Positions 1-52,888 of a stretch of DNA of 52,888 nucleotides are shown here, piece after piece (the stretch's first letter is position 1; the number at the start of each line of letters is the position of its first letter). Source of the stretch: a virus (Duplodnaviria; Caudoviricetes). Location of the stretch: the IMG/VR virus record IMGVR_UViG_3300021440_001469, positions 1 through 52,888 of that record. The stretch is one strand, 5' to 3'. The notes beneath the pieces are model-generated. The model was not told the DNA's origin, did not search any database, and saw nothing but the letters and a program-made list of their open reading frames with translations. The position numbers and the translations under genes were made by a program.

Positions 1-1272
1 GTGGGCAAGCTCACGGATATAGAGCTGAGAAAGTGGATCAAGGCGGGGGCGCCGGTCGTCAAGTCGGACGGGGGCGGGCTCTGCTTCACCATGTCCGCCA
101 ACCAGGCCCACGAGCGGGTCGGGTCGTGGATCGTTCGTTACCGCTTCGACGGCAAAGGGCGAGAACTCACCCTGGGGCGCTACCCTGAAATCTCCCTGGC
201 AGTTGCCCGCGGCCTGGCTATGGAAGCCCGCGCCAAGATCCAGCAAGGCACCGACGTAGCACGGGAGAAGCAGCAAACCCGAATCAAGCGAGCGGCTGCC
301 AAGTCGTTCAGGGAGCTGGCCGCCGACTACATGGACAAGACGTTTCCGCGCCTGTCCGAAAGCACCGCCAAGCAGCGGCGCCGCTACATTGAAGGGCCGA
401 TTGCCGCCCGCCTGGGGGCGATACCGGCCCGCGAGGTCACAACCGCCGACGTGGTGGCCTTGCTCGAAAGCGTCGGCGTCCGCTCTGCCAACGTGGCGGA
501 GATGGTGTTCACCGCCCTCTCGGAGATCTTCAAGCACGGGCTCGCCCGCCACGTCGTCACGGCCAACCCTTGCACCGGCATTTCGGTGTCGGCGATCTGC
601 GGCAAGCCAGAACCCCGCCGGCAACGCCTCAAGCTCACCGAGGCCGAATTACGGGCATTGCTGCCCGCCCTGCCATCCATCGGAACAGAGAACACCCTGT
701 CCGTGAAGCTGTTGTTGGTGACCTGTACGCGCATCGGCGAACTGACCCGCGCCGAATGGAAGGACGTGACCCTTGAGCGGGCGGAGTGGTTCGTTCCTGA
801 CGAGAACAGCAAGACCGGCAAGGGCTTCACCATCCCGCTGCCGCCCTGTGCGGTGGAATGGATGCGGAGCCTTCATGTCCTGGCCTGTGGTTCCCGCTAC
901 GTGCTCCCGGCCCGCAACAAGCACCACAAGCACGGCGGCGCCGACCGCCATTTCGAACAGCGAAGCCTGAACAACATCCTGCACAAGCTCTGCGACGAGC
1001 TGGGCGACAAGGTGCGCCGCTTCACCCCCCACGACCTGCGCAGCACTGCCCGTAGCCACCTGGCGGCCCTGGGGGTGCCCGTGCTCATTGCCGAGCGTTG
1101 CCTGAATCACGCGCTGGGCGGGCTAGTGGCGGTCTATGACCAACACGATTACATGACCGAGCGCCGCGCCGCCCTGGAGCTGTGGGCGTCGTTCCTGCTG
1201 GCCTGCGAAGAGGGCCGGGAGTGGGTGGCGCCTGGCGGCAAGGTCGTGCCGATCCGTGGGCGTGCAGCATGA
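1..1272 (+). CDS. int: P4-like tyrosine integrase with N-terminal arm-binding domain
   Basis: DGGGL...YRFDGK..LTLGRYPEISLA arm domain; catalytic motifs TRIGE, SKTG, HDLRS, LNH, VYD. Confidence 0.95.
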   Translation: MGKLTDIELRKWIKAGAPVVKSDGGGLCFTMSANQAHERVGSWIVRYRFDGKGRELTLGRYPEISLAVARGLAMEARAKIQQGTDVAREKQQTRIKRAAAKSFRELAADYMDKTFPRLSESTAKQRRRYIEGPIAARLGAIPAREVTTADVVALLESVGVRSANVAEMVFTALSEIFKHGLARHVVTANPCTGISVSAICGKPEPRRQRLKLTEAELRALLPALPSIGTENTLSVKLLLVTCTRIGELTRAEWKDVTLERAEWFVPDENSKTGKGFTIPLPPCAVEWMRSLHVLACGSRYVLPARNKHHKHGGADRHFEQRSLNNILHKLCDELGDKVRRFTPHDLRSTARSHLAALGVPVLIAERCLNHALGGLVAVYDQHDYMTERRAALELWASFLLACEEGREWVAPGGKVVPIRGRAA

Positions 1273-1295
1273 ACTGAAGATCAACCGAGCAGCAC

Positions 1296-1351
1296 GCCGC
1301 GCCTAGGTCGGCCAGCCGAAAACGGGGAAACCATCGCCCCGCTGGCGCGGC
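1296..1351 (+). ncRNA. Structured RNA downstream of integrase, resembling the int-alpA motif
   Basis: Outer stem GCCGCGCC/GGCGCGGC enclosing hairpins TCGG-CCAG-CCGA and CGGGG-N9-CCCCG; lies between int and the alpA region. Confidence 0.5.
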
Positions 1352-1383
1352 ACCTTATTCGATGGGTGCCGATGGAGCACCAC

Positions 1384-2121
1384 ATGAAAAACAGACTCTC
1401 TTGGGCGCGTGCAATTAATGTGCGTGGCGTCTGCCTGACGGCCGACGAGCGCGCCGCCGGCTGGCCCGATGCATTCACCCTTGAAAATCTGATCTGCTTG
1501 CAGTACCCATTGGAAGGCAGCACAGAGGAAAAGAAGCGGGCCGGCAGCAATCAGAGGGCACTACTCCGCGTGATGCAGGGAGACATTAAGGCCGGCGCGC
1601 TGCCAGCCGTGGAGCGCACCCGAACTGAAACGGTGTACGAGGAAGTCCCCGACGTATGGGCTAGCCTCGCCGCGGGCAGCGCGTCGCTGGGCTCTCATGA
1701 CTGGCGCGCGCGCGACACCAAGCCCCGCATGAAGAGAGTCAAGACAGGGGAGCGCACCGTCACCTATCCCGTGATCGAAGCCCGCGCCTTCCGCGCATGG
1801 CTGCTGAACTGTGAGGAAGCACCAAGCGCCCACGTCGACGCATGGTTTGAGGCCGTTGCCGTGGATGTTGAAAACGAAGATGACGGCCCGCCACAACTTA
1901 CCGAGATGAGACGCGCTGCCATAGTCAGTCAGTTGTCTAGACATTATCCGAGCCTGGAACACGACTTTAACCGCGGTGAAAGCTGGATCAAAGAATGCAG
2001 CACGGGTAGCCGCGGAGTCTATTACCTCGAAAAAATCAAAGAAGGATGCCGCAAGAAATGGGGCGAGGCGGCCGTGTACTCTCCGCCCCTGGCAACCATC
2101 CGAACCCATAAGATGAGGTGA
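1384..2121 (+). CDS. Hypothetical satellite protein (possible regulator)
   Basis: Open frame with GGAG RBS before ATG 1384; occupies the usual slot after the integrase. Confidence 0.7.
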   Translation: MKNRLSWARAINVRGVCLTADERAAGWPDAFTLENLICLQYPLEGSTEEKKRAGSNQRALLRVMQGDIKAGALPAVERTRTETVYEEVPDVWASLAAGSASLGSHDWRARDTKPRMKRVKTGERTVTYPVIEARAFRAWLLNCEEAPSAHVDAWFEAVAVDVENEDDGPPQLTEMRRAAIVSQLSRHYPSLEHDFNRGESWIKECSTGSRGVYYLEKIKEGCRKKWGEAAVYSPPLATIRTHKMR

Positions 2122-2289
2122 AAGGCCCGATTTTTCCCGTTGATACCTCGGATTCACCTCAGATTCACCTCAGATTTTCTTTGCTTTCCTCGTTTTGTTG
2201 AACTGCATCCCAAGCCGCCGCGGCGGATTGATAGGAGTTCAACGAAATGGGTATTACCACTGAACAACTTGCGGAGCTGCTTCACCTCA
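2114..2289. promoter_or_regulatory. TTCACCTCA repeat cluster (candidate operator sites)
   Basis: Copies at 2153-2161, 2164-2172, 2281-2289 and inverted at 2114-2122. Confidence 0.45.
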
Positions 2290-2441
2290 AGCCGCAAAGC
2301 CTGCGGGCTGCGCTTTCGCGTGATGGGCATTACTTCGGATTGCGGCCGCGGAAGCTGCCGAATGGGCGGCTGGTCTGGCCTCACGATGCGCTCCAGCGGC
2401 TAACCACGCCTCAGCCCGCAGCAAAAGGGGCGGGACAATGA
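2247..2441 (+). CDS. Small excisionase-like winged-HTH DNA-binding protein
   Basis: TTEQLAELLHLKPQSLR...P.KLPNGRLVWP; AGGAG RBS. Confidence 0.7.
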   Translation: MGITTEQLAELLHLKPQSLRAALSRDGHYFGLRPRKLPNGRLVWPHDALQRLTTPQPAAKGAGQ

Positions 2442-2722
2442 AACTACGCCCCCGCGCCGCTCAGTCGGCACCGCCGGCTTTCCGCCTCACCGATGCCGCC
2501 GCCGCATCGATTCCCGACGCGCTCCGTAACTTCGACGCCCTGCCCGATGCGGCAAACGTGCGCCTTCCCGTGGTGGTGGCCCTCTTCGCTTGCTCGCCCG
2601 CCACCGTTTGGCGCCGCGTCAAGAAGTCCGCCTTGCCCGCTCCGCGCAAGCTGTCCCAAGCCGTTACGGCTTGGAATGTTGGCGAGCTGCGCAAGGCGCT
2701 TCGCGGGGAGGCCTGGCAATGA
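2438..2722 (+). CDS. alpA: AlpA-family regulator
   Basis: VRLPVVVALFACSPATVWRRVK...PAPRKL...TAWNVGELR. Confidence 0.9.
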   Translation: MKLRPRAAQSAPPAFRLTDAAAASIPDALRNFDALPDAANVRLPVVVALFACSPATVWRRVKKSALPAPRKLSQAVTAWNVGELRKALRGEAWQ

Positions 2723-3069
2723 CTTATGCCGTTATGGATGGCCGGCTTCATAAAATCGGTGTTGAATTTGATGATCGGCACGTCGGCTGGTGGTTCCGAA
2801 TGGAATCACTCGGAATTGAGTTCATGGCGTGGCCCACAAGTGGCGGGGTCGACCCCGACGACGGCAGCGGCCCTCACTTTCTCTGTGCGGAAGTGAGTTG
2901 CTCCGCATCGGCTTGGCCTGAGCAGTACATCACGATGAGGCTAGGCGACTCCGGCACGGTGACTGAAGACCTGTTTGCCTCCATGACTTTGAAGGCACTG
3001 CGCGCCGCATATCCTGACGTTTTCGCCGGGTTTGTCGGCACTGTGGAAAAACCAGCGGGGGCGGCATGA
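2719..3069 (+). CDS. Hypothetical cargo protein A
   Basis: ATGA overlap with alpA stop; MTYAVMDGRLHKIG... Confidence 0.65.
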   Translation: MTYAVMDGRLHKIGVEFDDRHVGWWFRMESLGIEFMAWPTSGGVDPDDGSGPHFLCAEVSCSASAWPEQYITMRLGDSGTVTEDLFASMTLKALRAAYPDVFAGFVGTVEKPAGAA

Positions 3070-3257
3070 TCGATACCGACTCCATCATCGACCAATTCCG
3101 CAGCGCCGACGCGGCCCTCTTCGCTTGCTTGCTCGCCACCGTCTGGCACCGGGTAAAACAGTGCGCCCTGACCGCTCCGCGCAAGCTGGCCGAAGCCGTT
3201 ACGGCCCGGAATGTTGGCGAACTGTGCAAGGCGCTTCGCGGGGAGGCCTGGCAATGA
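3066..3257 (+). pseudogene. Chimera of primase N-terminus and AlpA C-terminus (duplication junction)
   Basis: MIDTDSIIDQFR matches primase start MIDTASILDQFR; 3113-3258 is a diverged copy of 2578-2723. Confidence 0.8.
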
Positions 3258-3547
3258 CCCGCACCCCTGACGACATCACCAAAACGCTACGCCGTGTGCT
3301 GAAGCGGGCCCGCGCTGCCCAAACAGCAGCGGACGTTCGCGTCACGCCTGCCGAACGCCTCGCCCTCCTCGAAAATCTGCTGCCGGCCGCCATCGCTCAC
3401 GCTCGCGCTAACGAGCGCCGGCGGGCGCACTATGCTGTGCTGTGCGGCTGCCGGGTTTTCGTGAGAACGACCGTATACGGTGCCGTCATCGTGTCGCCTG
3501 ACAAAGACGCGGCTCCGGTGGCCATGTCCAACGCAATGCGCGTGTGA
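3254..3547 (+). CDS. Hypothetical cargo protein B
   Basis: ATGA overlap with upstream stop; MTRTPDDITK... Confidence 0.6.
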   Translation: MTRTPDDITKTLRRVLKRARAAQTAADVRVTPAERLALLENLLPAAIAHARANERRRAHYAVLCGCRVFVRTTVYGAVIVSPDKDAAPVAMSNAMRV

Positions 3548-3554
3548 GGGCGGC

Positions 3555-6521
3555 ATGATCGATACCGCTTCCATACTCGACCAATTCCGCACCGCTGCTG
3601 CGGCCCGCGGGCTGCTGCTGCCCGATCACCTCGACGCTGACGGCAAGCTGCACCGCTGCGAGCTGGCCAGCGGCGCCAAGGGCAAGAAGGACGGCGCCTA
3701 TCTGCTGCACCTCGACGGCGTGCCGGCCGGGGGCTTCCAGAACTTCAAGGATGGGCTCGAGTGGGAGAACTGGAAGGCCGACATCGGCCGCCAGCTTACC
3801 CCCGAGGAAGAAGCCGCCCACCGGGCCCGCGTGGAAGCCCAACGCGCCGAACGCGAGGCCGAAGCCAAGGCCAAACGGGAGAAGGCCCGCCGCAAGGCTA
3901 ACGCGATCTGGAACGGTGCCAAGCCGGCGCCGGACGATCACCCTTACCTGCTCCGCAAGGGCGTTCCGTCCTTCGGCCTGCGGGTGGCCGCCTGGCCGAA
4001 GTGGCAGGAGCTGCGCCCCGGTGAATGGCGGGAAGAGCGCATTCCGGGCGCCTTGCTGGTGCCGATGCGCAGCCCTTCGGGCACGCTGCACAGCCTGCAA
4101 GCGATCTACGCCGACAAGGTGGACGGGCGGGACAAGGATTTTCTTCCGGGCGGCGAGAAGGCCGGCAAGTTCCATCTGATCGGCGAGATTACCGAAGGCG
4201 CGCCCCTGTGCGTGGCCGAAGGCTACGCCACGGCCGCCAGCATTCACCAGGCGACCGGCTGGCCGGTGGCGGTGGCCTTCGATGCCGGCAGCCTCGAGCC
4301 CGTTGCCCGCGCCTTGCGCGAGGTGCACCCCGCGGTGCGCTTTGTGATCTGCGCCGATGACGATCACCAGACCGCCGGCAACCCTGGCCGCAGCAAGGCC
4401 GAAGCCGCGGCCCGTGCGGTGGGCGCAGCGGTGGCGGTGCCGGTCTTCGGCCCGGATCGCCCCGCGAACGCCACCGACTTCAACGACCTGGCCAGCCTCG
4501 CCGGCCTCGATGCGGTGCGCGGTATCGTGCAGGCTGCGGCCGCGATAGCCGCCCCGCAGGGCGATGAAACGCCCATCGATGCACCTTCCCCCATGCTCGA
4601 AGCTGAAACGCCCGCCAGCGGGCCGGAAACGGCCCCCGCTGCGCCTCCTGCTCCATCCGCTGACGAACCCGACAAGCCCGCCAAGCGCACCCGCTCGAAA
4701 GCGAGGGGCAAGGCCAATGCCGGGCAGGCACCGGCACCGGGCGGCGAGTTGTTCGAGCTGCGCGACGGCAACGACGGCCGGGGCGTCTATCGCCTGAAGG
4801 TCGAGAAGCGCGGCGATGGCTGGGAACAGATCGAACAGTTCGTGTGCGCCCCCCTCGAGATCACGCACCAGTGCCGGGACGCCCGCGGCGAGGGCTGGCA
4901 GCGCCTGGCCACCTTTCAGGATCATGACGGCCGCCGCCGCCGGGTGCTGGTGCCTGACGACATGCTCGAAGGCGACGGCGCCGCGCTGGCCCGGCTGCTG
5001 CGCACGCATGGCCTGTTCATCGGCGACAACAAGGGCGGGCTGCTCAAGATGTACGTGAACCGCTCCCGTCCGCCAGCCCGTGCCCGCCTGACCGCCCGCA
5101 TCGGTTGGCATGAAGGCGTCGACGAGCCCGGCCGCTGGTCCTACATCCTGGGGGGCGATGCCGATCCGCTCGCCCCAGACGGGGCGGAACTGTGGCTGCA
5201 CCAGGCCAACGGCAGCGGACATGCCCAGTTCAAGCAGGCCGGCAGCCTCGAAGACTGGCGGGCCAACGTGGCCGCCCTGGCGGTGGGCAACAGCCGGTTG
5301 ATCTTCGCGTTGTCGGCCGCGTTTGCCGGTGGCCTGTGCTGGCTGCATCCGAACGTATCAGGCGGCTTCCATTGGGCCGGCGGTTCGAGCCTGGGGAAGT
5401 CGGCCCTGCTCTACGCTGCGGCGAGCCTGTGCGGCCCGGCGACCTACCGCCGGACATGGCTGCTCACGGCAACGGCAATCGAAGGCGTTGCCGCCGGGCA
5501 CTGTGACGCGCCACTCTTGCTCGATGAACTCAAGCAGGCCGGCAACCCGCGGGACGTGGCCCAAGCGGCCTACATGCTCACCAGCGGGCAGGGCAAGGGA
5601 CGCGGGCAGGCGGCCGGCGGACTGCGGGAAACCGCGGCCTTCTCGCTGCTGTTCCAGTCGAACGGGGAAATCGGCTTGACTCAGTTCCTCGAAGAGAACC
5701 AGGAACGCGCCTATGCAGGGCAAGAGGTGCGCTTCTGCGAGCTGCCCGCCGATGCCGGCGCCGGCTTCGGCTGCTGGGACGTGCTGCACGGCCTGCCCGA
5801 TGGCGCCCGCTTCTCCGAAACCCTGCAACGCAACGCCGCCAAGCACTACGGCACGGCCTGGCCCGAGTTCATCCGCCGTGTGATCGGGGAGCGGGACACG
5901 ATGCCCGCTCAGTTCGAAGAACTGCGACAAGCCTTCAACGACCGCGCCCTCAGCGACAAGGCCGGCGGACAGGCGATCCGGGCGGCGACCCGCTTCGCTG
6001 CGGTGGCCTACGCGGGCGAGAAGGCCACCGAATGGGGGCTGACCGACTGGCCGCAAGGCGAGGCGATCAAGGCGGCTTTCCGCATGTTCAAGGACTGGCT
6101 GCACGCCTTTGGCGGTGAAGAGAACCGCGAGCCACGCAAGATGGTGGAACAGGTGCAGGCGTGGATTCAAGCCCATGCCGGCGCCCGCCTGGAAGACTGG
6201 CGCCGCCCCAGCATCAGCGACACGCACGCCCCGCGGACGATGAACCGGGCCGGCTGGAAGCGCCCGACCAAGGAAACCGCCAGCCTCAACGAACCCGATC
6301 ACGTCTTTGAATATCTGATCTATCCGGCGGTGTTCAAGGGCGAATTGTGCAACGGGTTTGACCCGGCACAGGTGGCCAAGGTGCTGCTTGCTGAGGGGCT
6401 GCTTGAGCATGGCGACGGCCGGAACATCCCGATCAAGGCGAGAGAGCCCGGAGTGGACGGCACGAGCCGCTTGTATTGCATAAAACCGGCGGTGTTTGGG
6501 TGGGGTGAAGACCATGATTGA
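3555..6521 (+). CDS. Primase-helicase (Toprim + DUF927/SF3-like helicase)
   Basis: Toprim VAEGYATA, ICADDD, DFND; Pro/Ala linker; Walker A GGSSLGKS and Walker B LLLDE. Confidence 0.9.
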   Translation: MIDTASILDQFRTAAAARGLLLPDHLDADGKLHRCELASGAKGKKDGAYLLHLDGVPAGGFQNFKDGLEWENWKADIGRQLTPEEEAAHRARVEAQRAEREAEAKAKREKARRKANAIWNGAKPAPDDHPYLLRKGVPSFGLRVAAWPKWQELRPGEWREERIPGALLVPMRSPSGTLHSLQAIYADKVDGRDKDFLPGGEKAGKFHLIGEITEGAPLCVAEGYATAASIHQATGWPVAVAFDAGSLEPVARALREVHPAVRFVICADDDHQTAGNPGRSKAEAAARAVGAAVAVPVFGPDRPANATDFNDLASLAGLDAVRGIVQAAAAIAAPQGDETPIDAPSPMLEAETPASGPETAPAAPPAPSADEPDKPAKRTRSKARGKANAGQAPAPGGELFELRDGNDGRGVYRLKVEKRGDGWEQIEQFVCAPLEITHQCRDARGEGWQRLATFQDHDGRRRRVLVPDDMLEGDGAALARLLRTHGLFIGDNKGGLLKMYVNRSRPPARARLTARIGWHEGVDEPGRWSYILGGDADPLAPDGAELWLHQANGSGHAQFKQAGSLEDWRANVAALAVGNSRLIFALSAAFAGGLCWLHPNVSGGFHWAGGSSLGKSALLYAAASLCGPATYRRTWLLTATAIEGVAAGHCDAPLLLDELKQAGNPRDVAQAAYMLTSGQGKGRGQAAGGLRETAAFSLLFQSNGEIGLTQFLEENQERAYAGQEVRFCELPADAGAGFGCWDVLHGLPDGARFSETLQRNAAKHYGTAWPEFIRRVIGERDTMPAQFEELRQAFNDRALSDKAGGQAIRAATRFAAVAYAGEKATEWGLTDWPQGEAIKAAFRMFKDWLHAFGGEENREPRKMVEQVQAWIQAHAGARLEDWRRPSISDTHAPRTMNRAGWKRPTKETASLNEPDHVFEYLIYPAVFKGELCNGFDPAQVAKVLLAEGLLEHGDGRNIPIKAREPGVDGTSRLYCIKPAVFGWGEDHD

Positions 6522-7023
6522 CTGGTCCGCACTGGTGGCAGATTCGGCCCCGAATCTGCCTAATAATGAGGCAAAAGAGCCGTGTTCCGATCCGACATGT
6601 AGGAACAAACCCGCTTTTTCCGAAATCGTCGGAACGTCCGAAACCCGCGCCCCGTCTGGGTTTGCGCGGTTTTGTTCCGATGTTCCGAGTGTTCCACACG
6701 ATTTTGAAAGGCCAAGGGTAAGCGAACACGAAAAACACAATCAAACGTCATTTATAGAGCCGGCGGGGGGTGGGGTTAAAGGGCAATCTGCGCCGCATAA
6801 AAAAGCCGTCGATTCGTCATGCCGAACGTGTGCGAGCCTGCGCCGGCCGGGCCTGTCGGATGGCTACTGCGGGGGGCGTGACGATCTGCCGCCGGCCTAC
6901 GGACCAGGGCACCCGCTGCGCCAGTTGCCCGCTGATGTGGGAGAGACCTGCCCGGCCTGGCGGCGGCATGCTGCCTTCGAAGGGGCGGGCCCCCCGCGGG
7001 TCCTCCTCAGCCCAACCCATTGA
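6514..7023 (+). CDS. Hypothetical protein overlapping the iteron region, Cys-rich C-terminus
   Basis: Overlaps primase stop; CRTC...YC...HPL...TC; may be partly non-coding origin. Confidence 0.45.
   Translation: MIDWSALVADSAPNLPNNEAKEPCSDPTCRNKPAFSEIVGTSETRAPSGFARFCSDVPSVPHDFERPRVSEHEKHNQTSFIEPAGGGVKGQSAPHKKAVDSSCRTCASLRRPGLSDGYCGGRDDLPPAYGPGHPLRQLPADVGETCPAWRRHAAFEGAGPPRVLLSPTH
6583..6695 (-). repeat. GGAACA iteron cluster 1 (putative origin)
   Basis: Multiple TGTTCC(GA)/GGAACA copies right after the primase gene. Confidence 0.7.
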
Positions 7024-7038
7024 GGGTAATTCGCACCC
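6998..7038 (+). other. Putative cos packaging site
   Basis: GGGTCCT (identical to lambda cosQ) at 6998-7004, then dyad GGGT-AATTCGC-ACCC, upstream of a Nu1-like gene. Confidence 0.5.
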
Positions 7039-7087
7039 GTTTGGGTGGGTAAGTAGCGCATCACCGAATTACTGAACAGGTGGCACC

Positions 7088-7669
7088 ATGGATGACAAAC
7101 TGACACCGAGCCCGACCACGCCAGCACCGAGCCCCGCGCCCTTGCGCCCGTCAACTTCGGCGCCGCTCCCCTTCGATCCGGCGGACCTGGCCCGCAGCAT
7201 CCGGGTGAATCAGGCGACCTTTGCCAAGATGGCCGGAGTAAGCCGTCAGACCGTATCGGTTTGGGTCCGCAGTGGAAAAATCAAATCGACATTCCCTGAC
7301 GGCTCCCTCGATCCGCAGCAAGCCGCCCGCGAAATCATTCAGAACACCGACCCGGCCCGGCTGCGTGCCCGTGTGTTCAAGATCGCCTCAGAAGATGCCC
7401 AAGCCTTGCGCCGTCGATTGTCGGCCGCCTCCAGCGAGGCCAGCACCTGGCGCGACAAGTACGAAGCCCTTGCGAGCTTCCATGCTGGATTCGTGGCGGC
7501 GCTGCTGGAAAGCGGGGTCGATGCGCTCAAGATCGAGTACGCCGAATGGCTGGCCGGAGGCGGGCAGGATGCGCCGGACGTTGAAGCCACCAGCCCGGAC
7601 GAAGAGCCCGAGCCGCCGGCCCTTCCCTTGTTTGCCGCGGGACTTGAGGCGGAAGCGAAAGCCCTATGA
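7088..7669 (+). CDS. Nu1/Rpp-like winged-HTH protein (small-terminase-like)
   Basis: VNQATFAKMAGVSRQTVSVWVRSGKI resembles the lambda Nu1 N-terminus; followed by a helical coiled-coil. Confidence 0.6.
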   Translation: MDDKLTPSPTTPAPSPAPLRPSTSAPLPFDPADLARSIRVNQATFAKMAGVSRQTVSVWVRSGKIKSTFPDGSLDPQQAAREIIQNTDPARLRARVFKIASEDAQALRRRLSAASSEASTWRDKYEALASFHAGFVAALLESGVDALKIEYAEWLAGGGQDAPDVEATSPDEEPEPPALPLFAAGLEAEAKAL

Positions 7670-7689
7670 CCCGGCAGAGCAAAAGCCAA

Positions 7690-7810
7690 TCGGAACACTC
7701 GGAACACTCGGAACACTCGGAACAGAAACCGGAAACCCAAGCGGGGCGCGGCTTTCCAACGGTCTATGTTGTTCCTACATTCAGTTCACTAAGTAGGAAC
7801 AATCGGAACA
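7690..7810 (+). repeat. GGAACA iteron cluster 2 (inverted counterpart of cluster 1)
   Basis: (TCGGAACAC)x3 plus TCGGAACA, then further GGAACA copies. Confidence 0.75.
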
Positions 7811-8175
7811 CTTCCCACCCTTCGGCCCCTGCCCTGCGCAGTCTGGCGCCCATCCCACGCCCCCCCGGTTTTTTGCGGATCGTTCAGGCGTCTGCACACT
7901 GCCCTTGATGCCGGCCCGGGGTGGCTGGCCGATCCCCCCGGCTGTGCTCACCTGCCCGTCACCTGCCGGCCTACGCCCGCACCCTGACACCATTCGCCCT
8001 TAACAATGTCAGCCCATCCGCGGTAGTAAACACCCATGATTTCCCCGGCACCGAGCCCACCGCCCACCGGCCGCCGATATAGGCTCTTCATGATTCAGGG
8101 GTTTCCGAAAAACCCTGAATTGCTTCATTTACGATTTGACAGCGTTTCACCCAACATCAACCCGGAGCATTCAAC

Positions 8176-8499
8176 ATGTCTTTCATTTTCCGCAAGTCCG
8201 CCCCCGCCTCAATTCCCGTGACCGTCCGTCTTCAAACTCTGGATCAGGATATCAACCTTGAATGCCGCCCCATGGGTGTTCATACCCTTGGCGAATGGGC
8301 AGAACGTGCATTGGCAAAATCCGACGTATCCGGGATTTCGGAGATTGTTGTCGGCTGGGATGCGGAGGACCAGAACGGCCGGCCGGTGCCGCTTACGCCG
8401 GCAACCGTGGCCGAACTGCTCGATAGCGCGCCGAATGTGGCCACCGATATCGTTCACGCCTATCTCGAAGCCAACAGGCAGGCGCGCCTGGGAAACTGA
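8176..8499 (+). CDS. Tail assembly chaperone (lambda gpG analogue)
   Basis: IVVGWD...PLTP..VAELLD..P...AY......RLGN; GGAG RBS; ends at a slippery site upstream of a TMP. Confidence 0.85.
   Translation: MSFIFRKSAPASIPVTVRLQTLDQDINLECRPMGVHTLGEWAERALAKSDVSGISEIVVGWDAEDQNGRPVPLTPATVAELLDSAPNVATDIVHAYLEANRQARLGN
8490..8496 (+). other. Programmed -1 frameshift site G GGA AAC
   Basis: X XXY YYZ heptamer just before TGA; the -1 frame reads CTG ATG GAG into the next ORF. Confidence 0.8.
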
Positions 8500-8813
8500 T
8501 GGAGGCTGCCGCCGCCTTGTGCAGTGCGCAGCCTGGGGACGATCAGTTGGCCATGTTTGGCTTGAAGAGGTCCGACTTCGATCAGACCTTGCATATCTGG
8601 CCGGACAATTGGAATGTCGTACGGCTTTTTGAAACGCTTCAAACGCAGTGGAAGATTGTTCCGGGTGGTGACAGATTTGTGTTTACCGGCATTGACTACG
8701 CGACAGCCGTGCTTATGGCAAAAACCCTCGGCATGGAGTTTACCCCTGACTTCTTCGCGGACTTTCGGGTTCTGGAAGATGAAGGACTCCGCCATCTGAA
8801 CGAAAGAAAATGA
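8499..8813 (+). CDS. DUF1799-like gpT portion of the G-T fusion chaperone
   Basis: IWPDNWNVVRLFETLQTQW...TGIDY...FRVLE motif. Confidence 0.85.
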   Translation: MEAAAALCSAQPGDDQLAMFGLKRSDFDQTLHIWPDNWNVVRLFETLQTQWKIVPGGDRFVFTGIDYATAVLMAKTLGMEFTPDFFADFRVLEDEGLRHLNERK

Positions 8814-9266
8814 TGAATGCTCAAAAAATCCTGCTCGAAATAGCAGCCGAGAATAAATCCGCACCCGGATGGGCCTCCGATCAGCTTGCCGCGCTTGGCT
8901 TGGAGGGGTCCGGCTTCAATCAGCTTGCCGCGTTTGGCTTGGAGGGGTCCGGCTTCAATCAGCTTGCCGCGTTTGGCTTGGAGGGGTCCGGCTTCAATCA
9001 GCTTGCCGCGCTTGGCTTGGAGAGGTCCGGCTTCAATCAGATGTTGCATATCTGGCCGGAAAATTGGAACGTCGTACGGCTTTTTGAAACCCTTCAATCG
9101 CAGTGGAAGATTGGTCCGGACTGTGACAGATTTGTGTTCACCTGCATCGACTACGCGCCAGCCGTGCTTATGGCAAGACCCTCGGCATGAAGAGTACCCC
9201 TGACTTCTTCGCGGACTTTCGGGTTCTGGAAGATGAAGGACTCCGCCATCTGAACGAAAGAAAATA
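8810..9266 (+). pseudogene. Degenerate duplicate: TMP start fused to repeats and a frameshifted gpT copy
   Basis: 8997-9332 duplicates 8541-8879; a 1-bp loss near 9176 gives an early stop at 9190. Confidence 0.8.
8880..9035 (+). repeat. 4 x 39-bp tandem repeat
   Basis: ATCAGCTTGCCGCGYTTGGCTTGGAGRGGTCCGGCTTCA units, no spacers. Confidence 0.95.
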
Positions 9267-11591
9267 ATGTCCGCCCAAAAAATCCTGTACGAAATAGCCG
9301 CCGAGGACAAAACGGCGGCCGGATGGTCCTCCGCCAAGTCCACCGCGGAACGGCATCTTGCCGACATTGAAGGTCGGTCACGGATATTTGCTGACAGGAT
9401 CAACGGGGCATTCAACGCCGTGAAGGGGCTGGCGATTGCGGGCGCATTCTACGAAACCGCCGGCTCCCTGAAGTCCGCCCAGATGGAAGCCCAGAAGCTG
9501 GCGGCCTCGCTCAACTTCTCAAGCGGCAATCGGGCCGGCGAAGAACTCGACTATCTGCGGAACATCACCCGGCAATTGGGCATAGATTTCGGTTCCGCCT
9601 CCAGTGCTTACGCGAGCTTTGCGGCATCGGCCAAGGGCACCGGGATAACCGGCGACACCCTCAAGGCAACCTTTGAAGGCGTCAGCAAGGCAGCCTCTCA
9701 ACTCGGGCTGTCTTCCGATGAAACACAAGGCGCTCTCCTGGCGCTTTCGCAGATCATCAGCAAGGGCACCGTGCAGGCTGAAGAGCTGCGCGGGCAACTC
9801 GGGGAACGGATTCCGGGAGCGTTCAATCTGGCAGCCAAGGCCATGGGGCTGACCACGGCGGAGCTAGGCAAGCTGCTGGAGTCGGGCAGACTCACGGCGG
9901 CTGAATTCCTGCCCCGATTTGCCGCCGAACTGAATGCCACTTACCAGGCGACGGATAACCTCGTTGCGGCCACTAATCGGCTGACGAGCGCCTGGGACGA
10001 CTGGAAGCGCTCGCTCTCCGATGGGGCGAGCGGCAGCGGGCTTTCATGGCTGACACGCGGTTTGAATGAATCGTCCGCGGCGATGCGGGAGCTTGGATCG
10101 GAAGCCGGCCTTGTGAAGCACATTCTTGTTGCCATTGGCGGCTTTCAGTTTGGCGCCGTGAATGCCGGAAAGTTCGATACCGCACAGGTCCGCCAAAATC
10201 TTCAGGCGGAGTTCTCGCGGGTGCAGGACGGCCTTGCGCAGGTGGAAGCCCTCAAGAATAAACAGGGCGGCTATCTCGATCCGTTCCAAACGCAAACCCT
10301 TGCCGACTACCGGCGCGAACTTGGCCGGACCAGGGCTGCCATCGATGAACTTGCCGTTTCAGAAGGCAAGCGGAAAGGGATCAAGCTCCCCAACCTCAAG
10401 GAAGACTTTGCCGCGCAGCAAGCCCGGCAGCAGGAAGGGCTGAAGGCCTACCTGAAAGATATGCGTCAGGCCACGAAGGATGAAAAAACCGCTGCCAGCG
10501 TCGCCGCCGAGACTGACGCCTTCACCAAGGCGACTTCCGATTTAGACCGAAAATCCAAGGCCTACACCGACGCCTTGAAGATTCATCAGGCGCGCATCGC
10601 CGAAATTCAGAAGGGTGACAAGTCTGGAACCGGCCGTGCCAATTCCGTCGACCTTAACGCGGGTTCCGATCTGGAAGCCGCCAAGAGCTATGCCGATGCG
10701 CTTAAGTCGTTGGGCGATATCCAGACGACGGCGACGAACAGCGCCCTAGGCCTGGCCGGCGCCGAGGCCTCGCTAACCAAGATCATGTCATCGCCCGAAT
10801 GGGAGCGGATGCCCGCAGCTTGGCGGGATGTCATCAAGTCCCAGTACGAAGCCGCAACGGCGGCCGAGCAACTCGCCCGCGGCGAAGCGAATGTCCGCGA
10901 AGCGTACAGCCGGACGATTCAGCCCTTGCGTGCCCGGCTGGCCGAACTCGAAAAAGAAAACGACTTCTACGGCCTGACCGAAGCACAGATCAATGTTGTG
11001 ACGGCGGCCCGGCTTGACGAGGCGGTCGCCATCGCCAAGGCCAACGGCGCCACCGAAGATCAACTCGCCACCTTGGAGCGAGAGCGAGACCTGCGCTTGG
11101 ATATCGCCAAGCAGGCCGGGGCAAAGGACTTGCGGGACATGGAGCGCCGCCGCATTCAGGATGAGGCTGACGACCTGAAGCGGATTGGCGATGACGTCGG
11201 GGCATCCCTGACCGATGCGATATTCCACGGTGGGCGAAACGGCTGGAAAATGCTCAAGTCGACCATCGAAGCCACCGTCATCCGCGCCACCATCCTTCCT
11301 CAAATTCAGGGTGAAATAAACTCGGTTCTCGGGGCTGTCATGGGGAAGGGCACCGGGGGTTCATCCGGTGGCTTGCTGGGTGGCCTGGGTTCGTTCGTCA
11401 AGGATTTGTTCGCCGGCAGCAACAAAGCGGCCGTATCCGCCAAGTCCGCTGAAGACTACATCGACGCCGGGGGACTGGGGCAGGGGAAGTCGATGGGCTT
11501 TCTGGCCGCACTCTTCAACAGCCTGCCGAGCTTCGACGTTGGAACGCCTTATGTGCCGCGCACCATGTTCGCCAAGATCCACTGTCACTGA
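9267..11591 (+). CDS. Tape measure protein, truncated near its C-terminus by IS21
   Basis: Tape-measure domain LSQIISKGTVQAEELRGQLGERIPG; long helical Ala-rich body; C-terminal motif FDVGTPYVP...AKIH cut at 11582. Confidence 0.9.
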   Translation: MSAQKILYEIAAEDKTAAGWSSAKSTAERHLADIEGRSRIFADRINGAFNAVKGLAIAGAFYETAGSLKSAQMEAQKLAASLNFSSGNRAGEELDYLRNITRQLGIDFGSASSAYASFAASAKGTGITGDTLKATFEGVSKAASQLGLSSDETQGALLALSQIISKGTVQAEELRGQLGERIPGAFNLAAKAMGLTTAELGKLLESGRLTAAEFLPRFAAELNATYQATDNLVAATNRLTSAWDDWKRSLSDGASGSGLSWLTRGLNESSAAMRELGSEAGLVKHILVAIGGFQFGAVNAGKFDTAQVRQNLQAEFSRVQDGLAQVEALKNKQGGYLDPFQTQTLADYRRELGRTRAAIDELAVSEGKRKGIKLPNLKEDFAAQQARQQEGLKAYLKDMRQATKDEKTAASVAAETDAFTKATSDLDRKSKAYTDALKIHQARIAEIQKGDKSGTGRANSVDLNAGSDLEAAKSYADALKSLGDIQTTATNSALGLAGAEASLTKIMSSPEWERMPAAWRDVIKSQYEAATAAEQLARGEANVREAYSRTIQPLRARLAELEKENDFYGLTEAQINVVTAARLDEAVAIAKANGATEDQLATLERERDLRLDIAKQAGAKDLRDMERRRIQDEADDLKRIGDDVGASLTDAIFHGGRNGWKMLKSTIEATVIRATILPQIQGEINSVLGAVMGKGTGGSSGGLLGGLGSFVKDLFAGSNKAAVSAKSAEDYIDAGGLGQGKSMGFLAALFNSLPSFDVGTPYVPRTMFAKIHCH

Positions 11592-11725
11592 CCGCCACAT
11601 AGAGCCACCGATGATCGGCACAATGGAGCCAGTTTGAATCGTCTCTGACGGACGTCTTCGGGGGTCAAGAGTGGTGGTTTTTCGGGGTGCTGGCAAGCGC
11701 TGTTTTGGCCTTGTTCGGACCCTGC
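11583..11725 (-). mobile_element. IS21-family right end (IR plus 3' tip of istB)
   Basis: TGTCA terminus with repeated TGAYCGSCACA..GAGCCA sites at 11589-11607 and 11612-11631. Confidence 0.85.
11665..11725 (-). pseudogene. istB: Detached 3' end of istB (QGPNKAKTALASTPKNHHS*)
   Basis: Joins in frame to the istB fragment at 52461 across the CCCTGC duplication. Confidence 0.85.
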
Positions 11726-11766
11726 TAACGCCCCGCGCGATAAATGCCGATTTTGAGGCGAGATAA
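11726..11766 (+). repeat. Prophage left terminus with transposase-binding sites
   Basis: TAA start; GCGCGATA at end positions 10-17 and GCGAGATA at 33-40. Confidence 0.8.
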
Positions 11767-11819
11767 TCGGCGGGCCGCGGGCTTTCGGGTGGCGAAAGAA
11801 AATTACGCTGGGCGGCACT

Positions 11820-12446
11820 TTACTTTGTCCTGGCTGGCTCCGCGAGCCTTCCGGAGCTAAATGCGGGCTCCCAGGTAGACGGGCTCTCGTCTTGTGCCTT
11901 GGCGGTCACCACGCCCATGGCCAGGTCGTCGAGGACCGCCTCGAGGAGGCGAAGGCCTATCGGGGCGAGGGCGCGGCGCCAGAGGCCGGACGGGGTTTCG
12001 CCCGGCAGGACGTGGCACCAGTCCTGCCGGGCGATGGGCCCGGTGTCGGCGCCGTCATCCATCCAGTACGCGGTGCCGCCGGCGATGGCGTCGCCCATGT
12101 GAACGGTCCAGCGGACGGCGTCGCGGCCACGGTGCCTCGGGAGCAGCGATGGATGATAGCCGAGGGCGCCGTAGCGGGTGGCGGCGCGGGCGCCGGCGTC
12201 GATGAAGGCGTGGGCATGGGCGGCTACGATCACATCGACGCCGGTGGGGATATCGGCGGCGCTTACCCTTCGGCCGCGGTGCTCGGCCGGCACGCCGGAC
12301 TGCCGGGCCGCGGCGTAAAGGCGGTCGTATTCCTCACGGGGCGACGCCGGCGCCAGCACCTTGACCACCTCGTGGCCTCGCCGGAGGCACAGGCGCAGGG
12401 CCTCGGCGCCGAACCATTGCTGCCCTACGATCACGATGCGCATCAT
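11820..12446 (-). CDS. Formyltransferase (Fmt-like N-terminal domain only)
   Basis: YHPSLLPRHRG and DDGADTGPI motifs. Confidence 0.9.
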   Translation of the reverse strand: MMRIVIVGQQWFGAEALRLCLRRGHEVVKVLAPASPREEYDRLYAAARQSGVPAEHRGRRVSAADIPTGVDVIVAAHAHAFIDAGARAATRYGALGYHPSLLPRHRGRDAVRWTVHMGDAIAGGTAYWMDDGADTGPIARQDWCHVLPGETPSGLWRRALAPIGLRLLEAVLDDLAMGVVTAKAQDESPSTWEPAFSSGRLAEPARTK

Positions 12447-13561
12447 GCGGCCTCCCCGAGATAGCGGAAGCCCTGCACGGCGCGGAAGTGCCCCCCGTAT
12501 CCCGCGGCAGTCGGCCCCTGGCGTCCGGCTTTCCGGGCTGATCGATTGACCGACTCCGCACTGCGCCCCTTATGGGCGCCCACCAGCGCGGCTGACACCT
12601 GCGTCCAGTTGCGATCGCGACGCAATGCCGCGGCGAGGCCGGGGTGGCTGGTGTGAAAGAGCGTCCGTAGCGGCCGCCCGTAGCGGTTATGCCCTTCAAG
12701 CCAGGCCTGGCAGACGGCGTTGAGGAAGCGCATCCCGACGCCGGCCCCCTGCCATTCGGGCATGACCACCAGCCGGCATGCGCGGGCCTCGACAAGCCCC
12801 GGACGGGTGCTGACGGCCACATGGGCGACGAGTTGGTCGTCGATTGTGGCCACGTAGTTGGTGGCGGCGATCATGTGGGGCAGCTTCAGATAGTGATGCG
12901 CTTCAAAGGCTGGCCAGTGGCGCCAGTCTGTCTGGTGGATACACATTTCCAGGGGTGGGCGGCGCCGAAGTACCCCCCGTTCGAAGATGCCCGACCCGGT
13001 ATCGAAGACCCAGTCGGGCTGAACCCAATCGAGGATGTCGTAGTGGCACGAGAGGAGCACCACCCGCCCGCGGCTGCGGCGCCAGGCCTTGGCGAACGCC
13101 CCGGCGCCGACCCGTGCGATCTGGCGGTCGACCACCGACGAGAACTCATCGATGACCGCGAAGCGCGGCGCATCGCACACCAGTCGCGCGAGGTTGGCGC
13201 GGAATTGCTCCCCGTTTGACAGCACCTTGAACGGCCTCAGCCACGCCGGCACACTGCCCAGCCCAACGGCCGAGAGGGCAGCAAATGTGTCGTTGACGTC
13301 GCCTCTGGGGTTGATGGCGTCGATGATCGGAGCGGCGGTAGGCCAGGCCGGGGCGTAGATCGGGCCGAGCTGGCGGCCAAGGCTGGTCTTTCCGCTGCCG
13401 CTGGGGCCGACGATGACACCGATCTGCCAGTCGTCGCCTTCGATGGGCAGCTCGGCATCGAGGGCGAAATCGGCGCCCGACTCGACGTTGAAGAGGGATT
13501 TCACCCGTGCCGCACGGTACGAGTCGAAATCGCGGCAGGTGTTGCGGACGGCGAGCTTCAT
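12443..13561 (-). CDS. ABC ATPase - GNAT acyltransferase fusion
   Basis: GPSGSGKT, LSNGEQFR, VIDEF, SCH; then HHYL and RLVVMPEWQGAGVG (acyl-CoA binding motif). Confidence 0.9.
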   Translation of the reverse strand: MKLAVRNTCRDFDSYRAARVKSLFNVESGADFALDAELPIEGDDWQIGVIVGPSGSGKTSLGRQLGPIYAPAWPTAAPIIDAINPRGDVNDTFAALSAVGLGSVPAWLRPFKVLSNGEQFRANLARLVCDAPRFAVIDEFSSVVDRQIARVGAGAFAKAWRRSRGRVVLLSCHYDILDWVQPDWVFDTGSGIFERGVLRRRPPLEMCIHQTDWRHWPAFEAHHYLKLPHMIAATNYVATIDDQLVAHVAVSTRPGLVEARACRLVVMPEWQGAGVGMRFLNAVCQAWLEGHNRYGRPLRTLFHTSHPGLAAALRRDRNWTQVSAALVGAHKGRSAESVNRSARKAGRQGPTAAGYGGHFRAVQGFRYLGEAA

Positions 13562-13719
13562 ACGACCACCACCCGCGGCTTGAGCCCTTGGGCCAGGAGC
13601 TGCTTATAAACCAGCTCCTGGTGGGCCGCGTCGTCGCAGACGGCCACCACGCCGTATTGCTCGCGGTACTTGAAGCCGTTCTTACCCGGAGGGTTCGGTT
13701 TCGCTTCCTGATTTGCCAT
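13558..13719 (-). CDS. Small 53-aa protein coupled to the ATPase-GNAT gene
   Basis: GGAGG RBS; MANQEAK...EQYGVVAVCDD...KPRVVVV; ATGA overlap with the next gene. Confidence 0.8.
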   Translation of the reverse strand: MANQEAKPNPPGKNGFKYREQYGVVAVCDDAAHQELVYKQLLAQGLKPRVVVV

Positions 13720-13873
13720 GTGGCCTCCAATTGCCGGGCCCTCGGGGGGCTCGGGTTAGAGGCTCGGCGGCCTTCTGATAGAGCGTCCCGCGGCGGGGAC
13801 ACTTGATTTCGAGCCGACGGGCGTCGGCCACTGCCAGTTTCTTATTGCACTGCGCGCAACGAATTTCTTCCAC
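13682..13873 (-). CDS. com: Com-family zinc-finger regulator (fourth Cys replaced by Arg)
   Basis: EIRCAQCNKKLA...LEIKCPRRGTL; position after the tail genes near the phage end. Confidence 0.8.
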   Translation of the reverse strand: MEEIRCAQCNKKLAVADARRLEIKCPRRGTLYQKAAEPLTRAPRGPGNWRPHGKSGSETEPSG

Positions 13874-13919
13874 GTAAAAAAGCCTTTTGCGGTAGCCTCT
13901 GGCCCGCCGTGTGCACGGT

Positions 13920-14002
13920 GGCGGTGCCTTGGCCAAACGCAGGCCTGCTCTGCGGGAGGTGGCCACATCTGGTGCGCTAACACCAACTGCGGTCGCACCG
14001 TC
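13920..14002 (+). ncRNA. Putative cloverleaf-like structured RNA upstream of com
   Basis: GGCGGTGC/GCACCGTC closing stem; TGGCCA/TGGCCA, CGCAG/CTGCG and TGGTG-CGCTAA-CACCA stems; strand uncertain. Confidence 0.5.
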
Positions 14003-14006
14003 TCTC

Positions 14007-14231
14007 TTACACCTCGATATCCACAAAGGCGCCGCTCGGCGCCTGGCCCTCCACGGCCCCGCCCGGCCGGAAGTACACTGACTCTCCGACCGTGGCTGTC
14101 CCCCTGGCCATTGCCAGCGACCCGTCCGGCTGCTGAATCCTGAGCGTTGCGCCATCGACGGCGACGACCTCGCCGATCAGCAGCGGCGCCGACGGCACCG
14201 CGGATCGTATGTACTCCAGCAGACTAGCCAT
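14007..14231 (-). CDS. Small tail-associated protein
   Basis: Last gene of the tail operon; beta-rich GEV..VDG...ARG...GESVYFR.G. Confidence 0.7.
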   Translation of the reverse strand: MASLLEYIRSAVPSAPLLIGEVVAVDGATLRIQQPDGSLAMARGTATVGESVYFRPGGAVEGQAPSGAFVDIEV

Positions 14232-15972
14232 GGCTTTCCACCGTTACCGTTTGCCGCACCCTCACCGGATCGCGCCCGGCGCCTGAGGGCACACTCGCCG
14301 ACACTGCCAGCGCGCGCACCAGGCCGCGGCGGGACGTGGCGCCGCGCGTCCAGTCCATCAAGGCCCCGACGGGGATGATCCCTGACACCGGCAGGATGCC
14401 GGTCTCGAGCGTAATCATCTGCTGGGGGCCGGTATCCCCGAGGATCGAGAGGCCGCGGCCGCGCGCCGCATCGGCATGGGTCACGAGGGAATCGACCACC
14501 ATCTGCGCGGCCTGATCCCCCGCGGACCCTGTGCGCTTGATGCGGGCCCGCACCCCGGCCGCCGGCCCCGCCACATACACCACGTTGTAGCCTGGCCTCA
14601 CGATGTGCTCGGCGCCGCGCTCAATGACCGCAGACGCCGGCAAAACGATATCGGGCGTCGCGCTGCCCCAATCCCACGGGGCCAGCGGGTAGCGCGGCAG
14701 CACGCTGAGCGTCTTTGCGCTGCGGTCGGCCTGGACGTACCCGCCTGCGGCCTCCGCCAAGCGCACGATCGCCGACAGCGGAGTTCCCGTATGGACCCAG
14801 CCGCCCGCCGGAATCAACCAGTCCGCACACTGCCAGCCGAGCGTCCAGCCGAGTGGAACGCCATTGACCGACAGCGCCAAATCCGCGATCTGCTGCGCCG
14901 TCAGCGCGCCCGCCACATTGTCGTGCGACACGACCGGGAATACCGGCTCCGACAGCGCGGCCGCGATTCCCCGCCCGCCGAGCTGGAGCGAGGCGGACCC
15001 GAAGCGCTCGGTTTCGCGCATCCGCTCCACGAGCAAACGCCAGGTCAGGCCGTTGAGCTCGGCCTCGAGCTCGACGGGTTCGGCGGGCGCGGCCGGCTGC
15101 AGATCGTCCAGGGCCGACAAAGGCACGACCGCCGACCAGGTCCAGTGCGCCCCCGCCGTGTCGATCGAGATAGAGATGTTTGAGACGGGCAGGCTGAGGT
15201 TATTGCTGACGCGGCGAAGGGATGCGGCGTTGATCACGATGTAAACCCTCAGCGTGGGGATGACGACGGCGCCTGCCACCGGACCCGGCCCGATGTAGCC
15301 GAACAGCAGATGCGTCGTGTGGTCGAGGGCCGCGCGGAACAGCAGATTGACCGGGTGCTGCACAGGCGGCGTGGGGGGAATCGGCGACGGCAGCCACAGG
15401 CCCGGCGGGGGCGGCATGGCGGCCTGCTGTCGATCCACCCGCCCGGCGTCAACAGGCCGGGCGTGCCAGAGCCGCGGGCGCGTCACGCCGTGGGCGGGCC
15501 GGGCGGCCTGGAAGGCGTGCCGGCACGGGAGGCCGATCGACGCGGCCGGCGCCCAGCGGTTCGCGGCGGCACCGCGGACCGGTGCGGCCATGCCATAGCC
15601 TGCGCGGCCATAGCCGGCGAGGCGGTCGGCGGACTGCCAGGCCATGGCCGCATGCCCCACGTGCGACAGCGCGCCGGAGGCGACGTCCGCGCAGCCGTGC
15701 GTGACCGGCGCGGCACTGCGGCTGAGGTCTGCCGCGGCGGTGCCGATGGGGGCGGCGGCCTGCCAGCCGTTCACCCCCGCCGCCGACGCGGCCTGAGCGG
15801 TCTCGGCGACGTGCGCCAGGCTGGCCCCCATGCCCGCCGCCGCTTCGAAGCCGCACGCCCTGCCGATGCTGACTGTGTCATCAGGCAGTACTTCAGGCGG
15901 CGCTGCGACCGACCCGCCGAAGACAAGATGCGGGCTGCCGGTGAGCACGCCGGCAAACAGCAGGTCGGTCAC
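14224..15972 (-). CDS. Tail tip/hub protein
   Basis: GTG start (VTDLLF) coupled to the upstream stop; synteny with D3112/B3-like tail genes. Confidence 0.7.
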   Translation of the reverse strand: MTDLLFAGVLTGSPHLVFGGSVAAPPEVLPDDTVSIGRACGFEAAAGMGASLAHVAETAQAASAAGVNGWQAAAPIGTAAADLSRSAAPVTHGCADVASGALSHVGHAAMAWQSADRLAGYGRAGYGMAAPVRGAAANRWAPAASIGLPCRHAFQAARPAHGVTRPRLWHARPVDAGRVDRQQAAMPPPPGLWLPSPIPPTPPVQHPVNLLFRAALDHTTHLLFGYIGPGPVAGAVVIPTLRVYIVINAASLRRVSNNLSLPVSNISISIDTAGAHWTWSAVVPLSALDDLQPAAPAEPVELEAELNGLTWRLLVERMRETERFGSASLQLGGRGIAAALSEPVFPVVSHDNVAGALTAQQIADLALSVNGVPLGWTLGWQCADWLIPAGGWVHTGTPLSAIVRLAEAAGGYVQADRSAKTLSVLPRYPLAPWDWGSATPDIVLPASAVIERGAEHIVRPGYNVVYVAGPAAGVRARIKRTGSAGDQAAQMVVDSLVTHADAARGRGLSILGDTGPQQMITLETGILPVSGIIPVGALMDWTRGATSRRGLVRALAVSASVPSGAGRDPVRVRQTVTVESHG

Positions 15973-16334
15973 GGCATGGGGTCCACGGTCGGGGTGTCGG
16001 ACACGACCGCCTGATACGCGCCGGTGTGGTCGTGGGCGATCACCACGTACTGCAGCGCGCGGTTGATGTAGTCGAAGGCATAGGCGCCGGTCACCGGATC
16101 GGACCACATCTCGCGCACCAGGCGGCCGTCGCGCTTGGCGAAGAGCCGCACGCGGCGCCATACCGGATAATCCGGCGTGCTATCGACCTTGACGGTGCCG
16201 GCGATGCGGCCGTCGCCGCCGATCTCGGAGAGGTCGCGCGACATTTGCAGGCGGGGCAGCGCGCGCACGGCCGGCGGCCCGGAGATAGGGTCGCTGAACA
16301 GCAGCAGGGGGCGGTTGACGCCGGTATAGGCCAT
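15969..16334 (-). CDS. Tail-associated beta-sandwich protein
   Basis: GRIAGTVK...RRVRL...WSD..TGAYAF. Confidence 0.7.
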   Translation of the reverse strand: MAYTGVNRPLLLFSDPISGPPAVRALPRLQMSRDLSEIGGDGRIAGTVKVDSTPDYPVWRRVRLFAKRDGRLVREMWSDPVTGAYAFDYINRALQYVVIAHDHTGAYQAVVSDTPTVDPMP

Positions 16335-16337
16335 GCC

Positions 16338-17483
16338 TTACTCCCACGGCCCCAGGTCAATGGCGTAGCGGTAGCCGTTGGTGGCCGCGCTGCTCAGATA
16401 GCGCACAAACAGCAGGCTATGGCCAGGCAGGCCGGCGACGCTGCTGACCACGGACTTGGAGTCATACGCCGAGCCGAGCGAGTGCGGGATGCCGTACAGC
16501 CCCGGCAGCTCGCCGCGGCGGTTGGCGGTCGGGCCGCTCTGCTCGAAGAGGAGGGTCGGGCAGACTTCTATGCCGTTGTTGATCGGATTCGGGCCGGTCG
16601 GCAAAGAGACGGACCCGCTCTGGACCTCGAGCCCCGGCTTACGCAGCATCGCCGGGATCGATGCGCCGAGCTGGCTGTAGCTGCGCATGATGTAGACGCC
16701 GGCGGTCGCCTCTTTCTGGCCTGGCGCACCAGCCCCTACCGAACTGGCGCTTGTTACGTCGGCCGTCTCGGCGACCAGCGCGAAGTTGTACGCGTCACCG
16801 GCCTTGAGGCTGGGGAAATCCCCAAAAAAGCTGGCCTCGTAGTCCGTGGTGTACGCGCTGTAGCGTGCAATCAACAGCCACACGCGCTTGTCGTCGGCCA
16901 CGACGATCCATTTTTTTTGGGTAAGGTTGCCCGTGTTGGAGGCCCCGACATACAGCCCGCCGCTATTCTGCGCATCGGTTGGCGTGGGGCCGGTGCCCGT
17001 ATCCACATCGCTCATCGTCTCGTAGGCGCGGATACGGGCGTAGGTGGTGCCCGTGTCATCGATGCGCGCCCAGCACTGCGAGGCGCTGGGGTTGCCGCTC
17101 TTGTAGGCGGCCTTGTTGGTGCCGGAGAGCTTGACCCAGCCGGCCGGGGCGAGCTTGGCCGTAATGGTGCCCGACACTGCGCCGTCGGCCACGCCGCTGA
17201 CCGCAAACGAAATGGTGTTGGTGCTGGTCGCCGTGATGCGCTGCTCGCCATTGACCGCAGCCGGGCCGGCGCCGGCGATCAGCGCCACACTGAGCGGCTC
17301 AAAGCTGTGGGTGCCGGCGAAGGTGACGGTGCACACACCGGCCGTGACGCTGGCCGCGGTGGCGGTGAGCAGGCCCCAGCCGCTGACCAGGCAGGCGTCG
17401 AGCACGGCGATGCGGCTGCCGGCGGTGCCGGAGAGAACCGGCGCGCCGGGGAGTTCGGAGTGGAAGTATTTGACGAGGGCCAT
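16338..17483 (-). CDS. Tail fibre/receptor-binding-type protein
   Basis: GAPVLSGTAGS.IAVLDACLV.G N-terminus; AGGAG RBS. Confidence 0.7.
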   Translation of the reverse strand: MALVKYFHSELPGAPVLSGTAGSRIAVLDACLVSGWGLLTATAASVTAGVCTVTFAGTHSFEPLSVALIAGAGPAAVNGEQRITATSTNTISFAVSGVADGAVSGTITAKLAPAGWVKLSGTNKAAYKSGNPSASQCWARIDDTGTTYARIRAYETMSDVDTGTGPTPTDAQNSGGLYVGASNTGNLTQKKWIVVADDKRVWLLIARYSAYTTDYEASFFGDFPSLKAGDAYNFALVAETADVTSASSVGAGAPGQKEATAGVYIMRSYSQLGASIPAMLRKPGLEVQSGSVSLPTGPNPINNGIEVCPTLLFEQSGPTANRRGELPGLYGIPHSLGSAYDSKSVVSSVAGLPGHSLLFVRYLSSAATNGYRYAIDLGPWE

Positions 17484-17498
17484 GAATGCTCCTGCGGG

Positions 17499-19268
17499 TT
17501 ATGGACGATCCACGCCGCCGCGCAGCGCAATCTCGAATTGTTCGGAGGCCAGCGTGTCGGCGGATTGCTGGATGCAGCGCAGCAGCCACACGGGCGGCGC
17601 GGCGCCATCGGTATTGATGCGCAGCACATTGCCCGCCGACCAGCCGCCGCCCCAGCCGAGCGCGCGCAGTGTGAAATACGGGCCGCCGGTGGCCGGGTTG
17701 ATCGGCGCGCAGTCGGTGGTGGTGTCGCCGGCGGCGATCTGGCCGACGTGCTCGCCGATCACGGTAAAGGCCAGCGTCGACGTGAAGGTGATCCGCCAGC
17801 GCTCGGTGATGGCGTGCTCGTTGGTGACCTGGAGCGGATAGACGGCAGCGTTGTACTCGGCGCCGGCGGCCGATCCGGCCACGCTGTCCTGCCAGACGCC
17901 GGTCCAGGTCTGCTGGTCGAACAGCGCGGTGGTCTTGGCGTAAATGTCCTGCAGCACCATTGCGGCGGAGACGGCCGAGCCGGTGGGATAGCTGCGGGTC
18001 AGGTCGCGCCCGAGGGTGAGCGTGCCGGAGCTCATCGCGGTAATCATCGCCATGTCCTCGGCGCGGGCCACGATGCGGGCCGGCAGGCTCCACCCGCTGA
18101 CGCTGGTGATGGTGACGGTGCCGGTGTCGAGGTCGGCCGTCCATCCGGACGTGATGGGCTGGCCGTTGTACCCGACGATCTTGACCCGCTTGAGCAGGGC
18201 TTCACCGAGCGTGATCACGCTGGGCGAATAGCTCGTCGGCCCGTCCACGATGTCCTTGCCCAGCACGACATAGCGCCCGACCTCGAAGATCGGCTCTTTG
18301 CCGTCGATCGATTTGGACAACAGGCCCGGCTTGAAGCCCAGCACCGTTTCCGCCTCCGGGCTGGTCGCCAGCGCCGAGGGGATGACCCCGGCACGGGTGG
18401 CGGCGACATTGAGCACGCGGGAGGCCGGCGACGCGGAGGACGTCAGGCGGGAGGCGCCGAAGAAGCTCGCTTTCGACAGCCCGGAGGCGATGTTCGATTC
18501 GATGAAGTAAGCGCCGAATTCGCTGGCGCCGTTGGCCCAGAACGAGTCTGCCAAGCCCCACGAGGAATAGGCCGAGGCCGCGCTGAATTCGAGGAACAGC
18601 GCATAGACCCCCGCGCCTCCGGACCCCGCTTTGACGGCGCGGGCGATGGTGAATGTCTCGACCTGGACGGCGGTCGAGTTGTAGAAATCGACCATCGTCA
18701 GCGTGACGCCGGAAATGAAGCGGGTCAGCGCGACACCGAAAACGTTGGAATTGACTATGAAGCAGAAAGCGCCATTGCTGCCGGCCACAGGAGGAGAGCC
18801 GATCAACGGGCCAGACGCATCAACAAAGGTTCCGGCGAACTCCCACCGTATGCTATATGAGCTGCCGGGCGGAATGTAGGCGAACAGATAGGCGCCGTCG
18901 TTGATGCTGCTGCGCTGCGTTGCAGTCAGCGCGCCGGAGACCCCGCCGAGCCGGGCGATCAGGTCCGACTGCGTTTCGGTGACCGAGGCGGCGCGCAGCA
19001 TCATGATGGACGTTGCCGCATCGGCCGGCGGCTCGGAGACGACGAGATTGGCGCCGAGCAGGGCTGAGGTGTCGGCGGTGCGCACGGCGGGGTAAATCTT
19101 GGCGAACTCGACGTCACCGCCGGCGCGGGCGGTCTCGGAAACGTCCGGAAAAATCTGGTTGCTGGCGCCGTCGACGATCTCGACCGAGGACGGCATGCCA
19201 CCGTTGAGGGGTGAGCGGTTGCGCACCGACGACAGGTAGAACTTGAGGTTGCTGGACTGGATGGGCAT
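17499..19268 (-). CDS. Minor tail protein
   Basis: IVDGASNQIFPDVS...RAGG start and ERWRI...PINPATG.PYF end; follows the TMP. Confidence 0.7.
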   Translation of the reverse strand: MPIQSSNLKFYLSSVRNRSPLNGGMPSSVEIVDGASNQIFPDVSETARAGGDVEFAKIYPAVRTADTSALLGANLVVSEPPADAATSIMMLRAASVTETQSDLIARLGGVSGALTATQRSSINDGAYLFAYIPPGSSYSIRWEFAGTFVDASGPLIGSPPVAGSNGAFCFIVNSNVFGVALTRFISGVTLTMVDFYNSTAVQVETFTIARAVKAGSGGAGVYALFLEFSAASAYSSWGLADSFWANGASEFGAYFIESNIASGLSKASFFGASRLTSSASPASRVLNVAATRAGVIPSALATSPEAETVLGFKPGLLSKSIDGKEPIFEVGRYVVLGKDIVDGPTSYSPSVITLGEALLKRVKIVGYNGQPITSGWTADLDTGTVTITSVSGWSLPARIVARAEDMAMITAMSSGTLTLGRDLTRSYPTGSAVSAAMVLQDIYAKTTALFDQQTWTGVWQDSVAGSAAGAEYNAAVYPLQVTNEHAITERWRITFTSTLAFTVIGEHVGQIAAGDTTTDCAPINPATGGPYFTLRALGWGGGWSAGNVLRINTDGAAPPVWLLRCIQQSADTLASEQFEIALRGGVDRP

Positions 19269-19281
19269 GAGGGGGCTTCCG

Positions 19282-19692
19282 TCAGGCGATGCGGGTGAAC
19301 TTGAGCGTGGGGATGACGAGGTCGGTGCTGGCCGGGTCGGTGTAGTCGATCAGATCGACGGCATCGAGGGCCGGCGGATCGTCGTGGCGCCACACCACTT
19401 GATAGGCCGCTCCGCGGAAGCTCAAGGTGAAGACCTGGCCGGGCACGTCGGCGAAGGCGCGCAATTGCGCGAAGGCCGCCCGGCTGATGTCGCCGAAGTA
19501 GATCGCGCCATCCTGGCCGCCGCGCAGCGTGATCGGCTCGCCGGCCTGCATCACGGACACATCGATCCACAGCGCGCCGGTCAGCGTCGGCGTCACCGCC
19601 TGACGGATGGGGCTGAACCCGTGCTCGTCAGTGCGCACCAGGTCATCGGGCAGGGTGAGGAGGCTTACACCGTCCGTCAGTGTCGTGCTCAA
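19282..19692 (-). CDS. Distal-tail-like protein
   Basis: LPDDL...DE...TLTGAL...GEPITL; immediately after the TMP. Confidence 0.7.
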   Translation of the reverse strand: MSTTLTDGVSLLTLPDDLVRTDEHGFSPIRQAVTPTLTGALWIDVSVMQAGEPITLRGGQDGAIYFGDISRAAFAQLRAFADVPGQVFTLSFRGAAYQVVWRHDDPPALDAVDLIDYTDPASTDLVIPTLKFTRIA

Positions 19693-22600
19693 TGTTGGGC
19701 CTCCAGCGCATTGCGCAGCGCATCGGTGATCTGCCGGGCGGCGTCGGCCGGCACGCCGGGCACCGTGGTGATGCGGCCGGCAAGATCGAGTTTGAGGGTC
19801 ACGGTGCCGCCGTCGCGCGTGCCATATCCGAAGCCGGCGCCAGGCCCTTGAGTAACAGAAGGGGCGCTGCGCCGCTGCACCTCAAGGGCGGTCGCGCTGG
19901 CGGCGGCCTCTTCGGCGGCGCGTGAATCAAAACCGCGGGTGCTCGAGGTAAATTGCGGATCGGCTTTGAGCTTCGTGTAGAAATAGCCGTAGAGCTGCTC
20001 GAACATCTGCGCCTGTTCGGGGCTGGTGGTGCGCTGCACGGACAGGCTCTTGATGTCCGTCCCGACCGTGACGACATTGCCGGCCGCATCGCGCGCCCAG
20101 CCGTCCTTTGCCTCTCCGGCACTGCGGATCGACGAGGCGAGGCGGTCATAGCTTCCGGCCGCGCGATCGGCCGACGTGGCGGCCTCATCGGCGGTCTGCG
20201 AGAGTTCGCCGAAGCTGGACTTCAGTTCGTTGGTTTCGTAGGACAGCTTGCGCATCCGTTCGGCGATCAGGTCGTACTTTTCCGCTTCAAGGTTTTTGGC
20301 CTTGATGTTGGCATCGGCCAGCGCCAGTTCGGCTTTCTTGGCCTCGGTCAGTTCGCCGCTGGCTTCCAGCTGGGCGCGCTTGGCCTTGGCGACCAGCAGC
20401 ATGGCCTCGGCCTCCAGGCGCGCGGCCTGGGCCTGCGCGTCGGCGATCTCCAGCTCGATGCGCCACACCTTGATCTGCGCCTCGGCGATGTCCTTTTCGT
20501 TGCCGCGCTGCTTGGCGATTTCCAGAATCGTGGTCGCGCGATACAGATCGTTCTGCAGCGCGGATTGCTGCAGGCTGGCGGCGCTCTTCTCGGCGGCCAC
20601 GTGGCGCTCGGCGGCGGCGGTGGCGTCGGCCAGCGCGTCGCGGTAGAGCAGCAGGGCCTTCTGCGCCGCTTCTTTCGCAGCGGTCAGTTCGCGCTCGGTG
20701 GCGATCCCTTTTACATAGGCTTCGCCGGTTTTTTCGAAGGCGGCGGCGGCGGCCTGGTGGGCATCGCGCAGCGCATAGACTTGCTTGGCGTGATCCTTGT
20801 AAGTTTCGGCCGCGGCCTGCGCGGCCAGCGTCGCCACGTGGGCCGCAGTGGCCTCCTGTTGCGCCTTGTCGGCCAGTGCCTTCTTGGCCTCGATCTCTTC
20901 TTGCAGGGCCTCGATCTTCTTCTTGCGGGCTTCGGACTCGGCGCCCATCCCAAGGCGCTCGGCCTGCAGCGCCCGGAGATAGGCCTCGAGCTCGGCAATC
21001 TGATGCTCGATCGCGGCTGACGCCTGGCCCCGACTGGCGGCCTCTGCTTGCAGGCTATCGATCATCGCTTTTGTATTGGCGATGTCGGTTGCTACCTGAC
21101 GTCCCCGCTCTGCGCCGAGCGCTTGTTCTTTCGCCAGCTCGGTCTCTTTGAGGGTCACCGCAAACTGGGTTTGCTCAGCAATCCGGCGCATCGCGGCCTC
21201 TTGGGCTTCGGCGGCGGCGATCGTGGCGCGGCGCTGCTGCGACTCGGTGTCGTAGAGTTGCGAGGCCCGTGCCGCGGCATCACCTTCGGCCTTGCGGGCA
21301 GCGGCCAGCTTTTCAAGGTTTGTAATCTGCTTCGAGATGTCGGAATTGGCCTTCTCGAACGCGGACTGCAGCTGCAAGGCGCTGGCGCTTTGTTCGCGCA
21401 TCACCCCCCCCAGCTGCGAGCCTGACTCCTTGGTCAAATCGAAAATCTTGCTCAGCAGCCCGCTGCTGCGCGCGACATCCTCCAGGGCTTTACGGGCCTT
21501 TTCAGCGTCCCACTGCGGGCCGCCAAACAGCTCGCTGACTTTGCCGACCAGTGCGCCAAAGAGAATCGACGCCCCTTTGACCTCGAAGGCGGTCAAGGCT
21601 ACGGCTTCACTCAGCACCTTCATGGGGCCGGCCTCGCCGACCGCAACGAACAGTTCCGTGACGCTGTTCTTCATCCGCGCCCATTGCGCGGTGAAAGTGT
21701 CGTTCTCGGCCTTGCCCACGCCGTACATGTCGCGCAGGCCCTTGGCCAGCGCCGGCAGCAGGTCTTCGGCCAGCACGCCGCCGGTCTCGATCATCTTGGT
21801 CAGTTCGGCCACCGTCAGGCCGGCGCCATTGGCCGCGGCCTTGAGTGCGCCGGGCAGGGCCTCGCCGAGCTGGCCTTTCAGCTCCTCCATCTGCACCGTG
21901 CCCTTGCTGGCCATCTGATTGACGGCCAGCAGGGCGTTGTTGGTTTCGGCGCTGCTCTTGCCCAGGCTGGCCATCGCGCCGGCCACCGCCTCGAACACGC
22001 GGCGGGCCGCCTCGCCCTCGAGGGCGGTGCCCTTGGTCGCGGCGAGCAGCTGAGTGTAGCTCTTGCCGGCATCCTGCACATCGAGGCCGAGGCGGTTCGC
22101 GGCGCCGCGGATGTACTCCATCTCGGCGGCGGCCTGGCGGCTGCTGCCGGCCAGCTGGGTCAGCGTGCGGGTCAGGCTCTCGGCTTGGGCGTTGGCGTCG
22201 ACGAACATCCGGCCGGCCTGCATCGCCACGCCCAGGGCAGCGAGTTGCCCGACCATGGCGCCCAGCTCGCCCTTCAGCCCTTTCGCGCCGGCTTCCATCC
22301 GGTTCATCGCGGGAAGCGTGCCGGCCATCTCGGCTTCGAGCGCGGCGATACGGGTTTTCGCTTCGGCAAAAGCGCGGTCGAAGTCGGCGCCCGATACCTT
22401 GGCGCTGGCGCCGAGCTTCAGCAGTGATTGCTGAATGTTGAGGATTTCGCCCTGAATCTCGGCGCTGCCGCGGATGCCGACCGCCGAGAACGAATCAGCC
22501 AGCGCCTTCTTGGTGCGGGCGGTGAAGGCTTCGATGGCGCGCGCCTCCTCCTCCCGCGCGGTGGCGGCGCGGCGGGCGGCGGCTTCCGCCTCGGCATAGG

Positions 22601-23201
22601 TCCGTTTCTCCGCCTCGAGCAGTTCCCGCGCAGCGAGCTTCTGGCGGTTCGTATTCATTTCGACGATCTGCGCCAGGCGCTGTTCTTCGGCGGCGGCGGC
22701 GCGATCCTGGGCGATCTTTTCCTGGGCGGCAATGGCCGCGTCCTGGAGCGCCTTGGCGGACCTTGCCACCGCCGCGGCGGCCGCTTCGGTTTCCGTCTTC
22801 AGGCGGCCCTGCTCGGCGGCCAGATTGCGCGTATCGACACCGGCCGCAGCCGCGGCGGCGCGCGCCTGGTCGAGTTTCTCGCGGTTCTTGTCCCACGCTT
22901 TTTCTGCGCTGGCCAGCTCGCGGCTGGCGTCTTTCAGCTCGGCCTGCAGCAGCTTGATGGCGTCCTTGCCGGCGCCAGCGCCGCGGGCCAGCGCGAGCTG
23001 TTCGTCGAGCACCTGGGCGGCGTCGCGCGTGCGCACGAATTCCGCGCGGGCGTCCTTGGCGTTCTGGATCGCCGTGGCGAGGATGTCGACCTTTTTGCCG
23101 GTCTGGTCGAGCTTGGCCAGATCGGCCTCGGACTGGGCCAGCGCCGTGCGCAGGCCCCGCGGATCGCCGTCAATGATTACCTGGGCGCGGATGTCGGCCA
23201 T
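19689..23201 (-). CDS. Prophage tape measure protein
   Basis: 1170 aa Ala-rich helical; QMASKGTVQMEELKGQLGEALPG tape-measure domain. Confidence 0.95.
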   Translation of the reverse strand: MADIRAQVIIDGDPRGLRTALAQSEADLAKLDQTGKKVDILATAIQNAKDARAEFVRTRDAAQVLDEQLALARGAGAGKDAIKLLQAELKDASRELASAEKAWDKNREKLDQARAAAAAAGVDTRNLAAEQGRLKTETEAAAAAVARSAKALQDAAIAAQEKIAQDRAAAAEEQRLAQIVEMNTNRQKLAARELLEAEKRTYAEAEAAARRAATAREEEARAIEAFTARTKKALADSFSAVGIRGSAEIQGEILNIQQSLLKLGASAKVSGADFDRAFAEAKTRIAALEAEMAGTLPAMNRMEAGAKGLKGELGAMVGQLAALGVAMQAGRMFVDANAQAESLTRTLTQLAGSSRQAAAEMEYIRGAANRLGLDVQDAGKSYTQLLAATKGTALEGEAARRVFEAVAGAMASLGKSSAETNNALLAVNQMASKGTVQMEELKGQLGEALPGALKAAANGAGLTVAELTKMIETGGVLAEDLLPALAKGLRDMYGVGKAENDTFTAQWARMKNSVTELFVAVGEAGPMKVLSEAVALTAFEVKGASILFGALVGKVSELFGGPQWDAEKARKALEDVARSSGLLSKIFDLTKESGSQLGGVMREQSASALQLQSAFEKANSDISKQITNLEKLAAARKAEGDAAARASQLYDTESQQRRATIAAAEAQEAAMRRIAEQTQFAVTLKETELAKEQALGAERGRQVATDIANTKAMIDSLQAEAASRGQASAAIEHQIAELEAYLRALQAERLGMGAESEARKKKIEALQEEIEAKKALADKAQQEATAAHVATLAAQAAAETYKDHAKQVYALRDAHQAAAAAFEKTGEAYVKGIATERELTAAKEAAQKALLLYRDALADATAAAERHVAAEKSAASLQQSALQNDLYRATTILEIAKQRGNEKDIAEAQIKVWRIELEIADAQAQAARLEAEAMLLVAKAKRAQLEASGELTEAKKAELALADANIKAKNLEAEKYDLIAERMRKLSYETNELKSSFGELSQTADEAATSADRAAGSYDRLASSIRSAGEAKDGWARDAAGNVVTVGTDIKSLSVQRTTSPEQAQMFEQLYGYFYTKLKADPQFTSSTRGFDSRAAEEAAASATALEVQRRSAPSVTQGPGAGFGYGTRDGGTVTLKLDLAGRITTVPGVPADAARQITDALRNALEAQH

Positions 23202-23225
23202 GAAAGGATCGCTGGGTCAGGATGG

Positions 23226-23249
23226 AAAAAAGGGCCAGCGAACTGGCCC
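23226..23249 (-). terminator. Intrinsic terminator after the tail tube gene
   Basis: GGGCCAG-TTCG-CTGGCCC followed by TTTTTT on the minus strand. Confidence 0.85.
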
Positions 23250-23272
23250 GAAAAACATCAGCCTGCGGCCGC

Positions 23273-24031
23273 TCAGGCGACGGCCCGCTCTTCGACCACG
23301 AAGGGCGGCACGCCGACGGACGGCACTTCGAGGGTGCCCTTCAGCTTCAGTTCGGCGATGTCGCTTTGCAGGAAGTCGAAGGCCTGGTCACTGGTCACGA
23401 CGGCCCGGGAGGCGAGCACCTCCACGTCCTTGCCGGTCATCAGGTTCACACCGTCGAGCTCGACCTTCAGCACATGGCTGTACTTGCGTGCGCCGTTGAT
23501 CCGTGTGCCGGTGGTGGCCTGGGCCGTGCCGGACACCTTCAGCGCCTGTGCGGCGGTGATGGCGCCACTGGAAATGGCCCGCAGCTTGCCCAGACGCAGG
23601 TTCACCTCATAGTCGGTATCGGCCACATAAGTGGTGGTTCCGGCGCTGTTCTTGACCGTCAGGCCCGTGGCCGAAATGTTCTTGCGGCCGATGTCGACCC
23701 ACGCATCGAGCGCCGCGGTGACCGCCAGATCGGTGAATACGCCGCCGGCAGCGGTGATGGTCTCGATCTCGCCGGACAGCTGCACGGACAGCAGGTCGCG
23801 GCTCATTTCGTTGAATGTGATCGAGAACTCGGTGGGCTTCGGCAACTGGTAGCTGGCGAAGGCCTGGCCGTAATCGGTGCGGCCTTTGGAATTCTTGGTC
23901 TTCTTGTCGCTGGGCGTGGTGATCGACAGCAGGTCGGTGCGGACCAGCATCGCCGGGCCGAATACACCGGGCGTGGTCTCGAATGAAATGTAGACGTCGC
24001 CGGCAAAGAGCTGGGCATTCTGGGTCGTCAT
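23273..24031 (-). CDS. Major tail tube protein
   Basis: Size, position before the TMP, DYEVNLRLG motif; no sheath gene nearby. Confidence 0.8.
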   Translation of the reverse strand: MTTQNAQLFAGDVYISFETTPGVFGPAMLVRTDLLSITTPSDKKTKNSKGRTDYGQAFASYQLPKPTEFSITFNEMSRDLLSVQLSGEIETITAAGGVFTDLAVTAALDAWVDIGRKNISATGLTVKNSAGTTTYVADTDYEVNLRLGKLRAISSGAITAAQALKVSGTAQATTGTRINGARKYSHVLKVELDGVNLMTGKDVEVLASRAVVTSDQAFDFLQSDIAELKLKGTLEVPSVGVPPFVVEERAVA

Positions 24032-24046
24032 GGCGTGTGCTCCGAG

Positions 24047-24493
24047 TTAAGGGCGCGCCGGGCGGGCCGGCACGCGCAGGGTGGTTTTCCAGGCGAGGGG
24101 GTAGTAGCTGAAGCCGGCCTTGAAGGCCGGGCGCAGCGGCGGCGCAAGGTGCAGGGTGCCGGCGCCATCGAGCGGGGGCACCCACGGCCGCAGCGCGGCG
24201 ACGGTTAGCATCATCAGCGGGCCGGCGTCGAGATTGCCCGGGGCGACGCCCGGCAGGCCGGCGACGTTGCGTACGGCAATGATCGTGTGCCAGGTCTGCT
24301 CGACGTCCTCCCAGGCGGCATTGGCCTGCCTTGGGGTGTATCCGCCGTACAGCACGTGCACCGCCTGACTGGGCTGCTGCGACTCGATCACGCCGGCCAG
24401 GTCCTGGGCATCAAGTACGAAGACCGCGGGGGGGAGCTGCTCGCGCAGGCGCGCCTTGATGAGCGGCCCGAGGGCCAAGAAGTCGCCGATCAC
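24047..24493 (-). CDS. Tail terminator-like protein
   Basis: VHVLYGG...Q.W..IIAVRN...AGPL...YYPL; synteny. Confidence 0.7.
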   Translation of the reverse strand: MIGDFLALGPLIKARLREQLPPAVFVLDAQDLAGVIESQQPSQAVHVLYGGYTPRQANAAWEDVEQTWHTIIAVRNVAGLPGVAPGNLDAGPLMMLTVAALRPWVPPLDGAGTLHLAPPLRPAFKAGFSYYPLAWKTTLRVPARPARP

Positions 24494-24999
24494 GCGAAAC
24501 CCTCCAGGTCATCGTCGGTCACCGAACGGGGGCGGAAGCTGAACATCACCTCGTCGTCTCCGGGCGCCGCCGGGCCGGTCGGCGTGCCCAGGCTGACGAC
24601 ACCCTTGGCCACATCGCGCAGGTAGTCGTCGGCCCAGCGGGTGGCCTCGATGACCTCCTTCGGCACGACCGGGCCATACATGCGGCGCCAAGCGATGGTC
24701 GCCACAACGGTGGACAGATCCGAGGCTGCGAGCTGCGGCATGGTGAGGCCGTCCGGGTAATAGCCCGCGATGAAGGTGTCAGCGTGGCGGCTTGCCGCGG
24801 CGAGCTGGGCGCGCAACACCTCGACCCCCTCGGCCGCAATGACGACCTGGTCGGCCGGATAGCCGCTGGTGTCACCGCCCGCCGCCACGGTGCGCAGCAG
24901 CTCAGCCGTGATACGGGCATCGCGGCACGCGCGCTGAGCCATTTCCGGCCAGCCCGCCACCGACACACGAGCCAGGTCGTCGAGGGTTGCGTAGTCCAT
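24490..24999 (-). CDS. DUF1320 head-tail connector (Mu gp36-like)
   Basis: MDYATLDDL...ADTFI..YYP...LRDVAKG.VSLG. Confidence 0.8.
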   Translation of the reverse strand: MDYATLDDLARVSVAGWPEMAQRACRDARITAELLRTVAAGGDTSGYPADQVVIAAEGVEVLRAQLAAASRHADTFIAGYYPDGLTMPQLAASDLSTVVATIAWRRMYGPVVPKEVIEATRWADDYLRDVAKGVVSLGTPTGPAAPGDDEVMFSFRPRSVTDDDLEGFA

Positions 25000-25001
25000 G
25001 G

Positions 25002-25370
25002 TCAGACGTGGCGATGCGGCAGGATGCGGACTTCCACCAGCTGATCGGCGCCCGACGTGCTGCTGCCAGGCATCACGCGGCCGCAGTAATCCGTCGCCGT
25101 GCCGGTGATCGCCTTGCCGCTGCCGTCGGCGGCGGGCTTCACGAAGGCATGCTCGGCCAGCGCCTCACCCGATGTGACCAGGGCCGAAAAGCCGGTGACG
25201 ACCGAGAAAGCACTGCCGATGTCGGCGCTGGTCTCGGACACGCCGAGGGTGTCCTTGGCGCCGCCAGCGCTCGTGGCATAGCCGGCGTCGTGGGCGATGA
25301 AGCGATTTGCGGCCACTGCCGACAGGGCGAGCAGGGTGACCGCGTTGGTCTTTTGATACTGGCGTCCCAT
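25002..25370 (-). CDS. Capsid decoration/cement protein (DUF2190-like)
   Basis: AVAANRFI...LGVS...GKAI...LVEVRI; follows the capsid genes. Confidence 0.7.
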   Translation of the reverse strand: MGRQYQKTNAVTLLALSAVAANRFIAHDAGYATSAGGAKDTLGVSETSADIGSAFSVVTGFSALVTSGEALAEHAFVKPAADGSGKAITGTATDYCGRVMPGSSTSGADQLVEVRILPHRHV

Positions 25371-25398
25371 TGCTGGAATCTCCTAAATCGTGAAGGGG

Positions 25399-25779
25399 TC
25401 AGGGCTTGCGCTTGCTGCGCGCCTCGGCGGGGGTTTCCGGCTCGGCCAGGACAGCAGCCTCGGCTGGGGCAGCCGGCACGACAGCCTCGGCTGGGGCAGC
25501 CGGTACGACAGCCGCGGTCGGGGCGGCCGGCACGACCGGTACGACAGCCTCGGTCGGGGCGGCCGGCACGACCGGTACGACAGCCTCGGTCGGGGCGGCC
25601 GGCACGACCGGCACGACAGCCTCGGTCGGGGCGGCCGCTTCCTCGATGGCGCCCAGGCGGCGCAGCTCCGGGATCTCGGCCGGGTCGATGCCCGCCGGCA
25701 GCGGCTCTCCGGGCTTGATCTCGACGCGCTGGTCGTCGATGTAGGTCGCAACAACGTGCTTGGCAATCAACGGGTTCAT
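25399..25779 (-). CDS. Small head-associated protein with Pro/Ala/Val repeats
   Basis: MNPLIAKHVV...LRRLGAIE followed by AAPTEAVVPVVP repeats. Confidence 0.7.
   Translation of the reverse strand: MNPLIAKHVVATYIDDQRVEIKPGEPLPAGIDPAEIPELRRLGAIEEAAAPTEAVVPVVPAAPTEAVVPVVPAAPTEAVVPVVPAAPTAAVVPAAPAEAVVPAAPAEAAVLAEPETPAEARSKRKP
25450..25637 (-). repeat. In-frame tandem repeat (3 x 36 bp plus about 3 x 27 bp)
   Basis: ACGACAGCCTCGGTCGGGGCGGCCGGC-type units. Confidence 0.9.
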
Positions 25780-25787
25780 GACATCCC

Positions 25788-26747
25788 TCACTTCGGGTTC
25801 TGGAACAGGACTGCGGCGGTGTTGAACGCCACACTCGCGGTGCGCTCGTACGTCGCGCCGTAAATCCAGCTCTTGGTGTTGTTGTCGAAATACGGCGTCT
25901 CGGCGAACGGATGGCCATCCAACACGTTGGTGAAGCCGAAGCCGGGTTCGGCCAGGCTGATATCGCCGCTCGAATTGGCGATATTCGGCACGTAGGCCAG
26001 GATCGCGTTGTTGCCCCACACGTCCTGCCCGACGTCGGACTCGTCCTTCCACACCGCATCGCCCACGTTGATTTCCTGGACGTTGAGGATGCGCATCAGC
26101 TGCTCCATGGTCGGCGCGCCGAGCTGGCTGTCCGGCAGATAACTGCGCACCTGGACGTTGCTCTTCAGGGCTTGCCAGGCGTCGGCCGACAGCGTGAGCC
26201 GGTTGGGACGCTTGCCGATCTTCTTGCGGATCAGATTGGCCGCCGTGTCGATGTCATCCACCGGCGTGCCGGTCGAGGCCGACCACTTGGTGGCGCCAGA
26301 CAGCGTGGTGACATGGCCGGAGGCATAGCTGCCCGATGTGGTGGCCAGCGTCGCCGCCTCGAGCTCGTAATCGAGCGCCAGGATGTCATTGGCGGTGACC
26401 ATGGCGATCCGCGACACATCCAGGTAGTTGCCCACGTGGAGGCGGCGGGATTCGTCGGCCTCGCGCAGCAGCTCGCGCGGGATCGGCACTTCCACCGCGT
26501 ACTGGGCGACGGTGTAGGTCTTGCCGTCGTACTTGATGTCGACGCGCTTGGTCGGCGTGCCCGGCGCGCGGCGCAGGCCATAGCGACGGAAACGCTCGTC
26601 GCCGATCTGGGCGAGCATCACGCTCGACAGGGCCTGCGGCAGGCGCGGGAAAATCTTTTCGGCGACGAAAGTGCCCTGGCCCATGCCCAGCAGCAGGCTG
26701 GTGAGGATCGGGTTCTGCTTCAGCCGGATTTCGGCGGGGGTCATCAT
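25788..26747 (-). CDS. Major capsid protein
   Basis: 319 aa after the protease; PILT...FP...KWS...P..DI...IGKRPN.L.L...VWG. Confidence 0.85.
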   Translation of the reverse strand: MMTPAEIRLKQNPILTSLLLGMGQGTFVAEKIFPRLPQALSSVMLAQIGDERFRRYGLRRAPGTPTKRVDIKYDGKTYTVAQYAVEVPIPRELLREADESRRLHVGNYLDVSRIAMVTANDILALDYELEAATLATTSGSYASGHVTTLSGATKWSASTGTPVDDIDTAANLIRKKIGKRPNRLTLSADAWQALKSNVQVRSYLPDSQLGAPTMEQLMRILNVQEINVGDAVWKDESDVGQDVWGNNAILAYVPNIANSSGDISLAEPGFGFTNVLDGHPFAETPYFDNNTKSWIYGATYERTASVAFNTAAVLFQNPK

Positions 26748-26768
26748 GGCGGGGTGTCCTTATGGATA

Positions 26769-27260
26769 TCAGGAGGTGAAGCCGACGACGGCCGACACGG
26801 CCTCGGCGTACTGCACCTTGTGCTGGGCGGCGTAGGCCTTGGCCGCGGCGTCGATCTCGGCATCGCTCTTGCCCCTGGCGCTGCCGGCCTCGGCCTTTCC
26901 GCCCAGGTTGCCCGGCGCGAACTCGCCAAACTGCACGACGGGCGCCGCAGCGGCGATGAAGCCCTTCAGCCACTCGGCGGGATTCAGCTTCTTGGTCACG
27001 CCGGCCTCGGCGAACTCGACCGCCTGGCTGTCAGCCAGCGCGGTCAGCACAGCGGGCAGTGCTGCCGCGTCGGGCTTCTTCAGCTTGCCGGCGGCCAGCT
27101 GGGCCTCGGCGAACTGCACAAAGCCGGCATGGCGTTCGGCGCGTTGGGCCTCGGCAAACTGCGCGAGCCTGGCCTTGACCTCGGCCGTTTCCTGCTCGGC
27201 CCTGGCCTGAGCCTCTTTCGCGGCCTTCGCCTCGGCCTCGAGGCGTTCCTTGTCTTCCAT
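26769..27260 (-). CDS. Nested in-frame scaffold protein
   Basis: CAGGAG RBS before internal ATG 27260 (MEDKERLE...), helical sequence. Confidence 0.65.
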   Translation of the reverse strand: MEDKERLEAEAKAAKEAQARAEQETAEVKARLAQFAEAQRAERHAGFVQFAEAQLAAGKLKKPDAAALPAVLTALADSQAVEFAEAGVTKKLNPAEWLKGFIAAAAPVVQFGEFAPGNLGGKAEAGSARGKSDAEIDAAAKAYAAQHKVQYAEAVSAVVGFTS

Positions 27261-27761
27261 GGATAACTCCTGGGTGTGGGTTTGATGGGCGGAGCCGCCG
27301 CCCTCGGAAAAGCAGACAAAGCCCTCGGCAGACTCGGACTCGGAAAACTGGATGTCCTTCAGCCCGGCGACGGCCGGCGGTTGCGCGCCCAAAAAGGCAA
27401 CGTGGCGCAGATACCAGGTGCCGGGCTTCGGGTTGGAAGGATGTTGCGGGGGGTAAAAAGCGGCGCTGCGCTTCTTGAAGCGGCCGGCGCTGACCATCTC
27501 GGCGAACTGCGGCTCGACCTGGTGGGGGTCCATCACCAGGCGGCCGTCGGCATTGACAGACAGCCCCTTGACCCAGCCGTAGGCCGGCAGATTGGACGCC
27601 GGGTGACCGACGGTCAGCGGCGCCTCGCGCAGCGCCGGGTCGTAGGCATCGGCCATGTTGCGCATCGACGACACGTCAAAGACGTGCTCGATGCCGGTAT
27701 CGTCGATCTGACGGCCCGGCCTGAAGATTTCAATCGCGGAGGGAAGTGTCTGAGTGCCCAT
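26769..27761 (-). CDS. Prohead protease/scaffold (Mu gpI/Z analogue)
   Basis: IEIFRPG, EAPLTVGHP, PAYGWV, FKKRSA, YLRHVAFLGAQPPAV. Confidence 0.9.
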   Translation of the reverse strand: MGTQTLPSAIEIFRPGRQIDDTGIEHVFDVSSMRNMADAYDPALREAPLTVGHPASNLPAYGWVKGLSVNADGRLVMDPHQVEPQFAEMVSAGRFKKRSAAFYPPQHPSNPKPGTWYLRHVAFLGAQPPAVAGLKDIQFSESESAEGFVCFSEGGGSAHQTHTQELSMEDKERLEAEAKAAKEAQARAEQETAEVKARLAQFAEAQRAERHAGFVQFAEAQLAAGKLKKPDAAALPAVLTALADSQAVEFAEAGVTKKLNPAEWLKGFIAAAAPVVQFGEFAPGNLGGKAEAGSARGKSDAEIDAAAKAYAAQHKVQYAEAVSAVVGFTS

Positions 27762-27768
27762 GCCCGCA

Positions 27769-27815
27769 ATGTTCGCGCGGGTGCGAGGGCCGGGCTAAAT
27801 GAGTGGAATCAATTA
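27769..27815 (-). promoter_or_regulatory. Putative Mor/C-activated late promoter (head/tail operon)
   Basis: TAATTGA-N7-CATTTA, 21 nt, -10-like GAACAT, ATG 7 nt later. Confidence 0.75.
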
Positions 27816-27864
27816 ATACGGCGGGCCGGAGAGGGCTTGGCAGGCCACGCCGTCGGCCGTGAAA

Positions 27865-29910
27865 TCACCGCCGCATCACGATCAATGTCGACGGGATGTT
27901 CCCCGGCGCCAGCGTCGCGGGCGTCACCCGCACGATCGACGCCGATGCGCCCCACTGGGTATTGTCTCTGCCGGCCAGGCTGGCGTGGGCGATGGCCTGG
28001 ATGATGGCTGCGGCGTCGAGCCGGATCTGGGTAGACAGCGTGCCGCCGGCGACGGCCTCGGCCAGCGCCGCGGCCGACAGCGGAATACCGAGCGTGACCA
28101 ACAGATCGCCGTTGGCGCTGGAGACTGCCGCCGCCGCGCCGGACAGCGCAATGCTGGTCACCAGGCCGGCGCCGGAGGTCGCGATCGCCGAGGCGGCGCC
28201 GGTGAGCGGGATGTGGGTATCCAGCGCGGCCGCGGCACTGGCCCGCGCCGTCGCGCTGCCGGACAAGCCCTGCGGGGCCGTGGTGAGGCCGGCGCTGGCC
28301 AGCGCTGCCGCGAGGGCCGTGCCGGACAAGCGGATTTGTACGGTCAGCGTGGCGCTGGCGCTGGCGCCGGCCGCGGCTGAAGCCGACAGATTGGCGCCGG
28401 AGCCGAGCGCCGCCGCGGCCGAAGCCTGGGCGGCCGCGGCGCCGGACAGTGGAATGCCGCTGGTGAGGCTGGCGGCGCCCGCGGCTGTGCCAGCTGCGGC
28501 GCCGGACAGGGCAATGCCGGTGCCCGGCGTGGCGCTGCCGCCGGCCTGGGCTGCGGCATTGCCGGCCAGGGGAATCGCGGAGCCGAGGGCAGCGCTGCCA
28601 GTGGCTTGAGCGGCGGCGCTGCCGGCCAGCGGCGCGGGGCCGCCGAGCAGTGCCGCCGCGGCCGAAGCCTGGGCGGCCGCTGCCGCCGACAGCGGAATGC
28701 CGCTCGTGAGACTGCCGGCGCCCGCTGCGGTGTCGGTTGCGGCGCCGGCCAGGGCAATGCCTGCACCCAGCGTGGCGGCGCCGGCGGCCTGCGCGGCGGC
28801 GCTGCCGGCGAGGGGGATCGCGGTGCCGAGGGCGGCGCTGCCCCCCGCTTGAGCAGCGGCGCTGCCGGCAAGCGCGGTGGGGCCGCCGAGCAGCGCGGCA
28901 GCGGCCGAGGCCTGAGCCAGTGCGGCGCCGGCGAGCCGGATTTGGGCGGTGAGCACGCCGTCGGCCAGGGCCACGCTGGCCCCGCCTCCGGCGAGGCGGA
29001 TCGCTCCGGTGAGCGCCGCGCCGCCGGCTGCGCTGCCGAGCGCCGCACCGGTCAGCGGGATGGCGGTGGTCAGCGTGGCGGCGCCCGACCCTGCTGCCGT
29101 CGCACTGCCGGCCAGCGTCGCGCCGCCTCCGCCCGCCGCCGCTGGCGCAAAACGCAGCTGACGCGGGGCAAACAGCGACCAGAATGCCGCCTCGCTCGAC
29201 GTGTAGAACGCCAGTTCGCGCGCCCCCATCCGGCGCTGCAACACGATACAGCCGGCGACCTGGATCGCCGATGTGACGTTGCCGGGGCCGTTCCACTGCG
29301 GATGCCTGCCGATGTAAGGCAGGATGTCTGTATCCCAGTTGGTGTTAAACGCCCCTGCGGTTGGGCCAAAGTTAGCTGAGGCCTCCCCGTCCATCGCAAC
29401 AAATAGCTGGGAATTGTCCGCCCCCGCTGTGCCAGCGACGATGATCCACTTGCCTGTCGGCGCCACCTTGGAGCTTGTGACCCCATAAGCCGTGCCTGAT
29501 GCGTCTGTCCCGAACCACAGCTTCGAGCTGCCGTTGCCGCCGTAGTAGGCATTGGAGACGCACAGCGTCGGCGACACGACCGCATCGGCATTGCGGGTAG
29601 TGAACAGCGGCACGCCGCCCGTGCCCGTACCGGCGCCGAACGTGCCGGAGTTGAGCGCATCGATCTTGACCAGCATCAGGATCGTGATCTGCCCGGCCCG
29701 CAGGCCTTCGGTCAGCCGGATCGCCTCGCCGGTCGTGGACACATCCGGGCGCGTGCGCGCCACCCGCTTGTCGCCCAGCGCCCAGGTGTCGGCCGAGGCG
29801 CCGGTCGTGTAGCGCCCATTGCCGGGCAGCAGCAGGTTGCTCGTGCCGCGTACCGGCGTGTTGGGCGGCGGCTGCTGAGCCCACGGCAGCGGGCGCGTGA
29901 TGAGAGCCAC
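27865..29910 (-). CDS. Fibre/adhesin-like protein: LamG-like N-terminus plus Ala/Gly ~20-aa repeats
   Basis: ITILMLVK...GKWIIVAGT...LFVAMDG...YIG; repeated IPLAGSAAAQA.GAA.L units. Confidence 0.7.
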   Translation of the reverse strand: MALITRPLPWAQQPPPNTPVRGTSNLLLPGNGRYTTGASADTWALGDKRVARTRPDVSTTGEAIRLTEGLRAGQITILMLVKIDALNSGTFGAGTGTGGVPLFTTRNADAVVSPTLCVSNAYYGGNGSSKLWFGTDASGTAYGVTSSKVAPTGKWIIVAGTAGADNSQLFVAMDGEASANFGPTAGAFNTNWDTDILPYIGRHPQWNGPGNVTSAIQVAGCIVLQRRMGARELAFYTSSEAAFWSLFAPRQLRFAPAAAGGGGATLAGSATAAGSGAATLTTAIPLTGAALGSAAGGAALTGAIRLAGGGASVALADGVLTAQIRLAGAALAQASAAAALLGGPTALAGSAAAQAGGSAALGTAIPLAGSAAAQAAGAATLGAGIALAGAATDTAAGAGSLTSGIPLSAAAAAQASAAAALLGGPAPLAGSAAAQATGSAALGSAIPLAGNAAAQAGGSATPGTGIALSGAAAGTAAGAASLTSGIPLSGAAAAQASAAAALGSGANLSASAAAGASASATLTVQIRLSGTALAAALASAGLTTAPQGLSGSATARASAAAALDTHIPLTGAASAIATSGAGLVTSIALSGAAAAVSSANGDLLVTLGIPLSAAALAEAVAGGTLSTQIRLDAAAIIQAIAHASLAGRDNTQWGASASIVRVTPATLAPGNIPSTLIVMRR

Positions 29911-29913
29911 GGC

Positions 29914-30342
29914 TTAGCTGTAGTTGATGCTGCGGTACTGCCCCGTGCAGCCCGACGCGGCCAGCGTCACCCCGGCATCGTTGTAGGCCGTGAGGGTGAC
30001 TTTGGGCGGCAGCACGCCGCCGAAGCTCGACGCCAGGGACAGCGATGTCGAGCGGTGCGCTGACGCATCGGTCAGCGAGATGGACCCGATAAAGCGCAAG
30101 TTGCGCACGTTGGCGCTGCTGCCGGCGTCGGAATAATTGGTGCCATCGACCGATGAGCGGGCGTAGAGGATGACCTGCTGGTTGCCGGACGGCGTGCTGC
30201 CGGCCTGGGCCGTCACTTCGACCAGGCAATCCATGATGTTCGCAGACGTGAAATCAATCGTGCCAATGTCTGTGTAGCTGGCGTTGGCGGCGCTGTTGAA
30301 GTTGCCGCTCAGTGAGGTGGCAGTGCCGTAAGTGGTGGTCAC
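29914..30342 (-). CDS. Hypothetical beta-rich virion protein
   Basis: Thr/Ser-rich, SVDGTNY Asp-box-like motif; coupled within the operon. Confidence 0.65.
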   Translation of the reverse strand: MTTTYGTATSLSGNFNSAANASYTDIGTIDFTSANIMDCLVEVTAQAGSTPSGNQQVILYARSSVDGTNYSDAGSSANVRNLRFIGSISLTDASAHRSTSLSLASSFGGVLPPKVTLTAYNDAGVTLAASGCTGQYRSINYS

Positions 30343-30782
30343 GTGGCGATCCCCTGGATATCGTTGATGACCTTAGATACTGCGTCAACTGACACAGGAT
30401 CGGACACGACGGCGAGGCCGAGCAGCGTGTTGCACGTCGTTTCGTCGATGAGTACGCCCACAAAACCGGAGATCAGTGCCCGCACGCTGGGCGTCCCGAT
30501 GTCTAGCTCCCCTTTTGCAAGGCTGCGCCACGCCTGTCGTGCGGCAGCGGCCGTAACGCGCTGCTGCTGTGTCTCGGCTCCAGTCAGCGTGCGGGCGGCA
30601 GCCTCTTCAAGATCAAGGAGGAATAGCATGCCGCCTATGCCAAGCTCTGCTGCGATGGTGCCGTCGCTAATGCTGCGCGACACCACCTTGGTGCGGTCAG
30701 CCGACAGGGCGAGGGCGATGGCGCCGTCGTCCCTGTGAGCAAGGTCGAAGCCGCCCGCGAGGATGTCATCGCGCAGGCTCAT
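30339..30782 (-). CDS. Hypothetical protein
   Basis: Coupled ORF within the accessory structural operon. Confidence 0.65.
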   Translation of the reverse strand: MSLRDDILAGGFDLAHRDDGAIALALSADRTKVVSRSISDGTIAAELGIGGMLFLLDLEEAAARTLTGAETQQQRVTAAAARQAWRSLAKGELDIGTPSVRALISGFVGVLIDETTCNTLLGLAVVSDPVSVDAVSKVINDIQGIAT

Positions 30783-30784
30783 GA

Positions 30785-31300
30785 TCAGTTGTCCACCTGC
30801 ACGGTCAGCGCGCCGGCCGCGAAGCTCGGTGCGGCGTCACCGTTGTTGATGGTTTTGGCGATAGTCAGCGGAAAGCACAGCCAGGCGTTGCCGGCGGAGG
30901 CGGCATCCCACACGCGCACACTGACCACACTGCCCCAGTTGGCGGTGGGGGCCGGGAAAGTGAGGGTGGCGTTGTTGCTGGTGGTGCCGCCGGTGCCGGT
31001 CGAGGCGGTGGTGGATGCGGCGGCTTGAGTGCCGGCCCAGTTGGCCAGGCTGCTGGTCACCGCCACCCGAGCATAGCTGCCGCCAGTGACTTCTGTGCCG
31101 CCGCCGGCCTCGGTGCAGGTAGCGGTGTCGAGGCCGACGTACCAGCTCGCCGGGATGCCGGAGGCCTGGGCGCGGAACAGGGTGTCGACCAGCTTGTTTT
31201 CCGCGTAGTCGGTGAACGAGCCGGCCAGCGTGGGGGCGCTGCAGGCGGCCAGGGTCAGAGCGCACAGGGCAGCGGCGAGCTTACGGGATGTCTTGAGCAT
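30785..31300 (-). CDS. Phage minor structural protein family member with an N-terminal signal peptide
   Basis: TDYAENKL..WYVGL..EVTGGSYARVAV..SNNATLTFP..NWG; leader MLKTSRKLAAALCALTLAAC; CAGGAG RBS. Confidence 0.75.
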   Translation of the reverse strand: MLKTSRKLAAALCALTLAACSAPTLAGSFTDYAENKLVDTLFRAQASGIPASWYVGLDTATCTEAGGGTEVTGGSYARVAVTSSLANWAGTQAAASTTASTGTGGTTSNNATLTFPAPTANWGSVVSVRVWDAASAGNAWLCFPLTIAKTINNGDAAPSFAAGALTVQVDN

Positions 31301-31334
31301 GATGAGTCTCCTGCGTGGTAATGATGAGATAGGT

Positions 31335-31688
31335 TTATTTTGTAGGTCCGGGGGAGAGGGTGACGGTACCCTCGACCATCCGATACACCTCTCCGGACTG
31401 GGCGGTCATGAGCAGGTCATAGACGGATTTGGACCAGGTCTGATTGGCCGTCACGGTCTCGCTGATATACAGCTGCACCGTACCGGCCGCCCCGGCCAGA
31501 CTGATCGCCCCATTGGCGGTGGAGAGATCGAGCAGGACGGCGGACGCATCGATCGATTCCCTGATCTGCATCCTGGCCGTAAAGCCAGCTATGTCGATCG
31601 GCCGGCCTTTCACATCCAGCCAGGTGAAGCGGTGCCGGAAGGTCGCGCCCTGATTGATGACCAAATGAGCTTTAGGGGTCGTGCTCAT
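31335..31688 (-). CDS. BppU-like beta-sandwich structural protein
   Basis: LVINQGATF...PIDIAGFTARMQIR...VYDL...EGTVTLSP. Confidence 0.7.
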   Translation of the reverse strand: MSTTPKAHLVINQGATFRHRFTWLDVKGRPIDIAGFTARMQIRESIDASAVLLDLSTANGAISLAGAAGTVQLYISETVTANQTWSKSVYDLLMTAQSGEVYRMVEGTVTLSPGPTK

Positions 31689-31738
31689 GCTTGAAACGGC
31701 CTGCCATCACGGCCACCTTGGGAATGGGGATGGCGGCG

Positions 31739-31785
31739 ATTGTCGCGGCCTCGCGCGAGCGCGAATAAATGAGCGCGGTCAATTA
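31739..31785 (-). promoter_or_regulatory. Putative Mor/C-activated late promoter (accessory structural operon)
   Basis: TAATTGA-N7-CATTTA, 21 nt, -10-like GACAAT. Confidence 0.75.
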
Positions 31786-31876
31786 CTCGGCGGCAGCGTC
31801 CGGATCAGTCCGGGCGTGAACGTCAAAAGGGGTCGCAGACCCCTCCCAAACGCTCCCATTTGCTCCCAAATTGTTT

Positions 31877-32293
31877 TTAGCTAGCGGAGTGTTGCTCGGC
31901 GAAAAAATCGCCCTGGCGCGTCCGCGCTTCCTCGTGCCTCAACGCAGCGAAATGCTTGTAGAGCACGCGCAGGCAGATGCCTGACTCGGCCGCCAGCTCA
32001 ACGATGTTGCGGCCGGTGAAGCGGGCATAGAGCTCGCGGTACTCGCGGCCGACGTCGTAGCTGTCGGCCTTGGGCAGATAGGGCTGCAGGCCGCCGAGCT
32101 CGGCCCGCAGGATGTCGGCGATGCGCGTCGTGATGGTGACGCGCTGATCGGCCGGGATATCGTCGAGGCCGATGTAAATGCACTCGGCAATGGTGCGCCA
32201 GATCTCCGGGTAGTCGGCGCCGATGGCTTGATGCAGCGGCCGCAGCATGTCCATCGTTGAGTTGGATAGGCGGACGCGGCGGCGTTTAGACAC
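31877..32293 (-). CDS. mor: Mor/C-family transcription activator
   Basis: LGGLQPYLPK...FTGRNIVELA...VLYK. Confidence 0.9.
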   Translation of the reverse strand: MSKRRRVRLSNSTMDMLRPLHQAIGADYPEIWRTIAECIYIGLDDIPADQRVTITTRIADILRAELGGLQPYLPKADSYDVGREYRELYARFTGRNIVELAAESGICLRVLYKHFAALRHEEARTRQGDFFAEQHSAS

Positions 32294-32726
32294 GGTCGAC
32301 CCACTGCTTGAGGCTTTCGATCAGGGTGCGCTCTTGAGCCGGGGTCAGGAAGGCCAGCGCTTCGACGTGGTTCGCGGTCTGCGCCTTTATCCAGGCGATA
32401 AGGCCTTTCATCGTGCGGTCGCGGACGCGGCCTGTGTCGGCGAGCTGCTGCCACAGGCTCCACATCTTGCGCTGGGGCGCCGAGAGCGGCCGGCGCTTGC
32501 TGCCGCCGTCCGGCCGCGGGAAGCCGGCGGCGTGGAAGTGCTCGACGATCGCCAGCAGCTCGGCGACGGTGCAGGCCTTGCTGCTGGTCTTGCCGGCCGA
32601 CCTGGCCGCGATGGCGGCGCGGTAGGTATCGTCGTCGAGCTTGAGCCAGCTCTTGGCGACATGGAGCTGGCGCACGAGTGCGGCATGCTGGCCGGCGCGG
32701 GCGGCGGTGAGGGGGGCGTTGGTCAT
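32286..32726 (-). CDS. gemA: GemA-family protein
   Basis: LHVAKSWLKLDDDTYR...GKTSSK...IESLKQW. Confidence 0.9.
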   Translation of the reverse strand: MTNAPLTAARAGQHAALVRQLHVAKSWLKLDDDTYRAAIAARSAGKTSSKACTVAELLAIVEHFHAAGFPRPDGGSKRRPLSAPQRKMWSLWQQLADTGRVRDRTMKGLIAWIKAQTANHVEALAFLTPAQERTLIESLKQWVDRV

Positions 32727-32728
32727 GG

Positions 32729-32917
32729 TCAGGACTCCTCGTCCGCGATGAGGCTCGCAGCGATGCGCTCCAGTTCCTTCGCTGCATCCTCGAGACTGCC
32801 CATGCAGTAGGTGTCGATTTCACCCCACTGCGCGGCCATGTCGAGCAGCTTGCTCACCATCGCGCGCAGGCTGCGGCGCTGGCCGGCGGCGATCTGTCTT
32901 GCGCTGAGTGTCGGCAT
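32729..32917 (-). CDS. Hypothetical protein
   Basis: Tightly packed early-region ORF. Confidence 0.6.
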   Translation of the reverse strand: MPTLSARQIAAGQRRSLRAMVSKLLDMAAQWGEIDTYCMGSLEDAAKELERIAASLIADEES

Positions 32918-32918
32918 G

Positions 32919-33158
32919 TCAGCGTCCCTTCATCGGCTGGAACGCCGTTGCGCCGTGCTCGAGCACCAGCAGCGCACGGCCGTCAGCCGGGTCGCGGAGC
33001 TGGAAGTGCACCGCCCAGCGGGTCTGCGCGTGCAGCGCGGCGCAGCTGTCGGAGAGCCGCGCGATCGCGTCCGGGTGGTTGGGCAGCGGCTCGGCGCTGA
33101 CGGGCAGCACGCGGCCGTTGCTGATGATGGTGAGGATCAGGTGGGTGGGCTTGCTCAT
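32919..33158 (-). CDS. Hypothetical protein
   Basis: GAGGAGG RBS; MSKPTHLIL... Confidence 0.6.
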   Translation of the reverse strand: MSKPTHLILTIISNGRVLPVSAEPLPNHPDAIARLSDSCAALHAQTRWAVHFQLRDPADGRALLVLEHGATAFQPMKGR

Positions 33159-33168
33159 CACGCCCTCC

Positions 33169-33795
33169 TCACACCGCGGCCAGATCGAGCGCGATCGCCC
33201 GATACTGGTCGGACGCGCCGATGCGCTCATAGACACGGATGTAAGTCGCCGTGCCGGTGGCCTGGATGCTGTCGCGGATGGCCTCCATGCCGTTGGTCCA
33301 TTCGGCGTCATCGATATCGAGGCGCAGCAGTTCGAGCACTGCCGCAGTCTTGATCTGGCCCTTGCTGTCGGTGCGGAAGGCGCGGTCCACCAGCGCGCGG
33401 ATATGCGGGTTGGCCCCCTCGCTCCAGCGCACGATGCAGTTGTTGATGAGCTGCTTGGCGGCCTCGATCTCCTCGGTGAAGGTGATGCGCTCGGCAATGG
33501 CCCGGACCACTTTGTACTGTCCGTCGTAGGTGGTCAGCGTGACGTTGCCCTTGTCGCCGCCGAGCGCCACCTCGTAGCGCTCGGCGCTGATCCGGACCAG
33601 GTCGGCGATGTCGCCGAGCGCGCGGACCTTGAAGGCCTTGAGCTGGGCATGAATGCCGAGCGCCTGCTCGGCCAGGCCGCGGGCGATGTCGTCGCGCAGC
33701 AGATCGTGCTCGCGGATCTGCTCGCGCGGCACGAGGTGGCCGGCGGCATTGCGCAGGTAGCCGTCGGGGATGGAGGTTGCAGTGGTATCCGTCAT
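33169..33795 (-). CDS. DUF3164-family protein
   Basis: IPDGY.RNAAGHLVP...GGDKGNVTL.TYDG...YIRVYER. Confidence 0.85.
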   Translation of the reverse strand: MTDTTATSIPDGYLRNAAGHLVPREQIREHDLLRDDIARGLAEQALGIHAQLKAFKVRALGDIADLVRISAERYEVALGGDKGNVTLTTYDGQYKVVRAIAERITFTEEIEAAKQLINNCIVRWSEGANPHIRALVDRAFRTDSKGQIKTAAVLELLRLDIDDAEWTNGMEAIRDSIQATGTATYIRVYERIGASDQYRAIALDLAAV

Positions 33796-33809
33796 GGTGA
33801 GGTGTCCTT

Positions 33810-34424
33810 TCATTTCTCGAGCGCGGCGCGGCCGGCGGCGGTGAGTTGGTAGTAGAGGGCGCCCTTGGGACCGGTGCGGCTAAGGGCGATGAGGCGACGG
33901 CCGCGCAGGTCGATAAAGGCGCGGTAGACGTTGTCGGCCCTTCTGCCGTAGGTAAGGCAAAACTCGCCGGCGCTGCTTTCGCCGACCTCGGCGAGATGTG
34001 CGAGGATCAGCGGGGCGATGCGCTGGCGGTTAGGGGGCTCCTTGCGGCGCAGGGCGGCGCGGCCTTCGGCGGTGAGGTGGTAATGACGCCGGCTGCCGTG
34101 TCCGGGCACGCGCGCGCTTTCGATGCAGCCGGTATCGCGCAGCTTCTTGATGTGGTAGGCCAGCCCCTCAGGCGACAGGCCGAGGGCGGCGCACAGGGCC
34201 GGGCTTGTGGTGCCGGCCGGGGCGTCGGCGATGGCCTGCAGCACGCGGCGGGTCGACATGCCGTCCTTGCCGGCGTCGCCAGTCGGGCGGCGGGCCGGGG
34301 CTTCGCCGGGGGCCAGGTCGCCGCGCACTGCGGCGCGGTTTTTGGTTTTCCAGGCTTCGCAATCAAACTGGCTGGCAAACTCATAGCGCTTGCCGGCCAG
34401 CATCAGGGTGACGGCGCCGCTCAT
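33810..34424 (-). CDS. Tandem winged-HTH DNA-binding protein
   Basis: Two MarR-like wings ending Y.LT..GRAAL. Confidence 0.7.
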   Translation of the reverse strand: MSGAVTLMLAGKRYEFASQFDCEAWKTKNRAAVRGDLAPGEAPARRPTGDAGKDGMSTRRVLQAIADAPAGTTSPALCAALGLSPEGLAYHIKKLRDTGCIESARVPGHGSRRHYHLTAEGRAALRRKEPPNRQRIAPLILAHLAEVGESSAGEFCLTYGRRADNVYRAFIDLRGRRLIALSRTGPKGALYYQLTAAGRAALEK

Positions 34425-34867
34425 GCCTGCGCCCTCCCGGCCTGCACGGTGGGGCGCAGCGCCCACGCGGTCACATTCATCGCGCGGCAAGAATCGACGT
34501 ACCACCAGTCTCCACGCTCATCGATATGCCCCAGCCAGGGCCGGCCGTGGTCCAGATTGTCGGCGACCCAGATCAGCACGATCTCATCGACCGGCGGGCG
34601 CAGCTCGTCGACGGCATGGCGCTCGATGAGGTGGCAGCGGGTCACCGGGTGCGGGGTGGCCAGCGCCACGCCGGCTTGATAGCCGTCGAGCAGCGCGGCG
34701 GCGTCGCGCAGGTCGTCGCGGATGCGCATGACGGCGGTGTGCACCGGGCCGGCGGCTTCCTCTTCGAGCATCCGGTCGAGGCTGTCCATCTGCACATACA
34801 GCGCATCAACCAGGCGGCGGGCCTCGGCTTGTTCGTCGCGGCGGGGGGCGCGGAGAGGGGCGTTCAT
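34421..34867 (-). CDS. Hypothetical phage protein
   Basis: VDELRPP..EIVLIW...W.G...WWY...VTAWA; ATGA coupling. Confidence 0.65.
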   Translation of the reverse strand: MNAPLRAPRRDEQAEARRLVDALYVQMDSLDRMLEEEAAGPVHTAVMRIRDDLRDAAALLDGYQAGVALATPHPVTRCHLIERHAVDELRPPVDEIVLIWVADNLDHGRPWLGHIDERGDWWYVDSCRAMNVTAWALRPTVQAGRAQA

Positions 34868-35271
34868 ACCTGCGCCCTCCGGGCCGGGGCCGCGGCGTCG
34901 CCGGGCTCGTCGCAGTCGATGACGATGTGGCTCGGCGGGGTGCCGCGGGCCGGCGGCACGGACAGGGCCAGCAGCACGGCCGCGGCCGCACCGAGGGCGA
35001 AGGCCGCGGCGACGATCCAGCCGCCCCGGCGGGCCGGCGGCGGAGCATCCGGCAGCGCGGCATAAAGCTGATCGGTGGGCACCACGCCGGCCCGGCCGGC
35101 GAGCTCGACCACGCTCTCTCCGCGGATCACGTGGGCGCTGCCATACACCCGGTCGAGCTGCGGATCGCGGCCCGGCGTGTGGATATGCATCACGCGGTCG
35201 CCGCGGGAAAAGCGCGCGTTGAACAGCACGGCCTTGCGGCCAGCGAGAATGGTTTGGGTGTCACGGTCCAT
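34864..35271 (-). CDS. Hypothetical membrane-anchored protein
   Basis: Hydrophobic GWIVAAAFALGAAAAVLLAL segment; AGGAG RBS. Confidence 0.65.
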   Translation of the reverse strand: MDRDTQTILAGRKAVLFNARFSRGDRVMHIHTPGRDPQLDRVYGSAHVIRGESVVELAGRAGVVPTDQLYAALPDAPPPARRGGWIVAAAFALGAAAAVLLALSVPPARGTPPSHIVIDCDEPGDAAAPARRAQV

Positions 35272-35272
35272 G

Positions 35273-36481
35273 TCAGGCTCCTTTCCTTTGCGCCGGATTC
35301 CACTCGGCGACGGTTTGTGCGCAGATCGTCGGCGCGCCGAGGCTGGCCGCGAAGTTCATGACGGAGACGGCCGTATTGCCGACGTTGAGCGGATACGCCT
35401 GGCTCGACTGCACCTTCTTTTCCATACCGCCCACCCGCTTGACCTGCTCGCGCATCAGGCGCACTGACAGGGCGTCGATAGCCGCGGGCTCGAACACCTT
35501 GGCAAGCTCGGCGCCGGCCCGCACGAAGCGGTGGGTCATGTAGTCGCGCAGCTCGGTGCGGCTCAGCGGGGGCATCTCGCAGCGCAGGGCACGCTGGCCC
35601 ACTTCGCGCACCTGCGGCTTGGCGAGCAGCGTGTCGAGCTCCTGGTGGCCGATCAGCAGCACGCCCAGCGAGGGGCCGAAGCCGTTGTCGGTCTCGCGCA
35701 GGCCCTTGAGGCTTTGCAGCGTCACCAGCGGCATGCGGTGTGCCTCTTCGATGACGATGCACACGGGCTTGCCCACCTCGGCCACCATGGCCGCGATCTG
35801 GCGGGCGCGGTCCTCGCGCTGGCGCTTAATGGGCTCGGTCGGGTCGATGCTGGCCACGATGGCGCGGTAGATGTCATCGATCCGCAGGGCCTGGCCTTTG
35901 CGATCGTTGTCGGCCATGCCGGTGGTGGTGAGCAGGCGCACCACGATGGCCTTATCGGCAATCCGGCTCTGCAAGAGCAGGCGCAGCGTGGTCTTGCCGC
36001 TGCCGCTCTCGCCGTAGATGGCCACGAAGCGGCGGTTGAGCACCGCGCTTTCCATATCGAGCAGGCGCTCGCGCAGGTTCACCGTGAGGAACACATCGTC
36101 CGGCCCTTCCAGATCGGGCTCGAACGGGTTGCGGCGCAGGCCGTAGCGCTCCCTGGCGCGTTGCGACAGGGTTTGCGGGTCAAGTAACATCTCAGCTCCT
36201 TCGTCGTCGATTGCGAGTACAGCGGGGGAAACCGGGGCTGGATCGTTGGCGCGATCCGGCCCCACTCTTTTCAGGAGGGCCACGTCCTGCTCGGGCGCGC
36301 CCTGCGCCTGGAGCCAGGCGGCAATGGCCTGGCGGTCGCGGCGCTCGGTGCGGCGCGGCCATTCGTCGTGGCGCACGATGCGGCTGGCCACCGTGCGCGA
36401 CAGCCCGGCGCCGCGGTACAGCGCACTTTGTGTGAGGCCCAGGCGGGCCAGCAGGGCGGCAAGGGGTGTCGTGCTTGTCAT
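35273..36481 (-). CDS. Transposition AAA+ ATPase (ExeA-like, MuB analogue) with N-terminal HTH
   Basis: GESGSGKT, IVIEEAH, LLIGHQEL; directly after the transposase. Confidence 0.9.
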   Translation of the reverse strand: MTSTTPLAALLARLGLTQSALYRGAGLSRTVASRIVRHDEWPRRTERRDRQAIAAWLQAQGAPEQDVALLKRVGPDRANDPAPVSPAVLAIDDEGAEMLLDPQTLSQRARERYGLRRNPFEPDLEGPDDVFLTVNLRERLLDMESAVLNRRFVAIYGESGSGKTTLRLLLQSRIADKAIVVRLLTTTGMADNDRKGQALRIDDIYRAIVASIDPTEPIKRQREDRARQIAAMVAEVGKPVCIVIEEAHRMPLVTLQSLKGLRETDNGFGPSLGVLLIGHQELDTLLAKPQVREVGQRALRCEMPPLSRTELRDYMTHRFVRAGAELAKVFEPAAIDALSVRLMREQVKRVGGMEKKVQSSQAYPLNVGNTAVSVMNFAASLGAPTICAQTVAEWNPAQRKGA

Positions 36482-38271
36482 CAGGCCACCCGCTCGACTG
36501 CCGCGCCCACGTCCGGCGCCAAGGCGCTGCCGGGCACCCGGGAGAACTGGGCGATCAGCCCGGTGACCTGGTTTTCGGGCACCCCGTCGGCCCAGCGCTG
36601 GCGAATCCATGCAAACTCGGCGTCGGTCAGGTCGCGCCCCAGGCCGTCGCGGATCAGGCGGGCGGCGCGCACCATCGAGAGCATCATCACGGGCAGGGCC
36701 ACGCCGGCAATGGGCTGGGCGGCCGGCGTCAGGTTGGGGATGTCGGCGCGGCGCGCCTCGATCAGCGGGTCGATGCCGAAGGCCTCGAGGGGGATCACGC
36801 CCTTCCTCTTGAGCTTGGCCTCGGCCGCCTTGAGCTGGTCCTCACCCGCAATCAGCTTGGTCACCGCCTTGCGGTTGGCGTCGAGCGTGGTGTCGGGCGG
36901 GGCCTGATAGTCGAGGCCGATGGTGGCGCCGTGCTCCACATACTGGCCGGCTTCGTCGCGCACCATTTCGCGCAGCGGAAACTGCAGTTCGCCGCCGAAG
37001 TCGTCTTCGCGGATCAGCGCCAGCTCGCCCCGCCGCCAGGGGTTCACCAGCACCCTCACCTCTTCGCCGATGCGGATGTCGGGCACGTCGCCCGCGTAGT
37101 AACGCTTGCCGTCCCACGCCACCGACAGGTCACCCTGCACCTTGCGCGGCTCGGGGTCATTGACGGCGAGGTCGCGCATCACGGCATCGGGGGGCGGGGC
37201 GATCAGATAGCCGGCTACATCCTCGGCCCAGGCGCTGTAGCGGTCGCGGCCATAGCGGGTGTGGATGGCGTTGGCGTTGAAATGGCGCTGCCAGAATTCG
37301 GCCAGCCGGTTGAGATCGTCGATGCCGCGGACCTCGCGGGACAAGAGCTTGAGCCCGTGCTCAAAATCCCGCTCCACCAGGTTGTGACCGTTTTCCACCT
37401 GGCCCTTGGCGCGCGGGTTGCCGGCCTTATTGACGATGAGCTTGATGCCCAGCCGCCGGCACAGGCGCTTGAACTTGCGGCCCACCTGGGCCGAACCCGG
37501 GTCCACCATCAGGTGCACCGGCTTGCCCCACAGCATGCCGCGCGGATCGGCCGGTTCCAGCAGGCTGCGGATCAGGTGGTCGCAGGCGTTGTCTCCGCTC
37601 TCGGCCCCGTGTACATAGTGCAGGCGCATCAGGCCCCAGCGGTGATCGGTCATCAGGTAGCGGATCACCATCTGGCCGGCGATGCGGTTCCAGTTGTCGG
37701 GCTTGCCGGCGTAGAACTCGCTCTCCTTCATCTCGCGGATCAGCGCGCCGCCCTTGGGCAGGTAGTAGATGACGCACACCGAGGCGTCCATCTGCCAGCA
37801 CCAGTTGGCGTGCGGGCTGTTGAGGTGTACATAAGGCGTGGGCCGGGTGAGCTGCTCGGGGTGCAGGCCGTAGTGGCGCAGCGCGCGGGCAATGGTGCTG
37901 TCCGACAGCTCCACGATCTCGCCGGTGGCGCCCACCACCCGCTCGAAGCGCAGGGTGCCGTTGGCGCGCAGCACCTCCACCGTTTTCTTGAAGCTGGCCA
38001 CCTGCTTGCCGTTTTTGCGGAAGCTCGACATCAGGTAGGCCGACGTCACGCGGCAGGTTTCGTAGCTCAGCGACAGGCTGCCGGCGTCGGCGCGCTTCTT
38101 GCGCTCGCGCTGGCCCACCACGCGCTGGGCCAGGCGGTAGAAGCCCTGCACCGACACCTGCAGCGACGCGCAGGCACGGGCCACGATGGCGCCTTTTTCG
38201 CCGTGGCCGGCGCGCTGGAGTTGCTGAACGAAGGGCATGGCCATCACCATCAGGGCGTCGTCATTGGCCAT
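36481..38271 (-). CDS. DDE transposase (B3-type)
   Basis: RKKRADAG, WQMDAS, MVDPGS, PRAKGQVE. Confidence 0.95.
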   Translation of the reverse strand: MANDDALMVMAMPFVQQLQRAGHGEKGAIVARACASLQVSVQGFYRLAQRVVGQRERKKRADAGSLSLSYETCRVTSAYLMSSFRKNGKQVASFKKTVEVLRANGTLRFERVVGATGEIVELSDSTIARALRHYGLHPEQLTRPTPYVHLNSPHANWCWQMDASVCVIYYLPKGGALIREMKESEFYAGKPDNWNRIAGQMVIRYLMTDHRWGLMRLHYVHGAESGDNACDHLIRSLLEPADPRGMLWGKPVHLMVDPGSAQVGRKFKRLCRRLGIKLIVNKAGNPRAKGQVENGHNLVERDFEHGLKLLSREVRGIDDLNRLAEFWQRHFNANAIHTRYGRDRYSAWAEDVAGYLIAPPPDAVMRDLAVNDPEPRKVQGDLSVAWDGKRYYAGDVPDIRIGEEVRVLVNPWRRGELALIREDDFGGELQFPLREMVRDEAGQYVEHGATIGLDYQAPPDTTLDANRKAVTKLIAGEDQLKAAEAKLKRKGVIPLEAFGIDPLIEARRADIPNLTPAAQPIAGVALPVMMLSMVRAARLIRDGLGRDLTDAEFAWIRQRWADGVPENQVTGLIAQFSRVPGSALAPDVGAAVERVA

Positions 38272-39310
38272 CGCCTGCGCCCTCGGCGTCGAGCAGCTCG
38301 GCATCCTCGGCGTCGCCCCAGGCGTTGGGCACCACCCGGCCGCCGGGGGTGCCGTCGTCGGTGCGCAGCGCCTCCACGGCTTCCATGTTGGTCAGCCAGG
38401 TCAGCTCGGCGGGGGTGGCAGCCGACAGGGGCAGGTCGACGCCGTGGTCGGCGGCCAGCACCTTGGCGGCCTGGATCACCTGAGTAAGGGCCTGCTGCTG
38501 CGCCAGGCGCACGTGGTTGGGCGGAATCTCGTCGCCGAAGGCGCGCTCGGCCGCCATGAAGTGCTGGCGGAAGCTCACGTCGATACGCGCCACCACGTCC
38601 AGCGCGGCAGCGGCGAGGGCTTCGAGGGCCGCGGCGCCGGGCAGCTCGGGCTCCGGCTCGGCGGGCTCATCCCACTGCTTGCCGGCCAGCTCGCGCTGCA
38701 GGCGGTCGATCTGGGCCTGCTTGGCGGCCACGTCGGCATCGCGGGATTTGACGGCACGCTGGGTGGCCTCGGCGTCCTGCTGCCGGTCCTGCTGGGCCTT
38801 CCTCAGCGCGGCCTTCATTTCGCGGGTGGTCATGCGGTCGAACTGATCCAGCGTCTTGCCGGCCAGGGTGCCGCCGTCGGCGAGGCTCGCCAGATCCTCG
38901 TCGTCTTCGGTGAGCAGTTCGAAGAGCTTGGTTTTGCCCAAAAGCGCCAGCGCTGGCGCTTTTGCCTGCATCTGCGGGGACATGAACTTGAGCGACGCCT
39001 GCATCATTCGCTGGGCCGTGCGCTCAGGAATACCCAACTGGTCCCGAAAAATGTCCTCAACTACACCATGCGGCTCGTTCTCCTTCAGTACGATCAGCCG
39101 CTTGCCGGCTTCGAGCATCGCCTCGGCGCTCTGCGCCATATAGAAGCGCGCTTCATTCACCACGCGGCTGCGGTCGTAGGGCAGGCCGCCGTCGAAGCGG
39201 AGCGCTATGTGGGCCTGATGGGCGCCGGCTTCGTCGAGCGCGGCGCTTCCGGCTTCATCGTTGACATGAACCACCAACGGCGCGGTGGTAGCGTTGGGTG
39301 TGCGTCCCAT
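38261..39310 (-). CDS. DUF3102-family protein
   Basis: EAGKRLIVLKENEPHG...RTAQRMM...LGKTKLFEL. Confidence 0.85.
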   Translation of the reverse strand: MGRTPNATTAPLVVHVNDEAGSAALDEAGAHQAHIALRFDGGLPYDRSRVVNEARFYMAQSAEAMLEAGKRLIVLKENEPHGVVEDIFRDQLGIPERTAQRMMQASLKFMSPQMQAKAPALALLGKTKLFELLTEDDEDLASLADGGTLAGKTLDQFDRMTTREMKAALRKAQQDRQQDAEATQRAVKSRDADVAAKQAQIDRLQRELAGKQWDEPAEPEPELPGAAALEALAAAALDVVARIDVSFRQHFMAAERAFGDEIPPNHVRLAQQQALTQVIQAAKVLAADHGVDLPLSAATPAELTWLTNMEAVEALRTDDGTPGGRVVPNAWGDAEDAELLDAEGAGDGQ

Positions 39311-39619
39311 TTATGACTCCCTGGAATACTTGTTCTTGAGGTTGGCAAGGTGCCGCTCGGCATCATCCATCGTGGTGAGGTAGGCAATGGCCACCCGCAC
39401 CAGCTTCGGCGCGAGGCGGTAGCGGCCGGTGGTGTCGATCTTTTCCACCACGCCGGCCCGGCCGAGGTTGTAGAGATCGCGGGTGATGGTGGGTGGGGTT
39501 ACCTTCAGGGCCTTGGCCAGGTCGGTGGGCGAGAGGCCGTGCAGCTCGTGCCCGGCCAGGGCAAAGGCCAGGGCAAAGCCGCGCTGCTGGCTGGCGTTGT
39601 CGTAAGTGCGTTCGCCCAT
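39311..39619 (-). CDS. IclR-like HTH protein
   Basis: GLSPTDLAKAL...ITRDL..L...G.VEK..TGRYRL. Confidence 0.8.
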   Translation of the reverse strand: MGERTYDNASQQRGFALAFALAGHELHGLSPTDLAKALKVTPPTITRDLYNLGRAGVVEKIDTTGRYRLAPKLVRVAIAYLTTMDDAERHLANLKNKYSRES

Positions 39620-39622
39620 GGC

Positions 39623-40090
39623 TCAGCCCCCCAGGTCGAGCTCGGGCTGGGCCGACTTGCGGACGTTTTCCCGGTGCCAGGCGAGGCCTTCGAGGGCGGC
39701 GCCGAGCTTGCCGAGGGTCACGTCGCGGTCGGTTTCGCCGCTCATGTAGCCGAGCAGCGCACCCACGGCGCCGTTGAGCGTGGCCTGCAGCACATGTACA
39801 TCCTCAGACGTGGCGGCGCGGCCGCAGGGCACGGCGATGACGACGGCCGACTCGCAGGCGGCGAGGTAGCGCACCACGCTGCTGGCGCCGGTGAGGTGCT
39901 GCCAGGCGATGAGCGCCTTGGCGGGCATGGATTCCTGCTCCAGCCACTTGTAAAGCGTGGCCGGGGTGGTGGCCATCAGCTCGGCGAGGCGTTCGATGGA
40001 CAGGCGGCGGTGCTTGAGGGCGTGCGCTTTGTCGGCTTCGAAGGCCGCGCGCAGGCTGGTCGGGACGGGTTTCGAATGACGGGAGGACAT
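39623..40090 (-). CDS. Phage regulatory HTH protein
   Basis: SIERLAELM...TLYKWL...WHRENV...QPELD. Confidence 0.7.
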   Translation of the reverse strand: MSSRHSKPVPTSLRAAFEADKAHALKHRRLSIERLAELMATTPATLYKWLEQESMPAKALIAWQHLTGASSVVRYLAACESAVVIAVPCGRAATSEDVHVLQATLNGAVGALLGYMSGETDRDVTLGKLGAALEGLAWHRENVRKSAQPELDLGG

Positions 40091-40198
40091 TGGATGAGGG
40101 GCCACAGTCGGGTTTCTGAATAAATGGTTTTTTCGATCGGGCTAAAATGGCTTTTGCGTGACTAAACTTCGGGGCGTGAAATCAACCACCGGAGAACG

Positions 40199-40852
40199 TC
40201 ATGAGCGGAGCGGTTTATCGATGCCTTGCGTGCGAGGAAGCTGTTCAAACTTCACATGCAGAACCACGTGAATGGCGCCCTGGCGCGGCGCAGATGCCGC
40301 GGGTTTTGTGCCCCTCTTGCGGTTGCGCTTGCGCCCCTGACGGCTGGACGATGAAGGCCCTGGAATGGGCGGAGGAGCTGAAGGATCGCGGGTTTGATCG
40401 GAACCTTGCCGCTCATGCGACGTGGTCTGGCTGCCCGAATTCGGGCCACTGCATTCAGGTTGGGCATTACGCCGGGGACTGTGAGCAAGCGCTTCCGGTA
40501 CGGCCCAAATGCCTAACGTGGATTCACGGTGAGCTCGTACTTGCAATGCGTCGCCTTGACGCGATGGAACGCAGAACACGCGATCGCCAACCATGAAGCC
40601 AGGGCCGTCGACAAACCACCGCTGGGCCGCGAAAGTGACGCAGAGGCGTGCATCAATGATTCGCTCATCGCCATGCATATCTTCAAAGCAGGCCTCTTCG
40701 GCAGTGCGGAAGGCCTTGGCCAGATCGAGCGCCGCTTCGCGGGTCAGGAGCGGGCGGCCCTTATTGCGCCGGATGGAGGCGGCAACAAGTTCTAGGGCGA
40801 TGTCGCCCAACTCGGATTCATCAAAGGCGCGGTCGTGGATGTCGATGGTCAT
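40199..40852 (-). CDS. Hypothetical protein (3' half overlaps an antisense ORF)
   Basis: Shares the GCCCGCCATG start context of neighbouring genes; MTIDIHDRAFDE... Confidence 0.5.
   Translation of the reverse strand: MTIDIHDRAFDESELGDIALELVAASIRRNKGRPLLTREAALDLAKAFRTAEEACFEDMHGDERIIDARLCVTFAAQRWFVDGPGFMVGDRVFCVPSRQGDALQVRAHRESTLGIWAVPEALAHSPRRNAQPECSGPNSGSQTTSHERQGSDQTRDPSAPPPIPGPSSSSRQGRKRNRKRGTKPAASAPRQGAIHVVLHVKFEQLPRTQGIDKPLRS
40201..40596 (+). CDS. Counter-oriented Cys-rich hypothetical protein (moron-like)
   Basis: GGAG RBS; CLAC and CPSC pairs; AT-rich upstream region. Confidence 0.55.
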   Translation: MSGAVYRCLACEEAVQTSHAEPREWRPGAAQMPRVLCPSCGCACAPDGWTMKALEWAEELKDRGFDRNLAAHATWSGCPNSGHCIQVGHYAGDCEQALPVRPKCLTWIHGELVLAMRRLDAMERRTRDRQP

Positions 40853-40860
40853 GGCGGGCC

Positions 40861-41457
40861 TCACGCGGCGAGCAGGCCGAGCCGGCGGGCGGCGCGACGG
40901 TGGTAGGAGATGGATGCGGGCGATTTGCCCAGGCGGGCAGCGATGGCCAGACGCGACAGGCCCTGCTGAGTGAACTGGGCGACCGCGACGGTGGTCGGGC
41001 GCAGCAGACGCAAGGCATGGGATTCGACTTGGAGTTCGTGGTGGAAATGATGGAACAGCACCCGGTCGCACTCGCGCTGATAGGCGATGACCTTGTCGCG
41101 GAGGGCCGGCTTGACGCGGGTGGGATGGATGGTCATCAGCCACCCGAACAGGCGTTCGAGCGGAATGCACAGGTACTCGCGGGCCTGATCGTCGTCGGGG
41201 AGCTGCGTCACCATGAAGGTGATGCAGAAACGTTCGGCCAGGGCTGTCAGCTTGCGGTGTTGGGTCTGCCAAGCGAGCCCCATGCCTTCGACGACCGGGC
41301 GCATCGCGACGAACACCGCGTCGCCGGCGGTGAGGCACAAAATCGAGGTGTCGCGGAAGCTGACGTAGTGTGCGGCGGGGTGGACCTGTGGGGCCCTCCG
41401 GGCCTCGCAGGTCGGCGCCGGATTCGGCAGGGTGTCAGGAAAAAGATCGGCGTTCAT
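40861..41457 (-). CDS. P22AR-N-type antirepressor with C-terminal HTH
   Basis: VAMRPVVEGMGLAWQTQ..KL...CIPLERLFGWL.TIHP.RV...YQRECD.VL. Confidence 0.85.
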   Translation of the reverse strand: MNADLFPDTLPNPAPTCEARRAPQVHPAAHYVSFRDTSILCLTAGDAVFVAMRPVVEGMGLAWQTQHRKLTALAERFCITFMVTQLPDDDQAREYLCIPLERLFGWLMTIHPTRVKPALRDKVIAYQRECDRVLFHHFHHELQVESHALRLLRPTTVAVAQFTQQGLSRLAIAARLGKSPASISYHRRAARRLGLLAA

Positions 41458-41466
41458 GGCGGGCTC

Positions 41467-41745
41467 CTAGCGCAGCGAGGGAGAGAGTTGAAGGGTGATT
41501 TCATCGCGGAACACCTCGGCGCCTTCGGGGCTCAGCGTCCAGCTGACCGACAGCTCATCCGCCTGAAACGAGAACGGCGCGGTGACCGGCCACGGGGTGA
41601 TCAGAGCCAGGGTGTGGCGGGCCTCGGTTGGGGTGAGGCGGAACAGACAGACGATCCCCGGGATTTCGATCTCGAGTTCGATGGGGCGCGATTCAGGGCG
41701 CAATTCGGGGCGCGGAGAAAACGAAACGATGTTGTTGGCGGACAT
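41467..41745 (-). CDS. Hypothetical protein
   Basis: Packed ORF with GCCCGCCATG start context. Confidence 0.6.
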   Translation of the reverse strand: MSANNIVSFSPRPELRPESRPIELEIEIPGIVCLFRLTPTEARHTLALITPWPVTAPFSFQADELSVSWTLSPEGAEVFRDEITLQLSPSLR

Positions 41746-41753
41746 GGCGGGCC

Positions 41754-41954
41754 TCAGGCGGCGGCCTTGAGGCCAAGCTCGACGGCGATCTGGTGGGACT
41801 TGCCGCGGCGGGCCTTGCTCAGGCCGTTGATGACGCGATAGACGTCGAAGCGGCTGTAGCCGCGCTCTTCGGCCCAGCCGGAGAAGGTTTTGCCTTCGCG
41901 GGCGAGCTGGGCTTTGACTTGCTCAGCGGTTAGGACTTGCGGGGTAGTGCTCAT
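41754..41954 (-). CDS. Ner-like DNA-binding protein (BcepMu gp16 family)
   Basis: TAEQVK...GKTFSGWA...VYRVING..KARRGKSHQIAVELGLK. Confidence 0.85.
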   Translation of the reverse strand: MSTTPQVLTAEQVKAQLAREGKTFSGWAEERGYSRFDVYRVINGLSKARRGKSHQIAVELGLKAAA

Positions 41955-42061
41955 GTCTGCCAGGCGGGCAGCGGCTGAGGCCGGCACCGGTGCGAACGGT
42001 GTCGACAAGCTGCGAAGTTTGTGGATGTCAGCGGGGCTGGATTGGATTTCCATGGCACGCC

Positions 42062-42742
42062 TCAGGCCGCGGCGCGGGACACTTCACCGGCCTTGATGCC
42101 GATGGTGACCGCGATGTTGTGGGATTCGCCGCGCAGGCACTTGCGGCGCGGGTTGGCGTCGTCGTCATTGACGATCTCGTAGAACAGGTTGAGGTTGAAG
42201 CCGTGGCGCTTGGCCACGGAGGCGAGGGGCAGGCCTTTGAGGGCGCACTCTTCGCGGAACTGTTGGCGGGATTTGCCCAGCGGGCCGGCAATGGCGTTGC
42301 GGGAGTAGCCGGCTTCGGTGCACTCGACGACGGGGCGCAGCATCGGGCGCACCTGGTCGAGGGCAGCAGCGAAGCGCGCAGTGCGGGCGTGGAGTTCGGC
42401 CTCCAGGGCGTTGAAGGCCTGCAGGAAAGCGATCTGCCAGGCCATGGCTTCGCGGCCGGTGAAACGCATCGCCAGGAAGGCGAAGCCGTCGTGGGTGAGG
42501 CGGTATTCGGGACGGGGCTCGCCCTTGGCGTCGAAGTATTCAACGGGCTCAAAATTGAGCCGGTTGAACTCGGGGTCCGGGATGTCGGTGAGCAGGTTTT
42601 CGATGGCGCGAAGCACGTTCTTGTGCTTCTTGCCGAAACGCTCGGCGACGGCGCGGGAGGTGGTGAAGGGCTGGCCGTCGGTGCTGAGGAACAGCGCCTG
42701 GCGGGCGGCCAGCGGGTTGGGGAGGTTGAGGGTGAGTTGCAT
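42062..42742 (-). CDS. Rha-family regulator fused to a Ner-like domain
   Basis: TTSRAVAERFGKKHKNVLRAI...LAMRFTGREA; C-terminus KCLRGESHNIAVTIGIK. Confidence 0.85.
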   Translation of the reverse strand: MQLTLNLPNPLAARQALFLSTDGQPFTTSRAVAERFGKKHKNVLRAIENLLTDIPDPEFNRLNFEPVEYFDAKGEPRPEYRLTHDGFAFLAMRFTGREAMAWQIAFLQAFNALEAELHARTARFAAALDQVRPMLRPVVECTEAGYSRNAIAGPLGKSRQQFREECALKGLPLASVAKRHGFNLNLFYEIVNDDDANPRRKCLRGESHNIAVTIGIKAGEVSRAAA

Positions 42743-42753
42743 GATGGCGGGGC

Positions 42754-42975
42754 TCAGGCGGCAAGGGCGGTTGCGGGGTTGGTGCAAACCTGGCCGTCCT
42801 TCATGCCGAGCTTGACGGCGATGTCGTGGGCCTTGCCGCGGATGCACTTCTTGCGGCCGCCGAGGACTTCGAAGACGAGGTTGGGCGAGAACTGATTGGC
42901 GATCGCCCACTGGGTGATCGAAACACCCTTGCTCTTGAGTTCTTCTCGAACTTGGGCTGCGGTGCGTAGGGACAT
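42754..42975 (-). CDS. Ner-like DNA-binding protein (BcepMu gp16 family)
   Basis: RTAAQVR...GVSITQWA...KCIRGKAHDIAVKLGMK; divergent from the repressor. Confidence 0.9.
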   Translation of the reverse strand: MSLRTAAQVREELKSKGVSITQWAIANQFSPNLVFEVLGGRKKCIRGKAHDIAVKLGMKDGQVCTNPATALAA

Positions 42976-43057
42976 GGATGCGCTCCGGTTGAGGCCGGCC
43001 CCGGTGCGAACGGTGCCGACTTAGTTGTGTTGCGTGGTTTGTTTGCGTGGTTGAAGT

Positions 43058-43109
43058 ATGGGTAATTATTTACCCATCGTCAACGGAAAGTGGGAAATTT
43101 TTTATGCAT
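43058..43109. promoter_or_regulatory. Repressor operators in the divergent switch region
   Basis: Perfect dyad ATGGGTAA-TTAT-TTACCCAT at 43058-43077; degenerate copy at 43090-43109 overlapping the repressor ATG. Confidence 0.7.
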
Positions 43110-43538
43110 TTCTCCGAGCGTCTCAAAAAAGAGAGGGAGCGCCTCGGCTACAGCCAGACAGAGTTCAGCAAGATGGCCGGCGCAACGCGCAAGACGCTGT
43201 TCAACTGGGAGGCCGGATCAGGAAGCCCAGGTATCGAGGCTCTGAATACGTGGTCAGAGGTGGGGCTTGATGTGCTCTATGTAGTAACCGGCCGGCGGTC
43301 CGTGTCCTACCCGACGCACGCCCAGAGCGCGGTCGTGACGCCGATCGGCGCGACCGAGAGCAGCGGCCTGACGTGGCGCGAAACGCTGGCGGTCACGGTC
43401 GATGCGCTGAATGACACGGGCCGATCGTTGCCCAGCGCTAAGCTGTTCGATCTGGTGGACCTGTTGATGGCCTGGCAGCGGGCCGGGGCCAGGCTGGATG
43501 CTGACGCGGTGCGCACCCAGATCAGACTGGTTTCGTGA
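43104..43538 (+). CDS. XRE-family prophage repressor
   Basis: ERLKKERERLGYSQTEF...WEAG..P...GLDVLYVVTGRR. Confidence 0.9.
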   Translation: MHFSERLKKERERLGYSQTEFSKMAGATRKTLFNWEAGSGSPGIEALNTWSEVGLDVLYVVTGRRSVSYPTHAQSAVVTPIGATESSGLTWRETLAVTVDALNDTGRSLPSAKLFDLVDLLMAWQRAGARLDADAVRTQIRLVS

Positions 43539-43628
43539 CCGGCTGCACGCTGCAAGATTGATGCAAGGAAGTGCCTGTCACGTGCCGCACGTATCATCGA
43601 GCACTGCTAATATGCATGTGAGATTGAC

Positions 43629-43811
43629 GTGAATAGGGAAGAAATCGAAAGTGCGTTGAAGGAATTTCTGACTTCCCATCTCAGAAATTCAGCCCCGATG
43701 GCGCCTCCCGTCGCGATCCGGGCTCACCCCCGCCGCACGCTGAAGCTGAGGGGCATCACGCTGACGATCGACGAAGTGACTGTCGAACATGACCCGACGA
43801 GTACCAGGTAG
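43629..43811 (+). CDS. Hypothetical protein
   Basis: 60-aa ORF between the repressor and the next gene. Confidence 0.45.
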   Translation: MNREEIESALKEFLTSHLRNSAPMAPPVAIRAHPRRTLKLRGITLTIDEVTVEHDPTSTR

Positions 43812-43816
43812 ACATC

Positions 43817-44476
43817 ATGACAACCTGCCCGAAATGCCACTACACCCGCCGCCCCGAGGACACCGCACCGGACTATGAGTGCCCGAAGTGCGGGGTGGTG
43901 TATGCGAAGGCGGCCAGCCGCCCTTCAAAGCAGCCAGCGGCGCAAGCGCCCCGGCGCAATGGGGGGGTGATTCTTGCGGTTTTGCTGCTGGCTGGTGGCG
44001 CGGGTGGATGGTGGGCCATGTCGAAAAGCAGCACCGAAAAGCACGCGCCGGCCGCATTGCAGGCGGTTGCTTCGGCAGACCGGAAGAAGGTGGAAGAGGA
44101 GGCGTTTCTCAAGCGCCAGGCTGAGGAGCGCGAGCGCCAGCTGCTGGAGAAAGCGGGGAAGGATCTGGAGCGGCTGCACAGCCGCTGGAAGGATGCCAGC
44201 GCGCTGGCGGGGAGCACGGCGCGGATTGCTCTGGCGACGCCCGTCGCGTCGTTGCAGGCGATCCGCCGTGAGGCGGCGGAGATGGTGGTGCCGGAGTGCC
44301 TGGACAGCCCGAAGGCTGCACTCCTGGAGGGCATGGACAAGGAGGTCGAGGGTTACATGAAGTTCATGCAGGATGCAAACGTCGGCAAGTACCTGGCCTC
44401 GCAGTTGTTCGTAGAGGCAAGCGATGCGTTTGGAAAATTCACGTTTCGGATGAAGGACGCCTGCCCGAAGGGGTGA
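43817..44476 (+). CDS. Zinc-ribbon plus single-TM plus helical protein (accessory)
   Basis: CPKC...CPKC, hydrophobic VILAVLLLAGGAGGWW, coiled-coil. Confidence 0.75.
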   Translation: MTTCPKCHYTRRPEDTAPDYECPKCGVVYAKAASRPSKQPAAQAPRRNGGVILAVLLLAGGAGGWWAMSKSSTEKHAPAALQAVASADRKKVEEEAFLKRQAEERERQLLEKAGKDLERLHSRWKDASALAGSTARIALATPVASLQAIRREAAEMVVPECLDSPKAALLEGMDKEVEGYMKFMQDANVGKYLASQLFVEASDAFGKFTFRMKDACPKG

Positions 44477-44499
44477 CCTGACCCGCTCCGATTCCAGAG

Positions 44500-44599
44500 G
44501 ATTCGCGGCTCAGATTTGAGCCGCGAATCTACCTATCGTGGGCTCCGATTTGAGCCCACGATCAGGCCAGTTTCCGCGTCGGACTGAAGTCCGACCCAC
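44500..44599. repeat. Three adjacent palindromes, the last REP-like
   Basis: 13-bp stem 44500-44529, 11-bp stem 44535-44562, GTGG-GTCGGACTTCAGTCCGAC on minus 44578-44599. Confidence 0.7.
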
Positions 44600-44639
44600 A
44601 AAAGCCCCACCCCACCGAAGTCCCCTCGCCCGGGGCGAA

Positions 44640-44686
44640 TAATTGACTCAGGCCATTTATTCCCCTCGCGCGCGCGCCGCCACCAT
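44640..44686 (+). promoter_or_regulatory. Putative Mor/C-activated late promoter (lysis/packaging operon)
   Basis: TAATTGA-N7-CATTTA, 21 nt, -10-like CACCAT, ATG 6 nt later. Confidence 0.75.
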
Positions 44687-44692
44687 GGCGGC

Positions 44693-45202
44693 ATGCAAGT
44701 CCCCTTCCAAGTCTCGGCCCGTGGGCTGGCGTTGATCGCCGGCTTTGAGGGTTTTTCCGCCTGCCCGGCGCCGATTGCGGCCGGCCAGGCGGTGATCGGC
44801 CATGGCCATGTGATCAGGCGAAATGAGCCGCATCTGCAGTCGGCCTGCCTGTCCACCGGCCAGGCGCTGGCGCTGCTGCGCGACGACTGCCGGACGATCG
44901 AGCTGTATCTCAACGCGGTGTTGCCCGATTGGGTGCGCGCGCATCACTTCGATGCGCTGTCGTCGTTTGTGTTCGACGAGGGAATCGGGGCGTTCGACTG
45001 CTCGGTGCTGCGCGAGCGTCTGGCGGCCGGCGACCGCGACGGCGCAGGGCGGGAGTTCGGGAAGTGGGTGTTTGCCGGCGGCTTGCGCCTGCGCAGGCTG
45101 TCGATCCGGCGGGCGTGCGAGCGGCTGATGTTTGCCGGCGTGTCGGATGCCGGCATCGACAACGAGCGGCAGCGTCTCTCCAATCTGAAAGGGCCTTTAT
45201 GA
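44693..45202 (+). CDS. GH24 lysozyme-like endolysin with a degenerate catalytic triad
   Basis: GLALIAGFEG...IGHGH...FDALSSFVF..G.GAF...KWV...L..RR..E. Confidence 0.85.
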   Translation: MQVPFQVSARGLALIAGFEGFSACPAPIAAGQAVIGHGHVIRRNEPHLQSACLSTGQALALLRDDCRTIELYLNAVLPDWVRAHHFDALSSFVFDEGIGAFDCSVLRERLAAGDRDGAGREFGKWVFAGGLRLRRLSIRRACERLMFAGVSDAGIDNERQRLSNLKGPL

Positions 45203-45627
45203 GTATCCGTTTTTCGCTTTCCTTTCTCTCCGCCGACATCGATACGCCGCTGCGGATCGATGCGCATCACATTGCGTCGGATGGGAGCTGGTTCGAGCAT
45301 CCGATCCGTTCGCACGATTTGCGGGCGGGGCACACGCTGCGCCTGCTCGCGCATGTGGCGCTGGGCTTTGTGCTGCAGCGCTGCAAGCTGGCGGATGTGT
45401 GCCTGGCGGTGAGCCATGACGATGCGCAGGCGGCGCATGGGCTGGAGCTGGTTGTGATGCGGCCGGGCGCTGAGGTGGGCGCCGAGCTTGGCGCCGACGG
45501 CGAGGCGGTGGAGTGCGAGCGCCTGGTGTTTGCGCCGGGGGCGAGCGGGCAGATTGCGCTGCCCTTGGGTACCCAGCTGCAGTTGCGCGAGGTGCGCATG
45601 CCCGAGGGCGGGGCGGGCCATGGTTGA
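45199..45627 (+). CDS. Hypothetical protein in the lysis cassette
   Basis: ATGA coupling; MSIRFSLSF... Confidence 0.6.
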   Translation: MSIRFSLSFLSADIDTPLRIDAHHIASDGSWFEHPIRSHDLRAGHTLRLLAHVALGFVLQRCKLADVCLAVSHDDAQAAHGLELVVMRPGAEVGAELGADGEAVECERLVFAPGASGQIALPLGTQLQLREVRMPEGGAGHG

Positions 45628-45826
45628 GGCGAAGCCGTGGTGGCAGTCGAGAACGCTGTGGGTGAATGCGCTGGCGGCCGGTCTGGTGGCGCTGGAGGCG
45701 GGCACGGGGATGCTGCAGCCGGTGCTGCCGGTGAATTTTTATACGGCGCTGGCGGTGCTTCTGCCGGCGGTGAATGCGGTTTTGCGCGTGGTGACGAGCC
45801 AGGCGATCAGGGGATCGGAGCGCTAA
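45620..45826 (+). CDS. Holin-like protein
   Basis: KPWWQSRTLWVN, two hydrophobic helices, NAVLRVVTSQAI. Confidence 0.75.
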   Translation: MVEAKPWWQSRTLWVNALAAGLVALEAGTGMLQPVLPVNFYTALAVLLPAVNAVLRVVTSQAIRGSER

Positions 45827-45828
45827 GT

Positions 45829-46071
45829 GTGGAATACGGATGGAAGTCTGTTTGCGTGGTCGCTGCCCTTGTGGTGGCTGCAGTGGTGGGCGGGAGCCTG
45901 CTCGACATCGTTAGCGCGCGCGTCGCGGGCCATGGTGCCGCGCTGCGCGCCGCAATGGCGGACGCCCCTGCTTGCGGATCAGGTGCGGCGCTTGAAGCTG
46001 AGGCCGGACAGTGCCCGCCCGCGCGTGCGCCGGACGTGGCGTCCGGCGGAGCAGTGAGGGGGCCGAAGTGA
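45829..46071 (+). CDS. Small membrane protein, possible spanin remnant
   Basis: N-terminal TM VCVVAALVVAAVVGG; GGAG upstream; follows the holin. Confidence 0.45.
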   Translation: MEYGWKSVCVVAALVVAAVVGGSLLDIVSARVAGHGAALRAAMADAPACGSGAALEAEAGQCPPARAPDVASGGAVRGPK

Positions 46072-46334
46072 TCGATTTTGTTGGCGATGAGGGTGACCGG
46101 GCCACCCAACTGGCGGAAGACTTTGCGGGGGATGCGCTGGCCGAGCAGCGCCGGCACGACCCGACGGCCGGCAAGACGATGGCCGATAGCGCGAAGTGGT
46201 GCGACGGCTGCGGCCTGCGGGTGCCGGACGCGCGGCGCAAGGCGGTGCCGGGCGTGCGCTTGTGCGTGGATTGTCAGAACGATGCGGCGCGGGTGGATGC
46301 GGCCGCGCGGCGCAATGGGCGGGCAGCGCCATGA
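46068..46334 (+). CDS. TraR/DksA C4 zinc-finger protein
   Basis: CDGCG..VPDARRKAVPGVRLCVDCQ. Confidence 0.9.
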   Translation: MIDFVGDEGDRATQLAEDFAGDALAEQRRHDPTAGKTMADSAKWCDGCGLRVPDARRKAVPGVRLCVDCQNDAARVDAAARRNGRAAP

Positions 46335-46642
46335 TGGGTATTGAAGAACTGAAGCTGGGGCTGCAGGCGGTCAATCTGCTGGCGGTGGTGTGGCTGGCGC
46401 TGAGCGCGCGCAACACGGTGAGCAAGGGTGCGCTGGACGCGAAGTTGGCCGCCCACGCGGACCGGCTGACGGCGCTGGAGACGAACCAGAAAAACGGCCC
46501 GACCCATAGCGACCTGAACCGCATTCATGCCCGGCTGGATAAGTTTGGCGAGGATTTTTCAGCGTTGTCGGGCGAGCTGAAGGGCAAGGGGCACACGCTC
46601 GATCTGATCCACGAGTACTTGCTGAACGAGAGGCGTAAATGA
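46331..46642 (+). CDS. DUF2730-like membrane-anchored protein (Mu gp25-like)
   Basis: TM plus RLTALE...PTHSDL...LIHEYLL. Confidence 0.75.
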   Translation: MMGIEELKLGLQAVNLLAVVWLALSARNTVSKGALDAKLAAHADRLTALETNQKNGPTHSDLNRIHARLDKFGEDFSALSGELKGKGHTLDLIHEYLLNERRK

Positions 46643-46932
46643 GCTACGGAGACTTGCTGACCCAGGATGCGCGGCTGGTGCTGCTGCGGGTGATGCACGA
46701 GATGCCGAGCCGGCGGGCGAACAGTTCGGTGCTGTGCACGATTCTGGACGAGAAGTACGGCCACGCGCTGGACTTGCCCGCGGTGAAGCGCGAACTGCGC
46801 TGGCTGGAGGAGAACGAGCTGGTGGAGATCGAGACGGCCGGGGCGGTGCTGCTGGCGACGCTGCGCGAGCGCGGTGAGCTGGCCGTGAAGGGGCGGATCA
46901 CCGTCGAGGGCGTGAAGCGCCCGAGGATCTGA
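46639..46932 (+). CDS. Mu gp26-like winged-helix protein
   Basis: RLVLLRVM...ANSSVL...LRWLEE..LV...GVKRP. Confidence 0.8.
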   Translation: MSYGDLLTQDARLVLLRVMHEMPSRRANSSVLCTILDEKYGHALDLPAVKRELRWLEENELVEIETAGAVLLATLRERGELAVKGRITVEGVKRPRI

Positions 46933-46934
46933 CG

Positions 46935-47483
46935 ATGGGCCGCAAGAGCACGATCGACCAGCGCTCAGATGAGTTTCGGAAATACGTTTTCCGTGCGCTG
47001 CGCGAGAACCGCCTGACGCTGGACGAGCTGCGCGCTGAGCTGGAAACGGAGTTTCCGGCCGAGCCGACGCCGAGCCGCTCGGCGCTGGGCCGGCACCGGG
47101 CGAGCGTGGACGAGATGATCGCCCACGAGCGCGAGATGGCCGCGGCAGCCGAAGCGCTGGTGGGCGAGCTGGGCGAGGATTTCGACGCCAAGAGCGGCGC
47201 GCTGCTGGCCCAGGCGGTGACCACGCTGACCAGCCGCTACGCGATGGGCAAGCTGCAGAGCGGCGATGAGATGGATATCGGCGATGTGCTGGACCTGGCG
47301 CGGGCGGCAAAGACGGCGCAGGAGGCCCGGTCGTTGAATTTGAAGGAGCGGCGCGAGGTGGAACGCCTGGCGCGCGAGAAGCTGCTCGAGGAGCAGAAGG
47401 CCAAGCTCGAGGCGATGGGCAGCAAGGCCGGCGTGACCGAAGACACCAAGCGGGCGATCCGCGAGGCGTTGGGGATTGTGTGA
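46935..47483 (+). CDS. DUF3486 (Mu gp27-like small terminase)
   Basis: MGRKSTID...SRSALGRH...IREALGI; precedes TerL. Confidence 0.85.
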   Translation: MGRKSTIDQRSDEFRKYVFRALRENRLTLDELRAELETEFPAEPTPSRSALGRHRASVDEMIAHEREMAAAAEALVGELGEDFDAKSGALLAQAVTTLTSRYAMGKLQSGDEMDIGDVLDLARAAKTAQEARSLNLKERREVERLAREKLLEEQKAKLEAMGSKAGVTEDTKRAIREALGIV

Positions 47484-48892
47484 TGGCCATGCGCAAAGGC
47501 CGCGCGAAGGTCATCCCGGCCAATCCGGACGCGATCTTTCTGCCGTTTCAATCCAGGTGGATTCAGGATGGATCGCGCATCAAGTTGATGGAGAAATCGC
47601 GCCAGATCGGGATCAGCTGGTCGACGGCCTATGGCGCCGACGAGCGGGCGGCCGCGCAGGGGGCGCGCCACGATGAGTGGGTGAGCAGCCGCGATGACAT
47701 CCAGGCGCGGCTGTTCATCGAGGACTGCAAGCTGTGGGCCGGGATCATGAACCTGGCGGCGAAGGATTTGGGCGAGCAGGTGATCGACCCGGAGAAGAAG
47801 CTCAGCGCCTATGTGCTGCAGTTTGCGAGCGGGCGGCGCATCCACAGCATGAGCAGCAACCCGGACGCGCAGGCCGGCAAGCGCGGCAGCCGCATTCTGG
47901 ATGAATTCGCGCTGCATGCCGACCAGCGCAAGCTGTGGGCGATCGCGTATCCGGGCATCACTTGGGGCGGCAGCATGGAGATCGTGAGCACGCACCGGGG
48001 CTCGAACAGCTTCTTCAACGGCCTGATCCGCGAGGCCCGCGAGAAGGGCAACCCGAAACGCATCAGCCTGCACCGGGTGACGCTGCAGGATGCGCTGGAG
48101 CAGGGGTTTTTGTACAAGCTGCAGCAGGCGCTGCCGGCCGATGCGGAGCAGCAGGATATGGACGAGGCGGCGTACTTCGACTTCGTGCGGGGGGGCGCGG
48201 CCGATGAGGAGTCGTTCGACCAGGAATACATGTGCATTCCGGCCGACGACGATGCGAAGTTTCTGGAATATGGGCTGATCACCGGCTGCGAGTACAGCGG
48301 CACCGATTGGCAGCGTGGCCTGGACGGCCCCTTTACCGGGCGGCTGTTCTGCGGGGTGGACATCGGCCGCAAGAAGGATTTGACGGTGTTGTGGGTGGTC
48401 GAGCAGCTGGGCGATGTGCTGTACACGCGCCATGTGGAGACGCTGGAACGCATGCGCAAGAGCGCGCAGGAGGCGGTGCTGTGGCCGTGGTTTGCGCGCT
48501 GCGACCGCATCTGCATCGACGCGACGGGCATGGGCATCGGGTGGGCCGACGATGCGCAGGATGAGTTTGGCGAGCAGCGGGTGGAGGCGGTGAACTTCTC
48601 GGCCCAGGTGAAGGAGGCGCTGGCCTATCCGCTGAAGGGGGCGATGGAAGACCGGATGCTGCGCATTCCGGACGATCCGACGATCCGCGCGGACCTGCGC
48701 AAGGTGCAGAAGGTGACGACGACGGCCGGCAACATCCGCTTTGTGGCGGAGAGCACGCCCGATGGCCACGCGGACCGCTTCTGGGCGCTGGCGCTGGCGA
48801 TCCATGCGGCGAGCGATCCGGCGGCACCGATTGAGTATATGAGCGATGGCGTGGCGCGCGGCGCCGACGCGGAAGGGTTCCTGTATGGCTAA
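47480..48892 (+). CDS. Terminase large subunit
   Basis: KSRQIGIS, ILDEFA, GVDIGRKKD, HADRFWA. Confidence 0.95.
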   Translation: MMAMRKGRAKVIPANPDAIFLPFQSRWIQDGSRIKLMEKSRQIGISWSTAYGADERAAAQGARHDEWVSSRDDIQARLFIEDCKLWAGIMNLAAKDLGEQVIDPEKKLSAYVLQFASGRRIHSMSSNPDAQAGKRGSRILDEFALHADQRKLWAIAYPGITWGGSMEIVSTHRGSNSFFNGLIREAREKGNPKRISLHRVTLQDALEQGFLYKLQQALPADAEQQDMDEAAYFDFVRGGAADEESFDQEYMCIPADDDAKFLEYGLITGCEYSGTDWQRGLDGPFTGRLFCGVDIGRKKDLTVLWVVEQLGDVLYTRHVETLERMRKSAQEAVLWPWFARCDRICIDATGMGIGWADDAQDEFGEQRVEAVNFSAQVKEALAYPLKGAMEDRMLRIPDDPTIRADLRKVQKVTTTAGNIRFVAESTPDGHADRFWALALAIHAASDPAAPIEYMSDGVARGADAEGFLYG

Positions 48893-50402
48893 GATGAGCA
48901 CGGCGGCGCCGGAGCTGGAAACGGAAGTTGCGAGCCGGCTGCGCGATCCGTTCGAGCAGCACTACATGGGGGTCATCCAGACGGCGGACCCGCTGCTGAT
49001 CGAGAAGGGCGATCCGAACGGCGAGATTTACCGCGACTTGAAGCGCGATGGAAAGGTGTTCTCCGGCCTGCAAAAGCGCAAGCTGGCCCTGGTGGGCCGC
49101 GAGTGGCAGGTGGTGCCGGTGCAGGACGGTGCGGCGCAGTCGGCAGATGCCGTGATCGTCAGCGACATCCTGAAGCGCTGCGCGTTCGACCAGGTGTGCC
49201 AGGATTTGCTGGATGCGCTGCTGCGCGGTTTTGCGGTGATGGAGATCGTGTGGACCGTGCGCGACGGGTATTACGTGCCGGCGCGCATCATGAAGCGGGC
49301 GCAGCGGCGCTTCAAGTACGTGCAGACCGACGAGCATGCGCCGCCGGAACTGCGCCTGCTGACCCAGTCCAACATGCTGACCGGCGAGGCGCTGCCGGCG
49401 CGCAAGTTCATCGCCCATCGGGTCAATCCGGAGGATGACAATCCGTATGGCACGGGCCTCGGGCTGCAGTTGTACTGGCCGGTGTTCTTCAAGCGCAAGG
49501 GCATCATTGCCTGGAACAAGCTGAATGACCGCTTCGGTTCACCGACGCCGTGGGGCCGCTATCCGCGCAACGCTTCGCCGAAGGAGAAGGCGACGCTGTT
49601 TTCCGCGCTGAAGGCGATGTCGAACGACGGCGTGCTGATGACGCCCGAAGGCATGCTGATCGATCTGCTGGAAACCAAGTTGACCGGGTCGGTGACGACG
49701 CAGCAGGCGCTATGTGAGTACATGGATGACTGGATTGCCGAGGTGCTGCTGGGCCAGGAGCCGCGCACCAGCGGCGGCGGCGCGCTGGCGGCGGCGAGCA
49801 AGGAGCGCGCGGCGGTGCGGCTGGACCTGGTGCAGGCGGATTCGGATTTGCTGTCGGCGACGCTGAACGAGACGCTGGTGGCGTGGATTTGCGAACTGAA
49901 CGGCCTGGCGCCGTGCCAGGTGTTCCGCGAGATTGCCGAAGAGGAAGACAAGAAGGCCGAGTCGGAGACGGATAAGAACGTGTCCGAGATGGGCTTCGAG
50001 CTGAGCGAAGAGGCGGCGCGGGAGAAGTACGGCGAGGGGTGGAGCAGGAAGGCGGCAGCGACGCCGCCAGGATCTCGGCCGGTACCGCCGGCCACGAAAC
50101 CGGCGGGTGGTGGCGTGGATGATGCGAAGGACGTGAATTTTGCGGAGGCGGGCAGCGCCGATGCCATTGATGTGCTTGTCGATGAGGCGCTGGCCGGCTG
50201 GAAACCGATGATGCAGCCCTTTGCTACGGCGCTGCAGGCGGAGCTGGACGCGGCGGTGCAGGCCGGGGAGACAGCGGGCGAGTTCCTGGCCCGGTTGCCG
50301 GCGCTGCTCGCGAAGATGGACCCGGCCCTGCTCGAGCAAGACCTCACAAAGGCGGCGTCGACGGCGCGTTTTGCAGGGATATCGGGGGTGAGCAATGCCT
50401 GA
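48885..50402 (+). CDS. Portal protein (DUF935, Mu gp29-like)
   Basis: RDGKVFSGLQKRK, LLDALLRGFAV.EIVW, NPYG.GL, RFGSP. Confidence 0.9.
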   Translation: MAKMSTAAPELETEVASRLRDPFEQHYMGVIQTADPLLIEKGDPNGEIYRDLKRDGKVFSGLQKRKLALVGREWQVVPVQDGAAQSADAVIVSDILKRCAFDQVCQDLLDALLRGFAVMEIVWTVRDGYYVPARIMKRAQRRFKYVQTDEHAPPELRLLTQSNMLTGEALPARKFIAHRVNPEDDNPYGTGLGLQLYWPVFFKRKGIIAWNKLNDRFGSPTPWGRYPRNASPKEKATLFSALKAMSNDGVLMTPEGMLIDLLETKLTGSVTTQQALCEYMDDWIAEVLLGQEPRTSGGGALAAASKERAAVRLDLVQADSDLLSATLNETLVAWICELNGLAPCQVFREIAEEEDKKAESETDKNVSEMGFELSEEAAREKYGEGWSRKAAATPPGSRPVPPATKPAGGGVDDAKDVNFAEAGSADAIDVLVDEALAGWKPMMQPFATALQAELDAAVQAGETAGEFLARLPALLAKMDPALLEQDLTKAASTARFAGISGVSNA

Positions 50403-51747
50403 GTCGGCTGCGCAGGCATTCGCGGACGCCTATCGGCTGAAGCCGGCCGAGGCGGTGGCATACATGGCCGGCCGGGACTCGGCCAGGGTGAGCTATGACT
50501 GGCGGGATGTGTGGCAAGACGAGCATGCCCGGCAGTTCACGGTGTCTCGGTTGGCCCGGTTGGATCTGGTGGAAGGTATCCGCGATCAGATCACCCGATC
50601 GGTCGGGGGGGATCTGACCCGGCGGGACTACATGCGGAACGGCGAGGCACTGCTCAGCAAGGCTGGCTGGTGGGGCGAAAAGACGGTGATCGACCCGGAA
50701 ACGGGGGATGCCGTGACCACGGTGTTCAATCCGGCCCGGCTTAAGCTGATTTTCGATGTAAACACGCGGATGGCCTATTCGGCAGGGCAGTGGGAGCGCG
50801 TGCAACGGACCAAAGCATCGCATCCGTACATCAGGTATGTGACCAAGGGCGATGAACGCGTGCGGGCATCTCACGCGGTGTGGAACAACGTGACGCTGCC
50901 TGTTGATGACCCGTTCTGGCAATCACACTGGCCGCCAAACGGATGGCGGTGCCGTTGTAGGGTGGTAGCGATCAGCCAGCGCGACTACGACGCAGCGGTG
51001 GCGCCGACAGGGGCGCCGCTGATCAAGGTTGCGCCGGAAACAGGGACACGGGAGTGGGTGAATCAGCGTACCGGAGAGGTGGTAGAGGTGCCGGTGGGCA
51101 TCGATCCGGGTTTTGGCTACAACCCGGGCAAGGCCGGGCTGGCCGAGAAGGGCAAGCGGCTGCTCGACAAGGCCTTGGTGACCGATCCGCGCACGGCCAG
51201 CGTTGCCGTACAGGAGGCGCTGCGCAACGATAAGGTGCTTGACGCACTGACCAAGGACTTCGGCGGATTCTCCAGGCAGTGGATTGGGGAGGTGCGCCAG
51301 GCCGAGAGGGCGGCCGCTGCCGGTGAGAACTATGCGGTCAAGACCCGTGGGGAGCTGCGCCACGTGGGGGCGCTGTCGCCCGTGGTGCTGGACGGGCTCT
51401 ATAGGCGAGACATGGCGCCGGAATCGGCGATCATGAGTGTTCGCGACGAGGATGTGGTGCACAGCTTTCGCTCGGCGAAGACGTCGCCGCTGCCCGAGGA
51501 CTGGTATGCCGACCTGCCGCGGCATCTGATGGCGCAGAAGGCCGTGCTGCTGGATACGACGAAGACAAACCTGCCAGCCTTGCTGATGGTGTTTGACATG
51601 CCGAACCAGACGGGCAAGCTGGTCGTCGAGCTGGATTACAGGGTAAAGGACGGCGGGAAGAAGATTCGCGCGAACATCGTCCGGTCCGGCCGGGTGGAAG
51701 ACGTGAATTCGTTGCGCGGCTTTGACGTGTTGGAGGGGGCGCTCTGA
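50395..51747 (+). CDS. MuF head morphogenesis protein with a C-terminal extension (possible PBECR/BECR-fold domain)
   Basis: RLKLIFDVN, DERVRASH, DDPFW..HWPPNGWRCRC, IDPGFGYNPG, then about 200 extra aa. Confidence 0.9.
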   Translation: MPESAAQAFADAYRLKPAEAVAYMAGRDSARVSYDWRDVWQDEHARQFTVSRLARLDLVEGIRDQITRSVGGDLTRRDYMRNGEALLSKAGWWGEKTVIDPETGDAVTTVFNPARLKLIFDVNTRMAYSAGQWERVQRTKASHPYIRYVTKGDERVRASHAVWNNVTLPVDDPFWQSHWPPNGWRCRCRVVAISQRDYDAAVAPTGAPLIKVAPETGTREWVNQRTGEVVEVPVGIDPGFGYNPGKAGLAEKGKRLLDKALVTDPRTASVAVQEALRNDKVLDALTKDFGGFSRQWIGEVRQAERAAAAGENYAVKTRGELRHVGALSPVVLDGLYRRDMAPESAIMSVRDEDVVHSFRSAKTSPLPEDWYADLPRHLMAQKAVLLDTTKTNLPALLMVFDMPNQTGKLVVELDYRVKDGGKKIRANIVRSGRVEDVNSLRGFDVLEGAL

Positions 51748-51864
51748 GCGAGGGCGGGATTCGAACCCGCGTCACCGTAATCCCGCGCCGTCCGGTTGCC
51801 CGAGCTGGCCAGCACGTTGAGGACTACGTCCCGTCTGCCTGAATGGGGCTCTACCCGCTCAGAG
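51742..51864 (-). ncRNA. tRNA-like RNA (non-canonical)
   Basis: Perfect T-arm GCGGG-TTCGAAT-CCCGC, terminal stem CTCTGAGCG/CGCTCAGAG, long central stem CGTAGTCC/GGATTACG capped by a GCAA tetraloop. Confidence 0.65.
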
Positions 51865-51871
51865 TCATTCA

Positions 51872-51880
51872 AGGATAGCA
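51872..51880 (-). promoter_or_regulatory. Extended -10 promoter for the tRNA-like RNA
   Basis: TGCTATCCT on the minus strand, 7 nt upstream of the terminal stem. Confidence 0.55.
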
Positions 51881-51883
51881 AAC

Positions 51884-52330
51884 ATGAGTGTCACGATCAG
51901 CATCAACGACGAGGCGATCCTCGAATTCCTGCACGGCCTTATGCGCAAGTCCCAGGACTTGACGCCACTGATGGATGATATCGGCGCGGCGATGGATAAA
52001 CGGGTGTCGGATCGCTTCGAGACTGAGAGCGACCCGATGGGCGTACCATGGTCGCCGTGGGCGGAATCGACGCGCAAGAGCTACCCCGAGAACGGACATG
52101 GCCGGCTGCTCGATCGCCTCGGTGACATGCTGGGGGGGCGGAGCTACACGGCGGACGCGACGAGCATGACTTATGGCTTCGATCAGCCCTACGCGGCATA
52201 TCATGAGTTCGGGACCAAACACATGCCGAGGCGCGGCATGCTTGCAGCCGATCCGGAGGCTGGTACATTGTCGGAAGGCGATCAGGCGGCCGTGCTCGAC
52301 ATCCTCCTGAACTACCTTTCCGAAACCTGA
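51884..52330 (+). CDS. Virion morphogenesis protein (Mu gpG-like)
   Basis: DLTPLMDDIG...RFETESDP.G.PW...YAAYHEFG..HMPRR. Confidence 0.9.
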   Translation: MSVTISINDEAILEFLHGLMRKSQDLTPLMDDIGAAMDKRVSDRFETESDPMGVPWSPWAESTRKSYPENGHGRLLDRLGDMLGGRSYTADATSMTYGFDQPYAAYHEFGTKHMPRRGMLAADPEAGTLSEGDQAAVLDILLNYLSET

Positions 52331-52419
52331 TTTGCGCCGCGCCGCGGGCTTTCGCCACTGAAAACACATTTTCACCCGGCCGCCCGCTATTTCCCCCTAC
52401 CGCCCACTAAATCCCGGAT

Positions 52420-52460
52420 TTATCTCGCTCAGGCCCTGGGGAATATCTCACCTCTGCTTA
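52420..52460 (-). repeat. Prophage right terminus with transposase-binding sites
   Basis: Read inward: TAA start; GTGAGATA at positions 10-17 and GCGAGATA at 33-40, same register as the left end. Confidence 0.8.
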
Positions 52461-52888
52461 CCCTGCCGCGGGGCGCGGTAGGACGCCCCGTCGAGGGTCA
52501 GGCAATAGGCGTTGTGGCGCAGCCGATCGACGGTGGCCGAGGCGAGCAGGCGGTTGCCCGGGAAGGCCTGGTCCCACTCGGTGAAGTCGAGGTTGCTGGT
52601 GACGATGGTGGCGGCCTGCTCGTAGCGCTCGGCGATCAGATCGTGCAGATCCTCGTCGGCCGGGGCGCGCAGCGGCTTGAGGCCAAAGTCGTCGATGATC
52701 AGCACCGGCACCCGGGCCAGCTGCTGGAGCTTTCGCTCGTAGTGGCCGATCGCCCGCGCCGCGTTGAGGCTGGCGAGCAGCTGCGCACAGGACGCAAACA
52801 CCACGTCCTGCCCCTGGCGCACCGCGCAGTGCCCGAGGGCCTGCGCCAGATGGCTCTTGCCGGTGCCGCAGGGCCCGGCGATCAGCAC
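52461..52888 (-). pseudogene. istB: IS21-family helper ATPase IstB, interrupted by the prophage (5' part outside window)
   Basis: GPCGTGKSHLA, LIIDDFG, TIVTSN, DRLRH, GASYR. Confidence 0.92.

Follow-up and report, generated by a model that had tools for sequence, protein, structure and literature searches.

A tail chaperone and tape measure gene cassette in a putative PICI/P4-like phage satellite family, probably of Zoogloea

We identified a tail gene cassette, consisting of tail assembly chaperone G, its -1 frameshift extension T and a tape measure protein (TMP), on an island in the window, i.e., the whole analysed stretch of 52,888 nucleotides of IMG/VR virus record IMGVR_UViG_3300021440_001469. 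Judging by its gene content, the island looks like a member of a PICI/P4-like satellite family. We give an even chance to the explanation that the G/G-T/TMP cassette is functional late-gene cargo of this family, probably in Zoogloea, captured from the tail module of a lambda-like siphophage. The island backbone runs from int through alpA to a Toprim/DUF927 primase, with the cassette downstream:

1..1272, plus strand: tyrosine integrase of the island (Pfam Phage_integrase, Arm-DNA-bind_3 and Phage_int_M)
1296..1365, plus strand: int-alpA RNA motif (Rfam RF02996, 64.7 bits against a gathering score of 35.8)
2438..2722, plus strand: AlpA-like regulator (Pfam Phage_AlpA, E 4.4e-4, slightly under the cut-off)
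3480..6521, plus strand: Toprim and DUF927 primase/helicase, replication module (Pfam DUF927, E 5e-61; Toprim_3/4)
6496..7023, plus strand: conserved backbone ORF of 175 aa, left border of the cargo slot (tblastn)
7088..7669, plus strand: TerS/Nu1-like HTH protein (phrog_57 terminase small subunit, E 4e-8; weak Pfam HTH_17)
7690..7868, no strand: iteron-like repeats, TCGGAACAC x3.9 at 7690-7724, candidate origin of replication (TRF)

The backbone was compared with 20 loci that encode a related primase. The int-alpA RNA motif is also present in 10 sister loci, the AlpA-like regulator has homologues at 43-84% identity in 9/20 (tblastn), and homologues of the 175-aa ORF, which had no match in Pfam and PHROG searches, lie immediately downstream of the primase in 15/20 (tblastn). 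The TerS-like HTH protein has tblastn homologues in sister loci L015, L018, L021, L022, L023 and L031, while the sister island L007 is without one. The iteron block is non-coding and conserved with L007 (75% identity over 7701-7868, blastn), with GGGAACA repeats kept in the alignment, and these conserved iterons suggest it as a candidate origin. A feature of the PICI/P4 layout is present in that int and AlpA sit at one end and point inward, and a tRNA or tmRNA adjoins int in L012, L015, L017, L018 and L023. The estimated island size of ~18-19 kb (window plus the distal part of L007) is within the PICI/P4-like range of roughly 10-20 kb. The nearest relatives of the primase/helicase are mostly from Zoogloea, and the host of the window's island is probably a Zoogloea bacterium. 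No capsid, portal, terminase large subunit, tube or tip genes were found in window positions 1-11582, L007 or the metagenome contig L011, and the capsid-forming PICI set (capsid, portal, protease, head-tail connector) is missing from the window's island and L007. The cassette and its interruption comprise the following features:

8176..8499, plus strand: tail assembly chaperone G (Pfam Phage_TAC_4, E 1.8e-7; phrog_569, E 2e-13)
8490..8496, plus strand: slippery heptamer G GGA AAC for the -1 frameshift from G to G-T (read off the sequence)
8499..8813, plus strand: T extension, DUF1799, in the -1 frame (Pfam DUF1799, E 7e-14; phrog_680)
8810..9266, plus strand: degenerate tandem duplicate in which a duplicated TMP 5' start and a 39-bp repeat precede a frameshifted second T (pseudogene) (self-blastn, TRF)
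9267..11582, plus strand: TMP, codons 1-772 of about 828 (Pfam TMP_3, E 1.4e-27 for ORF 9267-11591; PHROGs tail family)
11578..11582, no strand: TCCAC target-site copy, left junction of a Mu-like prophage (window/L011 junction comparison)
11583..11657, no strand: terminal repeat of the nested Mu-like prophage, outside the cassette, which breaks the TMP (match to the inverted end in L011)

With 107 aa, G fits the lambda-type chaperone size class of ~100-140 aa; it is 75% identical to G of L007. The sequence CTG GGA AAC TGA at 8488-8499 places the heptamer in the G frame, close to the 3' end of G, whose stop codon is 8497-8499, and the -1 frame (T, ~100 aa class) stays open from the heptamer onwards. 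Heptamer and -1 frame relation are kept in L007 and in the phage tail module L004. In L007 the T frame has no start of its own because ATT stands in place of ATG. The lambda-type gene position (major tail tube gene, G/G-T, TMP) is not matched, as the tube gene is missing: none is encoded in the ~500 bp of non-coding DNA at 7670-8175, elsewhere upstream in the window, or in L007. This non-coding stretch is preceded by the TerS-like HTH gene (7088-7669) and, further up, the primase. The original prediction of a chaperone G, an intact G GGA AAC and a DUF1799-like T, with non-coding DNA in the place of a tube gene, was thus borne out by Pfam, PHROGs, the sequence itself and conservation in L007 and L004. 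A search for sigma-70-like promoters upstream of G gave 0 sites in 7600-9400 with 0.5 expected, a result that is uninformative for a late promoter.

The TMP gene lies downstream of T, separated from it by the ~450-bp duplicate. Here, 8542-8879 matches 8997-9333 at 87.6% identity (self-blastn), a 39-bp repeat occurs 4.1 times at 8880-9040 (TRF), and the second T copy is frameshifted by a 1-nt deletion, leaving a partial DUF1799 match in ORF 8810-9190 (Pfam). Comparison with L007 showed that the T/TMP-start tandem duplicate is absent from this sister island. The TMP is 86% identical to the P0002/L007 protein and collinear with it as far as ..AK(I/V)H. The original prediction of a TMP of more than 770 aa holds for the protein's identity and for the 774-aa ORF, but this ORF is truncated: homology to full-length relatives (807-830 aa) stops at codon 772, nt 11582. 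The C-terminal ~56 codons were split off by the prophage insertion. From 11583, a Mu-like terminal repeat (TGTCAC...) matches the inverted end in L011 (88% over 50 bp, plus further repeats), and Mu-type genes follow (Com, Mu gp36, Portal_Mu, Mu F, virion morphogenesis). The junctions read ..ATCCAC|TGTCAC.. in the window and ..GGTGACA|TCCAC GAAGGC.. in L011, where the TMP frame resumes. The cut is a single recent transposition of the Mu-like prophage into codon 772 with target duplication, and not, as had been supposed, an IS21 that cut off the island, the istB of which lies far off at 52448-52888. With its TMP interrupted, the cassette in the window's genome is currently dead.

The missing TMP end was found on L011 at a junction with the matching 5-bp duplication and inverted repeat. 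L011 thus appears to hold the other prophage junction of the window's island, and the junction suggests the same strain; downstream of the TMP end it continues with the same island backbone. L007 is uninterrupted and encodes a TMP of 828 aa. Its genes are ordered DUF927 primase, backbone ORF, ~500 bp of non-coding DNA, G, T and TMP, followed by isrK/C4 RNAs, two small ORFs, DUF3987, HTH_17, an ImmA-like gene, a resolvase and then the host gene rph. Distal to the TMP, neither L007 nor L011 has tail or head genes, only island backbone and then host genes, and no hub-like or tip-like family was found by Pfam and PHROGs among the ORFs scanned in the window's island and the distal part of L007. The cassette occupies a fixed cargo slot between the replication module and the isrK/C4 immunity-RNA module, and both its flanks are free of tube, tip and head genes. 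Compared with L007, dN/dS is 0.18 for G, 0.13 for T and 0.09 for the TMP (0.04-0.15 in all seven blocks of 110 codons; 0.12 for the C-terminal piece from L011), and 0.21 for the island primase, while dS is alike across the compared genes (0.65-1.1). All three cassette genes are thus under strong purifying selection, and the cassette has co-diverged with the island.

Among the 20 surveyed loci, a TMP is encoded in seven; together with the window/L007 type these represent five unrelated TMP types. Five of the seven lie downstream of the primase, four of them between the backbone ORF and isrK/C4 and one (L026) directly after the primase on a locus that ends short of the isrK/C4 border. The other two lie upstream of the primase (L013) or after it in a compact island (L023). 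Six of the 20 loci have an empty cargo slot of 0.45-1.1 kb; because these sister islands are without any TMP, the TMP cargo is dispensable for island maintenance. In the same region, L015 and L027 each carry a single capsid gene and L026 an HK97-gp10-like gene. The recurrent TMP position points to a cargo slot and not to prophage debris. The original prediction of a stand-alone cassette in a satellite-like island is accordingly upheld by the backbone flanks in L007 and L011. It had allowed that the distal part might encode a full tail and head set, as in a decayed prophage, or that the cassette might be confined to this one element; the distal parts proved free of such a set, and the cassette is kept under purifying selection in L007, with TMPs in 7/20 related islands.

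The nearest complete phage context is L004, an IMG/VR contig of an uncultured siphophage with a lambda-type tail module (tube, G, GT, TMP, tip genes). Its G (107 aa, 53% identical, same G GGA AAC heptamer), T (50% identical) and TMP (830 aa, 62-63% identical) resemble those of the island. In contrast to the island, L004 encodes a major tail protein (phrog_584) directly upstream of G, and a minor tail protein and central fibre J downstream of the TMP. The last ~55 aa of the TMPs of L004 and L005 are unlike those of the island TMP. Because the island TMP (828 aa in L007) equals its phage relatives (830 and 828 aa) in length, no remodelling phenotype is predicted, and the changed tail length proposed originally is not suggested by these data. 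No record of a cultured phage reached 80% coverage of the TMP (0 of 1100 matching records). Of the TMP types in the island family, one is lambda-like and comes with G/G-T, and another shares 50-57% identity with the TMP of the nested Mu-like phage in the window. No resident prophage with this Mu-like TMP type was seen in the four genomes that hold five sister-island loci, because all matches to the Mu-like prophage's TMP were the islands' own TMP genes.

Under our preferred explanation of functional cargo, the island would make its own TMP during helper infection. G would hold the island TMP and G-T would bring helper tube subunits to it, and we therefore propose tails built around a satellite TMP of helper-like length from the tube and tip proteins of the helper, as in the PLE satellites of Vibrio. 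The likely benefit would be to escape factors directed at the helper TMP in tail assembly or DNA entry, or to be independent of them. Counting against functional cargo, no tip or baseplate partner is encoded, unlike in PLEs, six of the 20 sister islands do without a TMP, the copy is broken and the T duplicate is pseudogenised. As a possible, if doubtful, extension, the TMP slot may be an exchangeable helper-matching module, in which swaps among at least five unrelated TMP types would re-target a constant backbone to helpers with different tails; in that case it would be up to the satellite TMP, and not to the capsid, by which tails the island is carried and whether its DNA enters helper-excluding cells.

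The cassette could instead serve interference or defence only: island TMP and chaperones would compete with those of the helper and trap tube and tip proteins in dead ends, the lower phage yield would protect the population, and the TMP would not be used in island transfer. Defences encoded on islands and prophages are known to attack tail assembly. In the parts of the reports available to us, Tab detects invading phages by their TMP and is escaped by a TMP swap (PMC10884400), Tai systems occur in PICIs (PMC11364771) and Rta of PLE11 targets the TMP of ICP1 (PMC12987554); the lack of a tip partner and the divergent TMP C-terminus would also suit this role. However, Tab, Tai and Rta are small unrelated proteins, not TMPs, and the PLE satellite TMP is structural (PMC12987554). 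A decoy needs neither G and an intact G-T frameshift as a pair nor a full-length TMP of helper-like length under constraint that is uniform over all seven blocks, and we consider interference as the sole function unlikely. An element that is not a phage satellite but, for example, an integrative element with two replication modules, and whose TMP-like protein has a non-virion role, is quite improbable. The second replication-type module (isrK/C4 RNAs, DUF3987, HTH_17, resolvase) is indeed atypical, and Pfam recognised no terminase, portal or capsid gene in the window's island. Yet a G that shifts frame into T in a programmed manner is not known outside tail assembly (lambda G/GT). The capsid and HK97-gp10-like genes of the sister islands also speak for a satellite, as do int, int-alpA RNA, AlpA, primase, TerS-like gene and P4-type immunity RNA motifs, which correspond to the gram-negative PICI layout as far as described in the available part of PMC10111431.

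The least probable reading that we considered is a decayed prophage remnant, or a neutral, recently captured fragment without present function. It would account for the truncated window copy, the T pseudogene duplicate and the empty slots, and the available part of PMC10111431 describes PICI late zones as dynamic, with cycles of capture and loss. We do not regard the cassette as a decayed prophage because the flanks in L007 and L011 are island backbone, free of further phage genes (structural, lysis or early) and of remnants of such genes, because dN/dS is low, and because TMPs recur in the family. Despite dS of about 0.8-1.1, the window and L007 lineages keep 828-aa-class frames, the heptamer and the T frame (dN/dS 0.09-0.18), and the truncation is one recent event whose missing end seems intact in L011. 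Flanks and dN/dS have already largely refuted this reading.

If the cassette is functional, TMP replacement by satellites is not peculiar to Vibrio PLEs and contractile tails but reaches lambda-like, non-contractile tails with a full G/G-T frameshift system. With slots that are empty or hold a TMP by itself, a TMP with chaperones or a TMP with a capsid gene, the family forms a natural comparison set on one backbone, which could reveal what a satellite gains from owning its tail ruler. For annotation, a TMP with chaperones is not a prophage marker.

The following comparisons refer to the parts of the cited reports that were available to us. Gram-negative PICIs take up late genes of their helpers into a dynamic late zone (Mageeney et al., NAR Genom Bioinform 2023, PMC10111431). 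Studied in Enterobacteriaceae and neighbouring families, they share with the island the int and AlpA integration zone, primases of a family to which DUF927 belongs, immunity RNAs of the C4/isrK type and, downstream, a late zone with captured phage late genes. The order of zones is different, however: in the island, the late cargo comes first, then the C4/isrK RNAs and then DUF3987 as a second replication-type gene. The commonest capture in that study is capsid genes, and its main text does not contain the term 'tape measure'. EPIP satellites of Mycolicibacterium (bioRxiv Dec 2025, PMC12822802) encode a TMP and lack tail tube genes, like the island, but also have TerS, head-tail adaptors, scaffold/capsid-type genes and a serine integrase; their tails are longer and variable, and the available part reports no G/GT pair. 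The original prediction of tail remodelling as a new satellite strategy is anticipated by these TMPs and, directly, by the Vibrio cholerae satellites PLE1, PLE4 and PLE11, whose own TMP, tail assembly chaperone and baseplate hub replace those of the helper (Mathur, Boyd et al., Nature 2026, PMC12987554). PLE TMP and chaperone are incorporated into chimeric tails, and tmp deletion lowers transduction by 96-99.9%. Like the island, PLEs encode a TMP and a chaperone but neither tube nor sheath. The helper supplies the remaining tail parts, as proposed for the island, and the TMP genes of PLEs, which are of more than one sequence type, are conserved throughout the family. Chimeric tails have been demonstrated for PLEs and are predicted for the island, which was likened to PLEs by its gene content. 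PLEs encode a baseplate hub, whereas the island has no hub or tip gene and no recognised Rta-like inhibitor; the PLE11 TMP is 95 aa shorter than that of ICP1, whereas the island TMP has the length of its phage relatives. Satellite TMPs and chaperones that make chimeric tails are already known from PLEs; what differs here is the unrelated int-alpA-Toprim/DUF927 backbone, the classical G/G-T pair with its -1 frameshift, and the tail type of the helper, which would be a non-contractile lambda-like phage.

The window is a provirus entry in IMG/VR (52,888 bases) to which no host genome is attached. Its first 11,582 bases constitute a mobile island, and the remainder is a separate element. The island contains, in order:

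1-1272, tyrosine integrase
1296-1365, int-alpA RNA motif
2438-2722, AlpA-like gene
3480-6521, primase with Toprim and DUF927 domains
directly after the primase, conserved ORF of 175 aa
7088-7669, TerS/Nu1-like HTH gene (phrog_57)
between the TerS-like gene and G, a non-coding stretch of about 500 bp that contains TCGGAACAC iterons
8176-8499, tail assembly chaperone gene G (Phage_TAC_4)
8499-8813, T (DUF1799)
9267-11591, tape measure protein (TMP) gene (TMP_3)

The 3' end of G reads CTG GGA AAC TGA, which gives the heptamer G GGA AAC (8490-8496) the frame that slippage requires; T (DUF1799) lies in the -1 frame relative to G. Heptamer and -1 frame are also found in the uninterrupted sister island L007 on a metagenome contig, where the T frame lacks a start codon of its own, and the heptamer arrangement recurs in L004, an uncultured siphophage contig with a complete tail module. 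No tube gene is present upstream of G in the window. A scan of 7600-9400 for sigma-70-like promoters gave no site against 0.5 expected, a result without weight for a late promoter. The original prediction of a stand-alone cassette of G, a -1 frameshift into T and a TMP, without a tube gene, was borne out with three corrections. The predicted TMP of more than 770 aa exists, but its 774-aa ORF is truncated: in the alignment it is collinear with relatives of 807–830 aa through ..MFAKIH (codon 772) and continues with two foreign codons. Between T and the TMP gene lies a degenerate tandem duplicate, absent from L007, in which the TMP start is repeated, a 39-bp unit recurs (x4.1) and T is present a second time, frameshifted by a 1-nt deletion; the duplicate copies are 87.6% identical. 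The whole region (8542-9333) is an old tandem duplication of the 3' part of T and the TMP start, with the 39-bp (13-aa) repeat at the joint, and may have arisen when diverged alleles of the island recombined unequally.

The break in the TMP gene had been ascribed to an IS21 element and proved to be the end of a Mu-like prophage, whose terminal repeat of about 75 bp starts at 11583 with TGTCACTGACCG... An IS21 end at 11583 was rejected, as Mu-type late genes (Com onward) follow directly and the sole ist gene is 41 kb distant. Mu-type genes past this position encode Com, Mu gp36, a 1170-aa TMP, a MuB-like ATPase, a Mu-type portal, Mu F and a virion morphogenesis protein. The other prophage junction apparently lies on contig L011, which starts with repeats that correspond, in inverted orientation, to the prophage end in the window and whose sequence (..GGTGACA|TCCAC|GAAGGC..) resumes the TMP frame exactly at the window stop (..ATCCAC|TGTCAC..). 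Comparison of the two junctions thus yields a 5-bp target duplication, compatible with either an IS21 or a Mu-like prophage, and the missing 56 TMP codons. L011 and the window island are equally distant from L007, to which L011 is 77–87% identical. From these sequence matches we infer that L011, a separate record, carries the far junction of the window's prophage insertion. The window copy of the cassette is inactivated by this nested prophage.

The + strand of the prophage (11583-52330) bears its lysis-terminase-portal-F-G operon (43-52.3 kb), and the - strand bears a protease-capsid-tail operon, a fibre-like operon and the early genes (11.8-40 kb), an operon order that is unusual for a Mu-like genome. 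An IS21 istB gene (IstB_IS21, E 5e-42) within 52340-52888 occupies the final ~440 bases and runs off the window just after the virion morphogenesis gene. Three elements are therefore nested, with the IS21 in or beside the prophage and the prophage inside the island TMP gene; the other prophage end is beyond the window.

The uninterrupted L007 discloses the distal part of the island. Its gene order is DUF927 primase, backbone ORF, 517 bp of non-coding DNA, G (107 aa), T and TMP, followed by isrK and C4 antisense RNA motifs, two small ORFs, DUF3987, HTH_17, a 220-aa ORF, an HTH/ImmA-like gene and a resolvase, after which host sequence begins with rph and a HemN-like radical SAM gene. No tube, tail-tip, head or lysis genes were found in L007. 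The check on the distal part of the satellite that accompanied the original prediction accordingly revealed backbone and then host genes, not a full tail/head set. L011 continues with a toxin-antitoxin-like pair, isrK/C4, two small ORFs as in L007, and DUF3987. The pair consists of two small overlapping ORFs (482-1043, - strand) between the TMP stop and isrK, absent at this place in L007, which may encode a toxin-antitoxin system like BrnT/BrnA. The isrK and C4 motifs (Rfam RF01394 and RF01695; L007 6336-6524, L011 1113-1302) form the right border of the cargo slot; C4 occurs in 12 of 20 sister loci, seven of which have isrK beside it. Together with the two small ORFs and DUF3987 they look like a P4-type immunity/replication module and a second replication-type module in the element. 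An island embedded in a prophage tail operon, as described in PMC10111431, was considered and rejected: in L007 the cassette leads into backbone and then rph of the host, and the neighbours of sister islands are tRNA or tmRNA genes.

Nei-Gojobori estimates between the window and L007/L006 gave dN/dS values of 0.21 for the primase (dS 0.65), 0.18 for G (dS 0.80), 0.13 for T (dS 1.12) and 0.09 for TMP codons 1-772 (dS 0.86). All seven TMP blocks of 110 codons had dN/dS of 0.04–0.15, and the C-terminal TMP piece from L011 had 0.12, with 42 of 58 residues identical. By these values the divergence of the cassette is close to that of the island backbone, and its constraint is stronger than that of the island primase. 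Conservation of the cassette in a related satellite, on which the original prediction depended, thus holds against L007 (G, T and TMP dN/dS 0.09–0.18). Such divergence and constraint are hard to reconcile with a decaying remnant, and we regard a neutral remnant as very unlikely, given that the cassette is more constrained than the primase at similar divergence. A selectively maintained TMP gene and both chaperone forms thus occupy the cargo slot of a satellite-type island without tube or tip genes.

Relatives of the primase come mostly from Zoogloea. A primase-alignment scan of species-representative genomes provided a family set of 20 loci with primases 63–82% identical, which were compared by a tblastn panel, ORF lists, Pfam/PHROGs and Rfam. 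They share a backbone of tRNA/tmRNA, int, int-alpA RNA, alpA, DUF927 primase, backbone ORF, an optional TerS-like gene, the cargo slot, isrK/C4, two small ORFs, DUF3987 and, further on, a resolvase. A TMP gene is carried by seven loci (L013, L018, L021, L023, L026, L027, L031), and the slot is empty (0.45–1.1 kb) in six (L012, L014, L016, L017, L025, L029); L015 has a capsid gene without a TMP, L027 a capsid gene and a TMP, and in L026 the TMP is followed by an HK97-gp10-like gene. Three loci (L020, L022, L024) are cut by contig ends, and tblastn with four TMP queries detected no TMP in the distant loci L019, L028 and L030. The survey of related int-alpA-DUF927 elements therefore recovered TMP genes in 7/20 loci, but nothing matching G or T of the window in any of the 20. 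Including that of the window, the island TMPs of the family comprise five mutually unrelated types.

Individual loci add further observations. Two tRNA copies enclose the compact island L023 (6069-17007), of ~10.8 kb, whose content is limited to int, alpA, the DUF927 primase, a 753-aa TMP gene and a TerS-like gene; a second integrase comes after it. In L025, the Aromatoleum island, an insert of ~1 kb splits the DUF927 primase (9998-14108; tblastn pieces 9998-11290 and 12336-14108). A corresponding scan of IMG/VR retained 80 of 568 loci, nearly all distant (<=37% identity or Toprim domain only); TMP genes were located beside AlpA and DUF927 in two (L042, L046) of the ten distant loci examined from these 80 (L041–L049, L065). 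In the distant element L046 (560-4258), genes for a Phage_TAC_4 chaperone and a TMP_2 tape measure come directly after a Mu-type capsid gene, and no tube gene intervenes.

The closest relative of the window TMP is P0002 (86% identical, 828 aa) of a Rhodocyclaceae MAG, found by pattern scans on metagenome contigs L006–L010. The next relative with context, in L004, belongs to an ordinary siphophage tail module: major tail protein (phrog_584), 107-aa G (53% identical), the same heptamer, T (50% identical), an 830-aa TMP (62–63% identical), minor tail protein and central fibre J. Of such a module, the three central genes are present in the island. Another phage relative, L005, has a TMP 42% identical to that of the island. 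A further relative, P0003 (807 aa, 62% identical), shares the C-terminus of the island type, and the window TMP is also on record from a contig of 90,494 bases. Scanning genome contigs with window TMP peptides returned no relatives, and tblastn against cultured phages gave only TMP_3-domain matches (<60% identity, <=28% of the query covered), so no helper candidate can be named. The 1170-aa TMP of the nested prophage (19689-23201, - strand) is 50–57% identical to the TMPs, all of one type, of L013 (6819-10007), L018 (16034-19504) and L027 (17139-19886), which makes Mu-like phages of this kind candidate helpers of these three islands. No helper prophage was found in four genomes with five sister-island loci, where all matches to the Mu-like prophage TMP were the islands' own TMP genes.

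In phage lambda, G serves to keep the TMP in solution, and tube subunits are recruited through the T part of G-T; island G and G-T would act in the same way. On the precedent of the Vibrio PLE satellites, the island TMP would be built into tails composed of the tube and tip proteins of a helper, putatively an L004-like siphophage; we give this reading about an even chance. Pure interference, in which the cassette would poison helper tail assembly, appears unlikely, and a role outside a satellite life style somewhat more so. Altered tail length, one of the gains originally suggested, is improbable because TMP length is unchanged; the island TMP is phage-like in length (828 vs. 830 and 828 aa) and differs in its last ~55 residues. 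If the island TMP does enter helper tails, the gain is more likely independence from the helper TMP, for example at DNA entry or against TMP-targeting blockers. Tail-assembly blockers with the TMP as possible target are described in the reports on Tab (PMC10884400), Tai (PMC11364771) and Rta (PMC12987554).

Satellites with tape measure genes have precedents. According to Mathur, Boyd et al. (PMC12987554), virions of PLE11, a Vibrio cholerae satellite, combine PLE TMP and hub with tube, sheath and baseplate of the helper ICP1, their tails are 10 nm shorter, tmp deletion cuts PLE transduction by 96–99.9%, and putative tmp genes of PLE-like elements and of cf-PICIs are mentioned in a figure legend. 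The EPIP preprint reports mycobacterial satellites with TMP (PMC12822802), and Mageeney et al. (2023; PMC10111431) describe gram-negative PICIs whose late zone captures helper late genes and which have C4/isrK-type immunity RNAs. These precedents establish the proposed tail-remodelling strategy in principle. The tail-remodelling reading is partly supported, by a selectively kept cassette without tube or tip genes, but does not represent a new strategy (PLE precedent, PMC12987554). TMP-bearing islands of this type in Zoogloea were not found in the main texts of the literature covered. In contrast to the published precedents, the island has a different satellite backbone and host group and a lambda-type G/G-T frameshift pair; unlike PLE, it lacks a hub gene and its TMP is helper-like in length. 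The island family further differs from these precedents in carrying unrelated TMPs in one slot, and this exchangeable TMP slot is its main interest.

Follow-up and report, generated by a model that had tools for sequence, protein, structure and literature searches.

What does a transposable phage carry in the position of the Mu mom gene when com is followed by other genes? The question is raised by a 52,888-nucleotide stretch of viral DNA (IMG/VR record IMGVR_UViG_3300021440_001469, analysed as a whole and referred to below as the window), in which com precedes a small ORF, a gene for an ABC-type ATPase fused to a GNAT acyltransferase, and a gene for a formyltransferase. The original prediction, made without database searches, regarded these three genes as a candidate new DNA-modification system that replaces mom. 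The cassette is an already-predicted system and not a new one. Iyer, Zhang, Burroughs and Aravind (NAR 2013, as cited in Iyer et al., Viruses 2021, PMC7824862) predicted that a system of a GNAT and an ABC ATPase acylates a DNA base, and PHROG families exist for all three proteins (PHROG 11143 for the fusion protein, PHROGs 28816 and 9240 for its neighbors). Genes gp28–gp30 of Burkholderia phage phiE255 form the same cassette, with gp29 exhibiting 75% identity to the fusion protein of the window. The fusion protein and the order of its neighbors are as in the predicted system, with no essential difference; the window copy is Com-linked, its small module lacks a ParB_N part, and its com gene carries a zinc-ligand substitution.

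Gene order and phage terminus

All four genes are encoded on the minus strand, in the order com (13682–13873; GTG start at 13873, TAA stop at 13684–13682, 63 codons), small ORF (13558–13719; 53 amino acids), ABC-ATPase–GNAT fusion (12443–13561; 372 amino acids) and formyltransferase (11820–12446; 208 amino acids). The coupling of the three genes that follow com is confirmed by their overlaps: com and the small ORF share 38 nucleotides, the start codon of the fusion gene overlaps the stop codon of the small ORF as ATGA, and the formyltransferase start overlaps the end of the fusion gene in the same manner (12446–12443). Tail genes are located upstream of the cassette and the phage end downstream. 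The phage terminus region (11720–11768) comprises terminal repeats and a flanking 6-bp target repeat, and the terminus itself, at 11726, is 94 nucleotides away from the formyltransferase stop codon, consistent with the predicted location at the extreme end of the phage. The 6-bp repeat, CCCTGC, occupies 11720–11725 beside this terminus and recurs at 52462–52467 beside the other terminus, 52461. Two GCG(C/A)GATA repeats are found at positions 10–17 and 33–40 from the end at 11726, and the same repeats occur in the same register at 52461, followed by CCCTGC. A reading of the prophage as rearranged or defective, which had been considered because the terminase, portal and MuF genes lie on the other strand, was dropped once both termini and the 6-bp repeat were found.

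The cassette and its neighbors (com, small ORF, formyltransferase, tail genes and phage end) include no permease or transmembrane partner for the ABC domain, as had been stated in the original prediction. A sigma-70 promoter scan found none, and terminator-like sites occur at chance frequency. A megablast search with 24.4 kb against 50,697 phage records, intended to identify the closest phage at the DNA level, returned no match.

The com gene and its predicted RNA target

The com product matches the Pfam family Zn_ribbon_Com (PF10122) with an E value of 7.3e-8 and 32.2 bits (cutoff 22.9), and phrog_6417, annotated 'translational regulator', with an E value of 8.6e-10. By these matches, com is the gene for a Mu Com-type zinc-ribbon translational activator. 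Despite the above-cutoff Pfam match, this copy lacks the four-cysteine zinc ribbon, because the fourth zinc-ligand position is occupied by Arg (KCPRRG) instead of Cys. The C-x-x-C motif is present at this position in 61/61 and 83/83 relatives in two tallies, and all four Cys ligands are required (PMC6483171). With one of four zinc ligands lost, the regulator may be inactive and the cassette of this particular copy silent, that is, untranslated. The substitution had not been remarked upon in the original prediction; the copy in the window is otherwise ordinary.

The loop motif of the Com RNA target obtained by SELEX is CC(N)2-3GAG (Nowacka et al. 2019). The first of two candidate target hairpins identified by motif search, AGGC-cgccga-GCCT (13760–13773, minus strand), is located in the 3' part of com and agrees with this motif. 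The second is GCCC-cccga-GGGC (13738–13750, minus strand), and its stem covaries among relatives (GCGC/GCGC, ACGC/GCGT, ATGC/GCAT and GCGG/CCGC). The Mu equivalent at the start of mom, ATGC-ctgcga-GCAT, has the same form. Hairpins of the form stem4-C(N)1-4GA-stem4 are present in 69 of 76 upstream segments, compared with 9.0 expected from shuffles. The Shine-Dalgarno sequence of the small ORF, GGAGG (13724–13728, minus strand), is predicted to be sequestered in a stem: the minimum free energy fold pairs 13763–13756 with 13730–13723, and the 3' arm of the first hairpin overlaps this stem. Thus, a hairpin with the CC(N)2-3GAG motif adjoins a structure that is predicted to hide the start site. The computed pairing probability of the Shine-Dalgarno sequence is 1.00, a value reached by 0/30 shuffles of the upstream part. 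Among the relatives, sequestration of the ribosome-binding site exceeds that of controls only modestly (mean pairing of 0.73 versus 0.64), and the observed pairing is reached by at most 1/30 shuffles in only 12 of 44 loci. The z-score of the whole-segment RNA fold is only −0.78; weight is placed solely on the individual hairpins and on how the ribosome-binding site is paired. By motif, Com-target-matching hairpins precede the small ORF both in the window and in most relatives. Located downstream of com and preceded by the Com RNA target motif, the cassette occupies the slot that belongs to mom in Mu, as proposed.

The ABC-ATPase–GNAT fusion protein

The fusion protein comprises an ABC-type ATPase (residues ~1–200) and a GNAT acyltransferase (residues ~200–372). 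It matches PF00005 with 27.9 bits (cutoff 25) and the GNAT family Acetyltransf_1 with 21.0 bits (cutoff 20.7), and aligns with phrog_11143 over residues 1–371 of 372 (E value of 2.3e-157). Alignment of 65 sequences, including that of the window, revealed invariant residues in the Walker A motif (S54, G55, G57 and K58), the LSxG signature (L114, S115 and G117) and Walker B (D138-E139), an invariant H173, and invariant R263, V265, P268, Q271 and G272 in the GNAT CoA loop. In the 'HHY' motif, Tyr224 is invariant and His223 is conserved in at least 90% of the sequences. The ATPase is always fused to the GNAT domain among relatives. One homologue, P0117, carries an intein. Three long homologues (P0081, P0122 and P0045), considered as possible Rosetta-stone fusions of the ATPase-GNAT with the formyltransferase, do not contain PF00551.

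The AF2 model of the fusion protein has a pLDDT of 92.2, and its N-terminal half matches the structures of ABC nucleotide-binding domains. Among the matches listed for the modeled GNAT domain, the best is 1y9k_A (Z score of 14.1, RMSD of 3.6, 132 aligned), and others are RimI (5isv, Z score of 13.8), Naa80 (Z score of 13.1) and GCN5. The nearest structures listed are thus protein N-terminal and small-molecule acetyltransferases, not nucleic-acid enzymes. As modeled, the GNAT domain is a canonical CoA-type fold, and the conserved CoA loop argues for an acyl-CoA donor.

The formyltransferase

The last gene encodes a stand-alone catalytic domain of the 10-formyl-tetrahydrofolate type, which matches PF00551 (E value of 2.4e-20, 73.5 bits) and phrog_9240 (E value of 1.4e-61). 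The closest relative of solved structure is the N-terminal domain of ALDH1L1/FDH (PDB accession numbers 2bw0 and 1s3i), which aligns with residues 2–193 with an E value of 6.6e-29. The YHPSLLPRHRG stretch is identical in the two proteins and the catalytic His and Asp are kept. Among 21 formyltransferases, H98-P99-S100, L102-P103 and D134 are invariant, including the catalytic His98 and Asp134. The Walker A, HHY and HPSLLP motifs named in the original prediction are therefore real and conserved, and the cassette enzymes look active, judged by the conservation of the ATPase, CoA-loop and formyltransferase catalytic residues.

The ALDH1L1 N-terminal domain hands its formyl group to the thiol of a 4'-phosphopantetheine arm. 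Unlike ALDH1L1 and Fmt, the phage enzyme consists of the catalytic subdomain only, and it has no carrier or aldehyde dehydrogenase domain. Its alignment covers only the first ~200 residues of the Fmt and FDH chains, ending at position ~212 of the 318-residue Fmt, so that an Fmt-like C-terminal domain is absent, in agreement with the original prediction.

The small ORF and its link to ParB_N proteins

The small ORF product matches phrog_28816 (E value of 1.1e-14), and a Pfam scan assigned it to no family. The corresponding module is present in 80/80 IMG/VR loci and in 78/78 informative genome loci. In 10 of 160 loci it forms the C-terminus of a ParB_N protein, as it does in Lactococcus P335 Orf23, and in homologues P0130 and P0038 it is fused in front of the ATPase. 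No ParB_N domain was detected at E values up to 1e-3 in the N-terminally extended homologues P0038, P0049, P0098 and P0130. The stand-alone module without ParB_N, as in the window, is the commonest form among close relatives. By homology, the small ORF encodes on its own the C-terminal module that is joined to ParB_N in other versions of the cassette. Prediction of a complex between the small protein and the ATPase-GNAT yielded scores of 0.00 and 0.00, which count neither for nor against binding.

The ParB_N part of the fused versions aligns with the N-terminal region of a model for type II DNA methyltransferases (E value of 2.8e-22). According to a study of 5mYOX-ParB thymine dioxygenases (PNAS 2026, PMC13229309), a ParB homologue activates a phage DNA thymine dioxygenase; there, too, the ParB_N partner adjoins a DNA-modifying enzyme and is needed to activate it. 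That system differs in its enzyme, and the window retains only the C-terminal module of ~45 residues, with no ParB_N part.

Distribution of the cassette

A total of 496 relatives were found in IMG/VR and 313 in species-representative genomes; at E values up to 1e-30, 515 clusters at 50% identity were found. Cultured phages that carry the cassette infect Burkholderia, Pseudomonas, Gordonia, Porphyromonas, Streptococcus and Lactococcus, and the three overlapping genes travel together across phyla. In the Gordonia and Lactococcus phages the cassette directly precedes the terminase. Of the 80 IMG/VR loci, com was detected in 59 and the formyltransferase is present in 57, while 19 others end too early for the latter to be judged. 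In the 78 informative genome loci, the counts are 52 for a Com-like gene and 69 for the formyltransferase. The formyltransferase is missing from 9/78 informative genome loci and from 4/80 IMG/VR loci with enough downstream DNA, and is thus not obligatory. A search for Mom homologues across 160 related loci (1.37 Mb) and the window itself found none. A literature search covering article texts found no experimental work on any member of the cassette.

Comparison with Mom

The cassette resembles Mu com-mom in several respects: the com gene overlaps the first downstream gene, a Com-type hairpin is located at the junction, the enzyme has a GNAT fold, and the genes occupy the extreme end of a transposable phage. 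Its differences are a GNAT domain that retains the CoA-binding loop and is joined to an ABC ATPase, and the presence of two extra genes. The Mom likeness of the original prediction holds for the slot, the Com control and the phage end. It does not extend to the sequence of the GNAT domain. A Pfam scan of the 372-residue fusion protein gave no match to the Mom family PF25680 at E values up to 1, whereas Mu Mom scored 253 bits with this profile as a control, and hhalign comparisons of the fusion protein with Mom profiles gave probabilities of 0.2% and 0.5%, with no detectable sequence relation. The Mom structure (8bv8) is not among the matches listed for the GNAT-domain model, which is still compatible with a distant fold relation. 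The His58-Tyr59 pair of the Mom active site resembles the conserved His223-Tyr224. Mom works alone, using Gly-tRNA(Gly) to make N6-carbamoylmethyl-adenine (PMC13219725). As Mom draws on Gly-tRNA and not acyl-CoA, the donor used by the cassette does not follow from its location in the mom slot.

Proposed function and alternatives

The slot downstream of com, the Com RNA motif, the absence of Mom, the conserved residues and the ParB_N link fit a late, Com-gated DNA-modifying module. A widespread phage cassette of a small adaptor protein, the ABC-ATPase–GNAT fusion and the formyltransferase, located in the mom slot of a Mu-like transposable prophage, that places a protective acyl or formyl mark on phage DNA under Com control is considered the best reading, with a probability of roughly 55%. 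Late in infection, binding of Com to one or both of the short hairpins that directly precede the small ORF would open the stem that hides its ribosome-binding site, such that the three overlapping genes would then be translated together. The ABC domain would dimerize on ATP and act as a clamp or switch on phage DNA, and the GNAT domain would move an acyl group from acyl-CoA to an exocyclic amine of a DNA base. Using formyl from 10-formyl-tetrahydrofolate, the formyltransferase would either produce formyl-CoA as the donor, as its closest solved relative suggests by analogy, or formylate the group once it is installed. Like the Mom modification, the mark would shield phage DNA against host nucleases. 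The DNA-modification part of the original prediction is plausible and partly supported by the genomic context, the Com motif, the ParB_N link and the conserved residues; DNA as the target, as opposed to RNA or protein, is inferred, along with the acyl group, the role of ATP and the protective effect.

A more specific version is doubtful: that the cassette writes an N-formyl mark on the exocyclic amine of a DNA base, with formyl-CoA made by the formyltransferase, transfer by the GNAT domain, and a Com switch shared with mom. The GNAT domain would then be held on DNA by the ATP-closed ABC dimer and the small adaptor. An N-formyl mark on a DNA base would be an enzymatic DNA modification of a kind not yet described.

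It is unlikely that the cassette modifies RNA, in which case tRNA or aminoacyl-tRNA would be the probable target. In the manner of TmcA or the GNAT toxins, the GNAT domain, driven by ATP, would attach its acyl group either to a base or to the amino group of a charged tRNA, and an Fmt-like enzyme would formylate aminoacyl-tRNA, with the aim of redirecting translation or blunting tRNA-directed defences late in infection. The formyltransferase is indeed related to Fmt, a tRNA-directed enzyme (3r8x, E value of 1.4e-14), but it has no counterpart of the tRNA-binding domain at the Fmt C-terminus, and its score for the Fmt equivalog TIGR00460 falls far short of the cutoff (53.9 versus 201.5 bits). 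The TmcA/NAT10 RNA cytidine acetyltransferases likewise combine an NTPase with a CoA-dependent GNAT that acylates the exocyclic amine of a nucleobase. The ATPase of TmcA is of the helicase type, whereas that of the cassette is ABC-type, and the Pfam scan identified no helicase-type family, tRNA-binding domain or TmcA-type domains. TmcA nonetheless provides a precedent, as an ATPase-linked GNAT that acetylates N4 of a tRNA cytidine with acetyl-CoA, and Mom itself binds charged tRNA (PMC13219725). GNAT toxins acetylate aminoacyl-tRNAs, according to PMC9177977, and the fusion protein is basic, with a pI of 9.7. Against an RNA target, the partner in other versions of the cassette is a ParB_N protein of the DNA-methyltransferase-associated kind, and the cassette is located in the mom slot or adjoins the terminase.

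Acylation of a protein by the GNAT domain is quite improbable. The target would be either a protein of the phage virion or one of the host, for example RNA polymerase or a component of its defences; the ABC ATPase would then have a regulatory or chaperone role, and a formyl donor would come from the formyltransferase. The listed structural neighbors of the GNAT domain include N-alpha-acetyltransferases and histone acetyltransferases (RimI, Naa80, GCN5), and acetylation of the host RNA polymerase by phage GNATs is described by Iyer et al. (2021, PMC7824862). Similarity to particular GNAT structures, however, is a poor guide to the acceptor, and the Com gating, the ParB_N partner, the position at the packaging operon and the P0117 intein point to DNA transactions. 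It is very unlikely, finally, that the genes are morons with no connection to one another (a PurN-like enzyme of purine synthesis and the ATPase of an ABC transporter, carried as auxiliary metabolic genes) or form a prophage-encoded defence system. The database entry for phrog_9240 places it with the auxiliary metabolic genes as 'cyanobacterial phosphoribosylglycinamide formyltransferase', and the ATPase is named an ABC transporter in several phage records, but the formyltransferase scores only 34.8 bits against the PurN equivalog TIGR00639 (cutoff 150.1), the ATPase comes with the GNAT and no permease, the three genes co-travel, the sole match among the PADLOC defence models, to mad3, is confined to a P-loop fragment and includes no stretch that passes by itself, and control by a late translational activator is unlike that of a defence gene expressed in a lysogen.

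Significance

Among the enzyme sets of phage genomes that await characterization, the cassette is one of the more common. To the earlier prediction of the system this analysis adds the Com-target-like hairpins, the identity of the small ORF as the ParB_N-linked module, the assignment of a CoA-type GNAT and an ALDH1L1-like formyltransferase, and the Arg substitution in com. Direct experiments are easier to design given the Com-type riboregulator, the ParB_N link and the relation to ALDH1L1. If DNA is indeed modified, the cassette would do the work of Mom by a second route with different chemistry, and would probably add a new base modification, which would bear on restriction evasion, on the sequencing and cloning of phage DNA, and on enzyme tools.

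Organization of the cassette

The cassette is encoded on the minus strand directly downstream of com, which runs from a GTG at 13873 to a TAA at 13684–13682 (63 codons) and matches the Pfam family Zn_ribbon_Com (PF10122) with an E value of 7.3e-8. The small ORF (13719–13558, 53 codons; full-length PHROGs match to phrog_28816) overlaps com by 38 nt. It is joined by an ATGA overlap to the gene of the ABC-ATPase::GNAT fusion protein (13561–12443, 372 codons), and the same overlap joins the latter to the formyltransferase gene (12446–11820, 208 codons). The fusion protein matches ABC_tran and, weakly, GNAT families in Pfam, and phrog_11143 over its full length (E 2.3e-157); the formyltransferase matches Formyl_trans_N (E 2.4e-20) and, full-length, phrog_9240 (E 1.4e-61). 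The original prediction of com followed by three translationally coupled genes thus proved right in all checkable details. Neither Com nor the cassette proteins scored above any curated NCBIfam cutoff. The gene that separates com from the last of the tail genes (14007–14231, minus strand) encodes a 74-residue acidic protein (pI 4.3) of phrog_5076, whose function is unassigned; it is retained in the closest related loci, L006 and L007.

Position within a transposable phage

The same-strand genes upstream of the cassette encode tail proteins, tape measure, major head protein, protease, a Mor-like activator and a Mu-type transposase, and the plus strand between 44.7 and 52.3 kb carries lysis genes, terminase, Mu-type portal, MuF and G. 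The genes form two divergent blocks, one spanning 43047–52330 on the plus strand (lysis, small and large terminase, Mu-type portal, MuF and G) and the other 42910–11820 on the minus strand (early genes, mor, protease, capsid and tail). On the plus strand, CCCTGC at 11720–11725 immediately precedes the left phage terminus at 11726, and the right terminus at 52461 is followed directly by CCCTGC at 52462–52467. Both terminal regions (11720–11768 and 52418–52467, letters checked at both ends) contain repeats in the same register, counted from the phage end: G(C/T)G(C/A)GATA at positions 10–17 and GCGAGATA at positions 33–40. Similarity to L007, the nearest relative with sequence past the cassette, ends at the terminus at 11726. 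The two termini with shared repeats, the flanking CCCTGC and the L007 similarity break together define a bounded 40.7-kb transposable phage (11726–52461). A broken prophage, considered because of the split gene layout, was dropped once both termini and the matching 6-bp target repeat had been found. The head module of this single bounded phage is therefore divided between the two blocks, terminase, portal and MuF being encoded on the plus strand, protease and capsid on the minus strand. The phage ends in TA, whereas Mu ends in CA. The predicted location of the cassette at the extreme phage end was borne out: the formyltransferase stop codon is 94 nt from the terminus, in the slot that com-mom occupies in Mu.

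A 681-codon ORF in a stretch of 78% G+C (27865–29910, minus strand), without Pfam or PHROG family, occupies the place of terminase and portal in the Mu or B3 layout; its C-terminal two thirds consist of Ala/Gly-rich repeats, including a 243-bp tandem repeat at 28406–28914. The window also contains a satellite-like element with an integrase (1–1272), a Toprim/DUF927 primase (3480–6521) and a tape-measure gene (9267–11591) whose frame stops at 11591. The stretch 11592–11725 follows, and a fragment of an IS21 IstB gene (52448–52888) adjoins the other phage end. The original proposal is a nested arrangement, in which the phage would lie inside istB and istB inside the satellite tape-measure gene.

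Distribution of the cassette

In tblastn searches the fusion protein was found in 63 cultured-phage records, among them phiE255, whose gp29 is 75% identical, Pseudomonas phage Komp_PAO1_1, and phages of Porphyromonas, Gordonia, Lactococcus, Streptococcus, Oenococcus and Aeromonas. The phiE255 genes gp28-gp29-gp30 and their Komp_PAO1_1 counterparts constitute the same three-gene set, placed after tail-fibre genes, and tblastn detects a Com homologue upstream of both, in phiE255 within an unannotated gap. Relatives number 496 in IMG/VR and 313 in species-representative genomes, and a HMMER scan of 1.84 billion cluster representatives returned 515 clusters at E values up to 1e-30. The closest cassette relatives in named genomes (61–76% identity) are mostly from Beta- and Gammaproteobacteria.

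The loci of relatives were compared with flanks of 4–6 kb. Among the best 80 of the 496 IMG/VR loci, all 80 have the small ORF and 59 a detectable com. The formyltransferase was found in 57 and is missing from 4 despite 650 nt or more of DNA downstream; the remaining 19 end too early for a judgement. For the best 80 of the 313 genome loci the corresponding counts are 78/78 for the small ORF, 69/78 for the formyltransferase and 52/78 for a Com-like zinc ribbon. Two existing labels look misleading. Gene 3 of Gordonia phage AnClar (locus L003, 2312–2962), labelled 'tRNA-methyltransferase', is a formyltransferase homologue with 41% identity, and the 'acr candidate protein' of Porphyromonas phage007a (L004, 3376–3504) is in the small-ORF position directly before the ATPase-GNAT gene. 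One 715-residue homologue of the fusion protein, P0117, carries an intein (Hint and LAGLIDADG homing endonuclease) in its ATPase part. In the IMG/VR locus L070 (5708–6004) the small-ORF core is in frame with a Com-like zinc ribbon, a single stop codon lying between them.

Predicted Com control and the altered Com of the window

Com is reported to be a four-cysteine zinc finger with a SELEX-defined RNA target (Nowacka et al. 2019, PMC6483171). Hairpins with a 4-bp stem, a C(N)1-4GA loop and the complementary stem were sought in the 131 nt that precede the conserved small-ORF core. At least one occurs in 69 of the 76 distinct segments (from 74 loci, the window and Mu), compared with 9.0 in shuffles; among 159 loci, 76 contain two or more, 53 one and 30 none. 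The stems vary by lineage yet stay paired (AGGC/GCCT, GGGC/GCCC, GCGC/GCGC, ACGC/GCGT, ATGC/GCAT and GCGG/CCGC), but since pairing was a search criterion it is the shuffle control, not the pairing itself, that is the valid test. The Mu site at the mom start has the same form, ATGC-ctgcga-GCAT.

The motif search places two such hairpins in the window, at 13773–13760 and 13750–13738 on the minus strand. In the minimum-energy fold, 13763–13756 pairs with 13730–13723, so that the small-ORF GGAGG is hidden in a stem. This predicted stem includes the 3' arm of the first hairpin, which suggests that the first hairpin, stabilised by Com, and the inhibitory stem would be alternatives. The predicted pairing probability of the ribosome-binding site in the window is 1.00, a value reached by none of 30 shuffles. 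For 44 distinct Com-linked loci the excess of pairing over controls is modest (0.73 vs 0.64), and 31 of the 44 lie above their own control mean.

The window Com reads KCPRRG, with an arginine where its relatives have a cysteine. That cysteine is present in 61/61 Com homologues first recovered and in 83/83 from all 160 loci; the closest relatives, in L006 (85% identical) and L007 (81%), read KCPRCG. As the zinc site is formed by four cysteines (PMC6483171), the substitution probably renders the window Com inactive. The three cassette genes of the window are full-length and retain all invariant residues.

The small protein and ParB_N

Relatives of the small ORF have in common a G-x-N-G-F-K-Y motif and, after it, a strand, a helix and a last strand that ends in VV-x-V. 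About 147 of 159 loci encode it as a separate ORF of 45–103 codons; in 10, the module makes up the last ~40 residues of a protein of 184–249 residues. The N-terminal part of the longer protein is ParB_N, reaching the PF02195 cutoff in three of four proteins scanned and also in Lactococcus P335 Orf23, and a type II DNA methyltransferase model matches it with its N-terminal region (E 2.8e-22). No com gene was detectable in the 10 ParB_N-fusion loci (L079 and nine others). Within single polypeptides, too, the small-ORF profile has a match immediately before the ATPase, at residues 184–224 of P0130 (probability 89%) and 157–193 of P0038 (66%); its alignment with the C-terminus of P335 Orf23 is weak (37%). 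ParB homologues are reported to activate phage thymine dioxygenases (PMC13229309). We read the small protein as a putative adaptor, which would link the enzyme with a ParB_N partner or act alone in Mu-like phages.

The enzymes

The AF2 model of the fusion protein has a pLDDT of 92.2 and a pTM of 0.87, and its first half matches ABC nucleotide-binding domains. Folded alone, the GNAT domain (pLDDT 80) resembles ordinary CoA-dependent acetyltransferases: 1y9k_A (Z score of 14.1, RMSD of 3.6, 132 aligned residues), RimI (5isv_A, Z score of 13.8), and Naa and GCN5 enzymes. Sequence comparison detected no relation of the fusion protein to Mom. Invariant across 65 sequences, down to about 30% identity, are the Walker A, signature, Walker B and H-loop residues, Y224 and an R-x-V-x-x-P-x-x-Q-G loop.

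In 21/21 aligned sequences, including AnClar gene 3 and the Porphyromonas gene, the formyltransferase retains its catalytic His, its catalytic Asp and the SLLP motif. Among proteins of known structure, the formyltransferase is by far closest to the N-terminal domain of 10-formyltetrahydrofolate dehydrogenase (E 6.6e-29), compared with Fmt (1.4e-14) and PurN. The dehydrogenase domain is described as taking the formyl group off 10-formyl-tetrahydrofolate, a 4'-phosphopantetheine arm carrying it away (PMC8748788). Because CoA ends in the same arm, the formyltransferase may, by analogy, make formyl-CoA.

Functional interpretation

Mom is reported to work alone and to use Gly-tRNA(Gly) (PMC13219725), so that the mom slot predicts the purpose of the cassette rather than its chemistry. 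We regard Com-gated, ATP-dependent acylation or formylation of phage DNA as the likeliest function, with a probability of roughly 0.55. RNA rather than DNA as the target is an improbable reading, and a protein as the target of the GNAT domain is more doubtful still. DNA modification, as originally predicted, is a reasonable reading given the mom slot and the Com-type control. The claim of novelty does not stand, as a system of this kind was already predicted computationally (Iyer et al. 2013, as cited in Iyer et al. 2021, PMC7824862); a literature search found no experimental study of the ABC-ATPase::GNAT/formyltransferase cassette. The window copy is one more member of this predicted kind, with a regulator that is probably disabled. 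The cassette as a whole is a good experimental target.

Follow-up and report, generated by a model that had tools for sequence, protein, structure and literature searches.

A tRNA-like RNA gene without an anticodon loop, probable partner of the predicted RNase tail of a MuF head protein in a Mu-like prophage

What fills the place directly behind a MuF head protein with a predicted RNase tail, when no gene for an immunity protein stands there? The window analyzed here is the whole stretch of Caudoviricetes virus DNA in IMG/VR record IMGVR_UViG_3300021440_001469 (positions 1 to 52,888), and it belongs to a Mu-like prophage in which an RNA element lies between two head genes, F and G, on the strand opposite to both (Table 1). 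The F protein matches Pfam Phage_Mu_F at aa 111-190 (E 7.6e-17) and phrog_220 at aa 5-420 (E 3.4e-83), and a tblastn comparison with Mu gp30 gives one continuous alignment over residues 1-448 at 30% identity. An earlier note on this DNA had stated that no protein immunity gene lies 3′ of F, and we concur: the 136-nt gap between the two genes (51748-51883) is occupied by the minus-strand RNA element, after which G begins.

Our reading of the minus strand agrees with the 123-nt fold described in that note, comprising a perfect T-arm, an acceptor-like stem, a D-like hairpin and a large central arm, with neither an anticodon loop nor a CCA present in the 123-nt element. The overlap with the MuF stop codon, which was part of the same description, also holds and falls within the closing stem. 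The T-arm is one nucleotide away from the closing stem and has the 5-bp stem and UUCRANY loop of a canonical tRNA. By eye, the D-like arm of the window can be aligned with GCCCUG-ACAGGUAA-CGGGAC of six related gap RNAs (TL-1), and the D-like helix is moderately supported, with 83% of cells paired. The folding energy of the element is within the range of chance on the minus strand (z -0.87; 35 of 200 shuffles fold as well) and is not significant on the plus strand either, so the case for more than a chance structure rests on comparison.

Table 1. Features of the F-G region, in window coordinates
Feature	Position	Strand	Description
Gene F (MuF)	50395..51747	+	450 aa; ORF; orthologous over its full length to Mu gp30 ("minor head protein and DNA pilot")
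MuF-C/PBECR-like C-terminal domain of F	51346..51744	+	About aa 318-450; CT1 HMM 136.6 bits
Candidate catalytic His356 codon	51460-51462	+	In F
Candidate catalytic Ser431 codon	51685-51687	+	In F
tRNA-like RNA gene without anticodon loop	51742..51864	-	123 nt; expanded member of TL-1 group
Closing stem, 3′ strand	51742..51752	-	CUCGCUCAGAG; spans F stop TGA (51745-51747)
T-arm	51754..51770	-	GCGGG-UUCGAAU-CCCGC; Rfam tRNA partial match
Central arm	51784..51816	-	10-bp stem (one mismatch), 12-nt loop; occupies anticodon-arm position
D-like arm	51830..51849	-	GCCCC-AUUCAGGCAGAC-GGGAC; by-eye sequence comparison
Closing (acceptor-like) stem, 5′ strand	51854..51864	-	CUCUGAGCGGG; pairs with 51742-51752, 11 bp
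Extended -10 element	51872..51880	-	TGCTATCCT; 7 nt upstream of closing stem
Gene G (virion morphogenesis/neck protein)	51884..52330	+	148 aa; ORF; Pfam Phage_tail_S, E 7.2e-19

As the earlier note had anticipated, ARAGORN, run on the full window, called neither tRNA nor tmRNA genes. The best Rfam match of the element was to tRNA (RF00005) at 18.8 bits (E 0.9) against a cut-off of 29, and it covered the acceptor and T-arm only; the mascRNA-menRNA model gave 17.2 bits against a cut-off of 42.5. At gathering score, Rfam returned no matches in the 2.6 kb around F and G, and at threshold it returned none across 19 related loci. A canonical tRNA was rejected on the missing ARAGORN call, the subthreshold RF00005 score, the total length of 123 nt and the central arm, in which a 10-bp stem with a 12-nt loop stands instead of a 7-nt anticodon loop. 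A fragment of a host tRNA attachment site, which had been raised as a further possibility, also found no counterpart: the 22-nt T-arm plus 3′ strand, with one mismatch allowed, occurred in none of 401 genomes (from the order of one host) and none of 4 host genomes. Searches of IMG/VR by exact pattern returned no match for a 40-nt stretch of the window and one match for a 17-mer from the TL-1 D-arm, in a contig already in our set of relatives.

Conservation and covariation were evaluated at several distances. The only close relative, L002, shares 116 of the 123 nt of the RNA (94.3%), while the flanks are less similar: the final 150 nt of F are 75% identical and the initial 150 nt of G 71.5%. 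All seven differences between the window (L001) and L002 are in stems, and none are in loops, junctions, the T-arm or the closing stem. The central stem carries six of the seven, including one compensatory change from a C-G to a U-A pair. The U-G pairs of this stem are valid on the minus strand only, and the G-U pairs in relatives also fit the minus strand. The six TL-1 RNAs have 92.5% of their cells paired and double changes at 10 pairs, a result that none of 500 shuffles reached; slid controls gave 38 to 52%. A MAFFT alignment of the window with TL-1 (A1) was dropped because the expanded central arm left its 5′ half misaligned, and the model-fitted alignment A5 was used, which holds 14 sequences (TL-1, the window, L002 and TL-2). 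In A5, 90.1% of cells are paired, and every one of the 12 pairs of the closing helix shows double changes. The earlier note had proposed covariation as a check, and it was found, with double changes at 19 of 25 pairs over the 14 sequences. In relatives, the T-stem covaries from C-G to U-A at two pairs. Applied to TL-2, RNAalifold joined the D-like region to that of the T-loop via invariant columns, and no covariation favors either that fold or the T-arm. The same T-arm recurs in distant phages, such as Pasteurella AFS-2018a.

We also built a covariance model (R1) from the six TL-1 RNAs, with the window left out. Searched against the window, R1 returned the element as its top match (25.9 bits, E 0.003), followed by a match at 18.8 bits. 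Across 178 related loci it gave 21 matches at E ≤ 1, of which 19 were on the minus strand directly after F; the remaining two were one real tRNA-Gln and one other. At E ≤ 1e-4, a search of 151 genomes of the class of G003 matched only G003, which had supplied a training sequence for R1, and found no free-standing copies. As judged from these comparisons of sequence, the gap between F and G is the site of a genuine gene for a small RNA, opposite the late operon.

The extended -10 that the earlier note had assigned to this gene is present in the sequence as a predicted promoter; its hexamer matches at 4 of 6 positions, with an upstream TG, and the element overlaps the complement of the ribosome-binding site of G. 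A two-hexamer scan called no promoter here, and no terminator was found either. In 19 CT1 relatives and in phages B3 and AFS-2018a, a TAnnnT box precedes the closing stem by 3 to 14 nt, compared with 6 of 613 random positions. Among metatranscriptomes, one RNA-labelled run (X1), holding 0.28 of the query words, gave two unstranded contigs (51628-51826 and 51993-52149) that also span F and G coding DNA and may derive from DNA or late mRNA, and runs X2 and X3 gave L002-like contigs across 51718-51896. Such contigs give no information on strand, start or level and may come from DNA or late mRNA, so they speak neither for nor against transcription.

The gene on the other side of the question is F. 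Iyer et al. (2017, J Bacteriol, PMC5512222), in the passages covered here, assign the C-terminus of Mu gp30 to the PBECR (BECR-fold RNase) domains, describe the active PBECR pattern as a His in a helix plus an S/T in a strand, call the copy in Mu itself inactive and propose RNA binding for MuF-C. The C-terminus of Mu gp30 aligns within the CT1 HMM, and the window domain is thus a homolog of it. An AF2 model of F aa 276-450 (pLDDT 84.2, pTM 0.78) places His356 in helix 76-85 and Ser431 in strand 147-160 (model numbering), which is the active-PBECR pattern, with the catalytic columns placed from the wording of PMC5512222. Among relatives with other tails, Pfam PBECR2 scores 65.5 and 73.6 bits, and PBECR3 scores 20.5 bits, which is below its cut-off; no dedicated MuF-C model was among the Pfam hits. 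Comparison of the window domain with known folds and profiles, which the earlier note had suggested, gave a divided answer. The top rows of VIA-align are BECR-fold RNases, namely BrnT (Z 5.1), colicin D (4.3) and CdiA-CT NC101 (4.1), all of them weak (Z ≤ 5.1), but Foldseek of the domain model found no match at E ≤ 0.001, and Pfam PBECR did not match window F aa 241-450 even at E ≤ 10. Similarly, the "C-terminal extension" that had been ascribed to this MuF protein stands in part: an RNase-like PBECR domain fits, but the region is not unusual, being the ordinary MuF-C of Mu gp30 within the alignment over residues 1-448. We predict that the C-terminal domain of F is a PBECR (BECR-fold) RNase. 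To our knowledge, RNase activity has been shown for no MuF-C domain so far.

The relatives of F display the pattern of MuF polymorphic toxins, with N-terminal identity of 55 to 68% and 12 C-terminal classes, and the C-terminal part is swapped as a module together with the content of the gap. Across 80 unique F-G junctions, the gap is at least 80 nt in 53 of 58 with a long F and below 30 nt in 13 of 18 with a short F; F genes without the tail mostly overlap G directly. In the comparison of long and short MuF proposed in the earlier note, the RNA is absent after short F. The content of the gap also differs by tail. CT1 tails pair with the TL or B classes of RNA, CT3 tails (PBECR3-like) pair with RNA class D (7/7) and CT4 tails (PBECR2, E 6.5e-18) pair with RNA class F (4/4), and the RNA classes beside these other PBECR families are not tRNA-like. 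With ART and HExxH (metalloprotease) tails, the slot is instead taken by small ORFs on the plus strand. Co-variation between RNA class and C-terminal class could be plain linkage of neighboring DNA.

The His and S/T columns are conserved across RNA-linked relatives. In 32 of 35 CT1 proteins the His is present in the scored nine-residue helix stretch, and 19 of these 32 His-bearing loci pass a strict detector requiring the stem plus the -10, which 6 of 613 random positions also pass. A detector of the closing stem only was discarded as uninformative because 355 of the 613 random positions pass it, and stem-plus--10 alone was used. In Mu, JBD67, L039 and L185 there is no helix His, no gap (-4 to 10 nt) and no RNA. 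Such His-less F proteins form three separate lineages in the tree of F, with JBD67 as sister to the RNA-bearing, His-bearing B3; this is a quick tree in which the long branches of Mu, AFS-2018a, TJ1 and L140 are uncertainly placed and the placements of B3/JBD67 and L039/L185 are starred. Two loci depart from this pattern: in L140 the His is replaced by Arg and the gap nevertheless measures 123 nt, and L036 has the His and the RNA but an Asn at the S/T column. Overall, the presence of the RNA tracks the C-terminal domain of F, as had been suspected, both in the class-for-class pairing and in its absence after His-less F in three lineages. Since the RNA adjoins the F stop even in loci without an adjacent G, it follows F, not G. 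Copy number varies too: L025 and L027 carry a tandem of three distinct RNA genes, every one with a -10 of its own, and in G003 a fourth TL-1 copy, with promoter intact, lies as an orphan beside a 38-aa remnant of a CT1 C-terminus.

With the exceptions named above, related phages keep the RNA only where F retains its key residues, and we conclude that the RNA is probably the partner of the predicted RNase tail of F, most likely as its antidote. That it acts as an immunity or antitoxin partner of a virion-borne predicted RNase domain is, on the sequence patterns above, a proposition we hold at about an even chance. The extended -10 would start transcription at or just before the 11-bp closing stem. 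The product would be a four-armed RNA of ~123 nt, in which the T-arm stacks on that stem, the D-like arm has a GG dinucleotide and a long central hairpin replaces the anticodon arm. This RNA is coupled genetically to a MuF-C domain that keeps His356 and Ser431 and is a putative RNase. As a tRNA mimic without a cleavable loop, it may bind and inhibit the RNase domain as a pseudo-substrate, and could thereby protect both the lysogen and the phage-producing cell from it. Alternatively, it may blunt the same effector when injected by a sibling phage. A dedicated RNA partner, if true, would explain the absence of an immunity protein, and since this partner looks like a tRNA without an anticodon loop, it would, if true, suggest that the injected RNase acts on tRNA. 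Tentatively, and as something we hold at a little under an even chance, Mu-like phages may carry a polymorphic effector-immunity system with an RNA immunity factor, in which each PBECR tail family has its own antisense structured RNA, here an anticodon-less tRNA mimic that would block the RNase as a pseudo-substrate.

If the RNA were instead substrate or cargo, cut or bound by an active PBECR, with an RNA-protein particle packaged, injected with the DNA and acting against the host (for example, against RNA-based defenses), its link to the catalytic His and the matching of RNA class to tail class would be predicted just as well. We consider this fairly unlikely. It is in line with the annotation of F, a virion protein, as a DNA pilot and with the RNA binding proposed for MuF-C in the covered passages of Iyer et al. 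(PMC5512222). However, the orphan TL-1 copy with its promoter beside a decayed CT1 remnant fits immunity better, because cargo needs its enzyme, and the small protein ORFs in the same slot beside ART and metalloprotease tails suit an immunity slot; neither observation is decisive. The RNA could also be a cis-antisense regulator, as in type I systems, pairing with the F-G part of the late mRNA to control F/G or to silence late transcripts that leak through in lysogens; an antitoxin role linked to an active F domain would suit this reading too. Across the gap the RNA and the late mRNA are complementary throughout, and the promoter of the RNA overlaps the ribosome-binding site of G. Nevertheless, plain antisense pairing does not depend on a conserved T-loop, D-like loop or four-way junction, whereas between L001 and L002 the loops and junctions are invariant while the stems change, and the same T-arm is found in phages as distant as Pasteurella AFS-2018a. 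Given also that the RNA still adjoins F where G is not adjacent, and that the orphan copy is without an intact target gene, we regard cis-antisense control as unlikely.

The tRNA-like T-arm, D-like arm and acceptor-like stack, in a gene that resembles a moron with its own promoter, might suggest a decoy or sponge, independent of F, for a host tRNA-targeting defense or a tRNA-binding factor. Yet anticodon nucleases would find no anticodon loop to cut in this RNA, and a decoy predicts neither loss of the RNA with the F histidine nor the non-tRNA-like RNAs beside other PBECR families. The decoy against anticodon nucleases put forward in the earlier note is not supported, given the missing loop and a link to F catalytic residues that it does not predict, and we find a decoy of any kind improbable. 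More improbable still is that the gap contains just a defunct piece of a tRNA, the remnant of an attachment site or a spacer structure formed by chance. The subthreshold Rfam match to acceptor and T-arm only and the nonsignificant folding energy would be expected of such an element, but against these readings stand the absence of the T-arm and 3′ strand from all 401 and all 4 genomes searched, conservation of the RNA above that of its flanking genes, covariation over 14 sequences and a fixed position and strand.

Antidote RNAs are known from type III toxin-antitoxin systems (ToxIN, CptIN and TenpIN), in which an RNA neutralizes an endoribonuclease by direct binding. There the antitoxin RNA consists of tandem repeats, is encoded ahead of the toxin on the strand that the two share, and undergoes processing by the toxin, whose fold differs from the one here. 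The element described here would resemble them as an RNA that neutralizes a putative endoribonuclease, but it is a single convergent tRNA-like gene downstream of F, with its own predicted promoter and no terminator found, and the predicted toxin is a BECR-fold domain within a virion protein. Other tRNA-like RNAs without a decoding function are the bacterial Y RNA YrlA and mascRNA. Like them, the element lacks a usable anticodon and has a T-arm and a D-like module, which together could make a tRNA elbow; it differs in scoring below all Rfam thresholds (in the 2.6 kb around F and G), in ending on the acceptor side and in lying inside a phage head operon.

On the protein side, the full-length alignment of F to Mu gp30, the His-helix and S/T-strand pattern, and relatives with PBECR2 and PBECR3-like tails all agree with the MuF-C/PBECR proteins of PMC5512222, the covered passages of which mention no RNA partner, immunity factor, antisense RNA gene or catalytic-residue link. 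The conserved MuF N-terminus, variable C-terminal effector, temperate phage and cognate factor directly downstream are likewise those of MuF polymorphic toxins (Jamet et al. 2017, BMC Biol, PMC5576092). In the parts of that paper covered here, however, the known immunity factors are proteins, whereas here the slot holds an antisense structured RNA, for RNase-type tails only; the same parts report that many Proteobacterial MuF proteins carry C-terminal extensions of unknown function (Ct_MAD). Our literature search found no RNA partner of MuF. Temperate phages of Proteobacteria commonly have MuF-C/Ct_MAD tails on their head proteins; for these tails, published work, as covered here, predicts RNases and names neither substrate nor immunity factor. 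A dedicated RNA partner, if true, would extend polymorphic toxin systems by a branch with RNA immunity and represent a new architecture among RNA antitoxins. Among cultured phages, B3 of Pseudomonas aeruginosa has the His and the gap element, its gap lying at 18971-19093 of NC_006548 with a predicted minus-strand RNA of about 95 nt, and its relative JBD67 has neither. Annotation errors occur at such loci: ARAGORN labels two of these gap elements tRNA-Gly, and the record of phage B3 annotates a 32-aa ORF over its gap element.

The 136-nt gap between F, the MuF head protein, and G, the Phage_tail_S protein, carries on its minus strand every RNA element that the earlier note had listed, within a 123-nt element that is very probably a real small-RNA gene. 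The window, 52,888 nt long, is a provirus record from IMG/VR and has at its right end a Mu-type head module on the plus strand. Past G by about 120 nt begins a fragment of an IS21-family IstB ATPase, and the record terminates within this IS; the head module is therefore broken off where a protease/scaffold gene is expected. The promoter in the window consists of an extended -10 only, whose hexamer overlaps the complement of G's ribosome-binding site. A two-hexamer scan of positions 51400 to 52400 returned neither a promoter nor a terminator, and the folding energy of the element is unremarkable (z, -0.87).

Features of the head module, the F-G gap element and the orphan region of host genome G003
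Feature	Position	Strand	Remark
Large terminase	47480-48889	+	Mu-type head module
Mu portal	48846-50399	+	Mu-type head module
F (MuF)	50395-51747	+	450 aa
Extended -10, TGCTATCCT	51880-51872	-	7 nt separate it from the closing stem
Closing stem, 11 bp	51864-51854 with 51752-51742	-	3' strand lies over F stop codon
D-like arm	within 51849-51830	-	
Central arm, 10 bp plus 12-nt loop	51816-51784	-	13 unpaired nt follow
Perfect T-arm, GCGGG-UUCGAAU-CCCGC	51770-51754	-	1 nt before 3' strand of closing stem
G (Phage_tail_S)	51884-52330	+	148 aa
IS21-family IstB ATPase fragment	52448-52888 (window end)	-	Pfam IstB_IS21, E 5.4e-42
Orphan region	L247 (G003:C1:416475-419563), 1465-1590 and 2085-2185		

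Across 80 unique F-G junctions, the content of the gap follows the C-terminal class of F, and tail and gap travel together. The N-terminal MuF domain is 55 to 68% identical, and the C-termini fall into 12 unrelated classes. The association with long MuF proteins that the earlier note proposed to examine is borne out: a gap of 80 nt or more follows 53 of 58 long F proteins (≥380 aa), and a gap below 30 nt follows 13 of 18 short ones (≤320 aa). Of the five short F that do have a gap, one (L189) is a long F whose ORF call is truncated, and three others have a small plus-strand ORF. In CT1, the class of the window (22 junctions), a motif rule assigned 11 gaps to the TL RNAs and 5 to class B, a cloverleaf with the TL plan but a different third loop; it overlooked TL-1 RNAs that are present in L094, L096, and L124 too. 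CT2 tails are accompanied by RNA of class C or E (10/13), CT3 tails (Pfam PBECR3, 20.5 bits, below cut-off) by class D (7/7), and CT4 tails (PBECR2, E 6.5e-18) by class F (4/4). Classes D and C are structured, each with its own covarying stems. In CT1 loci where G is not next to F, the RNA element still adjoins the F stop. ADP-ribosyltransferase and HExxH tails have in the same slot a conserved small plus-strand ORF (64 to 113 aa), which occupies the classical immunity-protein position; these ORFs are candidate immunity proteins. The small ORF overlaps the F stop in loci with ADP-ribosyltransferase tails (L047 and L066) and HExxH tails (L014, L040, and L016).

Other relatives whose F ends in the window type of C-terminus have, at this position on the minus strand, shorter RNAs (79 to 93 nt) of like plan, with a -10 box, closing stem, D-like arm, short middle hairpin, and T-arm. 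These comprise TL-1 (L023, L093, L094, L104, L189, and L220) and TL-2 (L005, L006, L009, L013, L085, L087, and L157). In the six TL-1 sequences, 92.5% of cells are paired and 10 pairs have two-sided changes; none of 500 shuffles equaled this pairing, and slid controls reached 38 to 52%. A covariance model built from these six sequences, R1, with the window element left out, gave that element the window's highest score (25.9 bits, E 0.003; runner-up, 18.8 bits). R1 also matched the TL-2 RNAs (24 to 31 bits) and the element's one close relative, in L002 (27.1 bits). The covariation in question in the earlier note was found: in a 14-sequence alignment fitted to R1, 90.1% of cells are paired and 19 of 25 pairs show two-sided changes. 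Searched across 178 loci, R1 gave 21 matches at E ≤ 1, 19 of them on the minus strand directly after F; the others were a real tRNA-Gln (22 bits), which shows R1 to be quite tRNA-like, and one more. A TAnnnT box 3 to 14 nt ahead of the closing stem occurs in 19 CT1 loci, phage B3, and Pasteurella phage AFS-2018a, and at 6 of 613 random positions. By eye, several of these boxes belong to full promoters well clear of G, as in L009 (TTGATG-17-TAGAAT) and L094 (TTGACG-15-TATACT). Three loci (L025, 4285-4601; L027, 3134-3456; and L097, with a 327-nt gap) hold three tandem RNA genes, each with its own -10: two cloverleaves of class B and one TL-1-like gene (43 bits) whose T-loop is degenerate.

Among the F relatives gathered (80 loci from IMG/VR, 75 from species genomes, and 76 from metagenomes), only L002 has the same expanded element. 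The two RNAs are identical at 116 of 123 nt (94.3%), versus 75% for the last 150 nt of F and 71.5% for the first 150 nt of G, and thus nothing in the region is conserved better than the noncoding stretch; protein identity is 74% for F and 62% for G. All seven RNA differences fall in stems, one in the D-like arm (G-C to G-U) and six in the central stem, among them one C-G to U-A exchange; loops, junctions, T-arm, and closing stem have none. The U-G pairs are valid on the minus strand only.

The earlier note had described a C-terminal extension of MuF. Residues 1 to 448 of F align with Mu gp30 (30% identity) and a phrog_220 match spans residues 5 to 420; F is therefore an ordinary long Mu F and its C-terminus not unusual; the suggested RNase-like nature agrees with a published BECR-type (PBECR) domain. 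In the available portions of Iyer et al. (2017; PMC5512222), the gp30 C-terminus (MuF-C) is classed as PBECR, a BECR-fold RNase; it is regarded as active in orthologues but, in Mu, as inactive and "probably RNA binding", and PBECR active sites usually combine a His in the N-terminal helix with S/T in strand 4. The portions available of Jamet et al. (2017; PMC5576092) describe C-terminal extensions (Ct_MAD) of unknown function on many Proteobacterial MuF proteins. Pfam PBECR models did not match the window F tail domain. An AF2 model of residues 276 to 450 (pLDDT 84.2, pTM 0.78) gave no match at E ≤ 0.001 in the Foldseek search against PDB that the note had suggested. An exhaustive VIA-align list placed BECR RNases on top (BrnT, Z 5.1; 7vd7, 4.7; colicin D, 4.3; CdiA-CT NC101, 4.1; Kp342, 3.7; then RelE, HigB, YoeB, and colicin E5), a model-based ranking that is weak by itself and consistent with the published assignment.

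The CT1 alignment shows that RNA-linked proteins keep the helix His (window His356 in DEDVVHSFR), displaced a few residues further along in the TL-1/B clade, and S/T in the last long strand (window Ser431 in NIVRSGRV; His in one clade). Among the 35 CT1 proteins for which sufficient downstream DNA is available, 32 have the His; of these 32 loci, 19 passed a strict detector (closing stem plus TAnnnT box), 10 had a closing stem without the regex -10, and L013, L113, and L037 have, by eye, shorter stems. B3 has His and Ser and a 123-nt gap (L237, 1633-1755; NC_006548, 18971-19093) that holds TATAGT and a closing stem of 11 bp on the minus strand and is annotated only as the 32-aa hypothetical ORF34, which is probably spurious; AFS-2018a has His and Thr with a TL-2 RNA. 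Mu and JBD67 lack the His (Pro in JBD67, of B3's genus, which has no gap), and L039 and L185 lack both His and S/T; in all four, G starts -4 to 10 nt after F. A quick maximum-likelihood tree built from 42 F proteins places such His-less, RNA-less F in three positions (Mu on its own, JBD67 sister to B3 with support of 100, and L039 plus L185 on a long branch within the TL-1/B clade), a pattern that amounts to three joint losses of His and RNA. There are two exceptions: L140 has Arg in place of His, yet a 123-nt gap, and L036 has His and RNA, but Asn in the S/T column.

We consider it probable that the RNA is functionally tied to the predicted RNase-type F tail. As for mechanism, RNA immunity against the predicted RNase domain is our leading reading, at roughly even chances: a tRNA mimic without a scissile loop would occupy the putative RNase domain of F. 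The same data are also fitted by an RNA that is a substrate or co-packaged cargo of the F-tail enzyme, which we regard as unlikely, and by type I-like antisense control of late mRNA, which seems slightly less likely again. A decoy acting independently of F fits the data poorly and is improbable, and a dead fragment, likewise a poor fit, is very improbable. The portions available of the literature searched name no RNA partner of MuF-C or PBECR domains. RNA-library data for the element come solely from a freshwater metatranscriptome (X1), whose exact, unstranded contigs, of RNA or DNA origin, cover 51628-51826 (F 3' end and part of the RNA) and 51993-52149 (part of G).

Host genome G003 has three prophage TL-1 copies and a fourth, intact copy that scores 64 bits and shares their promoter. 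The fourth adjoins a 38-aa remnant matching the end of a CT1 domain (E 4e-4, single comparison). About 530 nt away, beyond a DNA-methylase-like reading frame, is a MuF gene whose tail is PBECR3-like and which has a class-D-like antisense RNA of its own. Judged by eye, this one case, in which the RNA is intact, looks like the displaced "orphan" modules that polymorphic toxin loci contain.

The element is neither a tRNA nor a member of a recognized RNA family. As the earlier note anticipated, ARAGORN called no canonical tRNA in the window. In Rfam, the best family for the element was tRNA, below threshold (18.8 bits; cut-off, 29) and over acceptor and T-arm only, and 19 related loci gave no match at threshold. 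The 22-nt T-arm plus 3' strand was found in none of 401 genomes from the order of one host (≤1 mismatch) and in none of four host genomes (≤2 mismatches), so that neither the 3' half of a host tRNA nor a remnant of an attachment site is supported as its origin. ARAGORN labels two F-G gap RNAs on the minus strand (L189, 3388-3472, and L220, 1321-1405) as 85-nt tRNA-Gly(gcc), and public records may list such gap RNAs as odd tRNAs. In two alphaproteobacterial-type loci (L030, 5444-5528, and L106, 4944-5028), it also calls a plus-strand tRNA-SeC(tca), located roughly 1.1 kb downstream from F.
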